In this document: positions 1 through 64,000 of the stretch, piece by piece
Numbering within the stretch: position 1 is the first letter of the stretch
Layout of the letters: the number at the start of each line of letters is the position of its first letter
Assembly: GCA_002897895.1 (NCBI GenBank)
Contig: BDSY01000058.1
Coordinates: 40,109 to 104,108 of the forward strand
Length of the DNA: 64,000 bases
Source of the DNA: a bacterium BMS3Abin06
Lineage (GTDB): Bacteria > Nitrospirota > Thermodesulfovibrionia > UBA6902
Reading direction: 5' to 3'
Notes under the pieces: generated by a model
Told to the model about the DNA's origin: nothing
Databases searched by the model: none
The model's input: the letters and a program-made list of their open reading frames with translations, nothing else
Made by a program: the position numbers and the translations under genes

Positions 1-1399
1 AGCGTTCAGGAAGCCTGTTTTTCCTCCAGACATTATACCAGCCTCTCGGGGCTATTCCTGTAACGTATTCGTTGTCATTAAAATCAAAAGGCTCCGGATG
101 ATATTTCAAATAATATTCGAGTTCATACTGCGCAAAGGAATGTACATAAATAATATCCCCCTCCTGCCAGTTGGTTTTAATATAACTCAGCACAGGCCTG
201 ATTTCCGATCGGATTAAGGGCTTTTTCAGGTGATATGCAGCCCATGATACCGGGTAAATGAAGAGCAAACCCATGAATATGGCACCGAATATCACCGAGC
301 TTTTACTGATTTTATCTCTTATATACTCTGCGCCTTCCGAGATGATGAGTAAAAACATCGGTGCAAGGAATAATATCTGCCTGCCTTTAAATGGGTACTG
401 ATGCATTGCTGCCGCCAACAGGGTGAGAAGCACGGGGAATATAAGGAGATAAAACTTTTCTCTTTTCTCAGAAAACATTGTGACACACCCGGCAAGAAAG
501 GCAAAAGCCATAATACCGCTTAAGGTAACCCTCTTAACATATATAACGGAATCCTGGAAAAGAAAGGTATCAAAAAAGGCGTCAATAAACCATTTAATAT
601 CCATCAGCGATTTTGGAGGAAAAGGCATAAAATATTTTTCCATTACGAATGCCTTTTCCATACTCATATTCCCGGCCATCTCGGCAGTCAAACCGCTGAG
701 GTAAACAAGATAAACAGCAATAAAACTTAATGCCCAGACCGTGCATACAATTAAAATACGCCTGAGCCTTGACCATTCTTTTTTCTTTAAACAGGAGACG
801 AACAGAGCTGTTCCAACACCTCCGAGCACGAACACTGAAGGGTTTGAAGACAACACTGCAATTGCTCCGGCAAGTACAAGGATTATGATATGCCGGGTGT
901 CCGGTTTTTTTGATTGAATGGTTGTTAAAGCTAAAGTTAAAATTAACAGGGCAAACGCAATGTCTCCGGAATATGGTTTCAGTTCCGATGAATAAAAAAT
1001 GAGAGGGTCTAAGACGGCAAAAAGTGCGAGAGCAACAGGTACGGCCCCCGGGCTGACAATCTCTTTTGCCACCTTGTAAAACAGAAACAGGGATGCTATC
1101 CCGAACAAAAGAGGTACCAGCCTTAATGCGTATTCGCTGTTGCCGAACAATTGAACAGCGAGTTTTGACAATATATAAAAGCTCAACGGGCCTGTCTGGG
1201 TGTAATCCGGAGAGGGATTAATAAAGTCTGTTATCGGCCTGTTAATAATGTCCACAGCGATTACGGACTCGTCAAACCATAATGAAGTGTTATACAGGTA
1301 TCTGACGATGCGAAGCGCTATGCCGATGCAGATAATAATCCATGGGAATTTTTTAGAGTTATATATCTGACTTAATGCCTGGGATATTCCGCCTCTCAT
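1..1399 (-). CDS. Polytopic membrane glycosyltransferase, ArnT/PMT-like (GT39/GT83-like), C-terminus beyond window start (partial)
   Basis: Manual reverse-strand translation from ATG at 1399 (SD AAGGAG upstream) reads without stops to position 1 as MRGGISQALSQIYNSKKFPWIIICIGIALRIV.... It has many hydrophobic helices. It is absent from the ORF track, probably because no stop lies in the window. Confidence 0.5.
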   Translation of the reverse strand, partial: MRGGISQALSQIYNSKKFPWIIICIGIALRIVRYLYNTSLWFDESVIAVDIINRPITDFINPSPDYTQTGPLSFYILSKLAVQLFGNSEYALRLVPLLFGIASLFLFYKVAKEIVSPGAVPVALALFAVLDPLIFYSSELKPYSGDIAFALLILTLALTTIQSKKPDTRHIIILVLAGAIAVLSSNPSVFVLGGVGTALFVSCLKKKEWSRLRRILIVCTVWALSFIAVYLVYLSGLTAEMAGNMSMEKAFVMEKYFMPFPPKSLMDIKWFIDAFFDTFLFQDSVIYVKRVTLSGIMAFAFLAGCVTMFSEKREKFYLLIFPVLLTLLAAAMHQYPFKGRQILFLAPMFLLIISEGAEYIRDKISKSSVIFGAIFMGLLFIYPVSWAAYHLKKPLIRSEIRPVLSYIKTNWQEGDIIYVHSFAQYELEYYLKYHPEPFDFNDNEYVTGIAPRGWYNVWRKNRLPER

Positions 1400-1574
1400 C
1401 TATAACAAGGATACTCCTTAATTTAATATGAATCAGACAACTGTCCGGGTCGCCCCCTTTGGAAAAGTCTGCAAACATTGCAACAGAGCCGCTCATAAAT
1501 AACGGTTAGCAGCTTAACTGTTATGTTATTATAACATAACGTTTTTTTAAGAGTAATCAATACAGGAGCATATT

Positions 1575-3470
1575 ATGTGCGGCATAGCAGGGGCTTTTTA
1601 TTACAAAAAAAATCTTCCGGTCTCTAAGGAACTGCTAAAGAGAATGAGTGATGAGATTATACATCGCGGGCCGGACGATGAAGGTTTTTACCTCAAGGGG
1701 AATATTGGTCTCGCCTTCCGGAGACTCAGTATTATTGACCTCAATACAGGCAACCAGCCGATTCATAATGAAGACAAATCGGTCCGGGTTGTTTTTAACG
1801 GTGAAATCTACAATTATGTGGAATTAAGGGAAGACCTCAAAAGCCGGGGACATTCTTTCTATACCGGATCGGATACAGAGGTTATAGTTCATTTATACGA
1901 GGAATATGGAGCGGATTTTCCTCTTTACCTGAATGGAATGTACGGCATAGCACTGTGGGATGAAAAAAAGAAGGCGCTTTTCCTTGTGCGGGACAGGCCG
2001 GGAATTAAACCCCTTTACTATGCTGAAACAGATTCCGGGCTGTTGTTTGCATCTGAAATAAAGGCATTGTTAAAAGGGGGCGTCAGCCGGGTTCCGGATC
2101 ACGAGGCCATAAACCGGTACTTGTCCTATGGGTATATACCCTCACCCCTGACCGGATTCAGGGCAATCAGAAAACTTAATGCCGGACATATGCTGATATG
2201 CTCCAACAAAACCTGCGTGGAAAAAGAATTCTGGGATTTAACGGATAAAAGCTTCTCAAGTGAAGATATCAGTGAAGATGAGATAACAGGCCTTTTAATT
2301 GATGAACTAAAAGAAGTCCTCTACAGGCAAACGAGAAGCGATGTGCCTCTGGGCATATTCTTGAGCGGGGGAATAGACTCATCTCTGGTCGCATCAGTAG
2401 CAGCAGAAAAATGCAACCTGAAACTTAATGCATTTACAATAGGATTCAAAGAAGAATCTTATAATGAAACGGGCAATGCTAAAATTGTTGCAGAGAGGCT
2501 CGGGCTTCCTTTAAACGAATTTATCTTATCAGAAAGTGAAATCTTTAAAGAAATAGAGCATATAATGTCTTTTCTCGATGAACCTCTTTTCGACTATTCA
2601 GCGATCCCTGTATATTTCATTTCAAAACTGGCCAGTCTTAGTGTTAAAACAGTTATAGGCGGTGAAGGTGGGGATGAGCTGTTTGGCGGATATCAGACTC
2701 ATTATCTCCACAGAATAGCAGAGTGGTACAGGAAAGTACCCCGGTTAATGCGCAATGGTTTAAAAGCGGCTGTTAACAAGCTGCCGGAATCACACAATTA
2801 TCTCAGCCTGCCTTATAAGCTCAAGAGATTTACTTATGGCGCTGAATTCCCTTATGACTCGGCTCATTATCGATGGAAAGTGCTTTTTGATGCGGATGAA
2901 AAGAAAAAGTTGTTAAGTGACGATTTTGTGCAGGACATATCCGATTTGGAACCTTTCCATGCAATGGGTAAATATTTCGAAAAAGCACAAAAGAGAGATT
3001 ACAGTATCGGGGAGCAACTGATGTATGTTGATTTCAAGACTTTTCTGCAGGATGACCCGTTACAGAAAACAGACAGGATGAGTATGGCAAACAGTCTGGA
3101 GGTCAGGGTGCCTCTTTTGGACAATGCTATAATCGATTTTTCCCGAAAAGTTTCCCTGAACAAAAAGATAAAAGGTTTCCAAACGAAATATTTACTTCGG
3201 AAAGCATTGTCAAGGTTTCAACCGGCTGAGATAGCCTTTGGAAAGAAAAGGGGTTTTACCCCTCCGGTAGCTTTATGGATCAAAAACGGATTAAAAGACT
3301 ACATGCTTTCTTCTCTCTCTCCTGAAGCCGTTTCAAACGTGGGATTTTTAAGACATGCTTATGTAACTGAAATAATCGATGATCATCTGAACGGCAGGGC
3401 CGAAAACAGCAGGTTGATTTGGGCATTGATTGTGCTGGTAAACTGGCACCGGAATTATGTTGCCGGATAG
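1575..3470 (+). CDS. asnB: Asparagine synthetase (glutamine-hydrolysing)
   Basis: N-terminal MCGIAG class-II amidotransferase nucleophile motif and SGGIDSS PP-loop; 631 aa. Confidence 0.85.
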   Translation: MCGIAGAFYYKKNLPVSKELLKRMSDEIIHRGPDDEGFYLKGNIGLAFRRLSIIDLNTGNQPIHNEDKSVRVVFNGEIYNYVELREDLKSRGHSFYTGSDTEVIVHLYEEYGADFPLYLNGMYGIALWDEKKKALFLVRDRPGIKPLYYAETDSGLLFASEIKALLKGGVSRVPDHEAINRYLSYGYIPSPLTGFRAIRKLNAGHMLICSNKTCVEKEFWDLTDKSFSSEDISEDEITGLLIDELKEVLYRQTRSDVPLGIFLSGGIDSSLVASVAAEKCNLKLNAFTIGFKEESYNETGNAKIVAERLGLPLNEFILSESEIFKEIEHIMSFLDEPLFDYSAIPVYFISKLASLSVKTVIGGEGGDELFGGYQTHYLHRIAEWYRKVPRLMRNGLKAAVNKLPESHNYLSLPYKLKRFTYGAEFPYDSAHYRWKVLFDADEKKKLLSDDFVQDISDLEPFHAMGKYFEKAQKRDYSIGEQLMYVDFKTFLQDDPLQKTDRMSMANSLEVRVPLLDNAIIDFSRKVSLNKKIKGFQTKYLLRKALSRFQPAEIAFGKKRGFTPPVALWIKNGLKDYMLSSLSPEAVSNVGFLRHAYVTEIIDDHLNGRAENSRLIWALIVLVNWHRNYVAG

Positions 3471-3592
3471 ACTGACATCAGACCTCAATTTTTAGCTGAA
3501 CGAATTGAAGATGAGCTTGAAACCATAAAAGTATAAGTCACTATATCTCATGCAACTCTTCTCTGTTGAATTTTCTTATTTACGCCCTGAAA

Positions 3593-5080
3593 TCAAAAGG
3601 GCAGCTTGACCGGCAGTGATCCTTTAAAATTCCTTTCACCTTTTAAACATTTGATAACAGATACTTGTGCCTGTTTACTTGTATCGTATGCTGCAATGAG
3701 CAAATCCGCCTTCGGGAAATGTCCGAGCACGTAAGGACTCCCAAAGGATATCACGATTGAATTGCGGGAATTTTTTATAAGTTTCCGGATGATATTTATT
3801 TCATCGTCCCTGATACCTGAACTCCCTCCCCATGCAGCGATACTGGTGAAGAGGGCAAAGACGACTGTTTTCCGGAGAGACTCTTTTTCAGAGTCTTTGA
3901 TCCTGATATGTCCGGATATGAAATTTTTCAGAGTGGATAAGTCATGCTTGTTTTCATCAGCGGCAAATGCAAGAGAAAGACCCTGAGTATTTTTGATCGG
4001 CAGCACTCCGGGGGAGTCTTTCACAAGTGTGACGGACTTATCGGAAATTCTTTCGGAAAGCCCGGCATGTTCCTGATAATTAATTCCGGATTTTCGGATA
4101 TTTTTTATCTTTGATTTATATTTCAGAATTCTTTCCACGGCAGTGTCTATCGTCCCCTCATCAATCTTCCCTGATGCAACGGCCTGTTTAAGTTCTTCAA
4201 CAACCGAATCAGCATCTGCCGGATGAAGGAGGATGTCGCCCCCTGCATTTATGCACATTGCCGGGACATTTTCATATTCATTCAGGGCATGCATGTTCAG
4301 CGCATCCGTAAGAACAAGACCTTCATATCCCAAATCCGTTCTTAACAGGCCGGTTATCACTTTTTTTGAAAGAGAGGCAGGAAGTTCATCAATTGCCGGG
4401 ATGCTGAGGTGTCCGGTCATAATACTGCCGGCACCTGCTTTTACGGCTTCCCTGAAGGGGAATATATCCGTATTCATCAGCTCGTCAAAAGATTTGGAAA
4501 TAACGGGGAGGGCTATGTGGGAATCAATGGCTGTGTCGCCGTGTCCGGGGAAATGTTTGGCACAGCTTATCAGCCCTGCATCTTCAATGGTCTTTATGTA
4601 TGTTTTGCCGTACCATGAAACATTTTCCTGATTGTCGGAAAATGCCCTTGTACAGATTATCGGATTGTCGGGATTCCTGTTCACATCCATGACCGGTATG
4701 AGCGGCATATTGATTCCGATATCAATCGCTTCATGAGAAACAGCATTAATTACATCTTCGAGAATTTCCACGTCTGAGGAATTATTTTTATTGATTGCTG
4801 CGGCTACAGCCATCTGGCAGGGGAAATGAGTAGCTCCGTCTATTTGCTGTCCCACGCCCCGCTCTATATCGGATGCAATAAACAGGGGTGTTTCTGATAC
4901 AGACTGAAGTTTATTAATGAAAGTTTTTACTTCATTCCTTTTACCGCCAAACAGGATGAACCCTCCGATACCTTTTCGAACAAGTTCAGAAGCCCGCTCC
5001 TGATACTGAATTGAAGAGAGTTTTTCTCCATCAAGTCTGCTTATGATAAGTTGCCAGAGTTTTTGCTCAAGGCCGGACAT
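3593..5080 (-). CDS. Glycoside hydrolase family 3 protein (NagZ-like beta-N-acetylhexosaminidase / beta-glucosidase-like)
   Basis: KHFPGHGDT motif and GH3 N-terminal fold signature; 495 aa. Its first 144 nt lie inside direct-repeat copy 1. Confidence 0.7.
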   Translation of the reverse strand: MSGLEQKLWQLIISRLDGEKLSSIQYQERASELVRKGIGGFILFGGKRNEVKTFINKLQSVSETPLFIASDIERGVGQQIDGATHFPCQMAVAAAINKNNSSDVEILEDVINAVSHEAIDIGINMPLIPVMDVNRNPDNPIICTRAFSDNQENVSWYGKTYIKTIEDAGLISCAKHFPGHGDTAIDSHIALPVISKSFDELMNTDIFPFREAVKAGAGSIMTGHLSIPAIDELPASLSKKVITGLLRTDLGYEGLVLTDALNMHALNEYENVPAMCINAGGDILLHPADADSVVEELKQAVASGKIDEGTIDTAVERILKYKSKIKNIRKSGINYQEHAGLSERISDKSVTLVKDSPGVLPIKNTQGLSLAFAADENKHDLSTLKNFISGHIRIKDSEKESLRKTVVFALFTSIAAWGGSSGIRDDEINIIRKLIKNSRNSIVISFGSPYVLGHFPKADLLIAAYDTSKQAQVSVIKCLKGERNFKGSLPVKLPF

Positions 5081-5205
5081 AGAACATTATAAACTACTTT
5101 ACTGCTAAAACTCCTTGAGCCGCAGGGCATCTTTTAATGCCGGCAACATCCTTTTTACGCAGGCCCGCCCTTCTTCAATGGCTTCTGACGCCCGATCGAA
5201 TTCGA
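4937..5205. repeat. 269-bp direct repeat, copy 1 (left boundary of island)
   Basis: Identical by eye to 16003..16271. Contains the 5' end of the GH3 gene plus the native patatin/GH3 intergenic junction. Confidence 0.9.
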
Positions 5206-5223
5206 AGCGCACAAAAAAACTCT

Positions 5224-5270
5224 TGACTTTTGGCTTCCAAAAAGTGTATAAGTATAGTATAATATACTTA
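5224..5270 (+). promoter_or_regulatory. Sigma70-like promoter (TTGACT-17-TATAAG) overlapping palindrome TAAGTATA-N6-TATACTTA upstream of the ArsR-family gene
   Basis: -35 at 5224..5229, -10 at 5247..5252, inverted repeat at 5249..5270. This layout is typical of an autoregulated repressor operator. Confidence 0.5.
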
Positions 5271-5280
5271 AGGAGTAAAA

Positions 5281-5676
5281 ATGAAAGTTGAGGCCGAGTC
5301 TTTTAAGGTTCTTTCGGTAGAAACCAGAATAAAGATTATTGAAATGCTAAAGGCAGGGCCACTCCCTGTGAATACAATAACAGAAGCATTAGGGATTAGC
5401 CAATCAGCAGTATCACAGCATCTTCGCGTGCTAAAGCAAGCCGGTTTAGTTACAGACGAAAGAAGAGGTTATCACATCTTCTATTCATTGAATAAAGATA
5501 AACTCGACAAGTACCAACAGGAACTACTAAAGGTCTGCACATGTGGCTGCAAACTTGCCAAGAGAAAACAGATTTCCGAGACAAGAGAGGCGCTGTTAGA
5601 ATATAAAAAAAGACTTGAAAAAGAAATAAAAGATGTGGGAAAAAGAATCAGGGACCTCGAAAAAGCGGCAGGGTAA
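5281..5676 (+). CDS. ArsR/SmtB-family transcriptional regulator with C-terminal CTCGC motif and coiled-coil tail
   Basis: Winged-HTH signature TITEALGISQSAVSQHLRVLKQAGLV, followed by KVCTCGCKL and a charged heptad-like tail. Confidence 0.75.
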   Translation: MKVEAESFKVLSVETRIKIIEMLKAGPLPVNTITEALGISQSAVSQHLRVLKQAGLVTDERRGYHIFYSLNKDKLDKYQQELLKVCTCGCKLAKRKQISETREALLEYKKRLEKEIKDVGKRIRDLEKAAG

Positions 5677-5698
5677 CCTTATATTTTTTCTTTTTAAT

Positions 5699-5722
5699 TT
5701 AAGTATATGCTAATACACTTAA
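5699..5722 (+). promoter_or_regulatory. Palindromic operator-like motif TTAAGT-N12-ACTTAA immediately upstream of the peptide-1 RBS
   Basis: TTAAGTATATGCTAATACACTTAA. The same architecture recurs at 12547..12570. Confidence 0.5.
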
Positions 5723-5734
5723 AGGAGGTGGCCT

Positions 5735-5929
5735 ATGTGCCAGGGGGGCATAGCTATAAGTCTAAAAAATAATAATTGTGGTTGTGAAGCGAAATTTGAG
5801 GAGAGAATTATAGGCAAGGAGGATCTGCTTACACGGTTAAATGAATATAAAAGAAATTTAGAATCGGAACTTGTAATAGTCAATAGCAAGTTAGAATCAG
5901 CGTCTTCCGCCGAGAAAGGAGGTGAGTAA
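5735..5929 (+). CDS. Small protein (64 aa) with NCGCE motif and a coiled-coil tail resembling the ArsR C-terminus
   Basis: Strong SD AAAGGAGGTG. MCQGGIAISLKNNNCGCEAKFEE...LNEYKRNLESEL. Its stop overlaps the SD of the next gene. Confidence 0.5.
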   Translation: MCQGGIAISLKNNNCGCEAKFEERIIGKEDLLTRLNEYKRNLESELVIVNSKLESASSAEKGGE

Positions 5930-5931
5930 GC

Positions 5932-6051
5932 ATGGCAGATACAAAAAAGGATACCAAGAAAAACGGAACATTAGGCAATGTTGTAAAAGAAATTAAGACA
6001 TCTAATTGCGGATGCGGTTGTGGTTGTATCCCTCCGCCATTCAAAAAATAA
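5932..6051 (+). CDS. Cys-Gly-repeat micro-protein (39 aa): MADTKKDTKKNGTLGNVVKEIKTSNCGCGCGCIPPPFKK
   Basis: Perfect SD AAAGGAGGTGA six nt upstream and a strong terminator downstream. A paralogue sits at 12643..12756. It is not in the ORF track because it is too short. Confidence 0.6.
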   Translation: MADTKKDTKKNGTLGNVVKEIKTSNCGCGCGCIPPPFKK

Positions 6052-6060
6052 CAGAGGACT

Positions 6061-6098
6061 TTGTGGGGAAGAGAATTCTCTTCCCCACAAAATTTTTT
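6061..6098 (+). terminator. Rho-independent terminator (15-bp perfect stem TTGTGGGGAAGAGAA/TTCTCTTCCCCACAA followed by a T-run)
   Basis: Read directly from the sequence. It lies between the peptide gene and the MoaD-like gene. Confidence 0.8.
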
Positions 6099-6112
6099 AT
6101 TGAGGAAATAAA

Positions 6113-6385
6113 ATGAAAATTAAACTTTATGCCAATCTGCGTGATATTGTCGGAAAAGATGAATTAGAAATGGAACTAAAAGAACCCGTTTCGCTCATTG
6201 AGTTTTTGAGAAATATTTCTAATGATTATGGAGAAAAAATGAGGAAATTCTTATTCAAAGAAACAAATGAAATTGCAGAATCTCTAATTATATCTATTAA
6301 TGGCGAAGTCATTAAGGAAAATAAATCTATTTTCTTATCAAATAAAGATGAGCTATCAATCTTATTACCTTTAGCGGGGGGATAA
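6113..6385 (+). CDS. MoaD/ThiS-like ubiquitin-fold sulfur-carrier protein (ends in Gly-Gly)
   Basis: 90 aa with a C-terminal ...LLPLAGG. The pattern is MoaD-like. Confidence 0.65.
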   Translation: MKIKLYANLRDIVGKDELEMELKEPVSLIEFLRNISNDYGEKMRKFLFKETNEIAESLIISINGEVIKENKSIFLSNKDELSILLPLAGG

Positions 6386-6661
6386 TTGCAACGGATTGAA
6401 CATGTTATAGCTGAGATTGACCAATGTACAGGCTGTAATATGTGCACGTTAGCCTGTTCCATGGCACAAAAAGGGGCATTTAATCCAAGATACTCTAAGA
6501 TAAAGGTTCATCAAGAATTGATAGGCCTTGTTACAAAGATAGAATTTATTGAACAATGCGATATGAGTCTTTTAAGCCAATGTAATTTGATAGATTCTGA
6601 GCCGCTTTGTACTAAATATTGCATTTTTGATGCAATTAAATTTAAAAAAGTGGAGGATTAA
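6386..6661 (+). CDS. Small Cys-rich 4Fe-4S ferredoxin-like protein
   Basis: CTGCNMCTLAC (CxxCxxCxxxC) plus four further Cys. TTG start directly after the MoaD-like stop. Confidence 0.4.
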   Translation: MQRIEHVIAEIDQCTGCNMCTLACSMAQKGAFNPRYSKIKVHQELIGLVTKIEFIEQCDMSLLSQCNLIDSEPLCTKYCIFDAIKFKKVED

Positions 6662-6662
6662 A

Positions 6663-8006
6663 ATGAGTAATATTTTATTAATACGGCCTCATCCGGTAGT
6701 AGATGATACTAAAAATTTTCCTACCGAATCGCCTCCAATTGGTATAATCTCTCTTGGAAGTTTCCTGCGATCTAAGGGTATGGATGTCAAAGCCATTGAT
6801 TTATGCACTGACCCACAAACAGATATTGTTTCTGAAATCTTAAAAATTAAACCTGATATTGTTGGTATATCATCAATGACTTGCGACTTCCCCTCTGCCT
6901 TGAAAATTGTTGATCAAATCAAGCGACATTTTGATATTCCGACAGTTTTAGGAGGAGCACATCCAACTATATTTCCCAAGGAAGTTCTACAGAATCCCTC
7001 TATAGATTACGTAATAATTGGTGAAGGAGAATATGCCTTTCATGAGCTTATAATCGCGCTTAAGAATGATAAAGCATTCAGTGAAATAGCCTCTTTAGGT
7101 TACAAAGAGAATGGGTCGATTTTTACAAACCCGCGAAGACCATTTATTGATATTAATACTCTGCCCTTCCCTGATTACAGTTTCCTTGATAATGAGAAAT
7201 ACATTGATTTTGGAGAAAGATATCTTGGTTTTAGACACTTAGTAGCTGTTATCAGCAGGGGATGCACTAACAGATGTTCCTTTTGCGCTCAGCATCAGGT
7301 CTGGGGCAACCAGTTTAGATTCTTTTCTCCTGAGAGGGTGGTCTCTGAATTGAAAAGGTTGATGCAGGAATATAATGTTGAAGGCTTTTGGTTTAAGGAT
7401 AGCGTCCTCACAGTTAAAAACTGGACAATTCCATTTTGTGAGGAGATAAGCAGGCAAAAATTGAATGTTAAATGGGCGTGTTTAGCAAGGGTGGATCAGG
7501 TAGATAAAGAACTTATTAAAAGTATGAAGAAAGCCGGTTTAGTAAAATTATGGATAGGTGCAGAATCTGCTTCCGATAGAATTCTTCAGTTACTCAATAA
7601 ATGGATTACAGTGGATCAGACACGAAAAGCTTTTCGTATATGTAAAGACGAGTGTGTTGATACTGCAGCCTTTTTTATGTTTGGCCTCCCAACAGAAACA
7701 GTAGATGAGATGGAGTTAACCTTTGAGTTGATCCGTGAAACGAACCCTAAGCCATTGCATTTGGCAATTTATCACCCATTGCCAGGAACAGAATTGTACG
7801 AAAAATACAATGGGGCAGATGTCATAAAACATGCAAATCCCAGAGAGTTAGTCTTTGACATGGCCTGTATGTCAACAGGACCTGTGAGTAAAGAACTTGT
7901 TCAGGAGATATACGATAGCATTTGTAACTACTTCATCAAGAATGGCTCAAAACCTGACTTTAAAGAATTTAAGAGAATAGCCTCATTTCAGGAAGCGAGG
8001 GTTTAA
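6663..8006 (+). CDS. B12-binding-domain radical SAM enzyme (class B rSAM)
   Basis: N-terminal Rossmann-like B12-binding domain, then CTNRCSFC (CxxxCxxC). No SPASM-type C-terminal Cys cluster is visible. The start is chosen at the ATG after SD GGAGGA rather than the track's 6627. Confidence 0.7.
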   Translation: MSNILLIRPHPVVDDTKNFPTESPPIGIISLGSFLRSKGMDVKAIDLCTDPQTDIVSEILKIKPDIVGISSMTCDFPSALKIVDQIKRHFDIPTVLGGAHPTIFPKEVLQNPSIDYVIIGEGEYAFHELIIALKNDKAFSEIASLGYKENGSIFTNPRRPFIDINTLPFPDYSFLDNEKYIDFGERYLGFRHLVAVISRGCTNRCSFCAQHQVWGNQFRFFSPERVVSELKRLMQEYNVEGFWFKDSVLTVKNWTIPFCEEISRQKLNVKWACLARVDQVDKELIKSMKKAGLVKLWIGAESASDRILQLLNKWITVDQTRKAFRICKDECVDTAAFFMFGLPTETVDEMELTFELIRETNPKPLHLAIYHPLPGTELYEKYNGADVIKHANPRELVFDMACMSTGPVSKELVQEIYDSICNYFIKNGSKPDFKEFKRIASFQEARV

Positions 8007-9875
8007 TTGCTATACGGATATGCAGGAAAGATTCTCAGGATTAACCTAACAACATCCAAAATTACCAAAGAAGATATTCCAGAAGATTTCTACCAAAAGT
8101 ACCTCGGTGGTAATGGTTTTGGTGCACGACTACTTTATACAGAGCTGAAACCTAAAATAGATCCACTGAGCAGTGAAAATATTCTCATATTTGCAACAGG
8201 TCCTCTGAACGGCGCCATGATTCCAATGGCATCAAAGCTTTGTGCAATCTCAAAATCTCCTTTAACAGGAACATTTATGGATGGATTCTGCAGCGGGAGG
8301 ATTGGTTCTGAACTGAAATATGCCGGTTATGACATCCTTGTGATAGAGGGTAAGGCTGATAAGCCTGTCTATCTATTTGTCGATGATGACATTATTCAAT
8401 TAAGAGACGGAATGTCCCTATGGGGAAAAGATACATTTACAACCCAAATAATGATAAAGAACGAGTTAAAAGACGAAAGCGTTCAAGTTGCCTGTATTGG
8501 CCCGGCAGGTGAAAATTTGGTAAGGTATGCCTGCATTATAACAGAACAAAGGGCTGTTGGAAGTGGCGGGTTGGGCGCTGTCATGGGGTCTAAGAATCTA
8601 AAGGCAATAGCAGTTCGTGGGAGTAAGTTAGTCTCTGTATTTAACACTGCTAAATTAGAGCAATTTGTTCAACGGATAATAGTAAAGATCAAAGAAGAGC
8701 CAGCAGCTCAAGTTCTTTCAAAATACGGCACTGCGGTAGTTACGTCGGTTTTGCAATATATTGGAGGACTTCCAACGAAAAACTGGCAGTCAGGTATATT
8801 CCCGGATAGTAAGGCGCTTTCGGCAGAAACACTTGTCGATAAATATACACAGAAAAACTTATCATGTTTTGCCTGTATGATCCCATGTGGACATTATTCT
8901 GTCGTTAAAGAAGGCCCATATAAAGGGGCGATTACTAATGGTCCGGAATTTCAAAGCATAGGCGTTTTTGGCCCATTGACTGGAAATAAAAGATTGGATG
9001 CAATTATCATGGCCGATAGACTTTGCGATGAATACGGCTTAGGACAGATATCGGCAGGGGTTTGTATATCTTTTGCCATGGAATGTTTTGAGCGAGGACT
9101 TATTACCAAGAAAGATACCGATGGGATAGAGTTGAGATTTGGCAATCATGAAGCAATGATAAAGATGCTTAGAAAGATAACTTACAGGGAAGGGATAGGG
9201 GATATTCTTGCCGAAGGGGTTAAAAGGGCATCAGCTATTTTAGGAAGAGGTACAGAAAGATATGCCATCCATGTAAAAGGGATGGAGATGGCATGCTTCT
9301 GTCCCCGGGTTTTAAAGACACAGGCCTTTGGTTTTGTTGTCTCCTCAAAAGGACCAAGCCACAATGAAGTGCGTATTACAGCAGAATTGGGAAGATTAAT
9401 TCCTAATGACTTAAAGAACGGCTTAGGCTATTTGGCTAAAGAACTGATGGATTGGAGTGCAATAGCCAATTCATTAATTTGGTGTCTTAGTGCTGAAAGG
9501 ATTTTGGATATAAAATTATCCGAAGAAGTAGTAGAGATGCTCAACTTTACGACGGGAATGGATTTTGATAAAACAGAATTAGTTAAGATCGCTGAAAGGA
9601 TTCACAATTTGGAGCGTGCATTCAATATCAGGGAGGGTTTTAGCAAGCAGGATGATGTGCTTCCAAAAAGATTTCTGAAAGAGGCAATTCCGGAAGGACC
9701 TGCAAAGGGTCTGAAAATAAACAAAAAAATACTCAATGCAACTATCGATGAATACTATGCTGCCAGGGGGTGGGATAAAGGAGGCAGACCTACTATGAAT
9801 AAACTTTTAGAACTCGGATTAGAGGATGTAATGGTATATATAAATGATGAGGAGAGAATGCCTGCAGGAAAATGA
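8007..9875 (+). CDS. aor: Aldehyde:ferredoxin oxidoreductase family (tungsto-/molybdo-pterin) enzyme
   Basis: AOR N-terminal signature MLYGYAGKILRINL...LGGNGFGARLLY; 622 aa. TTG start abuts the rSAM stop. Confidence 0.8.
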   Translation: MLYGYAGKILRINLTTSKITKEDIPEDFYQKYLGGNGFGARLLYTELKPKIDPLSSENILIFATGPLNGAMIPMASKLCAISKSPLTGTFMDGFCSGRIGSELKYAGYDILVIEGKADKPVYLFVDDDIIQLRDGMSLWGKDTFTTQIMIKNELKDESVQVACIGPAGENLVRYACIITEQRAVGSGGLGAVMGSKNLKAIAVRGSKLVSVFNTAKLEQFVQRIIVKIKEEPAAQVLSKYGTAVVTSVLQYIGGLPTKNWQSGIFPDSKALSAETLVDKYTQKNLSCFACMIPCGHYSVVKEGPYKGAITNGPEFQSIGVFGPLTGNKRLDAIIMADRLCDEYGLGQISAGVCISFAMECFERGLITKKDTDGIELRFGNHEAMIKMLRKITYREGIGDILAEGVKRASAILGRGTERYAIHVKGMEMACFCPRVLKTQAFGFVVSSKGPSHNEVRITAELGRLIPNDLKNGLGYLAKELMDWSAIANSLIWCLSAERILDIKLSEEVVEMLNFTTGMDFDKTELVKIAERIHNLERAFNIREGFSKQDDVLPKRFLKEAIPEGPAKGLKINKKILNATIDEYYAARGWDKGGRPTMNKLLELGLEDVMVYINDEERMPAGK

Positions 9876-9926
9876 AAAGAAATTATTGTACATAACAGCT
9901 TTATCAATTGAATGAGGTAAAAAATT

Positions 9927-10943
9927 ATGAATAACAGATTTTTCTCAACCCAAAAAGGCCACACAAAATTATGGATAACAATTGGAATAATTGTTCTTTT
10001 TCTGATTGCTATGGGCTTATTTATATTTTCAAACAAAAAACCTGCTGATGAAATAATTATAGGTTATAGTGCATTACGCATAAGCCTTCCTGTCTTTGCT
10101 GCAAAAGAAAAAGCTTATTTTGCCGGAGAAGGTTTGAATGTTAAATTAGTAAGGTTTGACACTGCTCAACCTTTAATGACTTCTCTTGTTGCCGGCAGCG
10201 TCCGGATAGCCGGTTATACGGCCTTGCCAATAACTTATAATGCCATGCTCAGAAGTAAAACAGATCTGTATTTTGTTACAGCAATGCTTGAAGACCAAAA
10301 ACATAGAATAAGTTATCTGATTGTTCCCAAAGATACTCCGGATACTTTTACGATTGCTGAGTTAAAAGGCAAAAAGATTGGTATTCTTCCAACAGTTGCA
10401 TACAGGGCATGGTTAGAAGAAATACTGAAATTTAACGAAGTAGATCCTTCAGATGTTAAAATTGTGCAAATTACTCCGGCTCTTACTCCTTCCGCATTAG
10501 AATCCGGTCAAGTTAATGCACTCTTTACTAATGATCCTGCTGCTACAACAATTCTACAACGAGGAATCGGTAGATTGCTTAGTAAAGAAGTTGAAGTTCC
10601 AAAAATATTTGGAGAGCAATTTGTTTTTGGCAGCTTTAATATTAGAAAAGACTTTGCAGACAGCAATCCTGAGATAGCAGCAAAAATAGTTAGGGCATTA
10701 GATAAGGCAGTAACATTTGTTAATAACAATCCGGATGAAGCAAAACGGATAATGAAGAAATATTTACATGAATTACAAAAACCTTTTGTGGATTTCTACC
10801 CGGATGCCCTTTATCAAACCACTACAGAAGTTGATCCTGAAAAATTCCAGGATATTGCAGATAAATATTTAGAAATTGGAATAATCCAGAAGCCATTAAA
10901 GGTTGAGCATTTGGTTATTTCCGAAAAAATTTTTTTAAAATGA
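9927..10943 (+). CDS. ABC transporter substrate-binding protein, NitT/TauT (SsuA/TauA/ThiY-like) family
   Basis: N-terminal signal/anchor followed by an NMT1-like fold pattern. Confidence 0.6.
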   Translation: MNNRFFSTQKGHTKLWITIGIIVLFLIAMGLFIFSNKKPADEIIIGYSALRISLPVFAAKEKAYFAGEGLNVKLVRFDTAQPLMTSLVAGSVRIAGYTALPITYNAMLRSKTDLYFVTAMLEDQKHRISYLIVPKDTPDTFTIAELKGKKIGILPTVAYRAWLEEILKFNEVDPSDVKIVQITPALTPSALESGQVNALFTNDPAATTILQRGIGRLLSKEVEVPKIFGEQFVFGSFNIRKDFADSNPEIAAKIVRALDKAVTFVNNNPDEAKRIMKKYLHELQKPFVDFYPDALYQTTTEVDPEKFQDIADKYLEIGIIQKPLKVEHLVISEKIFLK

Positions 10944-10947
10944 AAGC

Positions 10948-11667
10948 ATGATTGAAATAAAAAATCTTAAAAAGAAATTTTTTTGCAATGGCAGCAATAA
11001 ATCCTTGTTTTCCGGATTTGATTTAGTAATCAGAAAAAGCGAGAAGATTGGACTTTTCGCACCAAATGGAAGTGGAAAAAGCACTCTTTTAAATATTTTA
11101 GCAGGAGTTGATAAAGATTTTGCCGGCACGGTTTCTATAGAAGGGAAACGTATAAGCTATATGCACCAGGACACTAATGCAACCTTAGCTCCCTGGTTTA
11201 CTTGTGAAAAGAATATTTTGCTTGTAAGGAAATATCATCACTTAGGCATTGAAAAAGGGAAAGCTTTACTTAAACGGTTTGTTAATGAAATAGAAATCAA
11301 CTTTTCTTTAGACCAATATCCTTTTATGCTTAGTGGCGGCCAGAGACAAATAGTTGCACTTCTGCGGGCATTGATATTTGAACCGGATGTTTTATTATTG
11401 GATGAGCCTTTCTCTGCTCTTGACATTGAAAAACGAGCTGCTTTTATAGAGTTTTTAACAAAACACTTCACTAATAATCTTACAGTAATAATGTGCTCTC
11501 ATAGAGGGGATGAGGTTAAATCATTGCTTGACAGAGCTGTAATTCTAGAACATCAGTCAGAAACAAGGATTACGATGGATATTTGTCGTTCCAAGTTCCA
11601 CTCTAAACAAGAATTTGAACAGATTATCTCTAAAATCAGATTTAAGAAAAACGGACATGAAATATAA
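10948..11667 (+). CDS. ABC transporter ATP-binding protein (NitT/TauT family)
   Basis: Walker A GSGKST, signature LSGGQRQ, Walker B LLLDEP. Confidence 0.8.
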   Translation: MIEIKNLKKKFFCNGSNKSLFSGFDLVIRKSEKIGLFAPNGSGKSTLLNILAGVDKDFAGTVSIEGKRISYMHQDTNATLAPWFTCEKNILLVRKYHHLGIEKGKALLKRFVNEIEINFSLDQYPFMLSGGQRQIVALLRALIFEPDVLLLDEPFSALDIEKRAAFIEFLTKHFTNNLTVIMCSHRGDEVKSLLDRAVILEHQSETRITMDICRSKFHSKQEFEQIISKIRFKKNGHEI

Positions 11668-12403
11668 GACCTCACTTATAGGGATTTTTTCGGCGGTTAC
11701 TATCTGGCAAATCATTGCCTGGTTAAAAATATTCAATCCAATTTATTTTGCCTCGCCCTATGAAGTAATTGCTGAATCAATCAAAATGATTCAGGGAGGC
11801 GCTGTTTTCATAGACCTTACACTCACTATTTACAGAATAGCTGTCAGTGTTATTATATCCTCACTTATTGGCATACCTCTTGGCATTGCCTTTGGTTATT
11901 TTGCTCGTATCTATAAATATGTCGGCGAAATAGTGGATTTCCTGCGTTCAATCCCGCCAATTGTAATTTATCCATTGCTCCTTATTGTCTTGGGACCCGG
12001 AGATAGTTCAAGAATAGGCGTTGCTCTTTTTGGCTCAATAGTTGTTTTGGTTCTTATTATTTCTAACGGGTTATTTCAACAAGCGCCATTGAGAAGACAA
12101 TATTTTGCATCTCTTGGAGCCAATAAGGTTCAGCTCGTAAACCACATTGTCTGGTATGAAGCGCTGCCTCATGTTATGGTCGCTTTAAGAACAGCAGTAT
12201 CCCTATCCATTATTATTATAGTGGTTACAGAAATGCTTGTTGGCGCACAATATGGTTTGGGGACAAGGGTACAGAACGTTCAAATTACCAGCAACATTCC
12301 CGATTTATTTGTCACTATCATTATTATTGGTTTAATTGGTGTTTTATTTAATAAAACCTTAATCTGTCTTGATAAGAAGCTTGTTTTTTGGAAATCTAAT
12401 TGA
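11657..12403 (+). CDS. ABC transporter permease (binding-protein-dependent inner-membrane component)
   Basis: Hydrophobic throughout. The start is set at the ATG overlapping the ATPase stop. Confidence 0.7.
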   Translation: MKYKTSLIGIFSAVTIWQIIAWLKIFNPIYFASPYEVIAESIKMIQGGAVFIDLTLTIYRIAVSVIISSLIGIPLGIAFGYFARIYKYVGEIVDFLRSIPPIVIYPLLLIVLGPGDSSRIGVALFGSIVVLVLIISNGLFQQAPLRRQYFASLGANKVQLVNHIVWYEALPHVMVALRTAVSLSIIIIVVTEMLVGAQYGLGTRVQNVQITSNIPDLFVTIIIIGLIGVLFNKTLICLDKKLVFWKSN

Positions 12404-12546
12404 TAAATTTATTGTGGAGACTTTCTTATAAAAGTTTGTATGCTTCGCAGAATTTTGCAAAACTCAGAAAGAAAAATTTGCTCTAATTTACATGATATTG
12501 ATGAAAGAGATAAGAAGGGGTAAATAATTTTAATTTCGCTTTGTAT

Positions 12547-12570
12547 TTAAGTATATGCTTATTAACTTAA
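12547..12570 (+). promoter_or_regulatory. Second copy of the operator-like palindrome TTAAGT-N12-ACTTAA
   Basis: TTAAGTATATGCTTATTAACTTAA, about 70 nt upstream of the third peptide gene. Confidence 0.5.
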
Positions 12571-12642
12571 TTACATTAGGGTTATTTTGCTGAGGAGAAG
12601 ACATTTTTTGATGCATAATCCACAGAAAGGAGGTGATAAAAA

Positions 12643-12756
12643 ATGGCTGACAAAAGCAAAAAGAAGTCTTGTGGCTGTGGATGCGATATGCTGAAGCAAT
12701 CTAGCCGCAAAGCCGCAAAAGACGAGAAAGAGTCAAAAGTCATAAGTAAGAAGTAG
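12643..12756 (+). CDS. Cys-Gly-repeat micro-protein (37 aa): MADKSKKKSCGCGCDMLKQSSRKAAKDEKESKVISKK
   Basis: Same SD AAAGGAGGTGA and MAD-K-rich N-terminus plus CGCGC core as 5932..6051. Not in the ORF track. Confidence 0.55.
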   Translation: MADKSKKKSCGCGCDMLKQSSRKAAKDEKESKVISKK

Positions 12757-12854
12757 TCAGACTCGGCCTCACCAAAAGGGGGTAGGTTCAGAAATCGCTT
12801 GCCCCCTTAACTCCAATAATATTCTAATATTACGATTCAATAAAGGAGGAAATA

Positions 12855-13991
12855 ATGAAAAAATTAAATATTGAAGAAATTAGAGAACTATCCGAGAAGC
12901 TTGCATCTGAGAAATTGGCGCCACGTGCCGCAGAGATTGATCAGAACCGTACCTTTCCCTGGGAGAACATTCGAGCACTTGGAGAAGCTGGTTTCCTTGA
13001 GTTGATCATTTCTGAGGACAACGGTGGCTTAGGATTTGGGCGAGTCTGCTTTGCTTCGGTTGCAGAGGAGATAGCTAAGGCCTGCGCTTCCACCGCTCTT
13101 ATATATGTTTCTCACTCAATCGTGACAAAGGCGATAGAACTTGCAGGTAGCGAGGCTGCAAAGAAGAACTGGTTAACTAAAATGTTAACAGGACAATCGC
13201 TTGGAGCGTTCGCTGTCCACGAGCCTGACTCCGGCAGCAACTCCGGAGCCATCACCACATTGGCAAAGAAGGAAGGCGATCACTATATCGTAAATGGTTC
13301 AAAATTTTTCATTACTTCAGCCGGGGAGGCCGACTTCTACCTGGTCCTCGTCAGGACTGACCCGGAAAAGGGGCCTCAGGGTATGAGCACATTGCTCATT
13401 GAAAAAAACACTCCCGGTCTTTCCTTCGGTCAACACGAAGATAAGATGGGTCTGACAAGTACTTCCTCAAGGGAGATGTTTTTCAGCGATTGCCTTGTAC
13501 CGAAGGAAAATCTGATAGGCAATGAAGGTGAGGGAACACAGGTTATTGGGAAAACTGTAGTTGGTTTGGGGTTCTTCGGAGCTGCCGCGATATCTGTCGG
13601 AATCGCAAGATCAGCCACTGAACTTGCAATCAAACATGCCAAGGAAAGAGCCATAGCAGGACAACCCATTGCCGTTCATCAAGCCGTTCAGTTCATGATC
13701 ACGGACATGATTCTTGGGAATGAAGCCGCAGAAGCATTTCTCAAAGTATGTGCTGCAAGAGCTGACTCAACTCAAGGCGCTGCCGTTATTAATGGGTTTA
13801 AGGCTAAGCTTTTAGCCTCTGAGATGGCTGTGGATGTTACAAACAAGGCAATCCAGGTTATGGGTGGTCATGGATACTGCCGGGATTATATAGTTGAAAG
13901 GCTTTTTCGCGACGCCCGGGGATTGACGCTTCACTTCAAAACTTCCGAGTGGCTTCGACAGGATATTGCCAAGGCAGCATTGGGATTGTAA
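12855..13991 (+). CDS. Acyl-CoA dehydrogenase
   Basis: ACAD fold pattern; 378 aa; good SD. Confidence 0.8.
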   Translation: MKKLNIEEIRELSEKLASEKLAPRAAEIDQNRTFPWENIRALGEAGFLELIISEDNGGLGFGRVCFASVAEEIAKACASTALIYVSHSIVTKAIELAGSEAAKKNWLTKMLTGQSLGAFAVHEPDSGSNSGAITTLAKKEGDHYIVNGSKFFITSAGEADFYLVLVRTDPEKGPQGMSTLLIEKNTPGLSFGQHEDKMGLTSTSSREMFFSDCLVPKENLIGNEGEGTQVIGKTVVGLGFFGAAAISVGIARSATELAIKHAKERAIAGQPIAVHQAVQFMITDMILGNEAAEAFLKVCAARADSTQGAAVINGFKAKLLASEMAVDVTNKAIQVMGGHGYCRDYIVERLFRDARGLTLHFKTSEWLRQDIAKAALGL

Positions 13992-14016
13992 AAGCACAGG
14001 CAGGTCAACACACTAT

Positions 14017-14396
14017 CGAGCGGTGAAAGACAGAGGGCATGGCGCTTGCTCAAAAACCCCGGATACTTTTACTTGATGAGCCGATGACCTTTCTGGACAT
14101 TCATCACCAGTTCGAGATAATGGAGTTGTTGCAGAGACTCCAGAAGACTCCAGAAGGGTCTTGACATTACAGTAATCATGGTCATCCATGACCTGAACCA
14201 TGTGGCAAGGTTCAGCCACAGGGTAATTGCGCTGAAACATGGCCGTGTAATCAAGGATGGGTATCCACATGAAGTAATAACCGAGGATATCCTGAGAGAT
14301 GTTTTTGGAGTGAAGGCAAAGGTAATGGTAATGGCATTTAAGGATCATCATAATCGTGATTTCACTTTATGTTTCCCCTGTGGGGTCTGTAAGTAA
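14017..14396 (+). pseudogene. 5'-truncated, frameshifted remnant of a FecE/BtuD-type (iron-siderophore/cobalamin class) ABC ATPase
   Basis: ALAQKPRILLLDEP...LQRLQK then a frame change to ...LDITVIMVIHDLNHVARFSHRVIALKHGRVI. The frameshift coincides with a 10-bp tandem duplication AGACTCCAGA at 14135..14154. Walker A and signature regions are absent. Confidence 0.7.
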
Positions 14397-14411
14397 GCGG
14401 GAAGTGAAAAA

Positions 14412-15254
14412 ATGATCAGGACAGAAAATTTAACAAAGTATTACGGCAGTAAATGCGCTGTCAATTCGGTCTCCTTCAATATCAGGAAAGGAGAAGTCTT
14501 CGCGCTGCTCGGTCCTAACGGGGCCGGTAAGACAACAACCATTAAGATGCTGACCACCCTGAGCAGGCCTACAGAAGGAAAGATATTCATTAATAATCTT
14601 GATGTGGTAGTCGATCAGTTAAAGGTCAAGAGGCTGGTGGCCGTTGTGCCGCAGGTGGGAAACTTTGACAGGGAGCTTTCAGTATATGAAAACATGCTTG
14701 TTTACGGGATGCTTTATGGAGTAAAGGAGCCCGGACCGAAGATAGAAAAAAATCTTGATGCTTTAGGGCTGCTGAAAGAGAGAGATACCATTGCAGAGGT
14801 CCTTTCGGGCGGCATGCAGAGGAGGCTCCTTATTGCAAAAGCGCTCTTATCGGAGCCCGATGTCCTGTTCCTTGATGAACCAACAGTAGGACTTGATCCC
14901 CATGTGAGAAGGGAGATCTGGGACATTATCAGGAACATACGGAACAATGGGAAGACAATTCTGATGACCACCCACTATATCGAAGAGGCAGAGATGCTTT
15001 GTGATAGGATCGGTATCCTGTCTCATGGAAGCCTGATCGCAATAGATACTCCAGGGAACTTGAAGGACAACATAGGCAGATATGTTGTAGAAATTCCATC
15101 ATCCAATGGCAGCGGAAGGACTGAGCGTGTCATATGCAGAGACAGGGCTGAGGCGGAAGAGACCGCCCGAAGGTCTGACAACAGAGTTGTGATCAGGCCT
15201 GCAAATCTGGAAGACGTATTTATTCAACTGACAGGGGAGATGGTCGAGGGATGA
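14412..15254 (+). CDS. ABC-2 type exporter ATP-binding protein
   Basis: GPNGAGKTT, LSGGMQRRL and LFLDEPT motifs. Confidence 0.8.
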   Translation: MIRTENLTKYYGSKCAVNSVSFNIRKGEVFALLGPNGAGKTTTIKMLTTLSRPTEGKIFINNLDVVVDQLKVKRLVAVVPQVGNFDRELSVYENMLVYGMLYGVKEPGPKIEKNLDALGLLKERDTIAEVLSGGMQRRLLIAKALLSEPDVLFLDEPTVGLDPHVRREIWDIIRNIRNNGKTILMTTHYIEEAEMLCDRIGILSHGSLIAIDTPGNLKDNIGRYVVEIPSSNGSGRTERVICRDRAEAEETARRSDNRVVIRPANLEDVFIQLTGEMVEG

Positions 15255-15988
15255 ACTGGTACCCGGTATTTTACAGGGAGATGCTGCTCTTTAAGAAAAA
15301 GCTCTGTAAGCTTGGTTATGTCTTTTCATCTCTATTGTTCCCGGTGCTCTATCTGGTGGCATTTGGCATGGGGCTTGGCAGAAGGGTAAATATTGAGGGA
15401 ACGGGTTATATAGAGTTTCTTATTCCGGGCATAGCCGCCATGACCTCGATGACAAATTCATATAACCTTGTTTCAAACTCTTTAAGTATGGGCAGGCTTT
15501 TTTTTAAGAGCTTTCAGGTTGTTATCCAGTCACCTCTGCCGCATTTCTCGATCATGACAGGAATAGTGTTTTCGGGGATTGTGAAGGGAGCACTTGCATC
15601 TGCAGTTATTGTCCTCGCGGGCTTGATAATATTCAGGGCCTTTCCATTCAGTCTTGTCTCTTTTCTTGGGCTTTTATTAAACCTGATATTGTTCTCCTCT
15701 ATGGGTGTAGTCGCAGGGCTGCTTATAAGGTACCCTGAAGATAATGCTATTTATACCAACTTCTTTATAATGCCGATGGCATTCTTCTCGGGTACATTCT
15801 TTCCTGTAGACAATCTGCCGGCAGCGGTAAAAGGCATAATCATGTTTTTACCGCTGCACTACACCAACATTCTGATAAGAAGCGATGAACTGAGCAAGGA
15901 GGTGATTCTGCCGATATCAGTATTACTTGCAGTTTCGATAACACTATTTTTATGCGGAGCAAAACTGATTAAAAATTACAGTGAATAA
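15251..15988 (+). CDS. ABC-2 type exporter permease
   Basis: Six-TM-like hydrophobic protein; overlaps the ATPase stop by 4 nt. Confidence 0.7.
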   Translation: MNWYPVFYREMLLFKKKLCKLGYVFSSLLFPVLYLVAFGMGLGRRVNIEGTGYIEFLIPGIAAMTSMTNSYNLVSNSLSMGRLFFKSFQVVIQSPLPHFSIMTGIVFSGIVKGALASAVIVLAGLIIFRAFPFSLVSFLGLLLNLILFSSMGVVAGLLIRYPEDNAIYTNFFIMPMAFFSGTFFPVDNLPAAVKGIIMFLPLHYTNILIRSDELSKEVILPISVLLAVSITLFLCGAKLIKNYSE

Positions 15989-16002
15989 TTTCGGGCGTTA
16001 TC

Positions 16003-16271
16003 CCTTTTACCGCCAAACAGGATGAACCCTCCGATACCTTTTCGAACAAGTTCAGAAGCCCGCTCCTGATACTGAATTGAAGAGAGTTTTTCTCCATCAA
16101 GTCTGCTTATGATAAGTTGCCAGAGTTTTTGCTCAAGGCCGGACATAGAACATTATAAACTACTTTACTGCTAAAACTCCTTGAGCCGCAGGGCATCTTT
16201 TAATGCCGGCAACATCCTTTTTACGCAGGCCCGCCCTTCTTCAATGGCTTCTGACGCCCGATCGAATTCGA
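16003..16271. repeat. 269-bp direct repeat, copy 2 (right boundary of island)
   Basis: Identical to 4937..5205. It carries an orphan 5' fragment of the GH3 gene on the minus strand (16003..16146) and supplies the last ~33 codons of the patatin gene. Confidence 0.9.
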
Positions 16272-17136
16272 GCAGTCCAATCTGCCCTAATCGCGGGGCA
16301 AGCATAACATCCGGCGGGTCACCGGCCATCCGGCTTCTTGTGATGCGGTCCTGCATGATATTTATGGAGCTGGCCAGGACATCAAACAATCCCGGCGTGC
16401 CCGAGGGTTGGGGCATAATGGAAGTCGCCCGTTCCTTGAGGCTTGCGGAGAGCTTTTCAAGGAGTTTTCTCTCAGTGCTTGCTTCTTTTCTTTTAAGAGA
16501 CTTTCCCCGGCTTTTACGAAGATGTTTGCCGACTATGTCCCCGTTCAGGTTAACGGCAATGACTACCTGTGCCCCCATCGCACGGCAAAGTGAAACCGGT
16601 ACAGGGTTAACCAGGCCGCCGTCCACTAACCATTTATCATCAAGTTTTACAGGCGTAAAGATGCCGGGCAAAGCAATGGATGCGCGTACGGCATCTAAAA
16701 GCGATCCCTTTGTGAACCAGGTTTCACGGCCTGAATTTAAATCAGTAGCAACTGTTCCAAAAACTCCCGGAAGTTCTTCAATTAACCGGATACTGATATG
16801 CTTGTGCAGAAAGTCCATCAGGCGTTTACCCTGAACAAACCCTCCTCCTTCAACCAGTTTTATATCCAGATATCGAACTATATCGCGTACGTGCAGGCTT
16901 CGCACCAGGTCTTCGAGCATGTCGAGTTGATTGCAAAGGTAAGCTGCTCCGACGAGTGCACCGACTGAAGTGCCGCATACGATATCAGGTTTTATGCCTG
17001 ACTCACTGAGAGCGTGGAGCACACCTATATGCCCCCAGCCGCGTGCAGAACCGCTGCCGAGTGCAAGGCCGATTATATTCCGTTTTGTTTTCATTGAATC
17101 AACAATCATTATTACGTTAATAATACAATATGTCAT
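16171..17136 (-). CDS. Patatin-like phospholipase (RssA-like)
   Basis: GxSxG (GTSVG) nucleophile elbow and DGG motif. Confidence 0.75.
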   Translation of the reverse strand: MTYCIINVIMIVDSMKTKRNIIGLALGSGSARGWGHIGVLHALSESGIKPDIVCGTSVGALVGAAYLCNQLDMLEDLVRSLHVRDIVRYLDIKLVEGGGFVQGKRLMDFLHKHISIRLIEELPGVFGTVATDLNSGRETWFTKGSLLDAVRASIALPGIFTPVKLDDKWLVDGGLVNPVPVSLCRAMGAQVVIAVNLNGDIVGKHLRKSRGKSLKRKEASTERKLLEKLSASLKERATSIMPQPSGTPGLFDVLASSINIMQDRITRSRMAGDPPDVMLAPRLGQIGLLEFDRASEAIEEGRACVKRMLPALKDALRLKEF

Positions 17137-17198
17137 GCATAAATCGATAATAAATTATCAACTGGATTGCGCGGCAAATCTGTAATATAATCCTTTAT

Positions 17199-17891
17199 AT
17201 GACAAACAGACGGAATTATTACCGTATACTCCAGGTTCAGCCCGATGCCCCACTGGAAATTATTCGCTCCTGCTATTACACGCTTATGCGTAAATTAAAG
17301 CAGCATCCGGACCTTGGCGGTGAACACTGGAATGCTGTAATTATAAATGAGGCTTATGCAACCCTCAGAGATAGCAATAAACGCGCTGAATATGATAAAA
17401 GACTCTTTGAACATTATACAAAAAAACCGATTCCTGATAAAAATTCCGTCAGGAAACCTTCCATCAGCATCTTTTGCCCTTTCTGCAAAAGACCCCTTGC
17501 GCGTAAAGCAAAACCCGGGGAAAGCTGTCCTTCATGCAGAAGTCCTTTACAAGCAATGAGTACCGGGGAAGCATTGCACCATGATTATCATCGCTCGGTT
17601 GATCGTATAAAAAAGTCCGGGAACCTTCGATACTATTCTTCCTGGCCCCAAAAGGGAAAAGAAGCAAAAATTCTTGACCTTTCACCAAAAGGAATTCGTT
17701 TTCTGTGTGCTGAGGAACTGGACCGGGAATTAATTGTCAAGCTGAGTAGTCCTTTGTTGAAAGCGATTGCAAAAGTAATAGATACCCAAAAAAAGGAGGC
17801 AGGTGGAAAGACTTTCTTTGCTGTTGGAGCCCAGTTTCTTACGGTGAACTTTGCGAACCCGAAAGGCTCATTTTTTTCTACTATTATTTAA
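17199..17891 (+). CDS. J-domain protein with Cys4 zinc-ribbon and C-terminal PilZ-like domain
   Basis: HPD motif (KQHPDLGG), CPFC...CPSC, then RSVDR ... DLSPKG (RxxxR / DxSxxG c-di-GMP-binding pattern). Confidence 0.5.
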   Translation: MTNRRNYYRILQVQPDAPLEIIRSCYYTLMRKLKQHPDLGGEHWNAVIINEAYATLRDSNKRAEYDKRLFEHYTKKPIPDKNSVRKPSISIFCPFCKRPLARKAKPGESCPSCRSPLQAMSTGEALHHDYHRSVDRIKKSGNLRYYSSWPQKGKEAKILDLSPKGIRFLCAEELDRELIVKLSSPLLKAIAKVIDTQKKEAGGKTFFAVGAQFLTVNFANPKGSFFSTII

Positions 17892-18004
17892 CAATCATGT
17901 TGCGTCAATACAGTTCTGGGTAAGTATTTGATTTGCAATCAGCAGTGAATTTTTGATAAATAAATAATAACGATACCGACGGAAACGAGGGATTTAAATA
18001 GATA

Positions 18005-19027
18005 ATGGTAAATAATCATAATGCTGTCCATGCTGAAAAACCCGGGCAGGAAGATCTGAGGGATATGATTGCCAGATATTTGCCCCCTGAGCGTGTGCCG
18101 AAAAAAGTCAAAGTTATCACAGATACATCTGATTTCTTCAGGGTTGATTACGATGATGTGGTTGTTCTTGATGGACGGCCTTACCTTATCAGGAATTATG
18201 AACGGGAGGGGCGTTTCAGCATAGATGAGCAGCCGAAATTCTGGGTTAAGAGGGCCATTGACCTGGAGGATGGAAGTCTGAAAATTATTAAAATGGTCTT
18301 CTCTGAAAGATTCAGGGCAAAGGTTGGCGATATGATTTTTGAATGTGTGCGAAGTTCTAAAAAAGAGGCCAGAATTCTTGATTTAGTCAGGGGTCACCCG
18401 AATTTCATGCATGGATTCAGCACCAGAGACTCTACCGGGAATATCATAAGAATCATTGACTATATCCCTGGCATAACCATGGATATCCTGATATCAAGAC
18501 TCGGCAGAAACCATGAGGACTACTTTTATAATTACTTCCCTTCAGTTTTTGTCGATTATATCGAGCTGGTCGAGGCCATTGCATTTCTTCACAGGCATGG
18601 TGAAAAACATGGGGACATCAGGCGCGACCATATTATAAAGGATAAGCGAGGAGGCCGGTACAGGTGGATAGACTTTGATTTTAACTATTGGCATAAAGAG
18701 AATATGTTTGGTTATGATCTGTTCGGGCTGGGCAATGTCCTGGTTTATCTTGCAGGGCGGGGGGATGTTACCACACAGTATCTTGGACATAATAATCAGG
18801 CTGCATTGCAAAGGCTGACTATTGATGACATGAACATTATTTTTAATAACCGGGTAGTCAATCTGAAAAAGATTTATCCTTATATCCCTGATACACTTAA
18901 TTTTGTGCTGCTTCACTTTTCTGCAGGGGCGGAGGTCTTCTATGATGATACCGGGCAATTACTGGATGATCTGAATGAAGCAAGAGATAATCTTAACGTT
19001 GCTCATGATTCAGTAAGGGAGGAATAA
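18005..19027 (+). CDS. Protein-kinase-like (atypical Ser/Thr kinase or phosphotransferase fold) protein
   Basis: Catalytic-loop-like HGDIRRDHII and DFD (WIDFDFN) motifs. Confidence 0.4.
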   Translation: MVNNHNAVHAEKPGQEDLRDMIARYLPPERVPKKVKVITDTSDFFRVDYDDVVVLDGRPYLIRNYEREGRFSIDEQPKFWVKRAIDLEDGSLKIIKMVFSERFRAKVGDMIFECVRSSKKEARILDLVRGHPNFMHGFSTRDSTGNIIRIIDYIPGITMDILISRLGRNHEDYFYNYFPSVFVDYIELVEAIAFLHRHGEKHGDIRRDHIIKDKRGGRYRWIDFDFNYWHKENMFGYDLFGLGNVLVYLAGRGDVTTQYLGHNNQAALQRLTIDDMNIIFNNRVVNLKKIYPYIPDTLNFVLLHFSAGAEVFYDDTGQLLDDLNEARDNLNVAHDSVREE

Positions 19028-19032
19028 AAGGT

Positions 19033-19503
19033 ATGGAAAACTCTGGCAAACTCAAAGACAGGCACATCCTCATTGCATTAGATGAGTCGGAAAATGCAAG
19101 AAGGGCGCTTCTTTACGCAGCGGATTTTCTTGGAGGCACGCCGGGATTTCGTGCAACACTCCTGAGAATTATCCCTGAACCTCCGGAAGATTATTTTGAT
19201 TCGGATGAAGAGCGCAATAAGTGGATTGAAGACAGGCGTTCCACTGCAAAGGAGATGCTCGAAAATTACCGCAAAATACTCATTCAATCCGGTTTCAGGG
19301 AAGATAAAGTGGATGTCCTGATCAATGTCAGGAGTTGCCCTTCTGTTGCAAAATGCATACTTGATGAGCAGAAGAGACTCGGATGCTGTACAGTGGTTGT
19401 AGGGCGGCGGGGAATATCAAAAAAGGAAGAATTTATATTCGGCAGCACCTCTAATAAAATCCTTCACAACGGGAAAAACTGCGCTGTATGGGTGATAGAA
19501 TAA
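19033..19503 (+). CDS. Universal stress protein (UspA family)
   Basis: 156 aa with the ...VVVGRRGISKKEEFIFGSTSNKILHN ATP-binding tail. Confidence 0.75.
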   Translation: MENSGKLKDRHILIALDESENARRALLYAADFLGGTPGFRATLLRIIPEPPEDYFDSDEERNKWIEDRRSTAKEMLENYRKILIQSGFREDKVDVLINVRSCPSVAKCILDEQKRLGCCTVVVGRRGISKKEEFIFGSTSNKILHNGKNCAVWVIE

Positions 19504-19549
19504 TTTAACCGGAGAAGGCCTGAAAAGCGCTGAAATTATCAGATAACGG

Positions 19550-21088
19550 TCATATTGATTTTTCTTCTATATCATATTTCTTTATTTTATACCCTATCTG
19601 CCTGGATGTAATTCCAAGAAGCCGCGCTGCTTTTGCCTGAACCCAGCCTGTTTTTTCAAGGGCATTAAGAATATTCGATTTTTCAATTTCCCCGATATTC
19701 GCTGTTAACGATGCCGACTTGCCGGAACTTTTAGGACGCTGAATACTCAGAGAAACAGGCAGGTCCGAGGCCGTGATCAGCTCTGAAGGCGACATAATGA
19801 CTAATCTTTCAATTGTGTTTTCAAGTTCCCTGACATTCCCGGGCCAGTTATAATTCAAAAAGACCTGCAAAGCGCTTTTATCAAGGACAACGGAGCGATT
19901 ATTTTCCTGATTGAACTTTTTCAGGAAGTGATCAATCAGGACAGGAATGTCTTCTCCCCTGTCACACAGGGGGGGCAGGAAAAGCGGTATCACATTAAGC
20001 CTGTAATAAAGGTCTTCCCTGAATTTTCCCTGTGATACCAGATGTTCAAGATTTCTGCTGGTTGCCGTTATGATCCTGACATCAACCTTGGTGGTTTTTT
20101 CACTCCCGACACGTTCAAACTCTCTTTCCTGAAGTACCCGCAAGATTTTCGGCTGGAGTGTCGGTGGAAGATCGCCGATCTCATCAAGAAATATGGTGCC
20201 CTTGTTTGCAAGCTCGAATTTGCCGCATCGCGAAGCAATAGCGCCGGTAAAAGCTCCCTTTTCATGGCCGAAGAGCTCGGACTCCAGAAGCCCTTCGGGT
20301 ATGGATGCACAGTTGAATTTTATGAAAGCCTCTTTGCTTCTGGGACTCATATAATGAATCGCTTTTGCAAACAGCTCCTTTCCCGTGCCGCTTTCACCGC
20401 GAAGAAGAACGGTTGCCTTTGATGGAGAGACGCGGTGAATGGCCTCAAATACCTCCTGCATTCTGTCTGACTGGCCGATAACATTTTCAATGCTGTATTT
20501 CCCTTTTAATTCTCTCTTTAAATCTTCTTTTTCTTTTTCAACCTCTTCATAGCTCTCCCAGAGTTTAATAAACTGGGCGATTAATGAGGCTACAATCTTC
20601 AGAACTCTGAGGTCATCATCAACGCCTCCCTGCTTTTTTGAATAAATTCTGTCTACACTCAAAACTCCCAGAACTTCATTCTTCAGCATTATCGGGACAC
20701 AGAGGAAAGATATTCCGTCTTTTTCAGGTCTTGAACCTGTCTTGTTGAGAAACAAGGGTTCTTCCCCGATATTGGGAATCACCATTGGAATCTTTTTTTC
20801 CAGTACCCGGCCCACAATACCTTCCCCGATACGATATTTCCCCTTTTCAATATTGTTTTTTGTAAGCCCGTGCGCTGCAACAATGCGCAGCTCTCTTGAT
20901 AAAGGATCAAGTAAAAATACGCAACCCCTTTGCATCTCAAGAAGACTGCCCAGAGTCGATATTACAGAGAGGAGGTTTTTATCAAGGTCAAAGGACGTAG
21001 TGAGAACCTTGCTGACTTCGAGAATGGCCGAAAGCTCCCTGTTTTTGCGAACAATCAGATCGGTCTTTTTATTCACGGCTGCTTTCAT
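19550..21088 (-). CDS. Sigma-54-dependent transcriptional activator with N-terminal GAF domain
   Basis: GESGTGKE Walker A, GAFTGA motif, C-terminal Fis-type HTH. Confidence 0.85.
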   Translation of the reverse strand: MKAAVNKKTDLIVRKNRELSAILEVSKVLTTSFDLDKNLLSVISTLGSLLEMQRGCVFLLDPLSRELRIVAAHGLTKNNIEKGKYRIGEGIVGRVLEKKIPMVIPNIGEEPLFLNKTGSRPEKDGISFLCVPIMLKNEVLGVLSVDRIYSKKQGGVDDDLRVLKIVASLIAQFIKLWESYEEVEKEKEDLKRELKGKYSIENVIGQSDRMQEVFEAIHRVSPSKATVLLRGESGTGKELFAKAIHYMSPRSKEAFIKFNCASIPEGLLESELFGHEKGAFTGAIASRCGKFELANKGTIFLDEIGDLPPTLQPKILRVLQEREFERVGSEKTTKVDVRIITATSRNLEHLVSQGKFREDLYYRLNVIPLFLPPLCDRGEDIPVLIDHFLKKFNQENNRSVVLDKSALQVFLNYNWPGNVRELENTIERLVIMSPSELITASDLPVSLSIQRPKSSGKSASLTANIGEIEKSNILNALEKTGWVQAKAARLLGITSRQIGYKIKKYDIEEKSI

Positions 21089-21113
21089 ATAATAAAAATT
21101 GTCGGAGAATTAA

Positions 21114-22634
21114 TTAAACCTGCAGCTTCTTCCCGGCTGCCAGTTTGTTCAGGGCATTTATGTAAGCTTTGGCAGATGCAATGATAATATCGGTATCGGC
21201 CCCGTGGCCGTTGACAGTCCGGCCTGCTTCTTCAAGTGAACAGACGACTTCACCAAGGGCGTCGGTGCCGCCTGTGATAGCCTTGACTTCATACTTGAGC
21301 AGTCTGCTTTTAGTGCCGGTTATTAAAGTGATTGCCTTGAATACCGCATCAACAGGCCCGTCTCCGTACCCGGTTTTCTCAATCATTTCTCCGTTAACTT
21401 TGAGTTTGAGAACGGCAGTCGGCTTTTGATCTGTGCCGGATGATACGCTCAGGCCTGTGAGACTGTATATCTCAGGCACCATTGTGAACTCTTCGGAAAC
21501 AAGCGCTTCAATGTCTTCATCATAAATTTCTTTTTTCTGGTCGGCCAGTTTCTTAAAACGTTCAAAAGCGCTGTTGACTTCTTCATCACTTAATGTATAG
21601 CCGAGTTCATCAAGTCTCGTCCTGAATGCATGGCGGCCCGAATGTTTGCCGAGGACAAACTTTGTTTTATGTAACCCGATTGTCTCAGGTCTGATAATTT
21701 CATAGGTTGATTTTTCTTTCAGGAGCCCGTCCTGGTGTATCCCTGATTCATGTGCAAAGGCATTGGCGCCGACAATAGCCTTGTTGGGCTGGACGGATAT
21801 CCCTGTGATTTTTGTAACAAGCCTGCTGCTGCGCATAATCTCTTCTGTATTGATATTTGTGTCGGCATTAAATAATTCACGCCTTGTCCTTAAAGCCATT
21901 ACAACTTCTTCCATGGAGCAGTTGCCCGCGCGTTCTCCGATACCGTTAACAGTGCATTCAACCTGGCCTGCTCCGTTAAGAACGGCTGAAAGAGAGTTTG
22001 ACGTGGAAAGTCCGAGATCATTATGGCAGTGCACCGAGATAACGGCCTTATCAATATTCTTTACCCTCTCACAGAGGGTTTTTATCATTGCCCCGAATTC
22101 GCCGGGAATGCTGTAGCCGACTGTGTCAGGAATATTCACTGTTAATGCGCCTGCCTCAATAACCGCCTCTACAACTTCACAGAGATACCCTGTGTCGGTA
22201 CGGGTCGCATCCATTGGTGAAAATTCAACGTCATCTACAAAACTCTTTGCAAGCTGAACCATTTGCACAGACCTTTTAAGGGCTTCTTTACGGTCAATAC
22301 GAAACTGGTATTTCAGATGTATATCGGAAGTGGAATGAAATGTGTGAATTCGTCTCCTGGGTGCCTCTTTAAGCGATTCCCATGCACGTTTGATATCCTC
22401 TTCTTTTGCCCGGGCAAGGCTGCAGATAACAGGGCCGTCGACTTCACCACCGATGGTTTTAATTGCCTCAAAATCACCCGGCGAAGCTATAGCAAAACCG
22501 GCCTCGATAATATCCACTCCAAGGCGTGCAAGCTGTCTTGCAAGGCGGAGCTTTTCCTCGACATTCATGGATGCACCGGGTGATTGCTCCCCGTCTCTCA
22601 GGGTTGTATCAAAAATTTTTATTATCCTCATCAC
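21114..22634 (-). CDS. leuA: 2-isopropylmalate synthase
   Basis: N-terminal FDTTLRDGEQ; 506 aa. Confidence 0.85.
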   Translation of the reverse strand: MMRIIKIFDTTLRDGEQSPGASMNVEEKLRLARQLARLGVDIIEAGFAIASPGDFEAIKTIGGEVDGPVICSLARAKEEDIKRAWESLKEAPRRRIHTFHSTSDIHLKYQFRIDRKEALKRSVQMVQLAKSFVDDVEFSPMDATRTDTGYLCEVVEAVIEAGALTVNIPDTVGYSIPGEFGAMIKTLCERVKNIDKAVISVHCHNDLGLSTSNSLSAVLNGAGQVECTVNGIGERAGNCSMEEVVMALRTRRELFNADTNINTEEIMRSSRLVTKITGISVQPNKAIVGANAFAHESGIHQDGLLKEKSTYEIIRPETIGLHKTKFVLGKHSGRHAFRTRLDELGYTLSDEEVNSAFERFKKLADQKKEIYDEDIEALVSEEFTMVPEIYSLTGLSVSSGTDQKPTAVLKLKVNGEMIEKTGYGDGPVDAVFKAITLITGTKSRLLKYEVKAITGGTDALGEVVCSLEEAGRTVNGHGADTDIIIASAKAYINALNKLAAGKKLQV

Positions 22635-23350
22635 GCCGCTTCTTTTGATTTTCTCTTTTTATTAAAAATATATGTGCCTTCTGCTATTCCCCAGAAAACA
22701 TAGATAATGGAGAAAGTAAATATCACTATTTCAGGATACATAAATATAAGAACAAATGCCACTACAATTACAACGAGGAGCCAGAAGGGCTTCCTTTTTT
22801 TAAAGTCAATTTCTTTCAGCCCGTGAAATCGCAGGGTGCTGACCATAAGGGCTGCAAGTAAAACCATCAGGAAAAGAATCGTATAGTTTTTTCCGCTCAG
22901 ACTGCCCCATGCCTCATTATAAAACAATACTAAGGAAGCCGCGACTGTACCTGCTGCGGGTATGGGCAGGCCGGTAAAAGCCTTGCTTTCCGCACTTCCC
23001 ATCTGGACATTATACCTCGCAAGCCTCAATGCGCCGCATATGACAAAAAGAAATACAGCTCCCCATCCGAGACGGCCGAAGGGCTGCAGGGCCCAGCTGT
23101 AGATCAGGACGGCAGGGGCAACGCCAAAGGCAATGAGGTCGGAAAGAGAGTCAAGTTCAATCCCGAATTTTGTGGTGCTGTTTGTTAATCTTGCGACCCA
23201 GCCGTCAAGGCCGTCAAAGATATTTGCAATTAATATCGCCCATGCGCTGTATATGAAATGTCCCTTGAATGCTGCAAGAATGGCATAAAAGCCGCAGAAC
23301 ATCCCTCCCAGCGTCAGGGAATTCGGTAGTATGTAGATTCCTTTTCTCAT
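22631..23350 (-). CDS. pssA: CDP-diacylglycerol--serine O-phosphatidyltransferase
   Basis: CDP-alcohol phosphatidyltransferase motif DGxxAR...G...D (DGLDGWVAR). Confidence 0.75.
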   Translation of the reverse strand: MRKGIYILPNSLTLGGMFCGFYAILAAFKGHFIYSAWAILIANIFDGLDGWVARLTNSTTKFGIELDSLSDLIAFGVAPAVLIYSWALQPFGRLGWGAVFLFVICGALRLARYNVQMGSAESKAFTGLPIPAAGTVAASLVLFYNEAWGSLSGKNYTILFLMVLLAALMVSTLRFHGLKEIDFKKRKPFWLLVVIVVAFVLIFMYPEIVIFTFSIIYVFWGIAEGTYIFNKKRKSKEAA

Positions 23351-23387
23351 AATTCAGCAATCAGCCTTTATTGTCATCTGTCTTTTT

Positions 23388-23499
23388 CTGATTGCATAAC
23401 TCTTTAACTCTTTAACTCTTTAACTCTTTAACTCTTTAACTCTTTAACTCTTTAACTCTTTAACTCTTTAACTCTTTAACTCTTTAACTCTTTAACTCC
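23388..23499. repeat. Tandem repeat, about 13-14 copies of an 8-bp unit AACTCTTT
   Basis: Read directly. It sits between psd and pssA and supplies the last codons (..VKELKS) and stop of psd. Confidence 0.8.
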
Positions 23500-24117
23500 C
23501 AGTATCGTTTCACCTGCTGTAACCCTGTCGTTTAATTGTACCTTAATTTCAGTATCTAACGGCAGGTAAATATCCACCCTTGAACTGAACTTGATCATTC
23601 CGTATCTCTCTCCCTGGGAAAGTGATTCTCCGGGCTTTACCCTGCAAACCGCGCGCCTTGCAACAGCGCCCGCTATCTGTTTTACCACAACCGGCCCGTG
23701 ATTATCACAATCAAGAAGCATGGTGATATGTTCATTTAAAATTGAGGCATCGTCTTTAAATGCGGAATAGAACTTGCCGGGGTAATGCTGAACATCTTTG
23801 ACAATGCCGTCACACGGCGCCCTGTTAATATGGACGTTTAACGGCGACATGAAGGTGCTTATCTTCAGTCTGTTCCCGTTTAATATCTCGTCTTCCTTTG
23901 CCTCTGTAATCAGGATAATTTTTCCGTCGGCAGGGGCAATGAATGCGTTCCTGTCAGTGGTTATGACCCTCTCGGGATCTCTGAAAAAATAGAACATGAA
24001 GAGCGTAAGTATCAGCGCAAGCGCAGCCCCCCATCTCAACCCCAGGATTGCTGATATAACAGTGATTGAAGCGAAGAAGATGATAAAAGGATAGCCTTCT
24101 TTAGCAAATTGAAGCAT
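23476..24117 (-). CDS. psd: Phosphatidylserine decarboxylase-related protein (small Psd/Asd type)
   Basis: 213 aa with an N-terminal TM segment, read by eye as a PSD-like fold. Context is psd-pssA. Confidence 0.6.
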   Translation of the reverse strand: MLQFAKEGYPFIIFFASITVISAILGLRWGAALALILTLFMFYFFRDPERVITTDRNAFIAPADGKIILITEAKEDEILNGNRLKISTFMSPLNVHINRAPCDGIVKDVQHYPGKFYSAFKDDASILNEHITMLLDCDNHGPVVVKQIAGAVARRAVCRVKPGESLSQGERYGMIKFSSRVDIYLPLDTEIKVQLNDRVTAGETILGVKELKS

Positions 24118-24149
24118 GTATTCAGAACCCGGACAGTTTCCCGGCGAAG

Positions 24150-24177
24150 TCTGAGTTCTGAGTTCTGAGTTCTGAGT
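24150..24177. repeat. Heptamer tandem repeat (TCTGAGT)x4
   Basis: Read directly, in the ilvC-psd intergenic region. Confidence 0.8.
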
Positions 24178-24186
24178 TCCGTATTA

Positions 24187-25260
<1,074 letters not shown>

Positions 25261-25306
25261 TTACGGTCACGAATCACGGACACGTCTGACGTATGTTGTT
25301 CGTTTT

Positions 25307-25798
25307 TCATTTAGGTTTCTTAACTCCCTCACGGGCTATTGCCACCTTGCCGGTGCGCACGAACTCTTTAATCCCGAAAGGCTTTATCAGTTCTATGAAT
25401 GCATCTATCTTTTTTTCATCACCAGTGATCTCTACCGTGAAAGTAGTGGTGCCCGAGTCAACTATTCTTCCCCTGAATATCTCCGCGAGTTTGAGAAATT
25501 CCGTCTTGTCATTTTTTTTCGGGGCAACCTTGATGAGCACCATCTCTCTCTCAACATGGTCAACCTCCATGTAGTCTACGACTTTTATGATATCAATCAG
25601 TTTGTTGAGCTGTTTTGTTATCTGTTCAACGATCCTGTCATCCCCGCTTGTAACAATAGTCATGAGTGAAATTGCCGGGTCTATGGTCTCACCAACGGAA
25701 AGGCTTTCAATATTGAACCCCCTGCCGCTGAACAGGCCGGAGACCCTTGAAAGGACTCCGAATTTATTTTCTACAAGTATTGATATCGTATGCCTCAT
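25307..25798 (-). CDS. ilvN: Acetolactate synthase small (regulatory) subunit
   Basis: ACT-domain start MRHTISILVENKFGVLSRVSGLFSGRGFNIESL. Confidence 0.85.
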   Translation of the reverse strand: MRHTISILVENKFGVLSRVSGLFSGRGFNIESLSVGETIDPAISLMTIVTSGDDRIVEQITKQLNKLIDIIKVVDYMEVDHVEREMVLIKVAPKKNDKTEFLKLAEIFRGRIVDSGTTTFTVEITGDEKKIDAFIELIKPFGIKEFVRTGKVAIAREGVKKPK

Positions 25799-25866
25799 CT
25801 CTCTCCTCTAAAATAAATCGTTCCGGCAGTTTGAGCCTTTTATATTGTTGAAACGGCTCGAACTCT

Positions 25867-27600
25867 TTATTTTACCGCCTTAAGTTTTTTTTCAGACCTT
25901 TTCTCTTCTTCTTCAAAAATCATCTCGTCAATTGCCGCACCGGCCGGCACCATTGGAAAGACCTTTTCTTTCCAGTCAACAACAAAGTCCATAAATACCG
26001 GTTTATCTTTTATCTTCAGGGCCTCCCTGAGAACCGGCACTACTTCATCCGGCTTTTCAGCCCTTAAGCCTACGGCGCCGTATGCCTCGGCGACCTTGAC
26101 AAAATCCGGTATTACGTCAAGTTTGGTATGTGAGTAGCGCTCCCTGAAAAACAGTTCCTGCCACTGCCTGACCATGCCGAGGTAACCGTTGTTAAGGATC
26201 GCCACTTTTACAGGCAGTTTGTTTATAACGGCTGTCGCTAATTCCTGTATGTTCATCTGAATGCTTCCGTCGCCGGCTATGTCAAAAACCAGTTTGCCGG
26301 GGCAGGCAATCTGCGCGCCGATTGCCGCAGGAAAGCCGTATCCCATTGTGCCGAGGCCGCCTGAAGTGAGCAACTGCCTCGGCTTGTCATATTTGTAGAA
26401 TTGCGCGGCCCACATCTGGTTCTGCCCGACTTCAGTACAGATTATTGCTTCGCCCTTTGAGACTTCATATATCTTTTCTACGACAAATTCGGGCTTGATT
26501 ATTTTTTTGTTGAGGTTGTAGCTGAGCGGTTTCTCATCTTTCCAGTAGTCAATCTGTTTTAACCAGGCGCTTCTGACCGCATCCCACTGGGCCTTCTGCT
26601 CTTTGACTGCTTTAATCATATCCTTCAGCACATTCTTTACATCCCCGACAACAGGCAGATCAACCCTTACATTTTTTCTGATGGAGGTGGGGTCGATATC
26701 GATGTGTATGATTTTTGCATCCGGGGCAAACGCACTTGTTTTTCCTGTGACACGGTCGTCAAATCTTACGCCGATGCCGATAAGGAGGTCCGAGTCCTGA
26801 ACGGATTTGTTTGCATAATATGTGCCGTGCATGCCGAGCATGCCTAATGAAAGTTTGTGTGTGCCCGGGAACCCGCCGAGTCCCATCAGTGTCATGGTAA
26901 CGGGGATTCTGGCTGTCTCAGCCAGGCCCTTAAGTTCTTTTGAGGCGCCGGATAAAATTACACCGCCCCCAGCCATGATAACCGGTTTTTTGGCCTTTGC
27001 TATCATCTGGGCGGCCTGTTTTATCATCCATTTATTCCCCTGGTAAGTCGGGTTGTAGCTTCTGAGCTTTACCTCAGCCGGCCATTTGAAATCAGCCATT
27101 CCTGCTGTTACGTCTTTCGGCAAATCGATAAGCACGGGGCCCGGCCTCCCGGTTGACGCTATATGGAATGCCTCTCTTACAGTTTTTGCCAGATCCTTTA
27201 TGTCCTTGACAAGGTAATTATGCTTGGTGCAGGGTCTTGTAATCCCTACTATATCGGCCTCCTGAAATGCATCATTGCCGATAAGCATGGTCGGCACCTG
27301 GCCGGAGAAGACTACGAGCGGAATGGAATCCATTGAAGCAGTAGCTATACCCGTTACAGTGTTGGTTGCGCCGGGGCCTGATGTGACAATTGCCACTCCG
27401 ACTTTCCCGCTTACCCTTGCGTATCCGTCCGCTGCATGAATAGCCCCCTGCTCATGCCTTGCAAGGATAAGCTCTACGTCCTTCTCATCATAAAGAGTAT
27501 CGAAAATATTGAGTACCACGCCTCCGGGATAACCAAAGATGTGCTTTACGCCTTCTTTTTTCAGACACTCTATTAATATTTCAGCGCCGCTTATTTTCAT
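25867..27600 (-). CDS. ilvB: Acetolactate synthase large subunit
   Basis: ThDP-binding motifs; 577 aa. Confidence 0.85.
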
Positions 27601-27621
27601 CTCTTCTCCAAACCCTGGTTT

Positions 27622-29283
27622 TTATTTTTGAATTTTCATCACTGCGCCTGTGCTTGCCGATGTAACCAATGATGCATAGCGTGCAAGCCAGCCCTTATTG
27701 ATCTTGGGTTTAATCGCCCTGTATGTTTTTAATCTCTTTTTTATCTCTTCATCACTGACAAGTAAATCCAGTTTTCTTTTCGGTATATTAATGCTTATTG
27801 TATCTCCATCCCTGACAACGGCAATCGGCCCGCCTTCCATTGCTTCGGGAGATACATGGCCTATGCACGGGCCCCTTGTCCCCCCGGAAAAACGCCCGTC
27901 CGTAATCAGGGCTACGGAGTCGCCCAATCCCATTCCGGCTATGGATGCGGTTGAGTTCAGCATTTCCCGCATACCCGGCCCGCCTATGGGTCCCTCATAG
28001 CGAATAACTACAACATCTCCTGCCTTGATCTTATTGCCGAGAATTGCCTTTAACGTGGCTTCTTCCGAGTTAAATACCCTTGCCCTGCCTTTAAACCGCA
28101 GCATTTTTTTGCTGACAGCCGTCTGTTTTACGACTGCGCCGTCAGGGGCAAGAGAGCCTCTTAAGACCGCGATGCCGCCTTCTTTATGGTATGCTTTCTT
28201 AAGCGGCCTGATAACTTCCGGATCCGTAATCTCGGCCTTATCGGCAATATTAAAGGTCTTCATTCCTGATACGGTATTGGTATTATTCATGCTTGATTTT
28301 AACCTCTTTAACACAGCCGGTATACCGCCTGCATATTCCAGATCCTCAAGGTAATGTGTCCCTCCGGGAAGCATGTTTGAAATATGGGGCGTATTTTTGC
28401 TGATTTCATCAAATAACTCTAAAGACAACGGGACATTTGCCTCATGTGCAATTGCCGGAATATGCAATACAGTGTTTGTTGAACCCCCGAGTGCCATATC
28501 AACCCTTATGGCATTTTCAAAGGCCTCGCCCGTCAATATCTTTCCGGGAGTTATTTTCTTTTTCACTAATTCTACTATCCTGCTTCCGCTTTCAAATGCA
28601 ATCCTCCGCTTTTTAGCGGACACTGCCAGAGCTGTTGCGCATCCGGGAAGGCTCATACCGAGAGCCTCGGTTACACAGGCCATTGTGTTTGCCGTATACA
28701 TTCCCTGGCACGAACCCGAGCCGGGACAGGCGCACATCTCAAGCTCTGCAAGGTCGGGATCACTCAAAAGTCCCTTCTTATATTTTCCTATTGCCTCAAA
28801 GGTATCATTTACGAGCGAAAGTCTTTTGCCCCTTAAGCGCCCTGAAAGCATCGGCCCTGCAGTAACAACTATTGACGGGACATTGACCCTTGCGGCTGCC
28901 ATAAGCATACCCGGAGTGATCTTGTCACAATTTGTCAGAAGCACCAGACCGTCAAGCTGATGGGCCTCGGCAATGGTCTCAACCATATCGGCTATAAGCT
29001 CCCTTGAGGCCAGGCTGTAATGCATTCCCCTGTGTCCCATGGCAATCCCGTCGCAGATGCCCGGAATGCCAAAAAAGAAGGGATAACCACCGCCCGTATG
29101 AACGCCTTTTTCAATAAACCTTTCAAGATCGCGCATGCCTGTGTGCCCTGGGATGATGTCCGTAAAGCTTGTGGCCACACCTATAAACGGTTTGCCCATT
29201 TCAGTGCGCGGGATCCCCGTGGCATAAAGTAATGCCCTGTGTGGCACCCTTTCCAGTCCTTTTTTAATTGTATTGCTTTTCAT
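27622..29283 (-). CDS. ilvD: Dihydroxy-acid dehydratase
   Basis: ILVD/EDD signature ([19 protein letters not shown]); 553 aa. Confidence 0.85.
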
Positions 29284-29322
29284 AATGGATAAATTTGATT
29301 AACCCGGGAGAATGGCGGTCTT

Positions 29323-29535
29323 TTATTTATATTCCCTGATAAGCCGGGCCATACGGTCTTTATATTGAAGCTTCTGCTTCTGGATTTTTTTTCTCTCGAT
29401 CTCCTCATCAGGTGTAAGATATTTCTTTTTATTTATGTCTTCAAGAGATTGTTCCAGTCTTTTATGCTCCTCCTCAATTTTCCTGTATTCTTCGTTCTCA
29501 TTCCTCAAAATACTGATTATGTCCGCTTTTTTCAT
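29323..29535 (-). CDS. Small coiled-coil protein, DUF465/YdcH-like
   Basis: 70 aa, charged, with ...LTPDEEIERKKIQKQKLQYKD.... Confidence 0.4.
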   Translation of the reverse strand: MKKADIISILRNENEEYRKIEEEHKRLEQSLEDINKKKYLTPDEEIERKKIQKQKLQYKDRMARLIREYK

Positions 29536-29711
29536 ATGGGCTCCCCCTTATATGTAATAAACTGAAAAATTACCATATTCTACAGAAAATTACAAGGCCG
29601 CTGCTTTGACAAATCTCCCATATTTCACTAACATAAAAAGGATTTCGTGTTTGTTCTGTTTCCTCTTTTTTTTATGTTAACACTGATTTTTCTTAATAAA
29701 GGGTACAACTT

Positions 29712-31076
29712 ATGTTGATCGACACTCATTGCCACCTTGATATGGATGCATTTGACAATGACAGGGATGCGGTTGTCAAAAGGGCGGGGGATGCAAATAT
29801 TGAGTATATTATAAATGCAGGCTCTGACAGAGAAGGAAATATCAGGGGCATTGAATTATCGGATCAGTACCCCGATGTATTTTCCGCGGTCGGGATTCAT
29901 CCCCATGATGCAAAGACGCTGGATACGACATTATACAAGGAATTAAAGGAGTGGGCAAAAAAGCCGAAGGTCGTGGCCATCGGTGAAATCGGCCTTGATT
30001 ATCACTACCTGCACTCTCCGAAAGGCGTTCAGATAGAGGCATTCAGACAACAGATAGCCCTCGCAAGAAGCCTGGGCCTCCCTGTTATTGTTCACAGCCG
30101 GGAAGCGAAAAGTGACACGCTGCGGATACTTTGCGATGAAGTGGCTGATACACCGGGTGTTCTCCACTGCTTTTCAGGTGATATGGATATGGCTGAAAAG
30201 GCGATGGAACTCGGCCTCTATATCTCCTTTGCCGGTACGGTTACATTTAAGAACGCAGAAAAACTGAGGGAAGTCGCCCGGTTTATTCCCGATGAATTCC
30301 TGCTTATTGAAACAGATGCCCCTTACCTGAGTCCTGTGCCTGTGAGGGGCAGGAGGAATGAACCCTCTTTTTTGAAATACACTGCCGAAGTCATGGCGGA
30401 GATCAGGGACGTAAGTGTTGCGGATATAGCCAGGATAACAAGACTCAATGCCAAGCGGTTGTTCAGGATAGGGGATATTGCCGAACAGGGAGAGATAGCT
30501 TATAAAATAAGAGACTCCCTGTACCTGAATATCACAAACAGATGTACGAACAGATGCGGTTTTTGCATCAGGTTCCGCACAAGTTATGTAAAAGGGCACA
30601 ACCTGCGCCTTGAAAGAGAACCTTCGGCATTGCAGGTTATCAAGGCCATCAAAGATCCGGGGTCATATAAAGAGATTGTCTTCTGCGGAATCGGTGAACC
30701 GTTTCTGAGGCTTGACCTTGTAAAAAAGGTCTCTAAGTGGGTCAGGGAACAGGGCGGCTCAGTCAGGATAAACACTAACGGCCACGGTAATATGATTCAC
30801 GGCAGAAACATACTGCCTGAACTAAAAGGTATTGTGGACAGCCTTTCCATCAGCCTTGATGCAGAGGATGAGGAGAAGTACAGAAAAATCTGTAAACCTG
30901 AAATGAAAGATGCCTTCAAAGGAGTTATATCATTCATCGAAGAGGCTAAAAAATATATTCCGGACGTAAAAGTTACAGTTGTCAAGGTGCCTCAGATAAA
31001 TATGGACAAATGTTATGCACTTGCAAAAAATTTAGGCGTTAAACTGAGTGTGAGAAAGTTTAATGTGGTGGGGTGA
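29712..31076 (+). CDS. TatD-family metal-dependent hydrolase fused to a C-terminal radical SAM domain
   Basis: N-terminal MLIDTHCHLD TatD signature. C-terminal half has NITNRCTNRCGFC (CxxxCxxC). Confidence 0.7.
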   Translation: MLIDTHCHLDMDAFDNDRDAVVKRAGDANIEYIINAGSDREGNIRGIELSDQYPDVFSAVGIHPHDAKTLDTTLYKELKEWAKKPKVVAIGEIGLDYHYLHSPKGVQIEAFRQQIALARSLGLPVIVHSREAKSDTLRILCDEVADTPGVLHCFSGDMDMAEKAMELGLYISFAGTVTFKNAEKLREVARFIPDEFLLIETDAPYLSPVPVRGRRNEPSFLKYTAEVMAEIRDVSVADIARITRLNAKRLFRIGDIAEQGEIAYKIRDSLYLNITNRCTNRCGFCIRFRTSYVKGHNLRLEREPSALQVIKAIKDPGSYKEIVFCGIGEPFLRLDLVKKVSKWVREQGGSVRINTNGHGNMIHGRNILPELKGIVDSLSISLDAEDEEKYRKICKPEMKDAFKGVISFIEEAKKYIPDVKVTVVKVPQINMDKCYALAKNLGVKLSVRKFNVVG

Positions 31077-31140
31077 AAAAAGTAAGGGCAATTCATGAAT
31101 TGCCCCTGCATCTTACCTGCCCGGTTTTTGCTACATTAAG

Positions 31141-31169
31141 GTTGCATTGATTTTTAATGGCTGATATGA
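31141..31169 (+). promoter_or_regulatory. Sigma70-like promoter TTGCAT-17-TATGAT for the rpsF-ssb-rpsR operon
   Basis: Read directly. A leader hairpin GCCCTTAC...GTAAGGGC follows at ~31190..31214. Confidence 0.45.
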
Positions 31170-31257
31170 TATAAAACTATACTCTTTGCCCTTACCTTAC
31201 CGGAGTAAGGGCTTATCTTTCCATAGAGGGAAGAATCAATCCAGAAGGAGGTATTGA

Positions 31258-31686
31258 ATGAATTATTACGAAAAAATCGTAATCCTTGACCCGAATCTTG
31301 AAGACAATGCGGTTGACGAAACGGTTGAGAGGATCAAGGATTTAATTGTCAGGCACGGCGGTGAGATTTTTAAAACGGAAAAATGGGGCCGCCGTAAATT
31401 AGCTTACGAGTTGAATAAACACCAGAAGGGCAACTATATACTTCTCCTGTTTAAGTCCCCTCCTTCAACAATCCTTGAACTCGAAAAATTATCTAAAGTG
31501 GTTGACCCTATTATCAAGTTTATGGTTGTAAAGCTGACAAACAAGAAACAAATAGCAGCTATAGCACAATCTGCGACTGAAACAGCTGCCAAAGAAGCCG
31601 CCGTAGAAGAAACAACGACTGCCCCGGAAAAGCCTGCAGAAGCAGGGGAGGTTGCGCCGCCGCAGGAGGAGATGAAAAATGTTTAA
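31258..31686 (+). CDS. rpsF: 30S ribosomal protein S6 (with acidic/Ala-Pro-rich C-terminal extension)
   Basis: MNYYEKIVILDPNLEDN...GRRKLAY. Confidence 0.85.
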   Translation: MNYYEKIVILDPNLEDNAVDETVERIKDLIVRHGGEIFKTEKWGRRKLAYELNKHQKGNYILLLFKSPPSTILELEKLSKVVDPIIKFMVVKLTNKKQIAAIAQSATETAAKEAAVEETTTAPEKPAEAGEVAPPQEEMKNV

Positions 31687-32080
31687 TAAAATTATTCTTA
31701 TCGGTAATCTGACAAGAGACCCTGAAATGAGATATACACCGCAGGGGACTTCTGTCTGCAATTTCGGCATTGCTGTTAATCGTAAGTATAAACAGGGCGA
31801 AGAGGCAAAAGAAGAGGTTACATTTATAAATGTGGTTGTATTCGGCAAGCATGCGGACGTATGCGGACAATACCTGAATAAGGGCAGGTCCGTGCTTGTT
31901 GAGGGGAGGCTGCAGGAGAGACGCTGGGAGACGGAAGACGGGCAGAAAAGAAGCAAGCATGAGGTTGTCGCCCAGAGCGTACTTTTCCTTTCAAAGAAAC
32001 AGGGTCCCGCTGATATGGACTCTCCTGGAGGGGGAGAGGCCGCCGCACCGGTAGAAACCACTGATATAGAGCCTTTTTAA
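31679..32080 (+). CDS. ssb: Single-stranded DNA-binding protein
   Basis: OB-fold SSB pattern MFNKIILIGNLTRDPEMRYT and acidic C-terminal tip DIEPF. Confidence 0.85.
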   Translation: MFNKIILIGNLTRDPEMRYTPQGTSVCNFGIAVNRKYKQGEEAKEEVTFINVVVFGKHADVCGQYLNKGRSVLVEGRLQERRWETEDGQKRSKHEVVAQSVLFLSKKQGPADMDSPGGGEAAAPVETTDIEPF

Positions 32081-32107
32081 GAATAATTCAGGAAAAGGAG
32101 TTTAAAA

Positions 32108-32332
32108 TTGCATTACAGAAGATACCAGAGAAGAAAGTACTGCAGGTTCTGTGCAGACAAAGTAGATTTAATAGACTATAAAGACATGAAGACCCTGAGA
32201 AATTATGTTACGGAGAGAGGCAAAATCATTGCCGGCAGAATGACCGGCAACTGCGCAAAACATCAGAGGGCCCTGACAAGGGCTGTTAAGAGGGCGAGAA
32301 CCATAGCCCTTCTGCCGTTTATAGAGAAATAA
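32108..32332 (+). CDS. rpsR: 30S ribosomal protein S18
   Basis: YCRFC...Y.D...LR.Y..E.GKI...R.TG..AKHQR.L..A.KRAR; TTG start after SD AAAAGGAG. Confidence 0.85.
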
Positions 32333-32613
32333 TGAGAATTCCAAAAGGCCGGGTTACTGTTTTAGCGAAGGAGATAATTGAAGAGCTCCTGAGGAGGGAG
32401 CAGATTGATCTGAAAATCTCCAGGGAAGAGGCGGTTGCATTGATAGAAGGATTGCTGCTTGAAGAGCTGATGGTGGAAGACAGGCTGAATGCTGAAGTGA
32501 GAGAAATTTTAAAGCAATATGATTCTGAAATTGAAAAAGGACGCCTTGATTACCGCAGGCTTTTTGAAATGACGAAGCATAAGCTCATTAAAGAACGGAA
32601 TATTATTTTATGA
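32332..32613 (+). CDS. Small conserved hypothetical protein (tandem paralogue A; possibly DUF507-like)
   Basis: 93 aa; similar by eye to the next ORF. Confidence 0.35.
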   Translation: MRIPKGRVTVLAKEIIEELLRREQIDLKISREEAVALIEGLLLEELMVEDRLNAEVREILKQYDSEIEKGRLDYRRLFEMTKHKLIKERNIIL

Positions 32614-32888
32614 GACTTTCCGATGACAAGGTAAGCCACCTTACACATATCATACTGAAGGGACTGCTTGATAAGGGCGCCGTTACCCCCCTTGAAGAGG
32701 AAGGGCAGATCAGGCGTGAAATCAGAAGAGTCATAGTGAAAGAGTTGAAGATTGCAGAGGATATAGATGAGCTGGTCAAAAGGAAACTGCAGTCTTATTC
32801 AAAGAAGATATACGAGGGCGGTTCCGAATGGGAAGTCCTGTATAACAAGTTCTATGAAGAAGAAGCCGCTAAAAAGGGCAGATCTTAA
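32610..32888 (+). CDS. Small conserved hypothetical protein (tandem paralogue B)
   Basis: 92 aa; overlaps the previous stop. Confidence 0.35.
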   Translation: MRLSDDKVSHLTHIILKGLLDKGAVTPLEEEGQIRREIRRVIVKELKIAEDIDELVKRKLQSYSKKIYEGGSEWEVLYNKFYEEEAAKKGRS

Positions 32889-32978
32889 AACTCAGGGACA
32901 TCCTGGTTTTTCCTTTCACAACCGCCAAACCGCAAACTCATTAAATCCGGCATCATTCATACGGAGGTCATTTCTATA

Positions 32979-34895
32979 ATGAACGCAACACAGAAGTTAA
33001 TATCATCACATCTCGAATCAGGAAAAATGAATGCCGGTGAAGAGATTGCAATATCAATCGACCAGACATTGACCCAGGATGCAACGGGGACAATGGCGTA
33101 TCTTGAATTTGAGGCAATGGGCATCCCAAAGGTAAAGACAAAGCTGTCGGTAAGCTATGTTGACCATAATACACTTCAGACAGGATTTGAGAATGCCGAT
33201 GACCACAGATTCTTAAAGACGATAGCAGGCAAATACGGAATTTATTTTTCAAGACCCGGAAACGGCATCTGCCACCAGGTCCACCTCGAAAGATTCTCGC
33301 GGCCCGGGCAGACTCTTTTAGGTTCAGACAGCCACACACCAAACGCAGGCGCTGCAGGTATGCTCGCCATAGGCGCAGGCGGGCTTTCTGTAGCCCTTGC
33401 AATGGCCGGAGAGGCGTTCTGGCTGGTGATGCCTGAAGTTTTACACATAAAACTTACAGGCACATGCCAAAGGGGAGTAAGCGCAAAAGATATAATCCTT
33501 GAAGTCCTCAGAAGATTGAGTGTAAAGGGCGGTGTCGGCAAGATTATTGAATACGGCGGTGTCGGCATAAAGAACCTCACCATACCCGAAAGGGCAACAA
33601 TAACAAACATGGGCGCTGAACTCGGAGCCACATCCTCTGTTTTCCCTTCAGATGAGCAGACCCTGGCCTTTTTCAGGGCAGAGGGACGTGAAAGTGACTG
33701 GAAGGAACTTAAGCCTGACCCGGACGCTGAATATGATGAAGAGATAATTATAGATCTTGATGCCCTGGAACCCCTCATAGCTGCCCCGTCAAGTCCTGAT
33801 AATGTGAAGCTCGTAAAAGATGTCGAAGGGAAGCCGGTGAGGCAGGTTTGCATAGGGAGCTGCGTTAATTCCTCTTTTGCCGATCTCATGATTGCAGCAA
33901 AAATACTTAAAGACAACAAGGTTCATCCTGATGTAAGTCTTGCAATCAGTCCAGGCTCGCGGCAGGCATTACAGATGATTACAGAAAACGGGGCATTGGC
34001 AGATCTCATATCAGCCGGTGCAAGAGTCCTTGAATGTACTTGCGGTCCATGCATTGGAATGGGGCAGTCGCCTGCAACAGGTACAATAACGCTCAGGACC
34101 TTTAACAGGAATTTTCCCGGCAGAAGCGGTACGCCTGATGACCGGGCTTATCTCTGCAGTCCTCTGACAGCGGCAGCCTCTGCAATTACCGGTAAGATAA
34201 CAGACCCCCGGGATATTGTGAAAGAACCCATAAGGATTTCCCTTCCCGGGAAATATACTATAGACGATTCAATGATTATCCCGCCTTCGGATGAGCCGGG
34301 GGAAGTTGTGATTGAGAGAGGCCCCAACATCAAACCATTCCCTGTAAAAGGGGCGCTTGAGGAATCCTTAAAAGCAGTGGTGATATTGAAAGTCGGTGAC
34401 AATATTACAACTGATGACATCATGCCGGCCGGCGCAAAGATTCTGCCCTTAAGATCAAATATCCCTGCTATATCCGAATATGTATTTTCAAAAGTAGATG
34501 CTACATTCCCTGCCAGGGCCAGGTCTCAGGGCAGTGGAATTATTCTTGGGGGAATAAACTATGGCCAGGGGTCAAGCAGGGAACATGCAGCCCTTGCGCC
34601 GATGTATCTCGGCATCAAGGTCGTGCTTGCCAAGTCCTTTGCGCGTATCCACAGGGACAACCTGATAAATTTCGGCATTATTCCATTAACTGTTTCTCCG
34701 GAGGTATATGATTCCTTTGAACAGGATGCTGAAATAGAGTTTCCGAACCTTGCTAAAGAAGTAAGGGAATCGTCGGAAATAACTTTTGCAGATATCAATA
34801 AAGGTGAAACATACTCGGCAGAACACGGCCTTACAGCAAGGCAGAGGGGAATAATTTTAGCCGGTGGATTGCTCAATTATGTAAGGGGAAAATAA
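32979..34895 (+). CDS. Aconitase-family hydratase (fused catalytic and swivel domains, ~640-aa class)
   Basis: SDSHTPNAGAAG and other aconitase Fe-S ligand-region motifs; 638 aa. Confidence 0.7.
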   Translation: MNATQKLISSHLESGKMNAGEEIAISIDQTLTQDATGTMAYLEFEAMGIPKVKTKLSVSYVDHNTLQTGFENADDHRFLKTIAGKYGIYFSRPGNGICHQVHLERFSRPGQTLLGSDSHTPNAGAAGMLAIGAGGLSVALAMAGEAFWLVMPEVLHIKLTGTCQRGVSAKDIILEVLRRLSVKGGVGKIIEYGGVGIKNLTIPERATITNMGAELGATSSVFPSDEQTLAFFRAEGRESDWKELKPDPDAEYDEEIIIDLDALEPLIAAPSSPDNVKLVKDVEGKPVRQVCIGSCVNSSFADLMIAAKILKDNKVHPDVSLAISPGSRQALQMITENGALADLISAGARVLECTCGPCIGMGQSPATGTITLRTFNRNFPGRSGTPDDRAYLCSPLTAAASAITGKITDPRDIVKEPIRISLPGKYTIDDSMIIPPSDEPGEVVIERGPNIKPFPVKGALEESLKAVVILKVGDNITTDDIMPAGAKILPLRSNIPAISEYVFSKVDATFPARARSQGSGIILGGINYGQGSSREHAALAPMYLGIKVVLAKSFARIHRDNLINFGIIPLTVSPEVYDSFEQDAEIEFPNLAKEVRESSEITFADINKGETYSAEHGLTARQRGIILAGGLLNYVRGK

Positions 34896-34946
34896 AAAAG
34901 CTTGCAAAACTCCTGAGAATGTTATATTTATATAAAGAATTATCTT

Positions 34947-35100
34947 TAATTAGTGTCTGTGTATAAATTGCTATTTTATTCCTGTCATGCCCGAAGTCTT
35001 TAATCGGGCATCCAGAACTCATTAGAAAAGACTGGATTCCGGCTTAAGGACTGCCGGAATGACAGACAGGCACATTGAGTTTATACACAGACACTAATTA
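34947..35100. mobile_element. MITE-like element, copy 1 (154 bp, perfect 21-bp terminal inverted repeats TAATTAGTGTCTGTGTATAAA)
   Basis: TIRs read directly. An internal secondary inverted repeat is present. A second copy lies at 44476..44630. Confidence 0.65.
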
Positions 35101-35140
35101 GTTAAGAGAGATAAATTTTTATGGAAAGGGGGGTTCGACT

Positions 35141-35488
35141 ATGAGATTATTACTCGTGCTGTTAAGTTTGCTTGTCTTCGTGATGGCTGGATGTACTACT
35201 ACTTATGTGATGAAATCCGGGGACAAGATGCTGCTGGAAAATGCAATAAATGCAGCAAAAGATGCAAAGTCTTCTGCTGAAGATGCGTCCTCTGCTGCAA
35301 GTAATGCATCAATGAAAGCAGACAAGGCGGAAAGAGCTGCTAACAGAGCGGAAGGCGCAGCTGACAGAGCTGGAAATGCGGCAGACAGAGCGGAAAGGGC
35401 TGCAAACAGAGCGGAGCGCGCGGCTGATGATGCTGCATCAGCGGCTGAAAAGTCTGTCAAGGCATTTGAAATGAAACAGATGAAATAA
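35141..35488 (+). CDS. Lpp-like alanine-rich coiled-coil lipoprotein
   Basis: Signal peptide plus lipobox (VMAGC), then repeated AERAANRAE heptad-like units. Confidence 0.6.
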   Translation: MRLLLVLLSLLVFVMAGCTTTYVMKSGDKMLLENAINAAKDAKSSAEDASSAASNASMKADKAERAANRAEGAADRAGNAADRAERAANRAERAADDAASAAEKSVKAFEMKQMK

Positions 35489-35489
35489 A

Positions 35490-36368
35490 TTACCTTGAAA
35501 TCACGGCAGGAAGCCCTGTTGCACTTTTTATTGCGTGAATCATCAGTTGTGTGTCAACATATTTAAGCAGGCGCTTCCTGCCGAGATTTTTTACGGCAAG
35601 CATCATAAGTTCCGGGTCTTCTATCCCCGAACGGTGAACCTCAATATAAACCTTATTGTTATACATGCCTGTCTTTACCGGTTCGTTTAATATCTTAACC
35701 GGTGTTCCCGGTTTGATGAATTTAAATAGTGTTTTTATATCCTCAGGATAAAGCCTGATGCAGCCGTGGCTCACTCTGCGTCCAATTCCATACGGCCTGT
35801 TTGTACCGTGTATCCCATAACCGTTTACTGAAAGCTGCAGCCAGTATCCGCCAAGGGGATTGTCAGGGCCGGGTGGAACAAAGGCCGGCAGTTCAGGGTT
35901 TTCTTCCCTGATATTATCCGGAACATGCCAGACCGGGTCTTTGACTTTCAGAGTTACTCTGAAAATACCCGTGGGGGTATTGAATCCCTGTCTCCCGATG
36001 CCTATCGGGTAAGTCGTAACATATTTACGGTTATTTAAAATAAAAAAATAATATAGCCTCATTTCTGCAAGGTTAATTATCAGGCCGTCATCTAAAATCT
36101 CCGGAAGAAGCCATGAAGTCGGTATTATTATTCTGCTTCCGTTATCAGGCACCCAGGGATCACTGTTACTGTTGGCAGCAGCAATTTCGTTAAATCCTAC
36201 GTCATATTCCCTGGCAAGCTTAATAAGTGTCTCATCGTCTTGTATCGTATATGTTCTGTTAACACCTATAATCAATTTGGACGGGTTATCAAGAGGAAAG
36301 ACGCCGGAGCCATATATATTTGAAACGGCAAGTAATAAGAGAGCCACTGTTAAGGTCAGGATACGCAT
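35490..36368 (-). CDS. L,D-transpeptidase (YkuD/ErfK family) with N-terminal LysM domain
   Basis: HGCIRL catalytic motif, a LysM-like segment and a signal peptide. Confidence 0.75.
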   Translation of the reverse strand: MRILTLTVALLLLAVSNIYGSGVFPLDNPSKLIIGVNRTYTIQDDETLIKLAREYDVGFNEIAAANSNSDPWVPDNGSRIIIPTSWLLPEILDDGLIINLAEMRLYYFFILNNRKYVTTYPIGIGRQGFNTPTGIFRVTLKVKDPVWHVPDNIREENPELPAFVPPGPDNPLGGYWLQLSVNGYGIHGTNRPYGIGRRVSHGCIRLYPEDIKTLFKFIKPGTPVKILNEPVKTGMYNNKVYIEVHRSGIEDPELMMLAVKNLGRKRLLKYVDTQLMIHAIKSATGLPAVISR

Positions 36369-36529
36369 GCTTAATAATAAATTATTTTTTTATCTTTTTT
36401 CCTGAAAGTATTAAATTGCACACTGTTGGGTGACCTGGGATTCCACCGAAATATCGTTTGCATCGACCGGCTACATAACGTGCTTAATTTAGGTTACCTG
36501 TAGTGGTATGATTTGTTATAATTAATCCC

Positions 36530-36931
36530 ATGAAGAAAGCTACTACAAACTGGTTACTATCAATGGAGTACGACTTAAAAACCGCCGCATCATTATTAAA
36601 AAACAAGAGATATATCTATGTGGTCTTTATGTGCCATCTTGCCATAGAGAAAGCCCTGAAAGCGATACTTTCAGAGATGCATAAAGAACTGCCGCCGTAT
36701 ACCCATAATATCAATCGACTGATAGAGTTAGGAACTATATCACTACCTGACACCTATCAGGTTTTTATTGACAAAATCAATCTCCAGAGTGTACCAACAA
36801 GATATCCTGAGGATTTTCAGAAAATTTCAAAAGAATTCAATAAAAAGATCGCTGAAGATTATTTAAAGCAAACAAGGGGAATAATAAGATGGTTAAAGCA
36901 AAATATACCACAACTGAAATCAAAAAAATAG
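36530..36931 (+). CDS. HEPN-domain protein (toxin-like partner of the MNT)
   Basis: CHLAIEKALKA helix typical of HEPN; 133 aa. Confidence 0.6.
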   Translation: MKKATTNWLLSMEYDLKTAASLLKNKRYIYVVFMCHLAIEKALKAILSEMHKELPPYTHNINRLIELGTISLPDTYQVFIDKINLQSVPTRYPEDFQKISKEFNKKIAEDYLKQTRGIIRWLKQNIPQLKSKK

Positions 36932-37230
36932 TAAGAGCTTTGGTTGAAATACTTATTACAAATAACATAGCTGTCGATAAAATAATATTGTACGGTTCTT
37001 ACGCCACCGGCAGACCTCGTAACCATTCAGACATAGACATAGCAGTGATTTCACCTTCTTTTAACGGGAAGAAAATTCTGGAAATTCAGGAAGAACTTGC
37101 AAAGGCATTTTCAAAATATCTGTCAATAATAGAACCTGTTGGATATTCATCAGAAGATTTCCGGGCTGCTGAACCGGAGACCCTGCTCGGTGAAATTAAG
37201 AAGGCAGGAAAGATACTGTATGCTGCTTGA
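36889..37230 (+). CDS. Minimal nucleotidyltransferase (MNT) domain protein
   Basis: LYGSYATG....SDIDIAV (GSx9-13DxD); overlaps the HEPN gene by 43 nt. Confidence 0.7.
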   Translation: MVKAKYTTTEIKKIVRALVEILITNNIAVDKIILYGSYATGRPRNHSDIDIAVISPSFNGKKILEIQEELAKAFSKYLSIIEPVGYSSEDFRAAEPETLLGEIKKAGKILYAA

Positions 37231-37269
37231 AAAGCAGACAACCATAAGATGCTGATGGATGCATCAGAT

Positions 37270-37592
37270 ATAGACATACTGTATCTGCAATGCAGAGTCA
37301 AATTTGGCAGCGAATTGCTGATAATGACTCGCACAAAGTGTTGATTTCTAATTGACAAACATGCTTGCCATGATATATAAAATGATACTGCTGATTCACC
37401 AAAACCAAAATAAGCTCCAATTTCCCTTAATGGAGAGCCATTAAATCTATGGCTTGCATATATCGTCACCTTTTTCGCAATTGATTCATCGTAAAAAAGA
37501 TTCGTCACCTTTTTATATATTGACTCAATATTTTCAACTTTTCTGATCTCTCTCATTGCAGGAAAATCTCTGTCCTTGTTTTTCAGATTCAT
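37270..37592 (-). CDS. Hypothetical HTH protein with a DnaA domain-IV-like segment (possibly truncated)
   Basis: ...LREIGAYFGFGESAVS... resembles the DnaA C-terminal HTH. The upstream ORF-track extension overlaps the MNT gene, so only the N-terminal ~107 codons are called. Confidence 0.25.
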
Positions 37593-37722
37593 GTTCTATG
37601 GTTATTTGGGCAACAACCCGTAAAGATGCGACACCACAAAGAGAGAAAGAAGATTTTTCAGTGGCTTAATGCATTAAGCAGTTGTTAAGATATGCAAAAA
37701 ATAATAATGGAAATGAGAGGGG

Positions 37723-37840
37723 ACAGAACACTGAAAGGACAATTTCAGCAGCCTGTCAGGGGCTGATCCCGTTCAGTCTCCGTTGGATATTATGTTGATA
37801 TTTGAAATGGTTCTTATAGCATGCATTCTCGTCGCAGGTA
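37723..37840. repeat. 118-bp direct repeat copy A (diverged duplicate of the promoter and 5' end of the gene at 38500)
   Basis: 111/118 identical to 38440..38557. Encodes a truncated MDIMLIFEMVLIACILVAG... Confidence 0.8.
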
Positions 37841-37915
37841 CTCGTCAGACGTTTAGCCTTAAGGAATAAATGTTGAAACAATCTGATACTATTACTGATA
37901 TAATGATAAAATAAT

Positions 37916-38158
37916 ATGAAAGCAACAGAATATTTCAAATACATTCGAAAAAGGCCGGATAGGAGTATTATTAAAGATGAATGGATTGAGAAGGTTATCA
38001 ACTATCCATTGAAAGAGGAAATTCAATCAGATGGAAGAATCAGGAGATGGGCAAAAATAGAAGAAATGGACGGAAGAGCATTGAGGGTTATATTGTTAAG
38101 TGATGGAGAAACTGTTCATAATACATTTTTCGATAGATCATTCAAGGAGGATCGATAA
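37916..38158 (+). CDS. DUF4258-like small protein (putative toxin)
   Basis: 80 aa with a ...GRALRVILLSDGETVHNTFFDR tail. Confidence 0.45.
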   Translation: MKATEYFKYIRKRPDRSIIKDEWIEKVINYPLKEEIQSDGRIRRWAKIEEMDGRALRVILLSDGETVHNTFFDRSFKEDR

Positions 38159-38365
38159 ATGAAAATAAAATATTTTTCCGATACAGATACGGCATTATTG
38201 GAATTTTCTGAGAATGAAGTATACGAAACAAAAGAAATAAATGAAAATATATACATTGACCTGGGCAAGGATGGCAAGTTAATAAGTATGACAATAGAAC
38301 ACGCTAAAGAGCAGGCAACAATAAAAGAGTTCTCCTATCAGGAAATTGAGAAAGAAATTGCATGA
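38159..38365 (+). CDS. DUF2283-like small protein (putative antitoxin)
   Basis: MKIKYFSDTDTALLEFSENEV... has a typical DUF2283 start. Its start abuts the previous stop. Confidence 0.5.
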   Translation: MKIKYFSDTDTALLEFSENEVYETKEINENIYIDLGKDGKLISMTIEHAKEQATIKEFSYQEIEKEIA

Positions 38366-38439
38366 CTGGATAACAAGACAGTTGTTATCTTCCCAATTAA
38401 ACCAACTCAAAGAATAATCCAATCGTCAGTGGGGGCGCC

Positions 38440-38557
38440 ACAGAACACTGAAAGGACAATTTCAACAGCCTGTCAAGGGCTGATCCCGTTCAGTCTCCCT
38501 TGGATATTATGTTAATATTTGAAATCGTTCTTATAGCTTGCATCCTCGTCGCAGGTA
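38440..38557. repeat. 118-bp direct repeat copy B (native 5' region of the methyltransferase gene)
   Basis: See copy A. Confidence 0.8.
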
Positions 38558-39069
38558 TGCTTATTGTGTTGACATCGATGAAAACCGGCATTTCTCCTTC
38601 CCCGAGTTCAAGCAAGACTGTCCGGGCAATGATGGCAACTATGGAAGATTCAGGAGCAGGACCTATCGTGGACCTGGGGTCCGGGTGGGGAACACTCGTT
38701 ATCGCATTCGCCGGAAAGTACCCGCAGCGACAGGTGATTGGTTATGAATTATCACTGGTTCCATGGTTATTCTCATCGATTCGCAAGTCTGTCTCGCGAT
38801 TGAACAATCTGACCCTGTATCGCAAAGATTTCCGGAATGCCGACCTCTCTCATGCATCTGTCCTCACATGTTACCTGTTCCCCGGGGGCATGGTTTCTCT
38901 TAAGGAAAAACTGGAACGCGACAAGATAACAGAAGTCCTCATTGTGAGCAGCACATTTGCACTGCCATCATCAGAGCCAACCAGGGTTATTCGGGTAAAG
39001 GACATGTACAGAACTCCGATTTATCTGTATCATCAAAGCCGGAGGGCCGTGTGTGGTCAATCTTTATAA
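38500..39069 (+). CDS. Small membrane-anchored class I SAM-dependent methyltransferase
   Basis: N-terminal TM helix and motif I VDLGSGWGT. Confidence 0.55.
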   Translation: MDIMLIFEIVLIACILVAGMLIVLTSMKTGISPSPSSSKTVRAMMATMEDSGAGPIVDLGSGWGTLVIAFAGKYPQRQVIGYELSLVPWLFSSIRKSVSRLNNLTLYRKDFRNADLSHASVLTCYLFPGGMVSLKEKLERDKITEVLIVSSTFALPSSEPTRVIRVKDMYRTPIYLYHQSRRAVCGQSL

Positions 39070-39267
39070 TTGACAAAAATAAAATGCTCTGACTTAGTTT
39101 CAAAACAGCGGCATACAGAAAACATGGTCTGCGCCACAATAAGTAATGCGCAATATTTCTGAAACCAATTCTTGCATTTGAGTATCAACACTCGCTTGTG
39201 CAAGGATGAGTTGTTTTTCCCTTCTGAAAATGGTAGTATTTATTCATACCGGCAAGGAGGCTTTTCA

Positions 39268-39504
39268 ATGGCAACAGCAGTAAAGAAAACAATATCACTT
39301 CCACCTGAACTCGCAAAAGAAGCTGAAGAGATTGCCCGCGAGGAAGGGAAGCCGCTGAGTGTTGTAATTCAGGATGCCCTGCGGCTCGCCAGAAAAGAAA
39401 GACTCAAAAAGGGATTTAAAGAATTACAGGGATACTGGAGTAGTAAAGCTAAAGAAAAAGGTATCCTAACCGAAAAAGATCTGCAGAAATACCTCAAAAA
39501 ATGA
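39268..39504 (+). CDS. Ribbon-helix-helix (CopG-like) antitoxin
   Basis: SD AAGGAGG. MATAVKKTISLPPELAKEAEEIAREEGK.... The start is chosen downstream of the ORF-track start. Confidence 0.55.
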   Translation: MATAVKKTISLPPELAKEAEEIAREEGKPLSVVIQDALRLARKERLKKGFKELQGYWSSKAKEKGILTEKDLQKYLKK

Positions 39505-39893
39505 GGGTTGTTTTTGATTCAAATATTTTCATTTCCGCCCTCATTATTCACGGCAGCCGGGCTGAAAAGGCAATTGTCAGGATTGTCAATAATCAGGATA
39601 TACTTGTCCTGTCCAAGACGATCATTGATGAGGTATTATCCGTTCTTGCTAAAAAATTCAGTCGTGACAGAGAGGCTATAAGCCGTGTTGCAGTTTATCT
39701 TGATGAGCTGGGAGATATCGTTTGTCCAATCAAGATGCTCAAGATATTCAGGGACGATCCTGATAACAGGATTCTTGAATGCGCAGTCAGCGGAAAAGCA
39801 GACGCAATCGTAACCGGTGATAAAGAAATGCTCAGTTTAAAGGAGTATAAAGGGATAAAGATAATGACTCTAAGAGATTATATGGAGCATTAA
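39501..39893 (+). CDS. PIN-domain toxin (VapC-like)
   Basis: MRVVFDSNIFISAL start and conserved acidic residues; overlaps the antitoxin stop. Confidence 0.65.
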   Translation: MRVVFDSNIFISALIIHGSRAEKAIVRIVNNQDILVLSKTIIDEVLSVLAKKFSRDREAISRVAVYLDELGDIVCPIKMLKIFRDDPDNRILECAVSGKADAIVTGDKEMLSLKEYKGIKIMTLRDYMEH

Positions 39894-39941
39894 CAATTAA
39901 TTTTCCGCGCCGCATTCTTTCTTTAAACCCATATAGGAATA

Positions 39942-41087
39942 TTGTTTATGTATGAATATCAGAGGAATAAGCTTTATTTTGCCCAGATTGCAGATGGGAT
40001 AAAAGAACTGGGGGTAGAGGAACTGTCTGAACTTGGTGCGCGTAAAGTCAGCCCTGCATATGGGGGGATTTATTTTAATGCGGACAGGGAAGCGCTTTAT
40101 CGAATCAATTATTTCACAAGATTTGCTTCAAGAATTCTTGCGCCCCTCGTCTCGTTTGATTGCGGCACTTCCGATCAATTATACGAAAAGGCAAAACAGA
40201 TAAACTGGCCGGATTTTATTTCCGGGAAAAATACATTTGCCGTATTCGGTAATGTATCAAACAGCATGATAACTAATTCACATTATGCATCTCTACGTTT
40301 AAAAGATGGAATTGCCGATTCATTCCGGGAGATATCCGGGAAAAGGCCTGATGTTGACTCAAGAAATCCGGATATATGGCTGAACCTCCACATCAGAGAT
40401 GACAAAGCCGTGATTAGTCTGGATACATCCGGAGGTTCTCTTCATCGCCGGGGATACAGAAAAGATTCCGTGTCTGCACCAATGCAGGAGACGGTTGCTG
40501 CGGCGATTATCAGATATGCAGAATGGAATGGAGAAGTTCCGCTTTATGATCCAATGTGCGGTTCCGGCACTTTACTCTGTGAAGCGTTGATGCATTACTG
40601 CAAAATCCCTTCAGCTATTTTTCGTGAACACTTTGGATTTGAATTTTTGCCGGACTATGATAGCTCAGTATGGAAAAAAGTCAAAAAAGAACTTAACGGG
40701 CAAATCCGGGACCTGCCTGAAGGATGTATTGTCGGCAGTGATTTATCCCCAAAAGCTGTTGAAATATCAAGGCTGAATATATGTAATTTGGAGTATGGAG
40801 AAAAAATAAAACTTGAAGCGCTTGATTTCAGAAAAATCAAAGGTCTGGAAAATGGAATTATTATTACAAATCCTCCGTACGGCATCCGTATGGGAAACAG
40901 GCAGGAACTTGATCTCCTTTACAAATCGCTTGGAGATTTTTTAAAACAGAAATGCAAAGGTTCTGCTGCCTATATTTATTTCGGTGAACGGGAATTTATA
41001 AAAAAAATCGGCCTGAAACCGACCTGGAAAAAGCCGTTGAAAACAGGCGGCCTTGATGGAAGATTAGTAAAATATGAGATGTTTTAA
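39942..41087 (+). CDS. THUMP-domain RNA (guanine-N2) methyltransferase, RlmL/Trm14-like
   Basis: NPPYG motif (IITNPPYGIRMG) and a SAM-binding DPMCGSGT. Confidence 0.7.
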   Translation: MFMYEYQRNKLYFAQIADGIKELGVEELSELGARKVSPAYGGIYFNADREALYRINYFTRFASRILAPLVSFDCGTSDQLYEKAKQINWPDFISGKNTFAVFGNVSNSMITNSHYASLRLKDGIADSFREISGKRPDVDSRNPDIWLNLHIRDDKAVISLDTSGGSLHRRGYRKDSVSAPMQETVAAAIIRYAEWNGEVPLYDPMCGSGTLLCEALMHYCKIPSAIFREHFGFEFLPDYDSSVWKKVKKELNGQIRDLPEGCIVGSDLSPKAVEISRLNICNLEYGEKIKLEALDFRKIKGLENGIIITNPPYGIRMGNRQELDLLYKSLGDFLKQKCKGSAAYIYFGEREFIKKIGLKPTWKKPLKTGGLDGRLVKYEMF

Positions 41088-41091
41088 ATAA

Positions 41092-41583
41092 ATGGAAGAG
41101 AAAAGTAAAACACAAAGGAAAAAAGAAGCTCAGTCTTTGCAGGTGCTTGGAGAGAAGCTTGTGAAATTGTCAATTGAACAGATCAAAGAGATTGATCTGC
41201 CGGTTGAAATTTACGACGCCGTCAAATTTGCAAAAACAATTAAAAAACATGGTGCGATTAAAAGGCAGATGCAGTACATTGGTACAGTGATGCGAAAATA
41301 TGATCCTGAGCCTATTCGGGAAGCCCTTGATAATATAGAACATGGGAACTACAAAAAAGCCATGGCATTCAAAGAGATAGAAGAATGGCGGGATGAACTT
41401 ATAGCCGGAAATAAAATGCTTATGGAAGAAATATTGGAAAAATGTCCTGATGCAGACCGGCAGCAATTAACCCAGCTTGTTCGGAATGCTATCAGGGAAA
41501 TGGAGAATAATAAGCCGCCCAGGGCATCCCGGACATTATTCCATTATCTATCTAAAGAAAATAAGAAACAGGTAAGATATTAA
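41092..41583 (+). CDS. yjgA: Ribosome-associated protein YjgA/DarP (DUF615)
   Basis: QMQYIGTVMRKYDPEPIREALD and PDADRQQLTQLVRNAIRE...NKPP match the E. coli YjgA pattern. Confidence 0.7.
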   Translation: MEEKSKTQRKKEAQSLQVLGEKLVKLSIEQIKEIDLPVEIYDAVKFAKTIKKHGAIKRQMQYIGTVMRKYDPEPIREALDNIEHGNYKKAMAFKEIEEWRDELIAGNKMLMEEILEKCPDADRQQLTQLVRNAIREMENNKPPRASRTLFHYLSKENKKQVRY

Positions 41584-41607
41584 AAATCCAATAAAGTGAG
41601 GTTGAAG

Positions 41608-41925
41608 ATGAAAGAATATGTCATGATTCCTTTTCAGGTAGAGGAGGACAAATTAGAAGAGGCGAAGAAGGCCATAAATGAGCTTATCTCTAATGTTCGT
41701 GAGAATGAGCCCGGAACGCTGCTTTACAAATCACTTCAGTTAAAGAAAGACCCGACAAGTTTCGTTCATTTTATGGTTTTTGCCGATAATGCTTCTCACA
41801 TGCATCACCGCACCGCTAAATATGTATTGGAATTTGTGAAAAAACTTTATTCTCTTTGCCCTAATGAACCGTATCCGATTTTTCTTGAGAATTTTGATTC
41901 ATGCGGTATTGCTTTAGAACCATAA
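41608..41925 (+). CDS. Antibiotic-biosynthesis-monooxygenase (ABM/Dabb-like) small alpha+beta barrel protein
   Basis: About 105 aa with a ferredoxin-like fold pattern. Confidence 0.35.
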   Translation: MKEYVMIPFQVEEDKLEEAKKAINELISNVRENEPGTLLYKSLQLKKDPTSFVHFMVFADNASHMHHRTAKYVLEFVKKLYSLCPNEPYPIFLENFDSCGIALEP

Positions 41926-41953
41926 AGGTAGTGGGTCATTTTGGGATAATAGT

Positions 41954-42376
41954 TCACGAATTTTTTATAGAGAAACATCTTTTTGGATAATTTATTTTAA
42001 GAGTAAAATTATCTAAAAAACTTCTAACACCCAATAAAACGATATTTAAGCCTTCAGAAAAATCAATAGATTTATCAGGGATACTGTAAATGACTTTATT
42101 TTGTTTTATGTCAAATATTTCAATTGTTGTTGTGTGTGAATATGCAGTAGTCAGACCTCCAGCAGTATGAACAGGCTTAGCCGTTCCATTTTCAAGTTTA
42201 TGCCCTAATTGTTCAGTTAAGAAAGCAGGCATAGTACAATCATCTGCCCCTGTATCAATCAAACCGTAAGTATCGATATGTTTACGCGTATGCGGATTAG
42301 TTATTCTAACAGGCAACCAGGGACGTTCTACATCATTTTTCCTTAAACATAAGAACGGGAAGTCTGTTATTGGCAT
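41954..42376 (-). CDS. Retropepsin-like aspartic protease (clan AA)
   Basis: GLIDTGAD (D-T/S-G-A) active-site motif. Confidence 0.6.
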   Translation of the reverse strand: MPITDFPFLCLRKNDVERPWLPVRITNPHTRKHIDTYGLIDTGADDCTMPAFLTEQLGHKLENGTAKPVHTAGGLTTAYSHTTTIEIFDIKQNKVIYSIPDKSIDFSEGLNIVLLGVRSFLDNFTLKINYPKRCFSIKNS

Positions 42377-42594
42377 TAATATATATGTACCATACCCTTT
42401 TTAGGTACATAAAATATTACAGGGTTTCTTGCGCCCTTCTTTTTTGCATTGTTGAAAACTTTTGCGGGATCAGAGCCGGAACTTAGCACCTCATTGTTCT
42501 TAAAAGAACGAGTGGCAACATATTTGCCATCATACTTACTGCCATCTTTTAACAAAATAGTAGCTTGCATATTGTTCCTCTCTTTCTTCTTCAT
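42376..42594 (-). CDS. Small hypothetical protein immediately upstream of the retropepsin-like gene
   Basis: 72 aa. Its stop is adjacent to the start of the downstream gene. Confidence 0.3.
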   Translation of the reverse strand: MKKKERNNMQATILLKDGSKYDGKYVATRSFKNNEVLSSGSDPAKVFNNAKKKGARNPVIFYVPKKGMVHIY

Positions 42595-42967
42595 GGTTTT
42601 TATATCGGGATATCATTACTTTTACTTTAATTATAGAATGATAAGGGTAATAGTCAATAGAAAGCACAAAAACGGTATCTCTTTTGGCCCAATGTTCATA
42701 GATTATTATTAATTTATTATAGGATTCTGTCAAGCATTATTTGGATATTAAGAAATATTATACTATGCAGATAATATGGGAATATGTGTGACCTGTTCTA
42801 CAATAGAACGGGCAAGGACATTAATATCTTTGGAAGGTTTTTGCGTTACGGGTTTTTTGCTTGACCGTTTAGGCATGTTTTATTCTAACATGCCGTACTG
42901 TCATTGTCTATAACCATGAAATCCAAACTGACCCACTACCATAAAAAAGACAATAAAAAAGACTTTC

Positions 42968-43147
42968 TTGACACACTGTTTTTGAAGCAGTATACTTAAA
43001 ACTTACCTGGGGGAGGCGATGCCTGAGAGTCCCGGCTATTCGGGAGACCCCTTGAACCTGAACTGGTTAATGCCAGCGGAGGAAAGGATAAATAGCACCT
43101 TATACCGTATTCCCGCAGGTAGTTACCATAAGGGAATACGGTTTTTT
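42968..43147 (+). ncRNA. Promoter (TTGACA-17-TATACT) plus TPP (THI-box) riboswitch with terminator expression platform
   Basis: CTGAGA, ACCC and TTGAACCTGAACTGGTTAATGCCAGCGGAGG THI-box core. An 11-bp perfect hairpin ACCGTATTCCC/GGGAATACGGT with a T-run lies at 43104..43147. Confidence 0.8.
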
Positions 43148-43159
43148 ATTTGGAGAAAA

Positions 43160-44476
43160 ATGGATCAAAAAGAACTCACGAAATCCGATGCATTATATAT
43201 CAGGGATATCCTTGCGAAATCTCTTGATATGCAATCATTGAACCTTACCGAGGTCTCGGCGCTTTTAGAAGTAAGCGACAGGTACCTGTGGTCGGAGATA
43301 TTTGATGCTGCACGCAGTGTAAAGGAAAAGGTTTATGGAAAAAGGATCGTGCTCTTTGCCCCGCTCTATCTGTCAAACGAGTGCATGAATGACTGTTTGT
43401 ATTGTGGTTTCAGAAAGGGCAACACGGATGCAAAGAGAAAAACGCTTACTGTAAATGAAGCGCTCGAAGAGGCGGCCCTGCTTGCAGGCAGGGGATATAA
43501 AAGGCTTCTGCTTGTTTCGAGTGAACATCCAAAACGTGCGGGTATTGATTATTTTGAAAAAATTACAGATGCAATTTATAAGAAAACGGATATTCGGATC
43601 CTGCACGTAAACTCCGCCCCTATGAGCGTGGATGATTTTAAAAGGCTCAAGGCCTCGGGTGTTGGTGTATATCAGTGCTTCCAGGAGACATATCACATGC
43701 CGACTTACAGGTTTATGCATCCGACAGGGTCTAAATCGGATTATGCATGGCGTCTGGGAGTAATGGACAGGGCAATAGAAGCCGGCTTTGAGGATGTGGG
43801 AATGGGCGTGCTGCTTGGCCTTTATGACTGGCGCTGGGATGTGGCTGCATTGATTGCCCATTGCCGGAGGCTTATTAATAAATACGGATTCGGCCCTCAC
43901 ACCCTCTCTGTTCCGAGATTGCAGCCGGCACAGGGTTCTAAGGCGGATAATTTACGGTACAGGGTTTCGGACGATGACCTCAAAAAAATAGTCGCTATTT
44001 ACAGGCTGGCCCTGCCTTATGTCGGCGTTGTTGTTTCTACGAGAGAGCCGTCCGGACTCAGGGATGAACTGTTTTCATCAGGTGCGTCGCAGGTGTCGGC
44101 GGGGTCAAAGACGAGCCCGTGGGGCTATATGAAGGACGGTGATACCGAACAGTTTGAGATTGGAGACAGCAGGAGTCTTGAAGAGGTCATAGGGAAGATT
44201 GCAAGCCTTGGACTCATGCCGAGTCTCTGCACAGCCTGTTACAGGGAAGGCAGGAGCGGAGAGCGGTTTAAGAATCTTGCGGAGGAGACAACTATTAAAA
44301 ACTTCTGTCATGAAAATGCCCTCTTGTCTCTCAAAGAATACGTGGAAGATTGTGCATCAGGTGAAGTGAAAAAAGAATTAACAAAAATATTGAATGAAGA
44401 AATCGCTAAAAGCCGGAACGGTCTTGCTGAAAAGTTTAAACTTATTGAGGCTGGTAAGAGGGATATGCATGTATGA
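43160..44476 (+). CDS. thiH: ThiH/HydG-family tyrosine-lyase radical SAM enzyme (thiazole biosynthesis context; HydG-like C-terminal CX2CX22C)
   Basis: CMNDCLYC rSAM motif. C-terminal CTAC-22 residues-C. Sits behind the TPP riboswitch and ahead of thiSGEC. The start is reset to the ATG after the riboswitch. Confidence 0.65.
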   Translation: MDQKELTKSDALYIRDILAKSLDMQSLNLTEVSALLEVSDRYLWSEIFDAARSVKEKVYGKRIVLFAPLYLSNECMNDCLYCGFRKGNTDAKRKTLTVNEALEEAALLAGRGYKRLLLVSSEHPKRAGIDYFEKITDAIYKKTDIRILHVNSAPMSVDDFKRLKASGVGVYQCFQETYHMPTYRFMHPTGSKSDYAWRLGVMDRAIEAGFEDVGMGVLLGLYDWRWDVAALIAHCRRLINKYGFGPHTLSVPRLQPAQGSKADNLRYRVSDDDLKKIVAIYRLALPYVGVVVSTREPSGLRDELFSSGASQVSAGSKTSPWGYMKDGDTEQFEIGDSRSLEEVIGKIASLGLMPSLCTACYREGRSGERFKNLAEETTIKNFCHENALLSLKEYVEDCASGEVKKELTKILNEEIAKSRNGLAEKFKLIEAGKRDMHV

Positions 44477-44630
44477 ATTTAGAGTCTGTGTATAAATAAC
44501 GCAAATGCTCAAAAGCATGTCATTCCCGCAAGCGAAGCGAGTCGGGAATCCTTCTTAAAGAAACGATTCCGGACAAGCCGGAATGACAGAAAAACGACAA
44601 CTGTTAGACTTTATACACAGACACTAATTA
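44476..44630. mobile_element. MITE-like element, copy 2 (155 bp; right TIR identical to copy 1, left TIR 18/21)
   Basis: TTTATACACAGACACTAATTA at 44610..44630, in the thiH-thiS intergenic region. Confidence 0.6.
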
Positions 44631-44646
44631 AGGGCGAGACTTAAAA

Positions 44647-44847
44647 ATGAAATTAATATTAAATGGCAATGAGACTGAATTCAGTGATGATCTTACGGTC
44701 GCAGGACTATTGAAGAATCTTGAGATCGAGCCTGTAAGGGTTGCGGTTGAGGTTAATCTGAATATTCTCAAAAAATGTGATTTTAAAAAGCATGTCCTGA
44801 AAGATGGCGATGCGGTGGAGATAGTTAATTTTGTAGGGGGAGGGTAG
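44647..44847 (+). CDS. thiS: Sulfur-carrier protein ThiS (ends Gly-Gly)
   Basis: 66 aa ending ...NFVGGG. Confidence 0.75.
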
Positions 44848-44854
44848 GAATTTA

Positions 44855-45625
44855 ATGGATAACAAATTAGTAATCAGAGGTATTGAGTTTAAGTCCCGTC
44901 TCTGGGTCGGGACAGGGAAGTATAAAGACTTTGAAGAGACTGCAAGGGCTATTGAGGCATCCGGCGCTGATGTTGTCACTGTTGCGGTAAGAAGGACAAA
45001 TATATTTGACAGAAAGTCGAAAAATCTGCTGGATTACATTGATCCTGAAAAATACAAAATTCTTCCCAATACAGCGGGCTGTTATACGGTTGAGGATGCT
45101 TTAAGGTACTCCAGGCTTGCAAGAGAAGCAGGGGTATCCGACCTTATCAAACTTGAAGTCATTGGTGATGAAAAGACTCTTTTCCCGGACAATATCGGTC
45201 TTTTAGAGGCAACTGAGATACTGGCAAAAGAAGGATTTATTGTCCTTCCTTATACTAACGATGACCCGGTTATGGCACAGAGGCTTGTCGATGCAGGAGC
45301 TGCTGCGGTTATGCCGCTTGCCGCGCCGATAGGGTCGGGGCTGGGAATACGAAATCCGTATAACATAAAAATCATTCTTGAACAGGCTAAAGTTCCGATT
45401 ATTGTTGATGCCGGAGTCGGCACTGCCTCTGATGTTGCAATTGCAATGGAATTAGGCTGCGATGCAGTTCTATTAAATACGGCGATAGCAGGGGCCGAAT
45501 ATCCTGTTGCCATGGCAGAAGCCATGAAACACGCTGTCATGGCAGGCCGTCTGGCTTATAAGGCAGGCAGGATTCCGAGGAAGCTTTATGCAACTGCAAG
45601 CAGTCAGATTGAGGGAATGCTGTAA
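44855..45625 (+). CDS. thiG: Thiazole synthase
   Basis: ThiG TIM-barrel signature; 256 aa. Confidence 0.85.
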
Positions 45626-45629
45626 GGAA

Positions 45630-45657
45630 AATTACGAATTACGAATTAGGAATTACG
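45630..45657. repeat. Heptamer tandem repeat (AATTACG)x4, one variant unit
   Basis: Read directly, between thiG and thiE. Confidence 0.8.
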
Positions 45658-45683
45658 AATTGGTTGATTTTAATTTATATCTT

Positions 45684-46304
45684 ATGACTGATAGAAAACG
45701 GTTGTTGAAAACTCAAAATCCGAAACTCGAAACCCGGAAATTATTATCTGCTGTAAGGCAGGCGTTAAAAGGCGGGGTAAGGGCAATCCAGGTTAGAGAA
45801 AAAGATCTGGATACACGGGAGCTTTTGAAGCTGGCATATAAAATGAGAGACCTGACAAATAATTTTAATGCGCGTCTTTTTATAAACGACAGGTTTGATA
45901 TTGCGCTTGCAGTCGGCGCTGATGGTGTCCACCTTGCGCAAAACAGTATTCCGGTTGAAGCTGTTAGAAATGCAGTAAAGAAAAAACTTGTGATCGGGGT
46001 TTCGACACATTCTTTGAAAGAGGCAAAGGCTGCTGAAAAGGGAGGGGCTGATTTTATTACTCTCGGCCCTGTTTACAGAACACCGTCAAAACTGAAATAC
46101 GGTGACCCTGTAGGTCTGGATACTTTAAGCAAAGTAAGCGGTACAATAAAAATTCCGGTCTTTGCAATCGGTGGAATAAAGAGAGACAGGATAGAAAAAG
46201 TAAAGAAAGCAGGGGCCTTCGGGGTTGCAATGATATCGGAAATATTTGGAGCTGAGGATATAAAAGAAAGAGCAAATGAAATAAATCAAAAATTGGAAAC
46301 TTGA
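45684..46304 (+). CDS. thiE: Thiamine-phosphate synthase
   Basis: LYLMTD start and TMP-TENI pattern. The start is chosen downstream of the ORF-track start, which runs through the heptamer repeat. Confidence 0.75.
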   Translation: MTDRKRLLKTQNPKLETRKLLSAVRQALKGGVRAIQVREKDLDTRELLKLAYKMRDLTNNFNARLFINDRFDIALAVGADGVHLAQNSIPVEAVRNAVKKKLVIGVSTHSLKEAKAAEKGGADFITLGPVYRTPSKLKYGDPVGLDTLSKVSGTIKIPVFAIGGIKRDRIEKVKKAGAFGVAMISEIFGAEDIKERANEINQKLET

Positions 46305-46333
46305 GTTTGAACGAAGTTTTTTAAGGAGAATTT

Positions 46334-47635
46334 ATGATCAAAACTCTGGAACATACAAGGATTGAGCTTGCAGGAAAAGGGATTATTACGGATGAAGTAA
46401 AGCAGGTGGCTGTTGATGAAAACATTGACCCCGAGCAGCTTTCAAAAGATATTGCCGAAGGTCTGACAGTTATATCAAGAAATATCAAGCACGATATAAA
46501 ACCATTAGGAATCGGCAGGGGCCTGAGGACAAAGATAAATGCCAACATCGGCACGTCAAAAGACAGGATATCTCTTGATGAAGAGATGCAAAAACTCGAT
46601 GTGCTGATTCAATACGGCGCTGATGCTGTGATGGACCTTTCTACTGGCGGGCCGATAAAAGAGATCAGGAGGCTGCTTCTCAGTAAGTCGACTGTCTCGG
46701 TCGGTACTGTCCCCATTTACGAGGCTGTGGCAAAGGCAGCTGAAGACAGGGGTTCGATTGCAAAGATGAGTGTTGATGACCTGTTTAATGTAATAGAAGG
46801 GCATGCAGAAGAGGGCGTTGATTTTGTTACTGTTCATTCCGGACTCACAAGAAAAACTATCGAGACGCTCAGAGAGGACGGAAGAATACTTGATATCGTC
46901 AGCCGCGGCGGGGCGTTTCTTGTTGAGTGGATGATATACAATGACAGGGAGAATCCGCTTTATGAAGATTATGACAGATTGCTGGAACTCGCAAAGAAAT
47001 ATGACCTGACATTAAGCCTCGGTGACGCAGCGCGGCCCGGATGTATTTCCGATGCCACAGACAGGACTCAGATAGATGAGCTCCTGACGCTTGGAGAATT
47101 AAGGGACAGGGCAGTTAAAGAAGGAATCCAGGTCATCATTGAAGGACCCGGACATGTGCCGATTAACCAGGTTGAATTGAACATAAAAATGCAAAAAGAA
47201 ATTTGTAAGGGCGCACCGTTTTATGTGCTTGGCCCCCTTGTAACGGATATTGCAATGGGTTATGACCATATATCGTCTGCTATTGGCGGTGCCATTGCCG
47301 GCGCAGCAGGCGCTGACTTCCTCTGCTATGTTACGCCTTCAGAACATATCAGGCTTCCGAATATAGAAGATGTTAAAGAAGGAGTTATTGCATCAAAGAT
47401 TGCGGCACATGCGGCGGATATTGCAAAAGGCGTCAAAGGCGCTATTGATATTGATAATGAAATGGCGAGGAGAAGAAAGGCGCTTGACTGGAACGGCCAG
47501 ATAGAGCTTTCATTAAATCCTGAAAGAGTAAAGAGCCGGCGCTCGGAAGTGCCTCCAACCGAATCAGAGGTCTGCAGCATGTGCGGAGAATTTTGTGCTA
47601 TCAAAACCGTGGAAGAGGCTTTGAAGAAAAGGTAG
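46334..47635 (+). CDS. thiC: Phosphomethylpyrimidine synthase
   Basis: C-terminal CSMCGEFCA Fe-S motif; 433 aa. Confidence 0.85.
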   Translation: MIKTLEHTRIELAGKGIITDEVKQVAVDENIDPEQLSKDIAEGLTVISRNIKHDIKPLGIGRGLRTKINANIGTSKDRISLDEEMQKLDVLIQYGADAVMDLSTGGPIKEIRRLLLSKSTVSVGTVPIYEAVAKAAEDRGSIAKMSVDDLFNVIEGHAEEGVDFVTVHSGLTRKTIETLREDGRILDIVSRGGAFLVEWMIYNDRENPLYEDYDRLLELAKKYDLTLSLGDAARPGCISDATDRTQIDELLTLGELRDRAVKEGIQVIIEGPGHVPINQVELNIKMQKEICKGAPFYVLGPLVTDIAMGYDHISSAIGGAIAGAAGADFLCYVTPSEHIRLPNIEDVKEGVIASKIAAHAADIAKGVKGAIDIDNEMARRRKALDWNGQIELSLNPERVKSRRSEVPPTESEVCSMCGEFCAIKTVEEALKKR

Positions 47636-47636
47636 G

Positions 47637-48950
47637 TTATTTAATCGCTCCTGTCTCGTCAAGTTTTAAATTTGAATCAAAGGCTATTGCCTTTTGCTTC
47701 CTTAGTTCATCAATTTTCCTGAGAGGTCTTTCCAGCATATTGCTTCTCGTAGTAACAAGGGAATCATATTCCCTCTTGGCAGCATCCAGTCTTTCCCCCA
47801 TCATTCTGAATTTGTCCTTATAGGCATTCCACTGTTTGGAGAATTCACCTAACAGTTCAAGTATTTCAGAGGCAGTCCGTTCAAGGTTGAAATTTTCGAT
47901 GGCCTGCCTGACTACCGCTAAAACCGCGTATAGTGTGAAAGGCGAACATAATATAACCTTCTGCCTTAATGCCTCATCCATAATCGTTATATCGGATTCA
48001 TTTATAAAACTGTACACCTGCTCATTCGGAATAAAAATAATTACATAATCCACAGTGTTATCCGAAGGGTTGATATATTCACGGGTTGTTACCTGTTTGA
48101 TCATGGTTTTCGTGTTTTTCAGGAGTTCGTCCTTATATCGTTTCCTGTCATGATTGGTTGAGGCATTGAGATAATGCATGTAATTGTCTAAAGGAAACTT
48201 TACATCCATGTTTATTTTCAGGTGGTTCGGCATGAAAAAAGTGTAGTCAGGCCTGCCTGATGAACCATCCAGTGTTTTCTGCTTGCTATAGTTAATACCT
48301 TCAACCATTCCGGTCAGATTGATAATGTCCTCTGCCATGCGCTCTCCCCACTCGCCTCTTTTTTTGGAGCTCGCAAGGGCCTGCTTGAGATGCTCTGTAG
48401 TATCCCGCAGCCTTAATGTAACATCCTCGTGTTTTTTAATAAGGGTGGAGACCTCTATGTTTCCTTTGCCGACATCCGCAATTTTTTGTTTGACATCGGA
48501 AAGTGTTTTATCCATTTCTTTGATGCTTTTATCAATAAGATCTTTCTTGCCTTCAAGCTCTTTAGAGCCTTCAACTGTGCTGGATTTTAATTTTTCCTCG
48601 GCAAGCTTTAAAAACTCGGCAGAATTTTTTGAAAGGGCCTCTAAAGAAATAGTGCTGAATTTATCTATCAGCTCTTTTTCCATTGACTGGAGGTTTTTTT
48701 CAGCCTCATGATATTTAGCCTCAAGCGCAGCCCTGATCTGCGACTCATTCTGCAATTCATTCTGAGTCCGGGCAAGTTCTCCGGTTTTTTGTTCGATCTG
48801 CTGTCTCAGTTCATTATTTATCGCTTCTGCGCTTCTTGCCTCTCCCTCAGCCTGAGCTGCCTTTTTTGAGAGAACAATGTAAAGAATAAGTGATGCCAGA
48901 ACACTGCCGATTACAAGACCTGAAACAAGCAACCCGATATCTGTTGTCAT
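47637..48950 (-). CDS. rmuC: DNA recombination protein RmuC
   Basis: N-terminal TM segment, long coiled coil and C-terminal RmuC nuclease-like region. Confidence 0.7.
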   Translation of the reverse strand: MTTDIGLLVSGLVIGSVLASLILYIVLSKKAAQAEGEARSAEAINNELRQQIEQKTGELARTQNELQNESQIRAALEAKYHEAEKNLQSMEKELIDKFSTISLEALSKNSAEFLKLAEEKLKSSTVEGSKELEGKKDLIDKSIKEMDKTLSDVKQKIADVGKGNIEVSTLIKKHEDVTLRLRDTTEHLKQALASSKKRGEWGERMAEDIINLTGMVEGINYSKQKTLDGSSGRPDYTFFMPNHLKINMDVKFPLDNYMHYLNASTNHDRKRYKDELLKNTKTMIKQVTTREYINPSDNTVDYVIIFIPNEQVYSFINESDITIMDEALRQKVILCSPFTLYAVLAVVRQAIENFNLERTASEILELLGEFSKQWNAYKDKFRMMGERLDAAKREYDSLVTTRSNMLERPLRKIDELRKQKAIAFDSNLKLDETGAIK

Positions 48951-49043
48951 AGTTATTTAATCATCCTTTTGTTTTTTATTATACTGATTATATTGTTTTC
49001 AGTGTAGCCTGAACATATCATTACCTGCCATATTTTTGCAGCA

Positions 49044-49478
49044 TCAAGGTTGATAATCCAGCAGCTTCTGCCTGACATATACCAGATGTTGAAGGAATGC
49101 CACAAATGCCCTGTACAGCTTGGCGTTATCATCCTCCAGGCTTTTCAGCAGTGCATCGCAAAAGAAAGATGTACAGCGGAACGGTCTCTGCCATCTTTCA
49201 CGTGAACATCCCTTTTCATTCAGAAAACGGCAGGGCTCTGTTTCTTCCCGGTCGGATGGATTATCAGGGATGTCTGCGCCGAAGGGCCTCAGAAAAACCA
49301 GGTCATTACTCTCATAACGCCCGTGTTTGTCAATGCAGCAGACCTTTTCGCATGCAGGGCAGACTATTGAAGTATGTTTCTCTATAAAAGGAGAAACAGC
49401 GCTGAATGCACTTTTAAGTTCATTTGCAAGTTCAGTTCTTTCTTCAGTCTGAATACGCTTTTGGGTATTTTTTTCCAT
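49044..49478 (-). CDS. YkgJ-family Cys-rich (CxxCxxCC) putative Fe-S/Zn-binding protein
   Basis: CPACEKVCC motif. Confidence 0.5.
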   Translation of the reverse strand: MEKNTQKRIQTEERTELANELKSAFSAVSPFIEKHTSIVCPACEKVCCIDKHGRYESNDLVFLRPFGADIPDNPSDREETEPCRFLNEKGCSRERWQRPFRCTSFFCDALLKSLEDDNAKLYRAFVAFLQHLVYVRQKLLDYQP

Positions 49479-49627
49479 AAGTTTTATGTTGCAAGTGATT
49501 TTTATGCAGGTAAATTAAGCCTATTCTATAAAATATATCATTTATTTGTAACCCTCTGCCCTGAGATACGGTTCTGTGATATAATGTTGCTCTCAGATAA
49601 ATAGCTGTATTGAAAGGATGAGTGTTT

Positions 49628-51415
49628 ATGAGCGAAGAAATGGAAATAAAAAATAAACCGTATGTTATCACAAGAAATAAAGTTATATTTGATTATGCCA
49701 GACTTGGCTGTGATACATCTGAAAAACTATTAAGAAGCCCTTTGTTCCTTGAGATCGTAGACAGGTTTATCGAGCGGCTTGCATCAAAAGGAAGCTCACT
49801 TTTTGCATTTCTCAACGATAGTCTTCCAGGAGTAAAGCGTAAGGAAATGGCAAGTTATCTCGTTAATCTGTTCAGACTTCTTTCCGGCCATTCTGCTCAG
49901 GAGGTAGTTTCAATGAAGAAGGACTATGCGCGCTTAATTGAAAGGGCTGAATATCTTCATGAATTTGTAGAGGAGCTGTACAATTACTGGAGGCGGCTGG
50001 AGCGGTTTATTTATTTTGAGGCGCCTAAACGGTCCCGGCATGCCGGGAGCGGCATTCACCATGTACAGTTTATTAAGGTCAATGATGAATTCAAGAATAA
50101 TGTTCTTTACGTGTACAGGCGAATCGGCGAAAACCTTCTCGGAAAAAATCCGCGTGTTTACAGGCAGCTGCCTGCCGGCGCTAACATGGGAATGTTACTT
50201 GAGCAGATCGATTGGAACTGTCCGGATGAACTGAGAGCATTTTCAGATATTCCTTTTATCCGGCTATCATTGATAGAACCACCGTTGATTCTGTATCCTC
50301 AAATGAATAAAAGAAAGGGCATATTTGAGGAAATCCATAGTCTTTCAGGTGAAATGTTCCGACTTGACTCAAGCGAGTGGTTTTGCTTTCCTGCAAAAGT
50401 CGGCTCTTTAACCGCGCATATATATTTTCACCGCGATTTCATATCGCTCGGACTTGCTTTAAGCAACCTTTTTGAAATAGCTGATTACGAAGATATAGAG
50501 GGCAAACAGCCGGAAATTATACTGCTTTTTGGCCTTCAGAGTGAGTCCCTTCCGGCTAAGACAGTGTTTTATGAAGACAAAAACTCCGGCATGCTTTTAG
50601 GTATGGTTGCTCATTCAGAGGAGGTTGATTATTTCGGCTATTTCAAGAAAATGACCCTTACTCTTCATAACATTGTAATGCTTAAACGGGGCTGTCTGCC
50701 TGTTCACGGTGCAATGGTATACATCAAGCTTAAAGATGGAGGAGAGGCAAATATTGTTATCATCGGCGACAGTGGAGCGGGCAAGTCAGAGACGCTTGAG
50801 GCATTGCGGGTCCTTGCAGAGGAGCATATCTGCGAAATGAGAATTATTTTTGATGACATGGGTTCAATAGGCCTCAACGATGAAGGAAAAGTAGCCGGGT
50901 ATGGTACGGAAACAGGAGCATTTGTGAGACTTGACGACTTGCAGCCCGGATATGCATATGAAGAAATTGACAGAAGCATATTTATGAATCCGGACAAAGG
51001 CAATGCACGTTTAATAGTCCCTATCACCCATTATTCTGAAATAGTTAAGGGATACCCCATAGATATCGTGCTTTATGCAAATAATTACGATCAGATAGAT
51101 GCCGGGCATCCTATTATAGAATTTTTCTCATCGCAAGATGAGGCTATCTCCTTATTCAGAAGCGGAGCCAGGTTTGCAAAGGGAACTACTGACGAAAAAG
51201 GTATAGTTCATACATATTTTGCTAATCCTTTTGGTGCACCTCAACGTAAAGAGATTCATGAAGAAGTTGCCGGACGTTATTTCAATAAAATGTTTGACTC
51301 AGGAGTGAAGGTTGGTCAAATAAGAACACGTCTCGGCATCGAAGGTTATGAGCAGACCGGACCGCATGCAGCATCAAAAGAGCTGTTCAGTATTATTAGA
51401 CGGTTGAGTCGATAA
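49628..51415 (+). CDS. Large protein with HprK-C-like P-loop (GDSGAGKSE) domain
   Basis: IVIIGDSGAGKSETLEALRVL resembles the HPr kinase/phosphorylase Walker A. The N-terminal ~350 aa are unassigned. Confidence 0.45.
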   Translation: MSEEMEIKNKPYVITRNKVIFDYARLGCDTSEKLLRSPLFLEIVDRFIERLASKGSSLFAFLNDSLPGVKRKEMASYLVNLFRLLSGHSAQEVVSMKKDYARLIERAEYLHEFVEELYNYWRRLERFIYFEAPKRSRHAGSGIHHVQFIKVNDEFKNNVLYVYRRIGENLLGKNPRVYRQLPAGANMGMLLEQIDWNCPDELRAFSDIPFIRLSLIEPPLILYPQMNKRKGIFEEIHSLSGEMFRLDSSEWFCFPAKVGSLTAHIYFHRDFISLGLALSNLFEIADYEDIEGKQPEIILLFGLQSESLPAKTVFYEDKNSGMLLGMVAHSEEVDYFGYFKKMTLTLHNIVMLKRGCLPVHGAMVYIKLKDGGEANIVIIGDSGAGKSETLEALRVLAEEHICEMRIIFDDMGSIGLNDEGKVAGYGTETGAFVRLDDLQPGYAYEEIDRSIFMNPDKGNARLIVPITHYSEIVKGYPIDIVLYANNYDQIDAGHPIIEFFSSQDEAISLFRSGARFAKGTTDEKGIVHTYFANPFGAPQRKEIHEEVAGRYFNKMFDSGVKVGQIRTRLGIEGYEQTGPHAASKELFSIIRRLSR

Positions 51416-51502
51416 TTTTAGAGAAAAAACAAGGGGGGAGGGCCGGAAGATTACAAGAACAGCAGTGGCATATATTATTTATTTGTAAGCCTGCCCCGCA
51501 GT

Positions 51503-51991
51503 TCATCTTTTTGAATAATACTCCATCTCAAGAAGGCGAATTTTCCTGTTTACTCCCGATGAGTACCCGCCGATGGAGCCGTCCGACTCAATAATCCTGT
51601 GGCATGGTATAACAACAGGGATGGGATTTTTTGAAAGCGCCCGGCCAACTGCCCTTGCTGCTGAAGGTTTGCCGGTTTTTTCAGCGATCCACTTATAAGT
51701 TCTTGTCTCTCCAAATGGTATTTCTTTCAGCGCAGACCATACTTTTTTTTCAAAATCCGTGCCTGTGAGGAATTTTATCTCCTGGCTGAAATGAGTGTCT
51801 GACCCCTGAAAATATAGTGTGAGTTCCTTTATGAAATTCTCAGGCGCTGAATCCACTTTAAAAGGAATATCGGATGGCCTGGTAAAAGATATCCCGGAAA
51901 GAAACTTCCCTGAAAAAATCAGATACATGGAACCTAAAGGGGATTTGAATATATCATAAAAGAGAGTAGACCTGTTCACCGCTTGACTCAT
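51503..51991 (-). CDS. ogt: Methylated-DNA--protein-cysteine methyltransferase
   Basis: PCHRII active-site motif. Confidence 0.8.
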   Translation of the reverse strand: MSQAVNRSTLFYDIFKSPLGSMYLIFSGKFLSGISFTRPSDIPFKVDSAPENFIKELTLYFQGSDTHFSQEIKFLTGTDFEKKVWSALKEIPFGETRTYKWIAEKTGKPSAARAVGRALSKNPIPVVIPCHRIIESDGSIGGYSSGVNRKIRLLEMEYYSKR

Positions 51992-54176
51992 TAAGACTGG
52001 ACTCTTTTTACTTCCAGTACACCATTTATCTGAGACATTTTTCTCAGGATGCCATCGAGCTGACCTTTATCCTTTATTTCAAGTGCAAAATTAAAGAGCG
52101 CCTGTTTTTCATGCGTTGAGGAAGCATCGAGATGCTTTATATTAACATTATTCGTTGATAAAACAGCGCTTAATTCAGCAAGCAATCCCCGCTTATCAAC
52201 TGTAACTACCTGCGCCTTGACAGCATAAGTAGATTCCCCGTCCCCGTCCCACTCAACATCAACAAGACGATCGACATCAATTGTATGGGTGTCAAGAGTG
52301 GGGCAATTCACTCTATGTATCGACACCCCTCTGCCTCTCGTAATAAAACCCGTTACCTTTTCACCCGGAAGGGGATAACAGCACTTTGCACGGTGAAACA
52401 TTATATTATCAACACCTTTAATTTTTATACCCTTGCCTTCCTCTTCCCTTATCTCATCTTTTCCGGCAGGGGCTTTTTCTTTTTCATCCTTTACGGAAGT
52501 CTTTTCAGACTCAGGCAAAAGCCTGTTTATGATCTTGTGCACAGAAAGCCTTCCATACCCTATGGCAACAAAGAGGTCCTCGTAAGTTTTTATTCTATAA
52601 GGCCTGGCAATTGCAAGAATATCTTTTGATTTTGCTATTGACGGACTCAGTTTATGTCTCCGGAGGGCCTTTTCCAGCAGCTCTTCACCAAGGGCAATGC
52701 CCTTTTTCCTCTCCTCTATCTTCAACCACTGTTTTATCCTCGCCCTGGCCCGCTGGGTCTTTACGAATTTTAACCAGTCCCTGCTCGGCACATGCCCCTG
52801 GGAGGTTATTATTTCTACGGTATCACCGTTTTGCAGCTTGTACCTTAAGGGGACTATCCTTCTGTTAACCTTTGCCCCCGTGCATTGATGCCCGACCTCC
52901 GTATGGATACTATAGGCAAAATCAATGGGAGTGGCATCTAAGGGAAGCTCCACTATATCTCCCTCCGGAGTGAATACAAAAACTACTCCCGGAATAATAT
53001 TGCCTTTAATAGCCTCAAAGAATTCCCTTGCATCCGGTGTGTCCTTTTGTGATTTGACAAACTCCCTGAGCCAGGAAAAATACTTATCATCTACCATTGC
53101 TGCATTATCCCGTTCCTTGTATTTCCAGTGAGCCGCAATTCCCTCTTCGGCAAGCCGGTCCATCTCTCCGGTTCTTATCTGAAACTCGACCCTCTCACCC
53201 TTTGGGCCGATAATCGTAGTGTGAAGGGACTGGTAAAGGTTTGATTTCGGGGCCCCTATGAAATCTTTAAATCTGCCCGGCACGGGTGTCCAGAGTGAGT
53301 GGATAAGACCTAATGCGGCATAACAGTCAGCCTGGGTATCAGTGATTATTCTCGTTGCTATAACATCGTATACCAGTTCAAAAGGTATTTTCTGTTTTTG
53401 CATCTTTTGATAAATTCCATAGTAGTGCTTTACCCTGCCGAATACCCTGGCGGGAATAGAGGCAGCCTTTAAGTGGGCTTCGACTATCTTTATTACTTCA
53501 TGCAGGTATCCTTCCTGCTCCTCTCTTTTTTTGGCAACCTTTTTCACAAGTTCATCATAGACATCCGGCGCAAGAAACTTGAAACTCAGGTCTTCAAATT
53601 CCGATTTCAGCCAGCCGATACCAAGCCTGTTTGCAAGAGGTGCATATATCTCCAGTGTTTCGCGGGCTATTTTTTCCCTTTTAGCTGCAGAAAGATATTC
53701 AAGTGTGCGCATATTGTGAAGTCTGTCGGCAAATTTAATAAGTATAACCCTCATATCCTCGGCCATTGCAAGGAACATTTTTCTGAAATTTTCGGCCTGG
53801 GCGTCCTCACTCGTTCTGAATTCTATCTGGCTGAGTTTTGTCAGGCTTTCAACTAAAAAAGCGACATCTTCTCCAAAAAGAGCACTGATATCTTCTACTG
53901 TCGTATCTGTATCTTCAACAGTATCGTGCAGCAGTCCTGCTGCAATTGAGTTAGTATCCATTTTCATGTTGCACAGAATTCCTGCAACAGCAAGAGGGTG
54001 CTGTATATAAGGGTCCCCTCCTTTTCTCTTTTGTTTATAATGCACTTCATTTGAAAAAGCGTATGCCCTTCGCAGAAGGTCGGCATTTGCCTCGGGATTA
54101 TACGAAAAAACCCTGTCTATTAGGGCATCTACGGTGTTTATGTCTCTTAATACAACCATGATTTTATTATAACTCA
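51991..54176 (-). CDS. relA: Bifunctional (p)ppGpp synthetase/hydrolase RelA/SpoT
   Basis: HD, RelA_SpoT, TGS and ACT domain order. The start is set at MSYNKIMVVLRD (54176 or 54158) instead of the track's 54315, which would read through a repeat region. Confidence 0.8.
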
Positions 54177-54226
54177 TTTTCCGCACATTGTAATAGTTAA
54201 CCGGGTATCTAAGATACCCGGTGAAG

Positions 54227-54390
54227 AAGTCAGGAGTCAGAATCCGGAATTCAGAATGAAAAGAGAAAAAGCTAAAGAGTTTCAAGATTTGATAGTCTGT
54301 CAAAAAGCGCATCAATCAGGAGAAATAAGTAAATTGTCAGAGGCATATTCCAAAGCAATTCTGACTCCTGACTCCTGACTCCTGAATTCT
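54227..54390. repeat. Inverted heptamer arrays (GAGTCAG)n/(CTGACTC)n flanking a ~100-bp segment that encodes an N-terminal remnant of a four-helix-bundle (23S IVS-type) protein
   Basis: Left arm 54227..54259, right arm 54358..54390. The internal remnant ORF reads MKREKAKEFQDLIVCQKAHQSGEISKLSEAY. Confidence 0.55.
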
Positions 54391-54910
54391 TGTTAAACAT
54401 TTTCTTATGCATATTCCTCTGTGGATTTCTGAATTCTTTAATAATTTAGCTTGCTTTTTTTAATCGATTTGTTAATAATTAGAAAATCCGTAACTTATTA
54501 CAGTATAATTTTTTATAATATCTGATTTATTAGTTTAATTATGAGAAAAAATATCCTGGTTATCAAGGAAGGTCTCATAAAAAAATTATATTTAATTCGG
54601 AATAGATCTCAGTATCAACTTCATATCGGCCCTGTCGGTTCGAAACCTATTCTAAAATTCAGAATACCTGCTCAGATTATTTCTTACAATAATTATGCCT
54701 GTTAAATATTGTACAGCTAAAGAATCATGGCGCTTAACTGCTTAATTTTATGCAAATGTAAGGTTAACTATTCAAGGATTTAAGCCGTATTAAGAGTAAG
54801 AGAGCCAAGGTTTTCTGATTAGGATAATCAGAAAAATCGGAGATAAAATGTCCGGAAATTACAGAAAACCTTCTTAAGAAACTTTTTATTAATAATACAA
54901 AGTTCATAAA

Positions 54911-57019
54911 ATGGATATTTTCAGCCTTTCTTCTCTATCGGCATTTGTGATATGTGAATTATTGGCCGGGTTTGTTTATTTAAAAAATCCGAAGAATAAA
55001 ATAAACATATCGTTTGCGGTTGTAACGTTTCTTATCGGAATATGGCCACTTTTCCCATATGCAACGTGGGTATCCCGTTCCAGGGAAGAAGCCCTTCTTT
55101 TTACAAGACTTGTTTATATTGCGGTTATTTTAATGCCGCCGGCTTTTTTGTTTTTTGTTTATAACCTGACTGATATCTATAGTATTAAAAAAGAAAGAAA
55201 CAGGCTGCCATTATTTTATCTGATTTCCGCTGCTTTCCTGTTTAATTCTTTTAATCCGAATTTCATAAAAAATGTTCAGCCCTTTGGTTTAAGTTTTGCC
55301 GTTGTTCCGGGAATAATGTACCATCTGTTTTCCCTGTTTTTTGCAATAGCGATTGTTTTGGGCTATATAAAGATTTTTATCAGATACAAAGAAGTGACGG
55401 GTTTTAAAAAGAAGCAGCTTTTTTACATATTAATTGCGTTTGTTACAGCAGGCATTGCCGTCTTTATTCATTTCCTTTCGGCATACGGGGTTGAAGTGAT
55501 GTATCCCCATGAACTCCTTGTTATTTTATTTGCAGCTCTGGTTTTATATTCTATTGTCAGGTACAGGGCAATGGATGTTAATATTGCATTTAAAAAAAGG
55601 ATGGCCTACTCCCTTTCCGTTGGTCTCCTGACCGGTTTATTTATTGTTTTCGTTCTTGCTGTCACAAATCTGTTTTCAACTTTCATAAAAATACATTCGT
55701 TTCAGATCAGTATAGTTGCGGCCTTTTTAATTGCCCTCCTTTTTAATCCATTCAGAAACAGGATTTATGCCCTGATTGACAAAGTTTTTTATAAAAAGTC
55801 TTATGATTATTATGCCACCATACAGCAGGTCAGCTCTACACTTACTTCAATGTTCAATTTGCAGGAGATATTCCAGTTTACAGGGAAAATAATTTATGAA
55901 GTGATGGGATTGAAAAGCATTTATCTGCTGTCTGCTAAAACAGGTGGTGGTTATGAAGTTGTTTACCATACGTCTAAAAAGATCAAAAGGGGAAAAAATG
56001 AAACGCAACATCCTGACACTAAAGAGAGTATAAGGATAGGCAATCGATCGGGGATAGTCAGGTTTTGCAGGAAATCAGGAGATATTATTATTAAGGATGA
56101 GCTGCCGGCAATCGAAGCAACCCTTGAACGGGATATGATTGGAAAAATTAAAGATGATCTTGAACTTTTTCATGCTGAAGCGGTAGTTCCGGTAATTGTT
56201 GACAGCAGATTGTCGGTTTTAATCGTGCTGGGAGAAAAATTATCATGCGATATATTTACCGGTGAAGATATTAACCTGCTTAATACGATTTCCGATCAAA
56301 CGGCCATTGCTATAAAAAATGCCCGACTTTATAAAGACAAGGTTCATTCCGAGTGGCTTGCATCCATCGGAATGATGTCGGCGACTTTTGCACATGAGAT
56401 CAGAAACCCTCTGACCTCGCTTAAAACTTTTGCGCAGCTGATGCCTGAGAAGTATAATGACGCTGAATTCAGGAATACATTTTCAAAGATTGTTGAAGGC
56501 GAGATAGAGAAAATAGACGGACTGATTGGCGATCTCCTTGATTTTTCTACAGAGAAGAGGTCTTCCCGTGTTAACAATTTCAATCTTGTATCATTAGTAG
56601 ATGAGACAGTTGATTATGTCAGGGAAAAACTGGAACGGGAGGAAAAGAAAATTGCTATCAGAAAAACATACAACGAAGATGAAATATATATGTCTGGTGA
56701 TGCAACTAAGCTGAAACAAACTTTTATCAACATATTAACTAACGGTTGCCAGGCAATGCATGGAGAAGGTGTATTAACAGTTAAAATTAAACCTAATGGT
56801 AAATACATTGATGTGGCAGTTGCGGATACGGGAGAAGGTATTGATACCGATGATATTTTAAAGGTTTTCGACCCCTTTGTCACATCCAAGGATATGGGAT
56901 TAGGTCTCGGGCTTGCTATCAGCAAGAGAATTGTAGAAGACCATAAGGGGCGAATAAATGTTAAGAGTAAATTATCAAAAGGATCGACATTTACAGTTTC
57001 ATTGCCTGTACAGAATTAA
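54911..57019 (+). CDS. Membrane sensor histidine kinase (multi-TM sensor, GAF, HisKA, HATPase_c)
   Basis: FAHEIRNPLTSL H-box and G-box DTGEGI...GLGLGLAIS. Confidence 0.8.
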   Translation: MDIFSLSSLSAFVICELLAGFVYLKNPKNKINISFAVVTFLIGIWPLFPYATWVSRSREEALLFTRLVYIAVILMPPAFLFFVYNLTDIYSIKKERNRLPLFYLISAAFLFNSFNPNFIKNVQPFGLSFAVVPGIMYHLFSLFFAIAIVLGYIKIFIRYKEVTGFKKKQLFYILIAFVTAGIAVFIHFLSAYGVEVMYPHELLVILFAALVLYSIVRYRAMDVNIAFKKRMAYSLSVGLLTGLFIVFVLAVTNLFSTFIKIHSFQISIVAAFLIALLFNPFRNRIYALIDKVFYKKSYDYYATIQQVSSTLTSMFNLQEIFQFTGKIIYEVMGLKSIYLLSAKTGGGYEVVYHTSKKIKRGKNETQHPDTKESIRIGNRSGIVRFCRKSGDIIIKDELPAIEATLERDMIGKIKDDLELFHAEAVVPVIVDSRLSVLIVLGEKLSCDIFTGEDINLLNTISDQTAIAIKNARLYKDKVHSEWLASIGMMSATFAHEIRNPLTSLKTFAQLMPEKYNDAEFRNTFSKIVEGEIEKIDGLIGDLLDFSTEKRSSRVNNFNLVSLVDETVDYVREKLEREEKKIAIRKTYNEDEIYMSGDATKLKQTFINILTNGCQAMHGEGVLTVKIKPNGKYIDVAVADTGEGIDTDDILKVFDPFVTSKDMGLGLGLAISKRIVEDHKGRINVKSKLSKGSTFTVSLPVQN

Positions 57020-57229
57020 TAAATAAATATATAATAAAGAAGCTGTAATAGTTCACTTTCCTGTCATTTCGGCGGAAGGGATAGAATCTCTTTATGTTGG
57101 GATTTAAGATTCCTTGCTTCATTCGGAATTACAGTTCAGGCAGCAATTTCGATATGGTCTGAACAATTGCAATTTCTGCAAATTATCATAGTAGGTTATT
57201 ACTTAATTATTTTGACGGCAATATAGTCT

Positions 57230-59269
57230 ATGGAACTTATCGCATTATTGAGTAATAGTGATGATCTGATTATCCCGGATGTAAAGGATGCACTCAGGAA
57301 GTACACAGTGTATCCGTTGAAGACATTAGAAGAACTTGAGGACCTGTACGGCAATATCCCCCTGAATCTCTTCCTTATTGATACGACCTCCCAGAGGTTG
57401 TCTTCTCTCTGTGATTTCTTAAACAAACTCGATCAAAATGTGGTCATGCTAATTGCACCTGAAAAACTTGACAGGTTTAAAATGGATAATCTCCCGCAGA
57501 GCGTGTTTGATTCCATTGATATCGGGTCAATAAGAACCGGTCTTCCGGTTATAGTTGAACGTGCTCTCGAAAGGCAGAGGTTTGGAAATGAAATAAAGTT
57601 ACTGAAGCAATCGCGGGATATTGTATCGCCGGTGCAGATGAAGGCTTATAACGGATTAGAGACGGAAACATTTTTAAACCGCAGTGAACCTGTGCCGGGC
57701 GGCAGATATATCCATGAAAAGGTTATTGTTAATTTTGCCAGAATGTTGTCGGTAAGTTTTGACATGCGGAAGCTTTTAGATCATTTTATAGATTCTGTAA
57801 TGGAGATTGCCCGCGTAAGCAGGATGTCTATTATGCTCAGGGATAAAGAAGGCTTTTATGTCAAGACGCACTATGGCATAGATCCATATATTGCTGATAA
57901 TCTTAAACTCCGGAAAGAGAGCTCTCTTGCAAGCCGGCTGACAAGAACAGGGCGGATCATGCAAAAGCCGGCCGGTTTTACAGGTGCGGATACAGCATGC
58001 ATTAAAGCCGAAATGGAAGCACTGCAGTGCTCGGTTTCATTTCCCATGATATACAAGGGCAAGCTGATAGGGATCTTTAATATCGACGATAAAATCACTG
58101 AAGAGCCTTTTTACAGGGAGGAACTGGAGATAATATACATATTATGCAATTATCTTGCGGCTGCTGTAAAGGATATAGACCTCTATCATCAAATGTGGTA
58201 TCAGAAGGAGTTTACAAAGAACATACTTTCAAGTATGAGCAGCGGAATGATCGCAATAGACTGCGATGAAAAAATCACCATTTTTAATCAGCAGGCATCG
58301 GAGATACTGAACCTTGATCCTTCAGAAATAATCGGCAGTGATTTAAGGGCGCTCCCCCCGCCGCTCGGAGATATATTATATGAAACCATGGCAACCGGCA
58401 TTTCTTACAGCCGGTATGAGGTTACAATAAATCCTGCGAAACTGCCGCTTGGAATAAACAGTTACAGGCTGCTTGACGAACAGAAAAATCCGGTAGGAGC
58501 GGGGATTTTATTTTCCGACCTCTCTGATTCCAGGAAGTTGGAGGAGCAGCAAAGGAGGGCGGAGAACCTCAAAGCCGTAAATGACCTTATGGCAAAGATA
58601 GCCCATGAGGTGAGGAATCCTTTAACTTCAATACAGATATATACACAGTTATTGAATGACAAATATAACGATGATGAATTAAACAAATTTTATATTTCAA
58701 CTGTAAGGCAATCAATCAACACGCTTGACAGTTTGATTGATAAACTGGTGACTTTTTCAAGCACTCAAAACTATAATTTTAACAAGGTGGAATTAAACGG
58801 CTTTTTAAGAGAGACCGAAGAGTTCATATTGAAGGATATGCCTCAGACCCACCGGTTTTCAAGGCAGCTGCTGCATAATTCTTTTTATATTAATGCCGAT
58901 AGAAAACAGATGACAAAGGCGATTTACTATATTATATTATTTATTATCGACAAAACACCTGAAGGAGCGGTTATTACTATGGATCTTGACACAATAATGC
59001 AGGATACCCCTTTTATTGAGATATCGATAAAATATGCCGGAGATATATCTATTAAGGATGGGAAGCAGAACCTGTTAAAACCCCTGCTGGATATCGGTCA
59101 TCTCGGAACCGAGTTGAATGTGCCGATAAGCCATAAGATTATTGAAGGGCACAGCGGAAGTCTTGATATGAAAAGCGAGGGCGGCATTAATACCTTTATC
59201 ATCAGGCTGCCGCTTGTTGACAGGAGAAGCTCTAATGTTTTCTTTGTGCGAGGTCATTTAAATGGATAA
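57230..59269 (+). CDS. Cytoplasmic sensor histidine kinase (receiver-like N-terminus, GAF, PAS, HisKA, degenerate ATPase)
   Basis: IAHEVRNPLTSI H-box and a PAS-like segment. Confidence 0.7.
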   Translation: MELIALLSNSDDLIIPDVKDALRKYTVYPLKTLEELEDLYGNIPLNLFLIDTTSQRLSSLCDFLNKLDQNVVMLIAPEKLDRFKMDNLPQSVFDSIDIGSIRTGLPVIVERALERQRFGNEIKLLKQSRDIVSPVQMKAYNGLETETFLNRSEPVPGGRYIHEKVIVNFARMLSVSFDMRKLLDHFIDSVMEIARVSRMSIMLRDKEGFYVKTHYGIDPYIADNLKLRKESSLASRLTRTGRIMQKPAGFTGADTACIKAEMEALQCSVSFPMIYKGKLIGIFNIDDKITEEPFYREELEIIYILCNYLAAAVKDIDLYHQMWYQKEFTKNILSSMSSGMIAIDCDEKITIFNQQASEILNLDPSEIIGSDLRALPPPLGDILYETMATGISYSRYEVTINPAKLPLGINSYRLLDEQKNPVGAGILFSDLSDSRKLEEQQRRAENLKAVNDLMAKIAHEVRNPLTSIQIYTQLLNDKYNDDELNKFYISTVRQSINTLDSLIDKLVTFSSTQNYNFNKVELNGFLRETEEFILKDMPQTHRFSRQLLHNSFYINADRKQMTKAIYYIILFIIDKTPEGAVITMDLDTIMQDTPFIEISIKYAGDISIKDGKQNLLKPLLDIGHLGTELNVPISHKIIEGHSGSLDMKSEGGINTFIIRLPLVDRRSSNVFFVRGHLNG

Positions 59270-60284
59270 CAGGGAAAGAATTCTTGTTATAGATGATGAG
59301 CTGGCGCCCAGGGAATCCATCCGGATGATTTTGAAGGATCAATATGCCGTATCTACGGCTGAAGGGGCGCTTGAAGGGTTGGATATTATGAGCCGGAATC
59401 CTGTAAACCTGGTAGTAATGGATATAAAGATGCCGAAAATGGATGGTATCACGGCACTGCAGGAGATAAAGAAAAGACATCCCGACACCGAGGTTATTCT
59501 GTTAACGGCATATGCCAGTCTTGAAACAGCCAGGGATGCGATACGGTTTGGCGCTTTTGATTATTTGATAAAGCCTTTTGATAAAGACAATGTATTATCT
59601 GTTGTCGGGAAAGGACTGGCTAAAAGGCGGGCTAACACAGGTTTGAGATTAGAGCGTGATATCTTGTTAGACAGGGCCTCCTATCTTGAAGAGCAGGTAA
59701 ATAATGCCAGGAGTAATATCATGACGTGCTATGAAGGCACGGTTAATGCGCTGATTCTTACTATTGATGCCAAAGACCATTATACATATGATCACTCAAA
59801 CCGGGTTGCAAAATTATCTTCTTCTTTAGCAAAGGCGTTCGGGGTCCCTGACAGAACAGTAAAAGAGATAGAGAATGCAGCCTCTATCCATGATATAGGG
59901 AAGATCGGCATAGAAGAAAATATTCTCAAGAAAAACGGAAAGTTGACTTCATACGAATATACGGAAATAAAAAAACATCCTGCGATAGGCGCCCGGATTG
60001 TTCAGTCCGTGCCCTTTCTTGAGGACGCAATTCCGGTCATTCTTTATCATCATGAAAGGTTTGATGGAAAGGGATATCCCGAGGGCAGAGAAGGTGAACA
60101 GATACCTCTCGCAGCGAGAATAGTAGTTGTTGCAGATGCTATTGATGCAATGATGAGCGCCAGGCCTTATAGAGATGCGCTCACCATAAACAGAGTTTTA
60201 GACGAATTAAGAGATAATACCGGAACCCAGTTTGATCCCGGGATTGTGGATGTTATATTGAAAGGCAAAGTACCGTTCGAATAA
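59262..60284 (+). CDS. Response regulator with HD-GYP phosphodiesterase domain (RpfG-like)
   Basis: REC domain with D54-like aspartate; HD...HHERFDGKGYP. Confidence 0.8.
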   Translation: MDNRERILVIDDELAPRESIRMILKDQYAVSTAEGALEGLDIMSRNPVNLVVMDIKMPKMDGITALQEIKKRHPDTEVILLTAYASLETARDAIRFGAFDYLIKPFDKDNVLSVVGKGLAKRRANTGLRLERDILLDRASYLEEQVNNARSNIMTCYEGTVNALILTIDAKDHYTYDHSNRVAKLSSSLAKAFGVPDRTVKEIENAASIHDIGKIGIEENILKKNGKLTSYEYTEIKKHPAIGARIVQSVPFLEDAIPVILYHHERFDGKGYPEGREGEQIPLAARIVVVADAIDAMMSARPYRDALTINRVLDELRDNTGTQFDPGIVDVILKGKVPFE

Positions 60285-60440
60285 TTGCATCGTTATTTTT
60301 ATGTTGATTGCACCTATGCCGATGACCCGGCCGATGTTCTCCCCTGATGCTTCATGATCTTTACGCTCCAATGCTCCGGTCAGTTTTATATCGTCCAAAT
60401 CCTCAACCTTCATTTATGCCCCCTTTTTTATTCTTTTACG

Positions 60441-60479
60441 GACACGGGAGGTAAGACCGGTTTTCGTGTCCGTTTTTAT
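60441..60479 (+). terminator. Rho-independent terminator (CGGACACG/CGTGTCCG stem followed by a T-run)
   Basis: Read directly after the HD-GYP gene. Confidence 0.6.
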
Positions 60480-60529
60480 TCTTGTCTTTTACGGTCACGT
60501 TAAACGGACACGTCCCACGATCCTTTCCA

Positions 60530-61675
60530 GTCGCAATCCCTTATTTATCAGGTCTTCTTTGATTCAAAGCAAACACAAACAGATACTGAACGCATAGTCG
60601 CAATCCCTTTTTCATCAGGTCTTCTTTGATTCTGTTTCACTGGGCAAATTAGGATTAATGCTTGCCGTCGCAATCCCTTTTTCATCAGGTCTTCTTTGAT
60701 TCTACCTGGCTGCAAAAAAGCCCTCCTTAATCCGATGTCGCAATCCCTTTTTCATCAGGTCTTCTTTGATTCACAGTCCTGAAGAATAACTGTAAAGCAA
60801 GTCGTCGCAATCCCTTTTTCATCAGGTCTTCTTTGATTCACCCTGCAGGAGGATGGGACATATCAGATATGGGAGTCGCAATCCCTTTTTCATCAGGTCT
60901 TCTTTGATTCAATGAAAAAGAGTGAACCCGTGAAGTGGCATTCAGTCGCAATCCCTTTTTCATCAGGTCTTCTTTGATTCATTATTTTTTTCTTATTTGA
61001 ATTACTAACTTTGTCGCAATCCCTTTTTCATCAGGTCTTCTTTGATTCGATTTTAAAATGTGCAATTACATATTAAGCGGCATGTCGCAATCCCTTTTTC
61101 ATCAGGTCTTCTTTGATTCCAAGATTGGAGCTTAGCCTCGCAGAACGTAAGAGTCGCAATCCCTTTTTCATCAGGTCTTCTTTGATTCTTTAAGGGCTAT
61201 CGGCTTGTGGTAGGCCACTGTGTCGCAATCCCTTTTTCATCAGGTCTTCTTTGATTCACTGTTGCTCTCCATGCTATGCAAGATTTTCTGGGTCGCAATC
61301 CCTTTTTCATCAGGTCTTCTTTGATTCAATTAATGTTGTTGGGAAACATCCAGCGCTGAGTCGCAATCCCTTTTTCATCAGGTCTTCTTTGATTCTCAAA
61401 AACAGGTCAAATACCTTTTGTCAAATACTCGTCGCAATCCCTTTTTCATCAGGTCTTCTTTGATTCCTTTCATTTCCTTTAATTACACTGCAAATTCACC
61501 AGTCGCAATCCCTTTTTCATCAGGTCTTCTTTGATTCTGTGCCTCATTCACAGAGGTACCTCTTTTGATCCGTCGCAATCCCTTTTTCATCAGGTCTTCT
61601 TTGATTCGTGAATACGGTGCCAAACGTGGTAAAAGATTAGTCGCAATCCCTTTTTCATCAGGTCTTCTTTGATTC
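60530..61675 (-). CRISPR. CRISPR array with 17 repeats of 36 nt (GTCGCAATCCCTTTTTCATCAGGTCTTCTTTGATTC on the plus strand) and 16 spacers of 31-35 nt
   Basis: Repeats start at 60530 (degenerate, 2 mismatches), 60597, 60667, 60736, 60804, 60875, 60945, 61013, 61084, 61153, 61222, 61292, 61360, 61431, 61502, 61572 and 61640. An AT-rich leader at 61676..61803 lies next to cas2. The degenerate repeat is distal. Transcription is inferred on the minus strand, so crRNA repeats would end ...GGGATTGCGAC. Confidence 0.9.
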
Positions 61676-61803
61676 AGCACCCCTCAAAAATAATTTGTGA
61701 AATCCAGCTATTACAGCGCCCATTGAGCAGCTTTTCTTTCTTACTGAAAGCAACCTGTTTTTGCCTCCCTTTTTTGAATTTTGAATCTTCGGAGCAGAGA
61801 CTT

Positions 61804-62082
61804 TTACTCAAGAAAAATTTCTACTCCGTCCGGCACCCTGTCTCCGCATCCCATAACAATAACTTTATAATCAGAGGGAAGCGGATATATCCTCACATCG
61901 TCTTTTTCTTCATCAATTAACCAGCTCAGTTGCTCCTTTAACTCTCTTAATTGCGGCCACGTCAATGTGCAATGGAAAACCGAGTACTGGAGATGTATTC
62001 CCCGGCTTTTCATAAATCTGTAAACCCGCGCCAGTCTTCGGGGTTTGGTTATATCGTAACATACAAGATAGTCAGTCTTCAT
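61804..62082 (-). CDS. cas2: CRISPR-associated endoribonuclease Cas2
   Basis: MKTDYLVCYDI...YSVF start. Confidence 0.8.
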   Translation of the reverse strand: MKTDYLVCYDITKPRRLARVYRFMKSRGIHLQYSVFHCTLTWPQLRELKEQLSWLIDEEKDDVRIYPLPSDYKVIVMGCGDRVPDGVEIFLE

Positions 62083-62900
62083 GAAAGCATCTCTCTTATT
62101 AAGTCAAAAAGTTCATCAATAATGTCTTCTGCTTTCTCTTTGACCTCTTTTCGCTTGTTCTCAAAGCGGTGTGCGATATTCCTGATGCCCCGGTCTGTCA
62201 TAACCCAGTGCCCGGTTTCATTTTTGATCAGCTCCCTGAGATTAACAGAATGGAAAAACTGCAATGTCTGCATATCACTTTCACCGCCCATGATATAACA
62301 AATATCAAGGGCAAGCCCGAAGTTATGCCTCCGGTGAATCACTCCAAGATGAGGGTCAAGCCCCGAGTGTATAAGGCTTTCTATAATTACATTTCTGAAG
62401 ATACCCGTAATGATTCCGTTGACAGCAAGCCACTTTCTTTCCTTAACCTTTCTGATGCCCTTCAATATTTCCTGGTAATTACCCTCTCCAAAACCTTTTA
62501 TCTCAAGCTTCGCTGCCAGCGGGGGAACATATCTTCTCAACATGTTTAATTGCAGTAAAATCCTTTTGGCAGTCGCCCATTTCTGATAGTGAAGAATTGT
62601 TCCTTCAGAATCCAAAAGCACCTTTTGCTCTTTGTAGTGATCCGGCAGCCGGTGGTTGTACGGGATGACTACTGCTGATTCATCCGCCCTTCTGTTCATG
62701 AATGTTATCGGTATATTATTGTCGGCAAAAAGAGTGATCGTCCCTGAATCAAGCCGGACATTGCCTATGACAATTACCCTTCCCACCAGGCGCGCGGGGA
62801 TCCTCCGGCCTGCCCGGCCTTCTTCCTTAACCCAGATTGAAGGGCCGTCTCTTTTTATCACCGGTTTATTTGCCTGACTTATATACAGGGTCCTGCCCAT
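62079..62900 (-). CDS. cas1: CRISPR-associated Cas1 (copy A, next to cas2; diverged catalytic motif)
   Basis: MGRTLYIS start after SD AAGGAGGA and Cas1 N-terminal beta-sandwich pattern. The start is chosen downstream of the ORF-track start. Confidence 0.7.
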   Translation of the reverse strand: MGRTLYISQANKPVIKRDGPSIWVKEEGRAGRRIPARLVGRVIVIGNVRLDSGTITLFADNNIPITFMNRRADESAVVIPYNHRLPDHYKEQKVLLDSEGTILHYQKWATAKRILLQLNMLRRYVPPLAAKLEIKGFGEGNYQEILKGIRKVKERKWLAVNGIITGIFRNVIIESLIHSGLDPHLGVIHRRHNFGLALDICYIMGGESDMQTLQFFHSVNLRELIKNETGHWVMTDRGIRNIAHRFENKRKEVKEKAEDIIDELFDLIREMLS

Positions 62901-63843
62901 CCATAATCCTCCTTGCAATCCCTCTTGCTTCCTCAACCCAGAGCGGCCTCATCTCCTGTGCCCATTGTTCATATAATGGATAAAACTTCTTTCGGCTCGC
63001 CTTTTTCAGATAACAGCCCGGCCTTTCATCATTCATCGCAAAGTCTCTCTTTGTGAGTGTCCGCTCCCTGAACAGTTCCCATACAAATCTGTCGACCTGA
63101 GGGCGGTATGACTCAACAAGGTCGCATGCAAGGGATTCTCTTCCATAGTCAAACTGATGATAAAACCCGATCACAGGATCAAGACCGATAACCTCTATCT
63201 CCCTGACGAGTTCAAAGTGCATCATTGTATAGCAGAGCGAAAGCATGGCATTGACAGGATCCAGAGGCGGCCTCCTGTTTCTCTTCTTGAATCCCAGGGA
63301 TTCGGGGAATATTCCTGTAAAGGCTGAAAAATAACCTGCAGATCCCCCGCCTTCCATGCCGCGCAGTGTCTCCATTTCCATGTTCTGTTTTTCAATTTCA
63401 ATGACTATCCCCTGAAGCGTGCATATTGCCCTGGTCAGCGGATAGCGCAGATCAGGACGTTTTTCCCTGACATGCATCAGAAACTCCTTCTGGCCTTCCA
63501 TCTTTCTCCTGACAATGTCTGTTGCTGCTTTCATATTAAAATCAGAGAGTGACTTTTCGTACTGTTTAATCCTCAATAACCCGTTGTTGTGCAGTCTGCC
63601 ATGCAGCATCCCGCAAAACCTCAGCCTCTTGCCTGATAAAAACAGGACACTTATCCCTTCCCGCGCAAGCATATTCAGCGCTGATGTCTCAATCAATATA
63701 TTTCCCACTATTACGACCCGTTTAAGCGGGTTAACAGGCACAACGCCCTCTCGTCCCTGCTTTGAGTAAAAAGCAAGAGCTTTACCATCCGGTTTCAGAT
63801 GAAGTTCTTTTCTGTCAATGTATAGTGTACTCATAAGCTTCAA
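62866..63843 (-). CDS. cas1: CRISPR-associated Cas1 (copy B, canonical motifs)
   Basis: STLYIDRKE start; YHQ...DLVESYRPQVDRFVW matches the canonical Cas1 metal-site region. Confidence 0.75.
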   Translation of the reverse strand: MKLMSTLYIDRKELHLKPDGKALAFYSKQGREGVVPVNPLKRVVIVGNILIETSALNMLAREGISVLFLSGKRLRFCGMLHGRLHNNGLLRIKQYEKSLSDFNMKAATDIVRRKMEGQKEFLMHVREKRPDLRYPLTRAICTLQGIVIEIEKQNMEMETLRGMEGGGSAGYFSAFTGIFPESLGFKKRNRRPPLDPVNAMLSLCYTMMHFELVREIEVIGLDPVIGFYHQFDYGRESLACDLVESYRPQVDRFVWELFRERTLTKRDFAMNDERPGCYLKKASRKKFYPLYEQWAQEMRPLWVEEARGIARRIMDGQDPVYKSGK

Positions 63844-64000
63844 TTATCAATCAGTAATTATCAATGATCAATCAAGGAAGTTTTTTCATTCATAATTCTT
63901 AATTCTTAATTACTCATTGATTTTCACCCTATATAAAAATACGCAGGATCTTTTGGCTGCACTCCGATCCCTATAGCATGAGTCCTGCTTCTTGCATCCA

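Follow-up and report, generated by a model that had tools for sequence, protein, structure and literature searches.

Island X, a gene cluster located between a patatin gene and a glycoside hydrolase family 3 (GH3) gene, was analysed in a 64,000-nt stretch of DNA (the window) from an uncultured deep-sea Nitrospirae bacterium. On balance, X appears to be an integrase-free, strain-variable cluster that entered the patatin-GH3 junction by one illegitimate, recombinase-independent insertion, which duplicated 272 nt of the target.

The duplicated patatin-GH3 junction

The insertion is bounded by two direct repeat copies. Indeed, the segments 4937-5205 and 16003-16271 are identical at 269 of 269 positions by MAFFT, direct-repeat search and BLAST, as a first, sequence-only reading of the window had claimed, and the full repeat extends to 272 nt, with one mismatch at its edge (T at 4936 vs C at 16002). 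The starts of the two copies lie 11,066 nt apart, and the span between the copies is 10,794 nt. Identity of such length cannot have arisen by chance. In each copy, the 3' end of patatin is joined through a 24-nt spacer to GH3 codons 1-49, thus leaving both genes intact, and the content attributed to the copies by the sequence-only reading matches the annotated coordinates:

3593-5080, minus strand: GH3 gene (NagZ/YbbD-like), intact, left flank of the insertion (Pfam PF00933, E = 1.7e-73)
4934-5205: left repeat copy (B_L), with codons 1-49 of the intact GH3 gene (4934-5080, minus strand), the 24-nt spacer (5081-5104) and a 101-nt patatin 3' fragment (5105-5205)
5206-5212: junction J1, a 7-nt filler (AGCGCAC) between the repeat and the segment common to the nif-context copies of X in sister genomes
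5213-15999, all genes on the plus strand: island X, common to the nif-context copies at 98.2-99.8% identity, with ends taken from BLAST
16000-16271: right repeat copy (B_R), with a truncated GH3 5' fragment (16000-16146), the 24-nt spacer and the true patatin 3' end (16171-16271)
16171-17136, minus strand: patatin-like phospholipase gene (RssA-like), intact, right flank (Pfam PF01734; NCBIfam RssA, 291 bits, above cut-off)

The GH3 protein of the window is identical to P0122, recorded as 'MAG TPA [Nitrospirae bacterium]', while the patatin start is placed at 17109 by other gene callers. Apart from the 272-nt repeat, the 64 kb have just one long direct repeat, a 118-nt pair at 37723/38440.

Empty site and strain variability

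Comparison with relatives shows the ancestral state to be patatin-24 nt-GH3, in line with the earlier proposal that the patatin gene formerly ran straight into the GH3 gene. A search for the empty site with a single repeat copy found it in contig L004, whose flanks are 100% identical to window positions 1-5205 and 16003-20089 (5205 + 4087 nt; 9.3 kb), and the outgroup L043, 81% identical, is empty with the same patatin-24 nt-GH3 order. The occupied form is seen in the window contig and in GCA_011050745.1, and it accounts for five of the six contigs with an identical patatin gene; within the population, the empty allele is represented by a single contig at 12.9x, from a sample that also holds X-like sequence. 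X is thus a strain-variable (flexible) island, present or absent between near-identical strains with conserved flanks.

It is very unlikely that these two forms reflect an assembly artefact, with the chromosome always empty and X a separate circular or strain-specific molecule, or with the empty contig produced by mis-traversal of the repeat. In favour of an artefact, one project's short-read metagenomes supplied all the long contigs, the repeat (269 nt) is longer than k, MEGAHIT k127 contigs stop exactly 127 nt into it, and the empty contig is of low coverage. A circle made of X and one repeat, together with an empty chromosome, would yield an assembly graph no different from that of integrated X, and integration therefore rests on paired-end repeat resolution by SPAdes. 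Such resolution, however, would not choose an unsupported path, and both junctions (J1 and J2, on the left and right) are spanned by ERZ1742235 NODE_12 (54x) and by GCA_011050745.1, which were differently assembled and are unlike in tandem-repeat count, while at least J2 is found within a third contig, at 338x. J1 and J2 are also present in MEGAHIT and Logan contigs of several runs, including the unrelated run SRR7787742, which contains J1. Moreover, the outgroup is independently empty, and the truncated gene fragments and an ancestral base at the repeat edge are biological signatures rather than assembler products.

Composition and cargo of the island

X is compositionally mosaic. The GC content is 37% for 5206-12800 and 46% for 12801-15999, compared with 43% for the rest of the window, and the same two-part pattern is found at gene level: genes in the left part have a GC of 37.2% and a GC3 of 31.7%, those in the right part 46.1% and 48.7%, and the flank genes 44.0% and 44.1%. 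This shift, together with an alternative site in sister genomes, is the kind of atypical composition or sign of foreign origin expected of a flexible island, and along with the lack of a recombinase it bears out the earlier description of the region as an accessory island. The cargo predicted from the sequence alone (a regulator, micro-peptides, a redox and radical-SAM module, two transporters and a gene remnant) was recovered by Pfam and NCBIfam; both transporters are of the ABC type, and the remnant is an ABC-ATPase upstream of 14412. Functions are given as predicted from domain matches only:

5249-5270: palindromic operator-like site TAAGTATA-N6-TATACTTA, overlapping the arsR promoter (0 expected by chance)
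5281-5676, plus strand: ArsR/SmtB-family metalloregulator with a C-terminal CTCGC motif (Pfam HTH_5; NCBIfam NF033788, 92.8 bits, above cut-off)
5735-6051, plus strand: two small Cys-rich ORFs, of 64 aa with a CGC motif (5735-5929) and of 39 aa with CGCGCGC (5932-6051)
6113-9875, plus strand: redox module of four genes (Pfam; NCBIfam matches other than moaD_arch below equivalog cut-offs)
6113-6385, plus strand: MoaD/ThiS-like (Pfam; NCBIfam moaD_arch above cut-off)
6386-6661, plus strand: ferredoxin-like (Pfam)
6627-8006, plus strand: B12-binding radical SAM (Pfam)
8007-9875, plus strand: aldehyde:ferredoxin oxidoreductase family, tungsten-type (Pfam)
9927-12403, plus strand: SsuA/TauA-type ABC importer, with substrate-binding protein, ATPase and permease (Pfam NMT1, ABC_tran, BPD_transp_1; NCBIfam SsuA_fam below cut-off)
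12643-12756, plus strand: third Cys-rich micro-peptide gene, 37 aa with a CGCGC motif (from sequence)
12855-13991, plus strand: acyl-CoA dehydrogenase (Pfam)
13993-15999, plus strand: ABC-2 exporter module, with an ABC-ATPase C-terminal remnant (~13993-14411), ATPase (14412-15254) and permease (15251-15988) (Pfam, BLAST)

Sites related to the operator-like palindrome are present at 5700-5721 and ~12549-12570, each upstream of a micro-peptide gene; the latter was spotted by eye and has 2 mismatches. All three Cys-rich ORFs are called as genes in ENA assemblies and none has a Pfam match, and a strong terminator hairpin (6060-6091) lies downstream of the first two. Collectively, the ArsR-type repressor, the three operator-like palindromes, the micro-peptides, the tungsten-type aldehyde oxidoreductase with its MoaD, ferredoxin and B12-radical-SAM helpers, the importer, the acyl-CoA dehydrogenase and the exporter appear to form a self-contained unit, which would be portable between sites because it carries its own regulation.

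An older direct repeat has its left copy in the last 121 nt of the acyl-CoA dehydrogenase gene (13872-13992); by BLAST, the right copy (95.9% identical) exists in the nif-context genomes alone, where it lies downstream of the ABC-2 genes. In the nif context, the ABC-2 module is an earlier insertion, nested between the 121-nt repeats.

As the sequence-only reading had stated, no integrase or transposase is encoded. In particular, Pfam and NCBIfam searches of all ORFs in 5206-15999 and of the neighbouring genes out to 21088 returned no integrase, excisionase, relaxase, transposase or any recombinase domain. Terminal inverted repeats of X are absent, the best end-to-end inverted alignment being that expected from shuffled sequence; inverted repeats of at least 40 nt and viral-contig matches were not found, and the 64 kb contain no tRNA or tmRNA.

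A second site in the nif operon

In sister genomes, X is found at 98-99.8% identity between nifK and nifEN, where relatives have a contiguous nifHDK-nifEN; contigs L015 and L016 show the nifEN|ArsR boundary and L024 the ABC-2|nifK boundary. Homology of these copies to the window covers exactly 5213-15999, and past the right end of X they continue with 30 nt and the 121-nt copy of the acyl-CoA dehydrogenase 3' end. The copies of X diverge in a mosaic of blocks with 0% and 3-6% difference. A candidate source copy of the inserted segment is present elsewhere, in these nif-context copies (98.2-99.8% identity). The 272-nt repeat is absent from and around X at the nif site, and the nif insertion site has no sequence in common with it; the repeat therefore comes from the target and not from the element.

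These features make it hardly credible that X is a site-specific island or integrative element whose repeats are attL and attR and whose integrase is encoded elsewhere. Such an element would account for the direct-repeat flanks, the strain-variable accessory cargo and the precise empty site, but X and its adjacent genes lack integrase, excisionase, relaxase and transposase, no tRNA is present, the repeat is bordered by a 7-nt filler and by imprecise joins, and the second site shares no sequence with the repeat. This reading is largely refuted.

The presence of X at a second locus in related genomes would also fit a tandem duplication joined at X-right|repeat-left and followed by a deletion from the right end of the repeat to X-left, which would leave repeat-X-repeat and a second X in the same chromosome. 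Both junctions are illegitimate, as the end points of a duplication and a deletion would be. This route is nevertheless improbable: it would take two separate illegitimate events, each with exact end points, and the island unitig of run DRR093005 (11,051 nt) enters the repeat by 127 nt on both sides, so that the sample contains no identical second X with other flanks.

Junctions and age of the insertion

Both junctions look like non-homologous, illegitimate joins. No template was identified for the filler at J1, and J2 lies at a possible TTCAT microhomology with one base missing. The same filler is found in L025, a lineage ~8-10% diverged (GH3 protein identity 90%), which has the same left junction with substitutions on both sides of it; L025, on which the age argument depends, is a single 4.9x contig that ends in an Illumina adapter and contains an internal 8-kb deletion junction, itself possibly chimeric.

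The repeat copies carry further information on age. The C at 16002 is the ancestral allele, part of an Asp49 codon in 8/8 relatives, while the T at 4936 is derived and gives GH3 Asn49; alleles derived in the window lineage at 5054, 5055, 5117 and 5121 are present in both copies. Taken together, the left junction in L025, the ancestral edge base and the four shared derived substitutions point to an old insertion, common to a lineage ~8-10% diverged, and to copies that were probably homogenised or re-made by homologous recombination. The earlier suggestion that perfect identity indicates a recent event is thus not sustained, as the identity would reflect recombination rather than recency.

Proposed mechanism

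As a single event, the insertion would be most economically explained by template switching or break repair that copied X in. A 3' end would depart from the home locus at 5205, copy or join X with the addition of the 7-nt filler, and re-enter the home locus 272 nt behind the departure point, at the TTCAT microhomology, so that 272 nt would be synthesised twice. Afterwards, RecA-type homologous recombination would have acted on the repeat copies: gene conversion, pop-out with re-integration, or both would preserve the 269-nt identity, with only the outermost base escaping, and a crossover between the copies would remove X exactly, thus accounting for the isogenic empty-site strain. Since the J2 microhomology is imprecise and the J1 filler has no identified template, template switching, staggered-break end-joining and Campbell integration of a pre-formed circle are not told apart by the junctions.

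The last of these, in which a circle with X and one 272-nt copy of the junction integrates by a single homologous crossover to give repeat-X-repeat with both genes intact, is a possible but doubtful origin. It would explain the exact insertion-duplication architecture, with one intact and one truncated gene end at each copy, it needs no integrase, and it fits the 269-nt identity and the 100% match of the flanks to the empty strain, which continues as far as the repeat. Recombination of a donor-borne with a recipient repeat would also be compatible with the ancestral edge base of the right copy. On the other hand, more steps are needed than for direct insertion, because two illegitimate joins, linking X with a 272-nt piece of the chromosome, must take place before a circle exists. 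In addition, X stands at the nif site without a repeat copy, the circle junction X-right/repeat/X-left is in none of the retrieved contigs, and X has no replication functions. The Campbell model may well apply not to the origin but to what came later, re-integration or spread between strains. Thus, of the sequence-only proposal of Campbell-type integration or resolution of a tandem duplication, the part on origin is made doubtful by the repeat-free nif copy and two illegitimate junctions, the insertion-duplication architecture is borne out, and pop-out and re-integration through the repeat are a good candidate for present-day loss and regain of the island.

A second repeat-flanked insert

One illegitimate insertion with target duplication, the reading preferred here for X, has parallels in two further insertions with target duplications of 118-122 nt, namely the 121-nt ABC-2 repeat and the pair at 37723. 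The latter had been put forward as a second example of the same architecture at 37723-38557 and is real:

37723-37844 and 38440-38561: direct-repeat pair, 118-122 nt, 94% identity

The duplicated sequence comprises the promoter of a methyltransferase-like gene (38500-39069) along with its 5' end, and the insert of ~595 nt holds a two-gene toxin-antitoxin-like pair (37916-38158; DUF2283 gene 38159-38365). No empty-site variant of this insert was found.

Comparison with known systems

X differs from transposons and insertion sequences, having no transposase and no terminal inverted repeats, and its 272-nt duplication is, as first argued from the sequence, too long for a transposase target-site duplication (2-15 bp). 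With integrase-dependent islands, ICEs and prophages bounded by attL/attR it shares strain-variable cargo, direct-repeat bounds and a precise empty site in relatives. Unlike them, it has no integrase, excisionase or tRNA target, its repeat is a duplicated gene junction and not a short att core, neither a tRNA/tmRNA nor a conserved site with an element-borne core was found, and the same cargo occupies an unrelated second site without repeats.

Closer in architecture are the Campbell insertion-duplications of suicide or integrated plasmids, in which the insert lies between two direct copies of a single contiguous stretch of chromosome, each copy adjoins one intact and one truncated gene end, and the copies can undergo homologous recombination to give back the original site exactly. 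X differs in having no plasmid backbone or replication function, no repeat at its other site and no circular form in the retrieved contigs, and in its filler and imprecise repeat edges.

In microhomology or template-switch rearrangements of the MMBIR/FoSTeS type, a segment from elsewhere is inserted and the sequence behind the re-entry point is duplicated, with fillers of a few nucleotides, imprecise microhomology, truncated genes at the fragment ends and no dedicated enzyme. These events, like illegitimate or homology-facilitated illegitimate recombination, have been recorded mainly in eukaryotes and in laboratory selections of E. coli and Salmonella. To judge by its junction sequences, X may resemble them in these respects, but what resulted here is an old, fixed insert of 10.8 kb kept in a natural population.

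Finally, X resembles flexible or 'minimal mobile element'-type islands in its presence or absence in near-identical strains, the mosaic divergence of its cargo and the lack of self-mobility genes. Such islands normally have no duplicated target, whereas the 272-nt duplication around X would provide an extra intramolecular route to its loss and possibly to its regain.

The repeat and the cargo of the island

The 10.8-kb island X is bounded by a direct repeat whose copies, at 4937-5205 and 16003-16271, are equal at 269/269 positions and free of gaps, as found consistently by alignment, repeat search and BLAST. This agrees with the sequence-only reading, which had described a perfect 269-bp repeat duplicating a patatin/GH3 gene junction. 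The full homology spans 272 nt (4934-5205 and 16000-16271) and includes a single mismatch, 4936 T versus 16002 C. Each copy links 101 nt of the 3' end of the patatin-like gene, across a spacer of 24 nt, to the initial 147 nt of GH3, and thus contains a truncated piece of the opposite gene, namely a patatin fragment on the left and a GH3 fragment on the right. Upon self-BLAST of the whole window, the one other long direct repeat was a 118-nt pair at 37723/38440.

Features of X and its flanks (functions within X from domain scans, except for the small Cys-rich ORFs)
3593-5080, minus strand, GH3 gene, whole at the left repeat copy
5281-5676, plus strand, ArsR/SmtB regulator
5735-5929 and 5932-6051, plus strand, two small Cys-rich ORFs
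6113-9875, plus strand, MoaD/ThiS-like, ferredoxin-like, B12-binding radical-SAM and aldehyde:ferredoxin-oxidoreductase-family (AOR) genes
9927-12403, plus strand, SsuA/TauA-type ABC importer
12643-12756, plus strand, third Cys-rich small ORF
12855-13991, plus strand, acyl-CoA dehydrogenase (ACAD)
13993-15988, plus strand, ABC-ATPase remnant and ABC-2 exporter pair
16171-17136, minus strand, patatin-like gene, whole at the right repeat copy

All genes in 5206-15999 lie on the plus strand. The domain scans confirm the gene content proposed earlier as well as the lack of integrase and transposase: no recombinase, transposase, relaxase or replication domain was found in any ORF of X. In addition, no tRNA is present within the 64-kb window, and Rfam and tRNA scans gave no att-type targets or riboswitches in X, the sole match being a distant TPP riboswitch (42999-43101, + strand) that passes the Rfam gathering score at 66 bits. 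An end-to-end test for terminal inverted repeats of X scored at chance level. Neither the AOR protein nor the exact sequence of the left junction (J1) matched viral contigs, so that these searches give no phage link for X. Among the matches listed, the AOR protein found two sequences in genome contigs, both archaeal (40-45% identity) and neither a close relative, and GH3 found in metagenome contigs one truncated 61% match and two irrelevant ones.

X is a mosaic in composition. Indeed, the comparison of insert and flanks that had been suggested earlier distinguishes a left part low in GC and GC3 (37.2% and 31.7% for the genes at 5281-12403) from a higher right part (46.1% and 48.7% at 12855-15988), the flanks being at 44.0% and 44.1%. 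GC and GC3 alone set X apart; tetranucleotide correlation does not. A candidate operator palindrome, TAAGTATA-N6-TATACTTA, for which 0 chance matches are expected, overlaps the arsR promoter and is repeated upstream of two micro-peptide genes, and its recurrence suggests that X is a self-contained regulon. CGC motifs are found in all three micro-peptides, none of which has a Pfam family: CGCGCGC in the ORF of 39 aa, CGCGC in that of 37 aa and CGC in that of 64 aa. An operator-like palindrome lies ahead of each CGC-peptide gene, and CTCGC occurs at the ArsR C-terminus (window 5530-5560). The three may represent a metal- or metalloid-binding set under ArsR control. Directly 3' of the second micro-peptide gene, a perfect GC-rich hairpin of 14-16 bp (6060-6091), with T-runs on both strands, could work as a bidirectional terminator or attenuator between the peptide genes and the MoaD-AOR operon.

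Empty and occupied forms of the patatin/GH3 site

An exact-protein look-up retrieved the empty site on L004 (ERZ1742238 NODE_1145), a 26-kb contig of the same project at 12.9x, in which patatin is followed by 24 nt and then GH3, with the repeat in single copy. L004 and the window agree at every position of 1-5205 and 16003-20089 (100% identity), and all 65 differences lie past 20090, where gene content diverges between the strains. Patatin-24 nt-GH3 is also found in the outgroup L043 (GCA_054043685.1; GH3 81% identical). This makes the single-copy junction the ancestral state and the window the form with the insertion, in line with the earlier proposal of an insertion into once-contiguous patatin and GH3 genes. 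The empty state of L004 is either a recent pop-out or a recipient type for re-integration. The region from 20090 is a second variable region, just 4 kb from X. There, the N-terminal half of a sigma-54 activator gene (window 20090-21116) is ~6% diverged from L004, the adjoining 4 kb being identical; past this gene, the window has LeuA and phospholipid synthesis genes and L004 (1-4908) a radical-SAM/SPASM-methyltransferase and a B12-radical-SAM gene.

As for the occupied form, both junctions are present on the window contig (identical to ERZ1742235 NODE_12, 54x) and on DRFC01000017.1 of GCA_011050745.1, which are separate assemblies since an 8-nt tandem repeat differs in copy number between NODE_12 and DRFC01000017.1. 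The right junction (J2), at least, is spanned by a 338x contig from ERZ1742237, Logan contigs from unrelated runs (SRR7787742) also contain J1, and the site is occupied in 5/6 contigs with identical patatin. MEGAHIT k127 contigs end exactly 127 nt inside the repeat and the X unitig measures 11,051 nt (10,797 + 2x127), the pattern given by a true repeat whose length exceeds k. A circular molecule of X plus repeat alongside an empty chromosome would yield an identical de Bruijn graph, a caveat by which the integration of X depends on the paired-end resolution of the assemblers. The tandem array itself (unit TAACTCTT, ~13 copies, window 23397-23500) differs in length by 72 nt between GCA_011050745.1 and ERZ1742235 NODE_12, and represents either a hypervariable or an assembly-unstable locus.

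A second home in the nif operon

ArsR and ABC-2 look-ups recovered X at 98.2-99.8% identity on further contigs with other flanks: a nifEN-like gene lies on the left, with nifX-like, two P-II and ferredoxin genes after it (L013-L017), and nifK, nifD and nifH lie on the right (L024). In relatives whose NifK is 88% identical, the order nifH-D-K-EN-X-PII-PII-Fer4 is contiguous (compare L039 and L040), and X was thus inserted at the nif site too, antisense between nifK and nifEN. The nif-context X is located at L015:1-4781 and L024:1640-5700 (GCA_011040095.1), where nifEN is a fused gene. Homology between the window and the nif-context copies runs exactly from 5213 to 15999. No part of the 272-nt repeat is present at the nif site, indicating that the repeat comes from the patatin/GH3 target and not from the mobile unit. 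No target duplication is detectable around X at the nif site, where the nifK-nifEN spacer of the relatives is too diverged to set the insertion boundaries.

Junctions and origin of the insertion

At J1, 7 nt (AGCGCAC, 5206-5212) match neither partner. At J2, where the source reads GTTCATAAG, GH3 CTTCATTCC and the window GTTATCCC, an imprecise join at a TTCAT microhomology is possible. From their sequences, J1 and J2 are both read as illegitimate joins, neither site-specific nor homologous. The favoured origin, which we infer, is a one-step duplicative insertion of X by template switching or break repair, in which re-entry 272 nt behind the exit point would have duplicated the target. An alternative that needs the same two illegitimate joins is end-joining at a break whose ends are far staggered. 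The sequence-only reading had proposed Campbell-type integration of a circle or the resolution of a tandem duplication. Each of these needs two illegitimate joins and additional steps, and integration of a pre-formed circle is a less likely origin; Campbell-type recombination is nevertheless the best candidate for the present-day loss and regain of X.

Age of the insertion and probable homogenisation of the repeat

Perfect identity of the copies had been taken as a sign of a recent event or of an island that can still excise, and the recency did not hold. L025, a diverged lineage (GH3 90% identical in protein and ~92% in DNA, with another gene beyond GH3), shares J1 down to the 7-nt filler, to either side of which there are substitutions. 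If the duplication predates the L025 split, ~7 differences should separate the copies, and there are none. The shared J1 and the missing differences are most simply read as an old insertion whose repeat copies have stayed identical through homologous recombination. When variable repeat sites were polarised by the outgroup, the derived bases of the window lineage at 5054, 5055, 5117 and 5121 were found in both copies, and such substitutions indicate concerted evolution. At the outermost repeat position, the left copy has the derived T (GH3 Asn49), as in L004, and the right copy the ancestral C (Asp49 in 8/8 relatives). Gene conversion, or excision and re-integration via the repeat, would homogenise the copies and leave this edge base out of reach. 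The divergence between X and the nif copies is mosaic, with 0% blocks alternating with 3-6% blocks, which shows that such recombination is frequent in the population.

The age argument rests on L025, a contig of 4.9x coverage with an adapter tail. Its right half, in which window 5366 is joined to 13409 at a CACTCCC(G/T)GT microhomology (L025:4040-4090) and nifK follows, was rejected as an unreliable GH3-X-nifK arrangement, as the contig has 4.9x coverage and an adapter end, and this 8-kb deletion junction lies at a 7-10-nt microhomology of the sort typical of chimeras. The Illumina adapter end (AGATCGGAAGAGCACACGTCTGAACTCCAGTCAC, L025:6982-7026) and the junction point to untrimmed adapters, and possibly chimeric reads, in that public assembly.

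Further long duplications

Other long duplications
13872-13992 (L024:1670-1790), 121-nt duplication of the ACAD 3' end, flanking the ABC-2 module in nif-context genomes
37723-37844 / 38440-38561, repeat pair copying the promoter and 5' end of a methyltransferase-like gene

Past 15999, the nif-context sequence continues for 30 nt and then enters a copy of the ACAD 3' end that is 95.9% identical. This duplication at both sides marks the ABC-2 module as an older insertion in its own right; the first gene of the module is a truncated ABC-ATPase gene (an ORF of 117 aa in the comparison contig L026 and of 72 aa in the window). X in the window is without the right 121-nt copy, and is thus derived by truncation from a nif-type arrangement or from a common source. 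The second, older example that had been placed at 37723..38557 was also recovered, as a pair 94% identical that encloses ~595 nt with a two-gene toxin-antitoxin-like cassette (an 80-aa ORF and a DUF2283 protein); a look-up found no empty-site variant of it. The surrounding 36.5-39.9 kb form a toxin-antitoxin gene cluster (HEPN/nucleotidyltransferase, PIN).

One lineage therefore holds three insertions with 118-272-nt target duplications, namely X, the ABC-2 module and the toxin-antitoxin pair. It is improbable, in our estimate, that they reflect a recurrent pathway, recombinase-independent or run by an unrecognised enzyme, that would paste cassettes of 0.6-10.8 kb, duplicate 120-270 nt of target and leave 'homology handles' for RecA-reversible excision and re-integration. 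If true, it would be a mode of mobility without element-encoded machinery; if recurrent and mechanistically specific, the architecture would add a route overlooked by integrase/tRNA-based island finders. For X itself, the data establish a duplicated target, no element-encoded machinery, illegitimate joins, a second insertion site and an exact empty allele.

Organism and significance

An NCBI protein with the label 'MAG TPA [Nitrospirae bacterium]' has the same sequence as the GH3 of the window, and the closest NifK and GH3 relatives come from MAGs assigned to Nitrospirae, Nitrospirota or Thermodesulfovibrionales. A study of massive sulfide deposits in the deep sea (PMC11427306) cites the source metagenomes (PRJDB5792). 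The window also contains a CRISPR array (60524-61692) with a 36-nt repeat in 17 copies (GTCGCAATCCCTTTTTCATCAGGTCTTCTTTGATTC) and spacers of ~31-35 nt.

X provides a clean natural case of how a large metabolic gene cluster can move and stay removable without mobile-element machinery. A long target duplication from an illegitimate insertion becomes a built-in handle for homologous recombination, and perfect repeat identity is an unreliable clock. Moreover, one accessory module has alternative chromosomal homes within one uncultured deep-sea sulfide-deposit population, and its nif location splits the nitrogenase operon in sister strains. The literature search returned nothing directly relevant on integrase-less islands with long repeats or on a 'TsoR' regulator. 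All in all, X is a real, well-bounded, integrase-free and strain-variable island, and belongs as a variant with the known phenomena of islands and insertion-duplication.

Follow-up and report, generated by a model that had tools for sequence, protein, structure and literature searches.

The locus considered here lies in a window of 64,000 nucleotides (the whole stretch of bacterial DNA that was analysed) and carries three similar palindromes, two of them on either side of a gene for an ArsR/SmtB-family regulator and the third farther downstream. It raises the question of whether a single regulator switches its own gene as well as two units that encode small cysteine-containing peptides. The initial annotation had proposed a dimeric winged-helix ArsR-family repressor that regulates itself and both peptide loci. 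All of the computational tests that we ran supported this reading of the sequence, and we consider it likely that the three palindromes are operators of the protein encoded at 5281..5676, by which it would switch both itself and the cysteine-peptide units.

Palindromic sites and the arsR promoter

On re-reading of the window sequence, site 1 (TAAGTATA-N6-TATACTTA, 5249..5270), site 2 (TTAAGTATATGCTAATACACTTAA, 5699..5722) and site 3 (TTAAGTATATGCTTATTAACTTAA, 12547..12570) were found where the initial annotation had described them. The difference of 2 bp in spacing that it had reported between them proved to be an artefact of notation, because site 1 had been written as 8-6-8 and sites 2 and 3 as 6-12-6. 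Site 1 also reads TAAGT-N12-ACTTA, with the same geometry in all three, and deviates only at the base outside the left half-site, where A is present in place of T. The candidate operators, to which no strand is assigned, are thus O1 (TAAGTATAGTATAATATACTTA, 5249..5270; 28.5 bits), O2 (TAAGTATATGCTAATACACTTA, 5700..5721; 28.3 bits) and O3 (TAAGTATATGCTTATTAACTTA, 12548..12569; 26.0 bits on the plus strand and 29.1 bits on the minus strand). All three are exact matches to TAAGT-N12-ACTTA and are the only ones in the 64 kb, with matches containing one mismatch occurring at the level of chance. Scores were obtained with a 29-nt weight matrix trained on 25 arsR promoter sites, comprising 24 from other genomes and one (L001) that is a near-identical copy of the window's own site 1. 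In a scan of the window, O1 to O3 scored 26–29 bits, and the next best match, within a coding region, scored 17 bits.

A -35 hexamer (TTGACT, 5223..5228, plus strand) with an A-tract just 5' of it and a -10 hexamer (TATAAG, 5247..5252, plus strand) that overlaps the left half of O1 were read from the sequence upstream of arsR. The hexamers of the TTGACT-17-TATAAG promoter proposed earlier, as well as its overlap with the inverted repeat, were thus confirmed, whereas the spacer is 18 nt rather than 17. O1 covers the -10 element and the predicted transcription start of arsR, and its right end falls 10 nt short of the ATG at 5281. At the equivalent position, nearly all related loci contain TTGAC(A/T) followed after 17–18 nt by TATA(A/T)(G/T). 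Relatives in Nitrospirota, Desulfobacterota, Chloroflexota, Planctomycetota, Spirochaetota and other groups have TTGACA, 17–18 nt, and then TATA(A/T)AGT...ACTTA(A/T), and the placement of the motif in the arsR promoter, at -10/+1, is shared by relatives across many phyla.

Given that the left half-site resembles a -10 hexamer, part of the conservation of O1 could reflect promoter function. The sites might even be explained altogether by likeness to AT-rich promoters (TATAAG or TATACT as a -10-like hexamer within the left half) together with chance, without a dedicated regulator, and TATACTTAA also serves as the -10 element of an unrelated promoter, 5' of a TPP riboswitch at 42991. The counts already contradict this explanation, which we regard as extremely improbable: the full 22-bp pattern is present three times and is confined to these loci, the longer pattern TTAAGT-N10-14-ACTTAA occurs twice in the window versus 0.06 expected by shuffling (no shuffled sequence yielded two), and the remaining 749 kb of flanking DNA in 79 related loci contain no site of at least 22 bits. 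The ACTTA right half and the inner T/A positions are, moreover, conserved as strongly as the left half.

The right ends of O1 and O2 abut ribosome-binding sites, and O1 as RNA folds with -6.3 kcal/mol (z = -2.4), features that would suit a 5'-leader hairpin governing how the arsR and peptide mRNAs are translated or how stable they are. Given the conserved -35 and -10 elements, however, transcription should start within O1, and the left arm of O1 would therefore not be transcribed. The fold of O2 equals that of shuffled sequences (z = -0.02), and no Rfam family was matched. The 22-bp consensus is T-W-A-G-T-a-n-a-T N4 A-t-n-t-A-C-T-W-A, and among 102 sites identity is kept at mirror positions 1, 3, 4, 5 and 9. 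Either A or T occupies position 2, with complementarity to position 21 in only 49% of sites, and the inner positions are complementary in 24–59%. The mirror positions are thus conserved without covariation, and a protein site is therefore to be expected rather than a hairpin; we judge an action of the sites as RNA to be highly improbable.

Sites 2 and 3 resemble each other only in a segment of about 31 nt that contains the palindrome, in the ribosome-binding site and in the initial codons of the peptide genes, and a recent duplication of the whole promoter region is therefore not indicated.

The regulator and the units downstream of O2 and O3

The regulator (131 amino acids; 5281..5676, plus strand) consists of a winged-helix core, a C86-x-C88-G-C90 loop and a long COOH-terminal helix. 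It matched Pfam HTH_5 (PF01022) with 57.5 bits (cut-off, 22) and NCBIfam NF033788 with 92.8 bits (cut-off, 55), and comparison of the family profile with the structures of NmtR, CzrA and SmtB gave E values of 1e-13 to 1e-15. At the level of sequence, it thus presents the features of an ArsR/SmtB protein, an HTH_5-type winged helix and an inverted repeat over its own promoter. An AlphaFold model (mean pLDDT, 83.6) showed the helices and beta-wing of the core, with residues 72–85 as the last core helix and a further helix at residues 91–130. C86, C88 and C90 are the only cysteines of the protein. The CxCGC motif is nearly invariant among relatives, and all members of the family share the recognition helix QSAVSQHL. 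In one relative (L005), loss of the cysteines is accompanied by loss of both the operator and the peptide downstream. Short relatives that lack the long COOH-terminal helix retain both sites.

O2 is located in the 58-nt gap 3' of arsR and is followed by an AGGAGG ribosome-binding site and the ATG at 5735. A few bases 5' of O2 is a T-rich tract, TTTTTTCTTTTT (5684..5695, plus strand). In 33 of 33 contexts of arsR-downstream operators, a run of 5–9 T residues ends 4–10 nt before the 29-nt matrix match, which itself begins 5 nt 5' of the operator core, and no hairpin was found ahead of the T-run in these 33 contexts. The T-run was also present in 7 of the 12 downstream-type matches in metagenomes.

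The first gene after O2 (5735..5929, plus strand) encodes a 64-amino acid protein with NH2-terminal cysteines (MCQG...CGC) and a coiled coil. This protein matched no Pfam or NCBIfam family; its orthologs occupy the equivalent position in four related loci (L002, L003, L007 and L008), and longer relatives are found in Desulfobacterales and Chloroflexi. Comparison with the tails of ArsR proteins by hhalign (probability, 95.4%; E = 1.8e-8) indicates that the 64-amino acid protein and the COOH-terminal tail of the regulator are homologous. The next gene (5932..6051, plus strand) has a ribosome-binding site and encodes a lysine-rich peptide of 39 amino acids with the COOH-terminus CGCGCGCIPPPFKK (type A, with C-x-C-x-C near the COOH-terminus). 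It is absent from all public gene calls of the locus. Alignment of the peptide with 22 peptides of related loci revealed three invariant cysteines, and a profile search recovered 270 clusters, every one of them unnamed or annotated as hypothetical. An intrinsic terminator (6060..6091, plus strand), formed by a perfect hairpin of 14 pairs and then ATTTTTTATT, closes the arsR/64-amino acid protein/39-amino acid peptide transcription unit.

O3 lies 73 nt upstream of a gene with a ribosome-binding site (12643..12756, plus strand) for a 37-amino acid peptide, MADKSKKKSCGCGCDML... (type B, with an NH2-terminal cysteine motif and a lysine-rich tail). A relative of this peptide is encoded directly 3' of arsR in one related locus (L036), with a DNA identity of 73%. 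Downstream of the peptide gene is a gene of the acyl-CoA dehydrogenase family (12855..13991, plus strand; Pfam Acyl-CoA_dh N, M and C domains), which probably shares the regulated unit. Orthologs of the acyl-CoA dehydrogenase gene follow arsR and the peptide gene in L009 (66% identity) and follow arsR and the gene for a 66-amino acid cysteine/coiled-coil protein in L006. The block ends with an ABC-2 type exporter (14412..15988, plus strand), with ATPase (14412..15254) and permease (15251..15988) genes that match Pfam ABC_tran and ABC2_membrane. The exporter possibly belongs to the regulon, and ATPases with 38–47% identity are encoded directly 3' of arsR in approximately 11 Chloroflexota-type loci.

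A recognizable -35 element was looked for at O2 and O3 and found at neither; at O3, neither a clear -35 element nor a T-run was detected, and a promoter scan yielded a weak candidate upstream. The lack of a -35 element is typical of activator-dependent promoters, and HlyU of the ArsR family is among the proteins described as activators, as judged from molecule names and general knowledge. The regulator might therefore bind as proposed and yet activate at O2 and O3, or O2 might serve mainly to loop DNA with O1, given that the long COOH-terminal helix of the model could allow contacts between dimers. An activator, however, would be poorly placed at these sites, which are situated over or after the -10-like element and not 5' of it. 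O1 and O2 are 341 to 573 bp apart, without helical phasing (Rayleigh p = 0.15–0.9), and both sites are retained in the short relatives that have no long helix. Activation and looping thus appear unlikely compared with repression by the bound regulator.

Related loci and metagenomes

Sites of at least 22 bits were located upstream of arsR in 61 of the 79 related loci, a figure that is partly circular because the matrix was trained on 25 upstream sites. They were located just downstream of arsR in 40 loci and on both sides in 34. The downstream sites were outside the training set, and neither their count nor that of the metagenome matches is circular. A blind scan of metagenomes for TAAGTATATGCTNATNNACTTA, performed with DNA alone, yielded 44 stretches, of which 29 adjoin an ArsR gene (28 homologs of the window's regulator and one other ArsR). 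About one-third of the matches were without a nearby ArsR gene, and some of these represent a separate, repeated perfect palindrome.

The few metagenome stretches that contain the palindrome and no ArsR gene within the stretch examined would be consistent with binding by another regulator encoded elsewhere, with the adjacent arsR being merely one of its targets. The motif, however, travels with the ArsR clade across phyla and lies upstream of the gene in 61 and downstream of it in 40 of the 79 loci, and the DNA-only search itself led to an adjacent ArsR gene in the majority of stretches (29/44). A second conserved regulator gene was not found in the related loci, and it is well established that ArsR/SmtB proteins as a rule regulate themselves through a palindrome that overlaps their promoter. 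We therefore consider another regulator very unlikely and continue to assign the sites to the ArsR/SmtB-family protein.

In most loci, the downstream operator precedes a gene for a C-x-C-x-C peptide, usually of about 38 amino acids, or for a cysteine/coiled-coil protein. The gene after the peptide frequently encodes a CopD-like membrane protein, an ABC-2 exporter or an acyl-CoA dehydrogenase. The CopD-like proteins of L014 and L007 matched Pfam PF05425 with 42.5 and 42.1 bits, respectively (gathering score, 32.1), and the NCBIfam CopD equivalog was missed (48 versus 195); the window contains no CopD-like gene. The CopD-like, CDF and ABC-2 neighbors point to metals, and a DsrE-like protein with a cysteine desulfurase (L036) and the acyl-CoA dehydrogenase, which is related to desulfinases, point to sulfur.

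Anaerobic bacteria from many phyla share the predicted arrangement of regulator, operator and peptide, for which we found no name in the databases and literature that we searched. Within the theme of ArsR/SmtB repressors and their operators, it is both new and widespread. The sequence has thus yielded a testable regulon, made up of a single regulator with its 22-bp operator and its targets, that spans uncultured anaerobes of many phyla, Nitrospirota, Desulfobacterota, Chloroflexota and Planctomycetota among them. It has also revealed a family of C-x-C-x-C proteins of about 38 amino acids that are mostly missed by gene callers and are unnamed in the databases searched. The operator can serve as a search key for further unannotated microprotein genes and regulon members.

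Relation to known sensors and proposed mechanism

In the SmtB-SmtA system of Synechococcus and the BxmR-BmtA system of Oscillatoria, an ArsR/SmtB repressor controls a metallothionein gene and its own expression. The present system shares with them a winged-helix ArsR/SmtB repressor, the core of which aligns with SmtB, CzrA and NmtR, as well as an imperfect inverted repeat over the promoter, more than one copy of the operator and, as predicted here, autoregulation and a small cysteine-rich protein as the target. The SmtB-type operator is a 12-2-12 repeat with TGAA/TTCA, whereas that described here is 9-4-9 (TWAGTAnAT-N4-ATnTACTWA). The putative sensor is a COOH-terminal CxCGC loop rather than alpha3N or alpha5, and the genes are codirectional, arsR being flanked by two operators, rather than divergent. 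In contrast to SmtA and BmtA, the peptides are of about 38 amino acids with a single C-x-C-x-C. We rejected their assignment as SmtA/BmtA metallothioneins, given that they contain only three invariant cysteines and that the 39-amino acid, 37-amino acid and related peptides matched no Pfam or NCBIfam model, metallothionein models included.

Several known sensor types were also rejected for the regulator. The alpha3 segment PLPVNTITEALG lacks cysteine and thus the C-V-C-D-L-C of R773-type As(III) ArsR proteins. Helix 72–85 (KDKLDKYQQELLKV) lacks histidine and does not provide the Asp/His/His/Glu set of the SmtB/CzrA alpha5 zinc sensors. Scores for TsoR (NF045707; 51.6 versus a cut-off of 115) and SdpR (NF033789; 70 versus 100) were too low. 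BigR and SqrR sense persulfide or sulfite with a cysteine pair in alpha2 and alpha5. They resemble the present regulator in the ArsR fold, an AT-rich palindrome over the -10 element, thiol-based sensing (predicted here) and, in some regulons (L036), sulfur-handling genes; their targets differ, however, and assignment to this type was rejected on the basis of the NF040642 score (44.2 versus 155 bits) and a core without cysteine.

The ArsR of Acidithiobacillus ferrooxidans has a COOH-terminal As(III) site formed by Cys95, Cys96 and Cys102. As in this protein and CmtR, the cysteines of our regulator lie past the DNA-binding core near the COOH-terminus and offer three thiols for trigonal coordination. 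They differ in that the spacing here is C-x-C-G-C, a helix of about 40 residues homologous to a separate small protein follows, and the regulon contains no ars genes. ArsR2 of Pseudodesulfovibrio mercurii ND132, with homologs reported in Desulfovibrionaceae only, is encoded upstream of hgcAB, is cotranscribed with its targets, and has a four-cysteine site of C47, C49, C86 and C88 (10.1101/2022.10.17.512643). It is likewise an ArsR-family regulator of an anaerobe with noncanonical cysteines including Cys86 and Cys88. The words "operator" and "inverted repeat" do not occur in the text of the preprint (10.1101/2022.10.17.512643), and no hgcAB was noticed, without a dedicated search, among the listed open reading frames 3' of arsR.

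What the sequences show is the motif, its statistics, its conserved placement with respect to arsR and the peptide genes, and its co-occurrence with the regulator; binding, repression, effector and peptide function are predictions. A dimer on O1 would mask the -10 element and predicted start of the regulator's own strong promoter and thereby repress arsR transcription. On O2, directly 5' of the genes for the 64- and 39-amino acid proteins, it would repress a weak promoter without a -35 element or, alternatively, block readthrough by polymerase from arsR. A dimer on O3 would act 5' of the unit for the 37-amino acid peptide, acyl-CoA dehydrogenase and possibly the ABC-2 exporter. The sensor would be the COOH-terminal C-x-C-G-C loop, placed between the dimerization helix and the long COOH-terminal helix, with three thiols, as in the C-x-C-x-C motif of the peptides. 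Binding or modification of these thiols by a thiophilic ligand would remove the regulator from DNA and allow the small thiol-rich proteins to be made. Candidate ligands are metals and metalloids of the Cu(I), Cd, Hg and As(III) type or sulfane sulfur; the effectors suggested initially (As, Sb, Cd, Zn and Cu) are reasonable, and reactive sulfur is an equally possible candidate. The identity of the effector would reveal which thiophilic stress these organisms of sediments and vents monitor. In other genomes, the switch would also control a CopD-like membrane protein, ABC-2 exporters or a CDF transporter.

The CxCGC loop and long helix would constitute a previously undescribed sensory module, and its existence also in free-standing form suggests a partner-switch layer new to ArsR/SmtB sensors. 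In a more novel reading, which we hold to be rather unlikely, O2 and the T-run would form a repressor-dependent terminator, the tail of the regulator would have arisen by fusion of a copy of the small protein, and the peptides would represent a new class of buffer. Polymerase from the leaky autoregulated promoter might stall at the bound dimer on a U-rich hybrid and drop off, so that the regulator would always be made and the thiol-rich microproteins only once the effector removes the dimer. The neighboring cysteine/coiled-coil protein could pair with the regulator tail as a cosensor or antirepressor, and the C-x-C-x-C peptides could be widespread metal or sulfane-sulfur buffers, of about 38 amino acids, of anaerobes.

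A B12-radical SAM gene adjacent to the peptide gene suggested the peptides as RiPP precursors, an assignment that we rejected because of the lack of conserved co-occurrence with a modifying enzyme. A radical SAM relative was present in 1 of the 79 related loci, with 22% identity and on the opposite strand about 4 kb upstream of arsR, and in the window a strong terminator stands between the peptide gene and the radical SAM cluster.

Three palindromes of one geometry in the window

We found the three palindromes exactly where the initial annotation had placed them. Site 1 (O1), TAAGTATA-N6-TATACTTA (5249..5270), ends 10 nt before the ATG of arsR (5281..5676, + strand), which encodes the 131-amino-acid regulator; site 2 (O2), TTAAGTATATGCTAATACACTTAA (5699..5722), is located in the 58-nt gap after arsR, directly before an AGGAGG and the ATG at 5735; and site 3 (O3), TTAAGTATATGCTTATTAACTTAA (12547..12570), precedes a 37-amino-acid open reading frame by 73 nt. 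Two small corrections to the earlier description were necessary. The sites had been said to differ by 2 bp in spacing, but all three have the same geometry, TAAGT-N12-ACTTA, with the apparent difference arising because site 1 was written as 8-6-8 and sites 2 and 3 as 6-12-6. The spacer of the arsR promoter, between TTGACT (–35, 5223..5228) and TATAAG (–10, 5247..5252), is 18 nt rather than 17. This promoter is strong, comprising an A-tract, a consensus –35 element and TATAAG, and the operator lies over its –10/+1 region. Neither a –35 element nor a T-run was present at O3.

A search of the window for TTAAGT-N10-14-ACTTAA yielded two matches against 0.06 expected. Exact TAAGT-N12-ACTTA occurs three times in the 64 kb and only at these three loci, so that within the window the motif is not a frequent random one; matches with one mismatch were at the level of shuffled sequence. 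A 29-nt weight matrix built on arsR promoter sites scored the three sites at 26–29 bits and nothing else in the window above 17. The resemblance between sites 2 and 3 covers ~31 nt around the palindrome and, beyond this, extends only to the ribosome-binding site and the initial codons of the peptide genes; it is the element itself, not a duplicated region, that is conserved. Other occurrences of TAAGTATA (31783, 42991 and 53739) were rejected as operators, given that they lie in coding sequence or form the –10 element of a TPP-riboswitch promoter. The TPP riboswitch itself is located at 42999..43101 (Rfam RF00059, 66.2 bits), behind a TTGACA...TATACT promoter that holds one of these stray TAAGTATA matches.

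Conservation and nature of the proposed operator

We performed a comparative scan with one genome per species (80 loci, 79 of them non-self), in which 7–10 kb on either side of arsR was examined. The arsR promoter in almost all loci reads TTGACA, 17–18 nt, TATA(A/T)AGT ... ATACTTA(A/T). The matrix had been trained on 25 upstream sites, one of which, from locus L001, is a near-identical copy of site 1. A site scoring at least 22 bits was found 10–110 nt upstream of arsR in 61 of the 79 loci, just after arsR in 40 and on both sides in 34, and the remaining 749 kb of these loci contained no site at that threshold. The downstream sites, which were absent from the training set, thus confirm the pattern independently. 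Metagenome contigs searched for TAAGTATATGCTNATNNACTTA at the DNA level alone supplied a further independent test, in which 28 of 44 stretches adjoined a homologue of the regulator and one adjoined a CVC-type ArsR, with the others representing contig ends or an unrelated, repeated perfect palindrome. The conserved sites flanking arsR and the metagenome scan support the original proposal that a dimeric repressor would both autoregulate and control the peptide genes; binding and the direction of regulation at the three sites are predicted from sequence.

The perfect palindrome, TATAAGTATATGCTTATATACTTATA, occurs in pairs with 200–650 bp between the copies, and the stretches examined around them lack an ArsR gene; the pairs are at 482..503 and 699..720 of L089, 13276..13297 and 13493..13514 of L110, and 12987..13008 and 13631..13652 of L115. 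The 40 nt before each copy in L115 are nearly identical, and the pairs may represent another element, repeated or mobile, in which the motif also occurs.

A relative of the regulator with 62% identity, at 3816..4202 of L005, has lost the cysteine motif (VRIFTDGG); its promoter contains no operator and no cysteine peptide is encoded downstream. This single locus is a natural case of co-loss of the regulator cysteines, operator and peptide.

A palindrome in this position might also act as an RNA hairpin. Among 102 sites, with the consensus TWAGTAnAT-N4-ATnTACTWA, mirror positions 1, 3, 4, 5 and 9 were constant (T, A, G, T ... T), whereas position 2 was A or T, with a complementary base at its mirror position in only 49% of sites; for the inner positions, complementarity was 24–59%. 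Such a pattern marks a site bound by a dimeric DNA-binding protein rather than base-paired RNA. The predicted RNA folds were weak, with site 1 at –6.3 kcal/mol and site 2 not surpassing shuffled sequences, and no Rfam family matched the sites. In addition, the conserved –35 and –10 elements imply that transcription would begin inside site 1. An RNA hairpin was rejected on the fold energies together with the lack of covariation.

At the operator downstream of arsR, each of the 33 contexts examined had a run of 5–9 T residues that ended 4–10 nt ahead of the matrix match, with the run being located at 5684..5695 in the window and at the equivalent position in L002–L068. It was also present in 7 of 12 downstream-type metagenome hits. 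An intrinsic terminator before O2 was rejected because the sequence ahead of the T-run forms no hairpin (mean z = –0.2 for 33 loci). No –35 element was found at O2 in any locus. The region could be a –35-less promoter, or the T-run could supply a U-tract at which polymerase, on meeting bound repressor, dissociates. The distance between O1 and O2 ranges from 341 to 573 bp without helical phasing, so DNA looping between them is unsupported.

The regulator and the small cysteine-rich proteins

Both its fold and its model scores (Pfam HTH_5; NCBIfam NF033788 above cut-off) place the regulator firmly in the ArsR/SmtB family, and its core aligns to the structures of NmtR, CzrA and SmtB. The α3 CVC motif and α5 ligands are absent, and the tests for identity with R773 ArsR, α5 Zn sensors, BigR/SqrR, TsoR and SdpR each failed. 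The regulator has C86-T-C88-G-C90 in their place, and this motif is nearly invariant among relatives. In the AlphaFold model, the CxCGC motif is part of a low-confidence loop that connects the last core helix (72–85) to a long COOH-terminal helix (91–130, DSSP), with residues 92–98 below pLDDT 50. The clade is large, with its nearest members in Nitrospirota MAGs, and shorter relatives (~100 amino acids) stop soon after CTCGC, without the long helix.

Site 2 is followed by a gene for a 64-amino-acid protein with NH2-terminal cysteines and a coiled coil (5735..5929), a gene for a 39-amino-acid lysine-rich peptide ending CGCGCGCIPPPFKK (5932..6051) and a strong terminator (6060..6091). Site 3 is followed by a gene for a 37-amino-acid peptide, MADKSKKKSCGCGC... 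(12643..12756), and then by genes for an acyl-CoA dehydrogenase and an ABC-2 exporter. Among open reading frames of up to 110 codons in the window, only those of the 39- and 37-amino-acid peptides have both a ribosome-binding site and C-x-C-x-C. No Pfam or NCBIfam match was obtained for any of the three small proteins, and the peptides were not metallothioneins by any model. The gene for the 39-amino-acid CGCGCGC peptide was called in none of eight public gene-call sets of the locus, and those for the 64- and 37-amino-acid proteins in only some of them.

The COOH-terminal tail of the regulator, comprising CxCGC and the helix (5536..5673), is homologous to the family of the 64-amino-acid protein (hhalign probability 95.4%, E = 1.8e-8), a relation seen by profile comparison; BLASTP gave no match between the two. 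In several loci from Desulfobacterales and Chloroflexota, arsR is followed by a gene for a free-standing cysteine/coiled-coil protein. The tail and the small protein appear to be related by domain fusion or fission, a pattern suggesting that the regulator and the 64-amino-acid protein act jointly.

Probable target genes, likely effector and genomic setting

In other genomes, the gene after the downstream operator encodes either a lysine-rich peptide of ~31–46 amino acids ending C-x-C-x-C-(I/V)-P-P-x-K or a cysteine/coiled-coil protein of 60–83 amino acids. A search with a profile built from the peptides retrieved 270 clusters, all unnamed or "hypothetical." The next gene often encodes a CopD-family membrane protein (21 loci, Pfam CopD above threshold); a search of the window yielded no CopD-like gene. 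The next gene in Chloroflexota-type loci encodes an ABC-2 exporter 38–47% identical to that of the window, and in L009 and L006 an acyl-CoA dehydrogenase like that after site 3. Given these matches, the window holds three recurrent members of the putative regulon: the peptides, the dehydrogenase and the exporter. Judged from translations, L019 encodes an apparent cation-diffusion-type transporter, and L036 a peptide with an NH2-terminal cysteine motif like the 37-amino-acid peptide, followed by an apparent DsrE-like protein and an apparent cysteine desulfurase.

We propose that a dimer of the regulator would repress its own gene at O1 and, from O2 and O3, repress the cysteine-rich genes or block their expression, and that a thiophilic ligand acting on the CxCGC loop would release it. 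That the sensor loop carries the same three-thiol motif as the peptides suggests a ligand common to both. Metals such as Cu(I), Cd, Hg or As(III), favored by the CopD-like, CDF-like and ABC-2 neighbors, are on our rough estimate a little better than an even bet as effector; sulfane sulfur, to which the DsrE-like and cysteine desulfurase neighbors and the relatedness of the dehydrogenase to desulfinases point, is a serious though less probable candidate.

The system would work like SmtB-SmtA and BxmR-BmtA, with an ArsR-family repressor, palindromic operators and a small thiol-rich target, and appears to be a new, widespread variant of the ArsR/SmtB repressor-operator theme. ArsR2 of the hgcAB locus has a cysteine pattern different from that of the regulator, and a text search of the ArsR2 preprint (10.1101/2022.10.17.512643) found no mention of an operator. 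The literature searched, including that on TsoR and hgcAB-ArsR, contained no description of the regulator, operator or peptide family.

Between the peptide loci (6113..12403) are genes for a ThiS/MoaD-like protein, a 4Fe-4S protein, a B12-radical SAM enzyme, a tungsten-type aldehyde:ferredoxin oxidoreductase and a NitT/TauT-type ABC importer. The strong terminator separates the first peptide gene from this cluster, which was not found beside arsR in other genomes. A RiPP reading of the peptides was rejected because the radical SAM neighbor is not conserved.

The block from arsR to the ABC-2 exporter (5206..15999, 10.8 kb) lies between the two copies (4934..5205 and 16000..16271) of a perfect direct repeat of 272 nt. 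The repeat covers the 5' end of a GH3 gene on the – strand (3593..5080) as well as the 3' end of a patatin-like gene, also on the – strand (16171..17136), and each gene thus has a truncated counterpart at the opposite end. A domain search found no integrase or transposase domain in the block. Two independent assemblies (L125 and L126) share the left junction with the GH3 gene, and homology with L001 begins at 5213. In another strain (L130 and L131), the genes for the regulator and the 64-amino-acid protein and the ThiS-like genes lie beside nitrogenase-like genes, as far as the contigs reach. Given the repeat, the junctions and these other placements, the cassette looks mobile or rearranging. 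Between the acyl-CoA dehydrogenase and ABC-2 exporter genes, two short open reading frames (41 and 72 amino acids; 14039..14396), the longer without a Pfam match, have translations resembling fragments of an ABC-transporter ATPase and are probably a pseudogene remnant.

Follow-up and report, generated by a model that had tools for sequence, protein, structure and literature searches.

The regulator gene described here heads a short run of very small genes. It belongs to BMS3Abin06, a member of the Nitrospirota, and we analysed it within a 64,000-nucleotide stretch of contig BDSY01000058.1 (the window), to whose first letter all coordinates refer. The features are listed below, with their basis in brackets.

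5223–5258, + strand: promoter-like hexamers of the regulator operon (direct reading and consensus scan)
5250–5269, no strand: operator-like palindrome O1, AAGTATA-gtataa-TATACTT (perfect match)
5281–5676, + strand: ArsR/SmtB-family regulator gene, 131 residues (PF01022, NF033788, fold matches)
5536–5550, + strand: codons for C86-T-C88-G-C90, the regulator's sole cysteines (sequence; loop between α5 and the tail helix)
5557–5670, + strand: predicted tail helix, residues 93–130, an extended α6 (AlphaFold2, conserved pattern)
5701–5720, no strand: operator-like box O2, AAGTATA-tgctaa-TACACTT (one mismatch)
5735–5929, + strand: stand-alone homologue of the regulator tail, 64 residues (profile homology, AlphaFold2, synteny)
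5932–6051, + strand: micropeptide 1, 39 residues, uncalled, MADTKKDTKKNGTLGNVVKEIKTSNCGCGCGCIPPPFKK (homologous CGCGC peptides, fusion in locus L012)
6060–6091, + strand: intrinsic-terminator-like hairpin of 14 bp with 7 G-C pairs, followed by a T-run (terminator scan)
12549–12568, no strand: third, degenerate operator-like box, AAGTATATGCTTATTAACTT (two mismatches)
12643–12756, + strand: micropeptide 2, 37 residues, uncalled, MADKSKKKSCGCGCDMLKQSSRKAAKDEKESKVISKK (CGCGC motif, Shine–Dalgarno sequence AAAGGAGGTGA)
12855–13991, + strand: gene of the acyl-CoA dehydrogenase family, immediately following micropeptide 2 (Pfam ACAD domains: N-terminal, middle and C-terminal)

The regulator is an ArsR/SmtB protein with a winged helix-turn-helix core. 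It scores above cutoff against both PF01022 (HTH_5; 57.5 bits, cutoff 22, E 1.2e-15) and NF033788 (92.8 bits, cutoff 55). Residues 5–85 match NmtR, SmtB, CzrA, SrnR and PDB entry 6j05, which we take to be the ArsR of Acidithiobacillus ferrooxidans (AfArsR). Structure comparison returned SrnR, CzrA, SmtB and HlyU as fold matches, and the core superimposes on 6j05 with a TM-score of 0.55. The AlphaFold2 monomer model (mean pLDDT 84.7) shows the winged-helix core, with α5 at residues 72–85.

By score, the regulator belongs to none of the named ArsR equivalogs. The protein falls far below the cutoffs for CmtR (NF047906; 37.2 bits, cutoff 150) and for BigR/SqrR (NF040642; 44.2 bits, cutoff 155), having no cysteine in α4 and none before residue 86. 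It also falls below those for TsoR (NF045707; 51.6 bits, cutoff 115), on which we found no usable literature, and for SdpR and the other named ArsR equivalogs. The classical ArsR type of E. coli R773, with ELCVCDL in α3, is ruled out as well: residues 1–85 contain no cysteine, and the absence of the α3 ELCVCD site, noted in a preliminary description of this locus, is confirmed.

All three cysteines of the regulator sit in one short motif, KVCTCGCKL, directly after α5. C86, C88 and C90 fall in a loop (residues 86–92) of low pLDDT, which leads into a single predicted helix of 38 residues (residues 93–130; block-mean pLDDT 87–97 over residues 101–130). A C-terminal cysteine motif followed by a helical tail is what the preliminary description had proposed. 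The helix carries the hydrophobic repeat L..Y...L..EL..V...I..L, a pattern conserved in the family, and none of the solved ArsR structures matched to the regulator covers it. The repeat is heptad-like and the long helix stands by itself in the models, which are of monomers only; from this we infer that the tail may form a coiled-coil oligomer.

Motif and helix do not always occur together. About half of the regulator's relatives carry the ∼38-residue helix after the motif; several tail-less regulators retain the cysteine motif, and the relatives P0375–P0377 and P0382/3 (58–61% identity) have lost every motif cysteine and kept the helix. Among unselected full-length homologues, C86 alone of the motif cysteines reaches at least 90% conservation. 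C-x-C-G-C is invariant or nearly so in 31 tails, which were selected with a profile that itself contained the motif.

The 64-residue ORF encodes the tail module on its own. It has a strong Shine–Dalgarno sequence (AAAGGAGGTG), and its product has cysteines at positions 2, 15 and 17 and no histidine; the AlphaFold2 model comprises a disordered N-terminus and a helix at residues 28–62 (block-mean pLDDT 89–98 over residues 31–60). Direct comparison of this protein with the regulator gave a divided answer. BLASTP reported no match; both sequences are short, with biased composition, and called for profile methods. Smith–Waterman alignment scored 56, against 24.6 ± 4.9 for shuffled sequences, none of 2,000 reaching 56. 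A profile made solely from the tails of 25 other regulators, run against the 1,111 six-frame ORFs of the window, placed the 64-residue ORF second (E 1.1e-5, 21.4 bits), the top match being the regulator itself, directly ahead of it. Profile–profile comparison by hhalign joined the small-protein family to the regulator tails with a probability of 98.7% (E 1.6e-16). Smith–Waterman alignment, tail profile and hhalign thus agree with the earlier impression that the tail module is duplicated as a small protein, and the alignment made then by eye (CGC, ∼15–18 residues, L/N-EYK-K/R-x-LE) is the one recovered by the tools, with a three-residue indel. On these comparisons we regard the 64-residue protein as a true homologue of the regulator's tail module.

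The duplication seems to be old. Cognate tail and partner pairs are no more alike than non-cognate pairs (permutation p 0.59), which points to ancient paralogy rather than to repeated recent duplication. This null result weighs neither for nor against contact between regulator and partner.

A single-sequence word-index search with the 64-residue protein returned only itself; the family surfaced only with an alignment as query. It comprises at least 278 clusters, every one labelled 'hypothetical' and without a Pfam domain, and its members are 57–86 residues long. Their defining pattern is a cysteine motif followed by L..Y...L..EL..V...I, encoded directly 3′ of an ArsR gene on the same strand, as is found in the window. 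The partner proteins have on average five cysteines (maximum nine) and two to three histidines (maximum nine), and in all but 4 of 120 the dipeptide MC occurs at the N-terminus or close to it. The window's protein, with three cysteines and no histidine, is a Cys-poor member.

The gene pair is conserved. Our synteny set held 75 loci with at least 500 nt of downstream sequence, 37 of them with a tail-bearing regulator, and all loci compared came from metagenome-assembled genomes. A stand-alone tail homologue lies immediately downstream, on the same strand, in 26 of the 37 and is also present beside six tail-less regulators; elsewhere among the 17,721 ORFs of these loci the tail profile found no stand-alone match. 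Carriers include Nitrospirota, Thermodesulfobacteriota, Brocadiaceae, Omnitrophota and Spirochaetota among many anaerobic phyla, and synteny conserved so widely strengthens the earlier suggestion that the module also exists as a free-standing copy. Literature searches on Cys-rich partners of ArsR proteins, TsoR, DUF5320 and PF17253 found nothing on such a regulator/small-protein module. As far as sequence can tell, the locus is a single instance of a small-gene module that is widespread among anaerobic bacteria and has not been described before.

The small proteins fall into no Pfam or NCBIfam family. The best match, below threshold, is DUF5320 (PF17253), a family of small proteins from anaerobes, which ranks first or second in Pfam for five of six typical members. 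The match always covers the helical C-terminal portion of that profile (E 0.0066–0.038), with the Cys-rich N-terminus outside it, and the six members score 13.1–18.0 bits, below the gathering threshold of 27. The window's own 64-residue protein has no DUF5320 match at E≤1. A distant kinship is possible; we found no literature on the function of DUF5320.

The third component is smaller still. CGCGC micropeptides are lysine-rich, unannotated products of 27–47 residues, absent from the gene calls on the contigs examined, and the window holds two. Micropeptide 1, which contains CGCGCGC, starts 2 nt after the stop codon of the 64-residue ORF (TAAgcATG), a junction consistent with translational coupling. 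Compared with its copy in locus L037 it has 9 identical, 18 synonymous and 13 non-synonymous codons, a synonymous-rich divergence, and in locus L012 a homologue is fused to a protein resembling the 64-residue one. Its CGCGCGC may supply thiols that the Cys-poor 64-residue protein lacks. In micropeptide 2 an N-terminal CGCGC motif precedes a lysine-rich tail; the tail profile ranks it third in the window (E 0.034, Cys motif only), and its subtype recurs in L038, L046, L050, L051 and L052. About two dozen loci have CGCGC peptides with strong Shine–Dalgarno sequences. CGCGC is their sole invariant feature and they have no helix; conservation nevertheless extends past the cysteine codons. In many loci the micropeptide gene is the last before a convergent gene.

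Upstream of the regulator the promoter candidates are TTGACT, ∼18 nt and TATAAG, or TTGGCT, 17 nt and TATAGT; positions 5230–5258 agree with 9 of 12 promoter positions as a consensus match only. A TTGACA-N17-TATAAG layout also occurs upstream of homologous regulators. O1 overlaps the −10 region and abuts the regulator's Shine–Dalgarno sequence. O2 lies 25 nt past the regulator's stop codon and abuts the Shine–Dalgarno sequence of the 64-residue ORF. The window holds four boxes of the form AAGTATA-N6-TATACTT with at most two mismatches, against 0.28 expected, and none of 100 shuffles reached four. In many loci an O1-equivalent box lies 32–50 nt ahead of the regulator start and a box in the O2 position ∼13–27 nt after its stop. 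The O2 boxes agree with their cognate O1 at 14.4 of 20 positions and with non-cognate O1 at 13.8 of 20, a result that none of 5,000 permutations reached. Evidence for the third box, which lies 75 nt upstream of micropeptide 2 and has 11 consecutive bases in common with O2, is weaker than for O1 and O2. The hairpin at 6060–6091 probably ends a three-gene unit.

Outside the small ORFs, neighbourhoods are highly variable. Our census covered 122 neighbouring proteins and listed 25 families, including every family with at least three matching proteins; it contains no dominant enzyme or transporter, and acyl-CoA dehydrogenase and CopD alone recur. A CopD-family gene (PF05425; 32.3–44.3 bits, cutoff 32.1) follows the micropeptide in 10 other loci, including the close relatives L011 and L014, and a gene for a CDF efflux protein follows in L024. 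The CopD clan also holds non-copper families, and we saw sub-threshold matches to UPF0093 and DUF2269. A tblastn search with the CopD proteins of the 10 loci found no CopD gene in the window. Orthologues of the window's acyl-CoA dehydrogenase (50–74% identity) lie within ∼230 nt after the regulator unit in L038, L015, L047 and L013. The protein reaches no NCBIfam equivalog cutoff, its best sub-threshold matches being acryloyl-CoA reductase and 3-sulfinopropanoyl-CoA desulfinase.

A tungsten/AOR cluster adjoins the unit in the window, but we rejected a link to it. The 80 other regulator loci contain no MoaD, radical SAM or AOR homologues, save one weak AOR fragment, so the adjacency is specific to this genome.

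Two ArsR-family proteins bear comparison for the position of their cysteines. In AfArsR the sensory thiolates come from a flexible segment after α5 (Cys95, Cys96 and Cys102), to which C86, C88 and C90 presumably correspond in position; the spacing is CC-x5-C in AfArsR and CxCxC here, at the equivalent post-α5 place. In CmtR, too, a flexible segment after α5 contributes a sensory thiolate (PMC11672702). CmtR combines two α4 cysteines with one from the C-terminal tail, whereas the regulator has C-x-C-G-C and none in α4. Both proteins have the α1–α5 winged-helix core in common with the regulator; unlike either, it continues after the motif into a 38-residue helix, and motif plus helix also form a separate neighbouring protein. 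C-terminal α6 extensions, cysteine sites outside α3 and α5, and non-metal inducers are all established in the ArsR family (PMC11672702).

The gene arrangement recalls SmtB–SmtA and BxmR–BmtA, where an ArsR/SmtB repressor likewise has as neighbours small proteins, rich in cysteine and containing histidine, that it presumably controls. By sequence and by fold, SmtB ranks among the closest matches to the regulator core. The module differs in its partner, which shares homology with a portion of the regulator itself and is predicted to form a long helix, not a metallothionein fold, and in its genes, which are co-directional with a second operator-like box between them. No metallothionein family is among the Pfam or NCBIfam matches at E≤1.

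CopY, the copper repressor of Enterococcus hirae, has a C-terminal CxCx4CxC motif after its dimerization region, and its companion chaperone is CopZ. The module may be functionally analogous to this pair and to Cu(I)–thiolate cluster regulators, with a winged-helix repressor, a C-terminal CxC-type motif and a small partner for the same metal; a membrane protein of the copper family CopD is a recurrent neighbour. CopY belongs to the BlaI/MecI family, not to ArsR, and CopZ, an HMA protein with a ferredoxin fold, has no kinship with CopY.

The micropeptides invite a different comparison. CutF, a nascent-peptide copper sensor encoded by a small ORF of the Rhodobacter capsulatus cutFOG operon, combines a Cys motif with a proline-rich motif at the C-terminus, and its ORF precedes a structured spacer that leads to a gene for metal homeostasis (PMC9973294). 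Similarly, peptides with CGCGC-x-PP-x-K are followed 28–100 nt on by a CopD gene, and the spacer between them is strongly structured except in L042 (−16.7 to −28 kcal/mol over 55 nt). Unlike CutF, the micropeptides have no signal peptide and their Cys motif stands 1–3 residues ahead of the prolines; one subtype has no prolines, and many loci have no co-directional gene after the peptide.

We propose that the locus encodes an autoregulated thiolate sensor and its metal-buffering partners, most likely for a thiol-binding soft metal. We give this reading about an even chance, with Cu(I) as the leading candidate ligand. It builds on the homology, architecture, conserved synteny, boxes and composition described above. 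The module would consist of an ArsR/SmtB repressor with a C-x-C-G-C hinge after the dimerization helix α5, with or without a ∼38-residue coiled-coil-type helix; a protein of 57–86 residues made of the same module and usually richer in cysteine and histidine; one or more CGCGC micropeptides; and, in many genomes, a CopD-family membrane protein. The repressor dimer would bind O1 at its own promoter and O2 before the small ORFs, perhaps also the 12549 box. The clustered hinge thiolates, which parallel helices may help to gather, would catch a thiophilic ligand, most probably a soft metal ion; binding of the ligand would shift the α5/α6 geometry so that the DNA is released. The derepressed small proteins and peptides with their CGC-type motifs would then bind, buffer or pass on the ligand, by the logic of a sensor–metallothionein pair of the SmtB/SmtA type.

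Several observations count against a metal module. The Cys motif is not universal, the window's partner protein is Cys-poor without histidine, and the window has no CopD gene. Neighbourhoods are variable, the recurrent acyl-CoA dehydrogenase is not an obvious metal gene, and the CopD clan is partly non-copper.

The preliminary description had likened the three cysteines to the classic trigonal As(III)/Sb(III) site and suggested that the free-standing module could act as a decoy, a chaperone or a heterodimerising modulator. On this reading the regulator would be a sensor specific for As(III)/Sb(III) with C86, C88 and C90 as its S3 site, and the 64-residue protein would be a decoy or arsenic chaperone. 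The regulator does have exactly three cysteines in a flexible loop directly after α5, at an AfArsR-like position and on a core that matches the fold of 6j05, and the BMS3Abin06 bin presumably originates from a hydrothermal sulfide habitat, where arsenic is plausible. But the spacing is not CCx5C, and the triad is not kept as a triad in homologues, C86 being its one strongly conserved member. The partners have far more cysteine than As(III)S3 needs, together with histidine, a ligand that plays no part in As(III) binding. Among neighbours of transport type it is a CopD-family protein that recurs, and no ars family appears among the 25 census families or among the annotated genes of the window (about one third of its genes). 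The As(III) claim gained no specific support, and we judge it very improbable. A thiol switch for a non-metal signal seems to us rather unlikely. The CxCGC hinge and CGC-rich partners would then react with oxidants, sulfane sulfur/polysulfide or electrophiles, as in ArsR proteins of the SqrR/BigR or RexT type, and the small proteins would serve as sacrificial or relay thiols. CXC motifs do form strained, redox-active disulfides, the carriers are anaerobes of sulfidic habitats by the titles of their sequence records, and the best sub-threshold matches of the recurrent acyl-CoA dehydrogenase would suit such a signal. Members of the family that sense persulfides and H2O2 are established (PMC11672702). 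Here, however, the α2/α5 cysteine pair that defines the BigR class is missing and the score against that model is low. The His-rich stretches of most partners, like the neighbouring CopD and CDF genes, speak for metal ions and not for sulfur or oxidants.

ArsR members without inducer sites exist (PMC11672702), and the tail could be an oligomerization device with no ligand at all, for instance a dimer of dimers bridging O1 and O2 across ∼450 bp. The small protein would then be a dominant-negative tail that titrates oligomers in a feedback loop, and the cysteines would be incidental or have a structural role, as in a Zn knot. As this would predict, the regulator gene of many loci lies between two boxes whose spacing is fixed, and the helix is kept even in relatives without any cysteine; yet several helix-less regulators keep the Cys motif, the helix-free micropeptides have CGCGC as their one invariant feature, and without a ligand it is hard to see why the partners should be so rich in Cys and His. 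We consider this distinctly unlikely. It is hardly credible that the 39-residue CGCGC ORF supplies a B12-binding radical SAM enzyme with a RiPP precursor, or that it is a leader whose Cys codons attenuate MoaD, AOR or sulfonate-type transporter genes, with the 64-residue ORF incidental in either case. A B12-binding radical SAM gene with sub-threshold NCBIfam matches that include RiPP-modifying models does lie 0.6 kb downstream, and a strong hairpin and T-run follow the micro-ORF. We rejected both the precursor and the leader readings, given the missing cluster in the 80 other loci, the often operon-terminal position of the peptides and a conservation that goes beyond their cysteine codons.

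A bolder scheme, which we hold to be unlikely, would make the shared helix a partner switch. Regulator and small protein would form a mixed coiled coil whose pooled CGC thiolates build one polynuclear metal–thiolate cluster, and repression would be set by the regulator:partner ratio and the metal load. In addition, the nascent peptides of the CGCGC-PP micro-ORFs would sense metal in the cytoplasm and, working in cis, open the structured CopD spacer in a CutF-like manner. We know of no protein–protein control layer of this kind in the ArsR family.

ArsR/SmtB sensors are a textbook system for how bacteria read metals. To our knowledge, every sensory site described in them is within the winged-helix dimer or at its margins, and little is known about metal homeostasis in strict anaerobes. 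What is new here is that the CxCGC motif sits on a hinge ahead of a long helix, with the same module co-encoded as a free protein and accompanied by CGCGC micropeptides. With its two boxes, single regulator and two or three tiny proteins, the module is compact and attractive as a biosensor part. If the autoregulated metal-sensing module that we favour is real, annotation pipelines would be pointed to a class of 27–47-residue genes that they currently skip, and a small-protein family of at least 278 clusters now labelled 'hypothetical' could be named. It would also add a new type of sensory site, and a family of thiol-rich metal-handling small proteins, to the metal homeostasis of strict anaerobes.

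The ArsR/SmtB-family regulator heads a compact unit of three co-directional ORFs (5281-6051), each preceded by a Shine-Dalgarno-like sequence that is very strong at both small ORFs. The third ORF, which the preliminary description did not mention, starts 2 nt past the stop codon of the second (TAAgcATG) and is uncalled in the public annotation of the same contig. BMS3Abin06, which is Nitrospirae-like, and every other carrier of the module are metagenome-assembled genomes. The unit and its related features are:

3529-3548: match to the O1/O2 palindrome, two mismatches, between two unrelated genes
5250-5269: O1, perfect palindrome AAGTATA-N6-TATACTT, overlapping the -10 region of the regulator promoter
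5281-5676: ArsR/SmtB regulator, 131 aa (PF01022, E 1.2e-15; NF033788, 92.8 bits against a cutoff of 55)
5701-5720: O2, one mismatch, between the regulator and the 64-aa ORF
5735-5929: small protein, 64 aa, already noted in the preliminary description
5932-6051: micropeptide, 39 aa, MADTKKDTKKNGTLGNVVKEIKTSNCGCGCGCIPPPFKK
6060-6091: G+C-rich hairpin, 14 bp, then a T-run, 3' of the three-ORF unit
12549-12568: third box, two mismatches, 75 nt 5' of the second micropeptide
12643-12756: second micropeptide, 37 aa, unannotated, with a CGCGC(GC)-type motif and a strong ribosome-binding site

The only cysteines of the regulator are C86, C88 and C90. As the preliminary description had stated, its sequence has no alpha3 ELCVCD-like site. 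In an AlphaFold2 model (mean pLDDT 84.7) the core is canonical (alpha5, residues 72-85), the three cysteines sit in a low-confidence loop (86-92), and the tail consists of one helix (93-130; block-mean pLDDT 87-97 for residues 101-130). Solved ArsR structures cover residues 5 to ~85 only, and the nearest relatives of this core are NmtR, SmtB, CzrA and SrnR. The regulator belongs to none of the named equivalogs tested (TsoR, BigR, CmtR and SdpR). The review PMC11672702 describes C-terminal 'alpha6' extensions for some ArsR proteins; two mentions of coiled coils there refer to DksA, not ArsR. A full-library search revealed a subfamily of ~130-145 aa that aligns end to end, with the consensus VCxCGC, a variable linker and then L..Y...LE.EL..V...I. 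Position 78 in alpha5 (Y78, 5512-5514) is Tyr or Phe in the window's clade and Cys in most homologues outside it (LExC...VCxCGC), giving those homologues four cysteines per monomer.

The tail recurs as a stand-alone protein. BLASTP returned no similarity between the regulator and the 64-aa ORF. However, their Smith-Waterman score of 56 was reached by none of 2,000 shuffles (24.6 ± 4.9), and a profile built exclusively from the tails of 25 other regulators ranked the 64-aa ORF second of 1,111 window ORFs (E 1.1e-5). Moreover, hhalign matched the small-protein family to the regulator tails with a probability of 98.7% (E 1.6e-16). The duplication proposed from inspection by eye is thus borne out. 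It appears to be ancient, because cognate tail/partner pairs are no more similar than non-cognate ones (p 0.59) and the partners share more identity with one another (46%) than with the tails (34%).

We scored all 17,721 ORFs of 80 genome loci with the tail profile. Every stand-alone hit lies directly 3' of a regulator, on the same strand. Enough downstream sequence was available for 75 loci; in 37 of these the regulator bears the tail, and in 26 of the 37 a stand-alone tail protein comes next. Behind six tail-less regulators there is one as well. A 'split' form occurs in L034, L075, L082, L084, L087 and L088, where the regulator stops after the wHTH core (~100 aa) and the Cys-plus-helix module is present solely as the downstream small protein. 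Several tail-less regulators retain a C-terminal CxCGC or CxCxC. What regulator, small protein and peptide have in common is the thiolate motif rather than the helix.

The small proteins make up a family whose sequence clusters number at least 278; every one carries the label 'hypothetical', and none has a recorded Pfam domain. The best Pfam match, DUF5320, is sub-threshold (13-18 bits against a cutoff of 27), and a literature search for it gave no functional paper. Members usually start with MC (MCQP or MCCEP, for example), and carry a Cys/His cluster (such as CTCGCCGCGCG and HHGGRHWRHHHGDSCGCGGH), a conserved F/R-rich stretch (FRRF or FxPRF) and a helix with the pattern LE.Y...L..EL.GVEERI. 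Ahead of the helix they average 5 Cys and 2-3 His, with a maximum of 9 of each; the window's own partner is Cys-poor. Its model has a disordered Cys-bearing N-terminus and a helix at 28-62 (block-mean pLDDT 89-98 over 31-60).

The micropeptides are a further recurrent component. Lysine-rich peptides of 27-47 aa with an invariant CGCGC motif lie behind the regulator or small protein in about two dozen loci, and a CGCGC-type short ORF occurs within 900 nt downstream in 28 of the 75 loci. One subtype carries CGCGC-[IV]-PP-[VM]-K in its C-terminal part, like the window's 39-aa ORF; the other has CGCGC at the N-terminus and a lysine-rich tail, like the ORF at 12643-12756. Two observations support these as probable real genes. 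Between the window and the homologous locus L037, the 40 codons of the 39-aa ORF (stop included) comprise 9 identical, 18 synonymous and 13 non-synonymous, a pattern typical of a translated gene; and at L012 a single 97-aa ORF encodes a fusion of a 64-aa-like protein with the peptide. At its very C-terminus the 39-aa peptide has IPPPFKK, a polyproline stretch of the ribosome-pausing kind.

The palindrome is matched four times in the window against 0.28 expected, the match at 3529-3548 probably by chance. Equivalent boxes occur in many loci across phyla, 32-50 nt 5' of the regulator start and 13-27 nt past its stop. Cognate boxes agree at 14.4 of 20 positions compared with 13.8 for non-cognate boxes (0 of 5,000 permutations as high), a slight but reproducible excess. 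Judged from sequence, this layout fits an autoregulated repressor that would bind the boxes and also govern the small ORFs. A stretch of 6-8 T follows the regulator stop by a few bases, just 5' of O2, at most loci inspected (5677-5700 in the window; equivalents at L008, L010-L014, L040, L044, L052 and L053); a weak terminator's tail and an UP-like element serving a second promoter are both candidates.

A CopD-family membrane protein is encoded 28-100 nt past the peptide in ten loci (L011, L014, L017, L022, L025, L026, L027, L033, L042 and L074), the close relatives L011 and L014 included, and none is encoded within the window. All ten clear the cutoff of 32.1 bits, with scores of 32.3-44.3. 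These CopD-family/DUF4149 proteins are conserved, 155-168 aa long, with the motifs W.HLLSAVVWIGGI and IHFYRGL. The spacer between peptide and CopD is strongly structured in nine of the ten loci (-16.7 to -28 kcal/mol over 55 nt) and has no T-run, the sort of layout seen in a translational or processing control element. Other neighbours are mixed: a CDF efflux protein (L024), an MFS transporter (L043) and unrelated enzymes. Acyl-CoA dehydrogenase orthologues (50-74% identity) lie at most ~230 nt behind the unit in four other loci; in the window that gene comes after the second micropeptide.

The window cluster at 6113-12403 encodes a MoaD/ThiS-like protein (90 aa), a small 4Fe-4S ferredoxin-like protein, a B12-binding radical SAM enzyme, a tungsten-type aldehyde:ferredoxin oxidoreductase (AOR) and an SsuA/NMT1-type ABC transporter, whose components weakly match the NCBIfam SaoX/SaoA/SaoP models. 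Apart from one weak AOR fragment, these genes were not found in any other locus surveyed, and we regard them as neighbours without a link to the module. A 272-bp direct repeat (99.6% identical; 4934-5205 and 16000-16271), containing codons 1-49 of the GH3 gene and sequence that forms the 3' end of a patatin-like gene in the second copy, flanks a 10.8-kb segment with the ArsR unit, the AOR cluster, the ABC transporter genes and the acyl-CoA dehydrogenase. In related-strain contigs (L002-L004) homology to the window begins at 5213 and the upstream genes differ; L004 has nitrogenase-like Oxidored_nitro, NifX-like and P-II genes directly 5' of the ArsR unit. Repeat and breakpoint together suggest either the junction left by a rearrangement or insertion or an artefact of assembly. 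Elsewhere in the window, a GAF-domain sigma-54 activator (19550-21088, minus strand) adjoins a homocitrate/isopropylmalate synthase-like gene (21114-22634, minus strand).

What might the cysteines sense? The As(III) site proposed in the preliminary description is reasonably positioned but has no specific support: no ars family is among the 25 listed in the neighbourhood census, the Cys triad is not kept as a triad, and His-rich partners are at odds with arsenic. We favour a transition or soft metal because the partners are rich in Cys and His, with metallothionein-like CxC and CC motifs amid lysines, because CopD and CDF proteins are neighbours, and because the regulator core is nearest to NmtR, SmtB, CzrA and SrnR. 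Cu(I) is the leading candidate, though we hold copper specifically to be less likely than not. A non-metal thiol switch is a real alternative, as is a ligand-free oligomerization or titration device; some close relatives of the regulator have lost all cysteines and kept the helix. The best-supported reading, which we consider evenly balanced between right and wrong, is a sensor that works through thiolates and whose partners bind its ligand too.

In Pfam, NCBIfam, the PDB and the searchable literature we found no counterpart of a post-alpha5 CxCGC hinge with a long helix, of the same module as a separate, co-regulated protein, or of the CGCGC micropeptide family. In a thiolate-based sensor of this design, the repressor would occupy O1 and O2 until the CxCGC hinges, placed between the dimerization helix and a second helix likely to pair within the dimer, captured a thiophilic ligand. 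Affinity for DNA would then fall, and the small protein and micropeptides would be produced and bind the ligand. The PP-type micro-ORF and structured spacer before CopD recall CutF. The module as a whole is functionally like sensor-metallothionein pairs of the SmtB-SmtA type and, by analogy, like CopY-CopZ as well.
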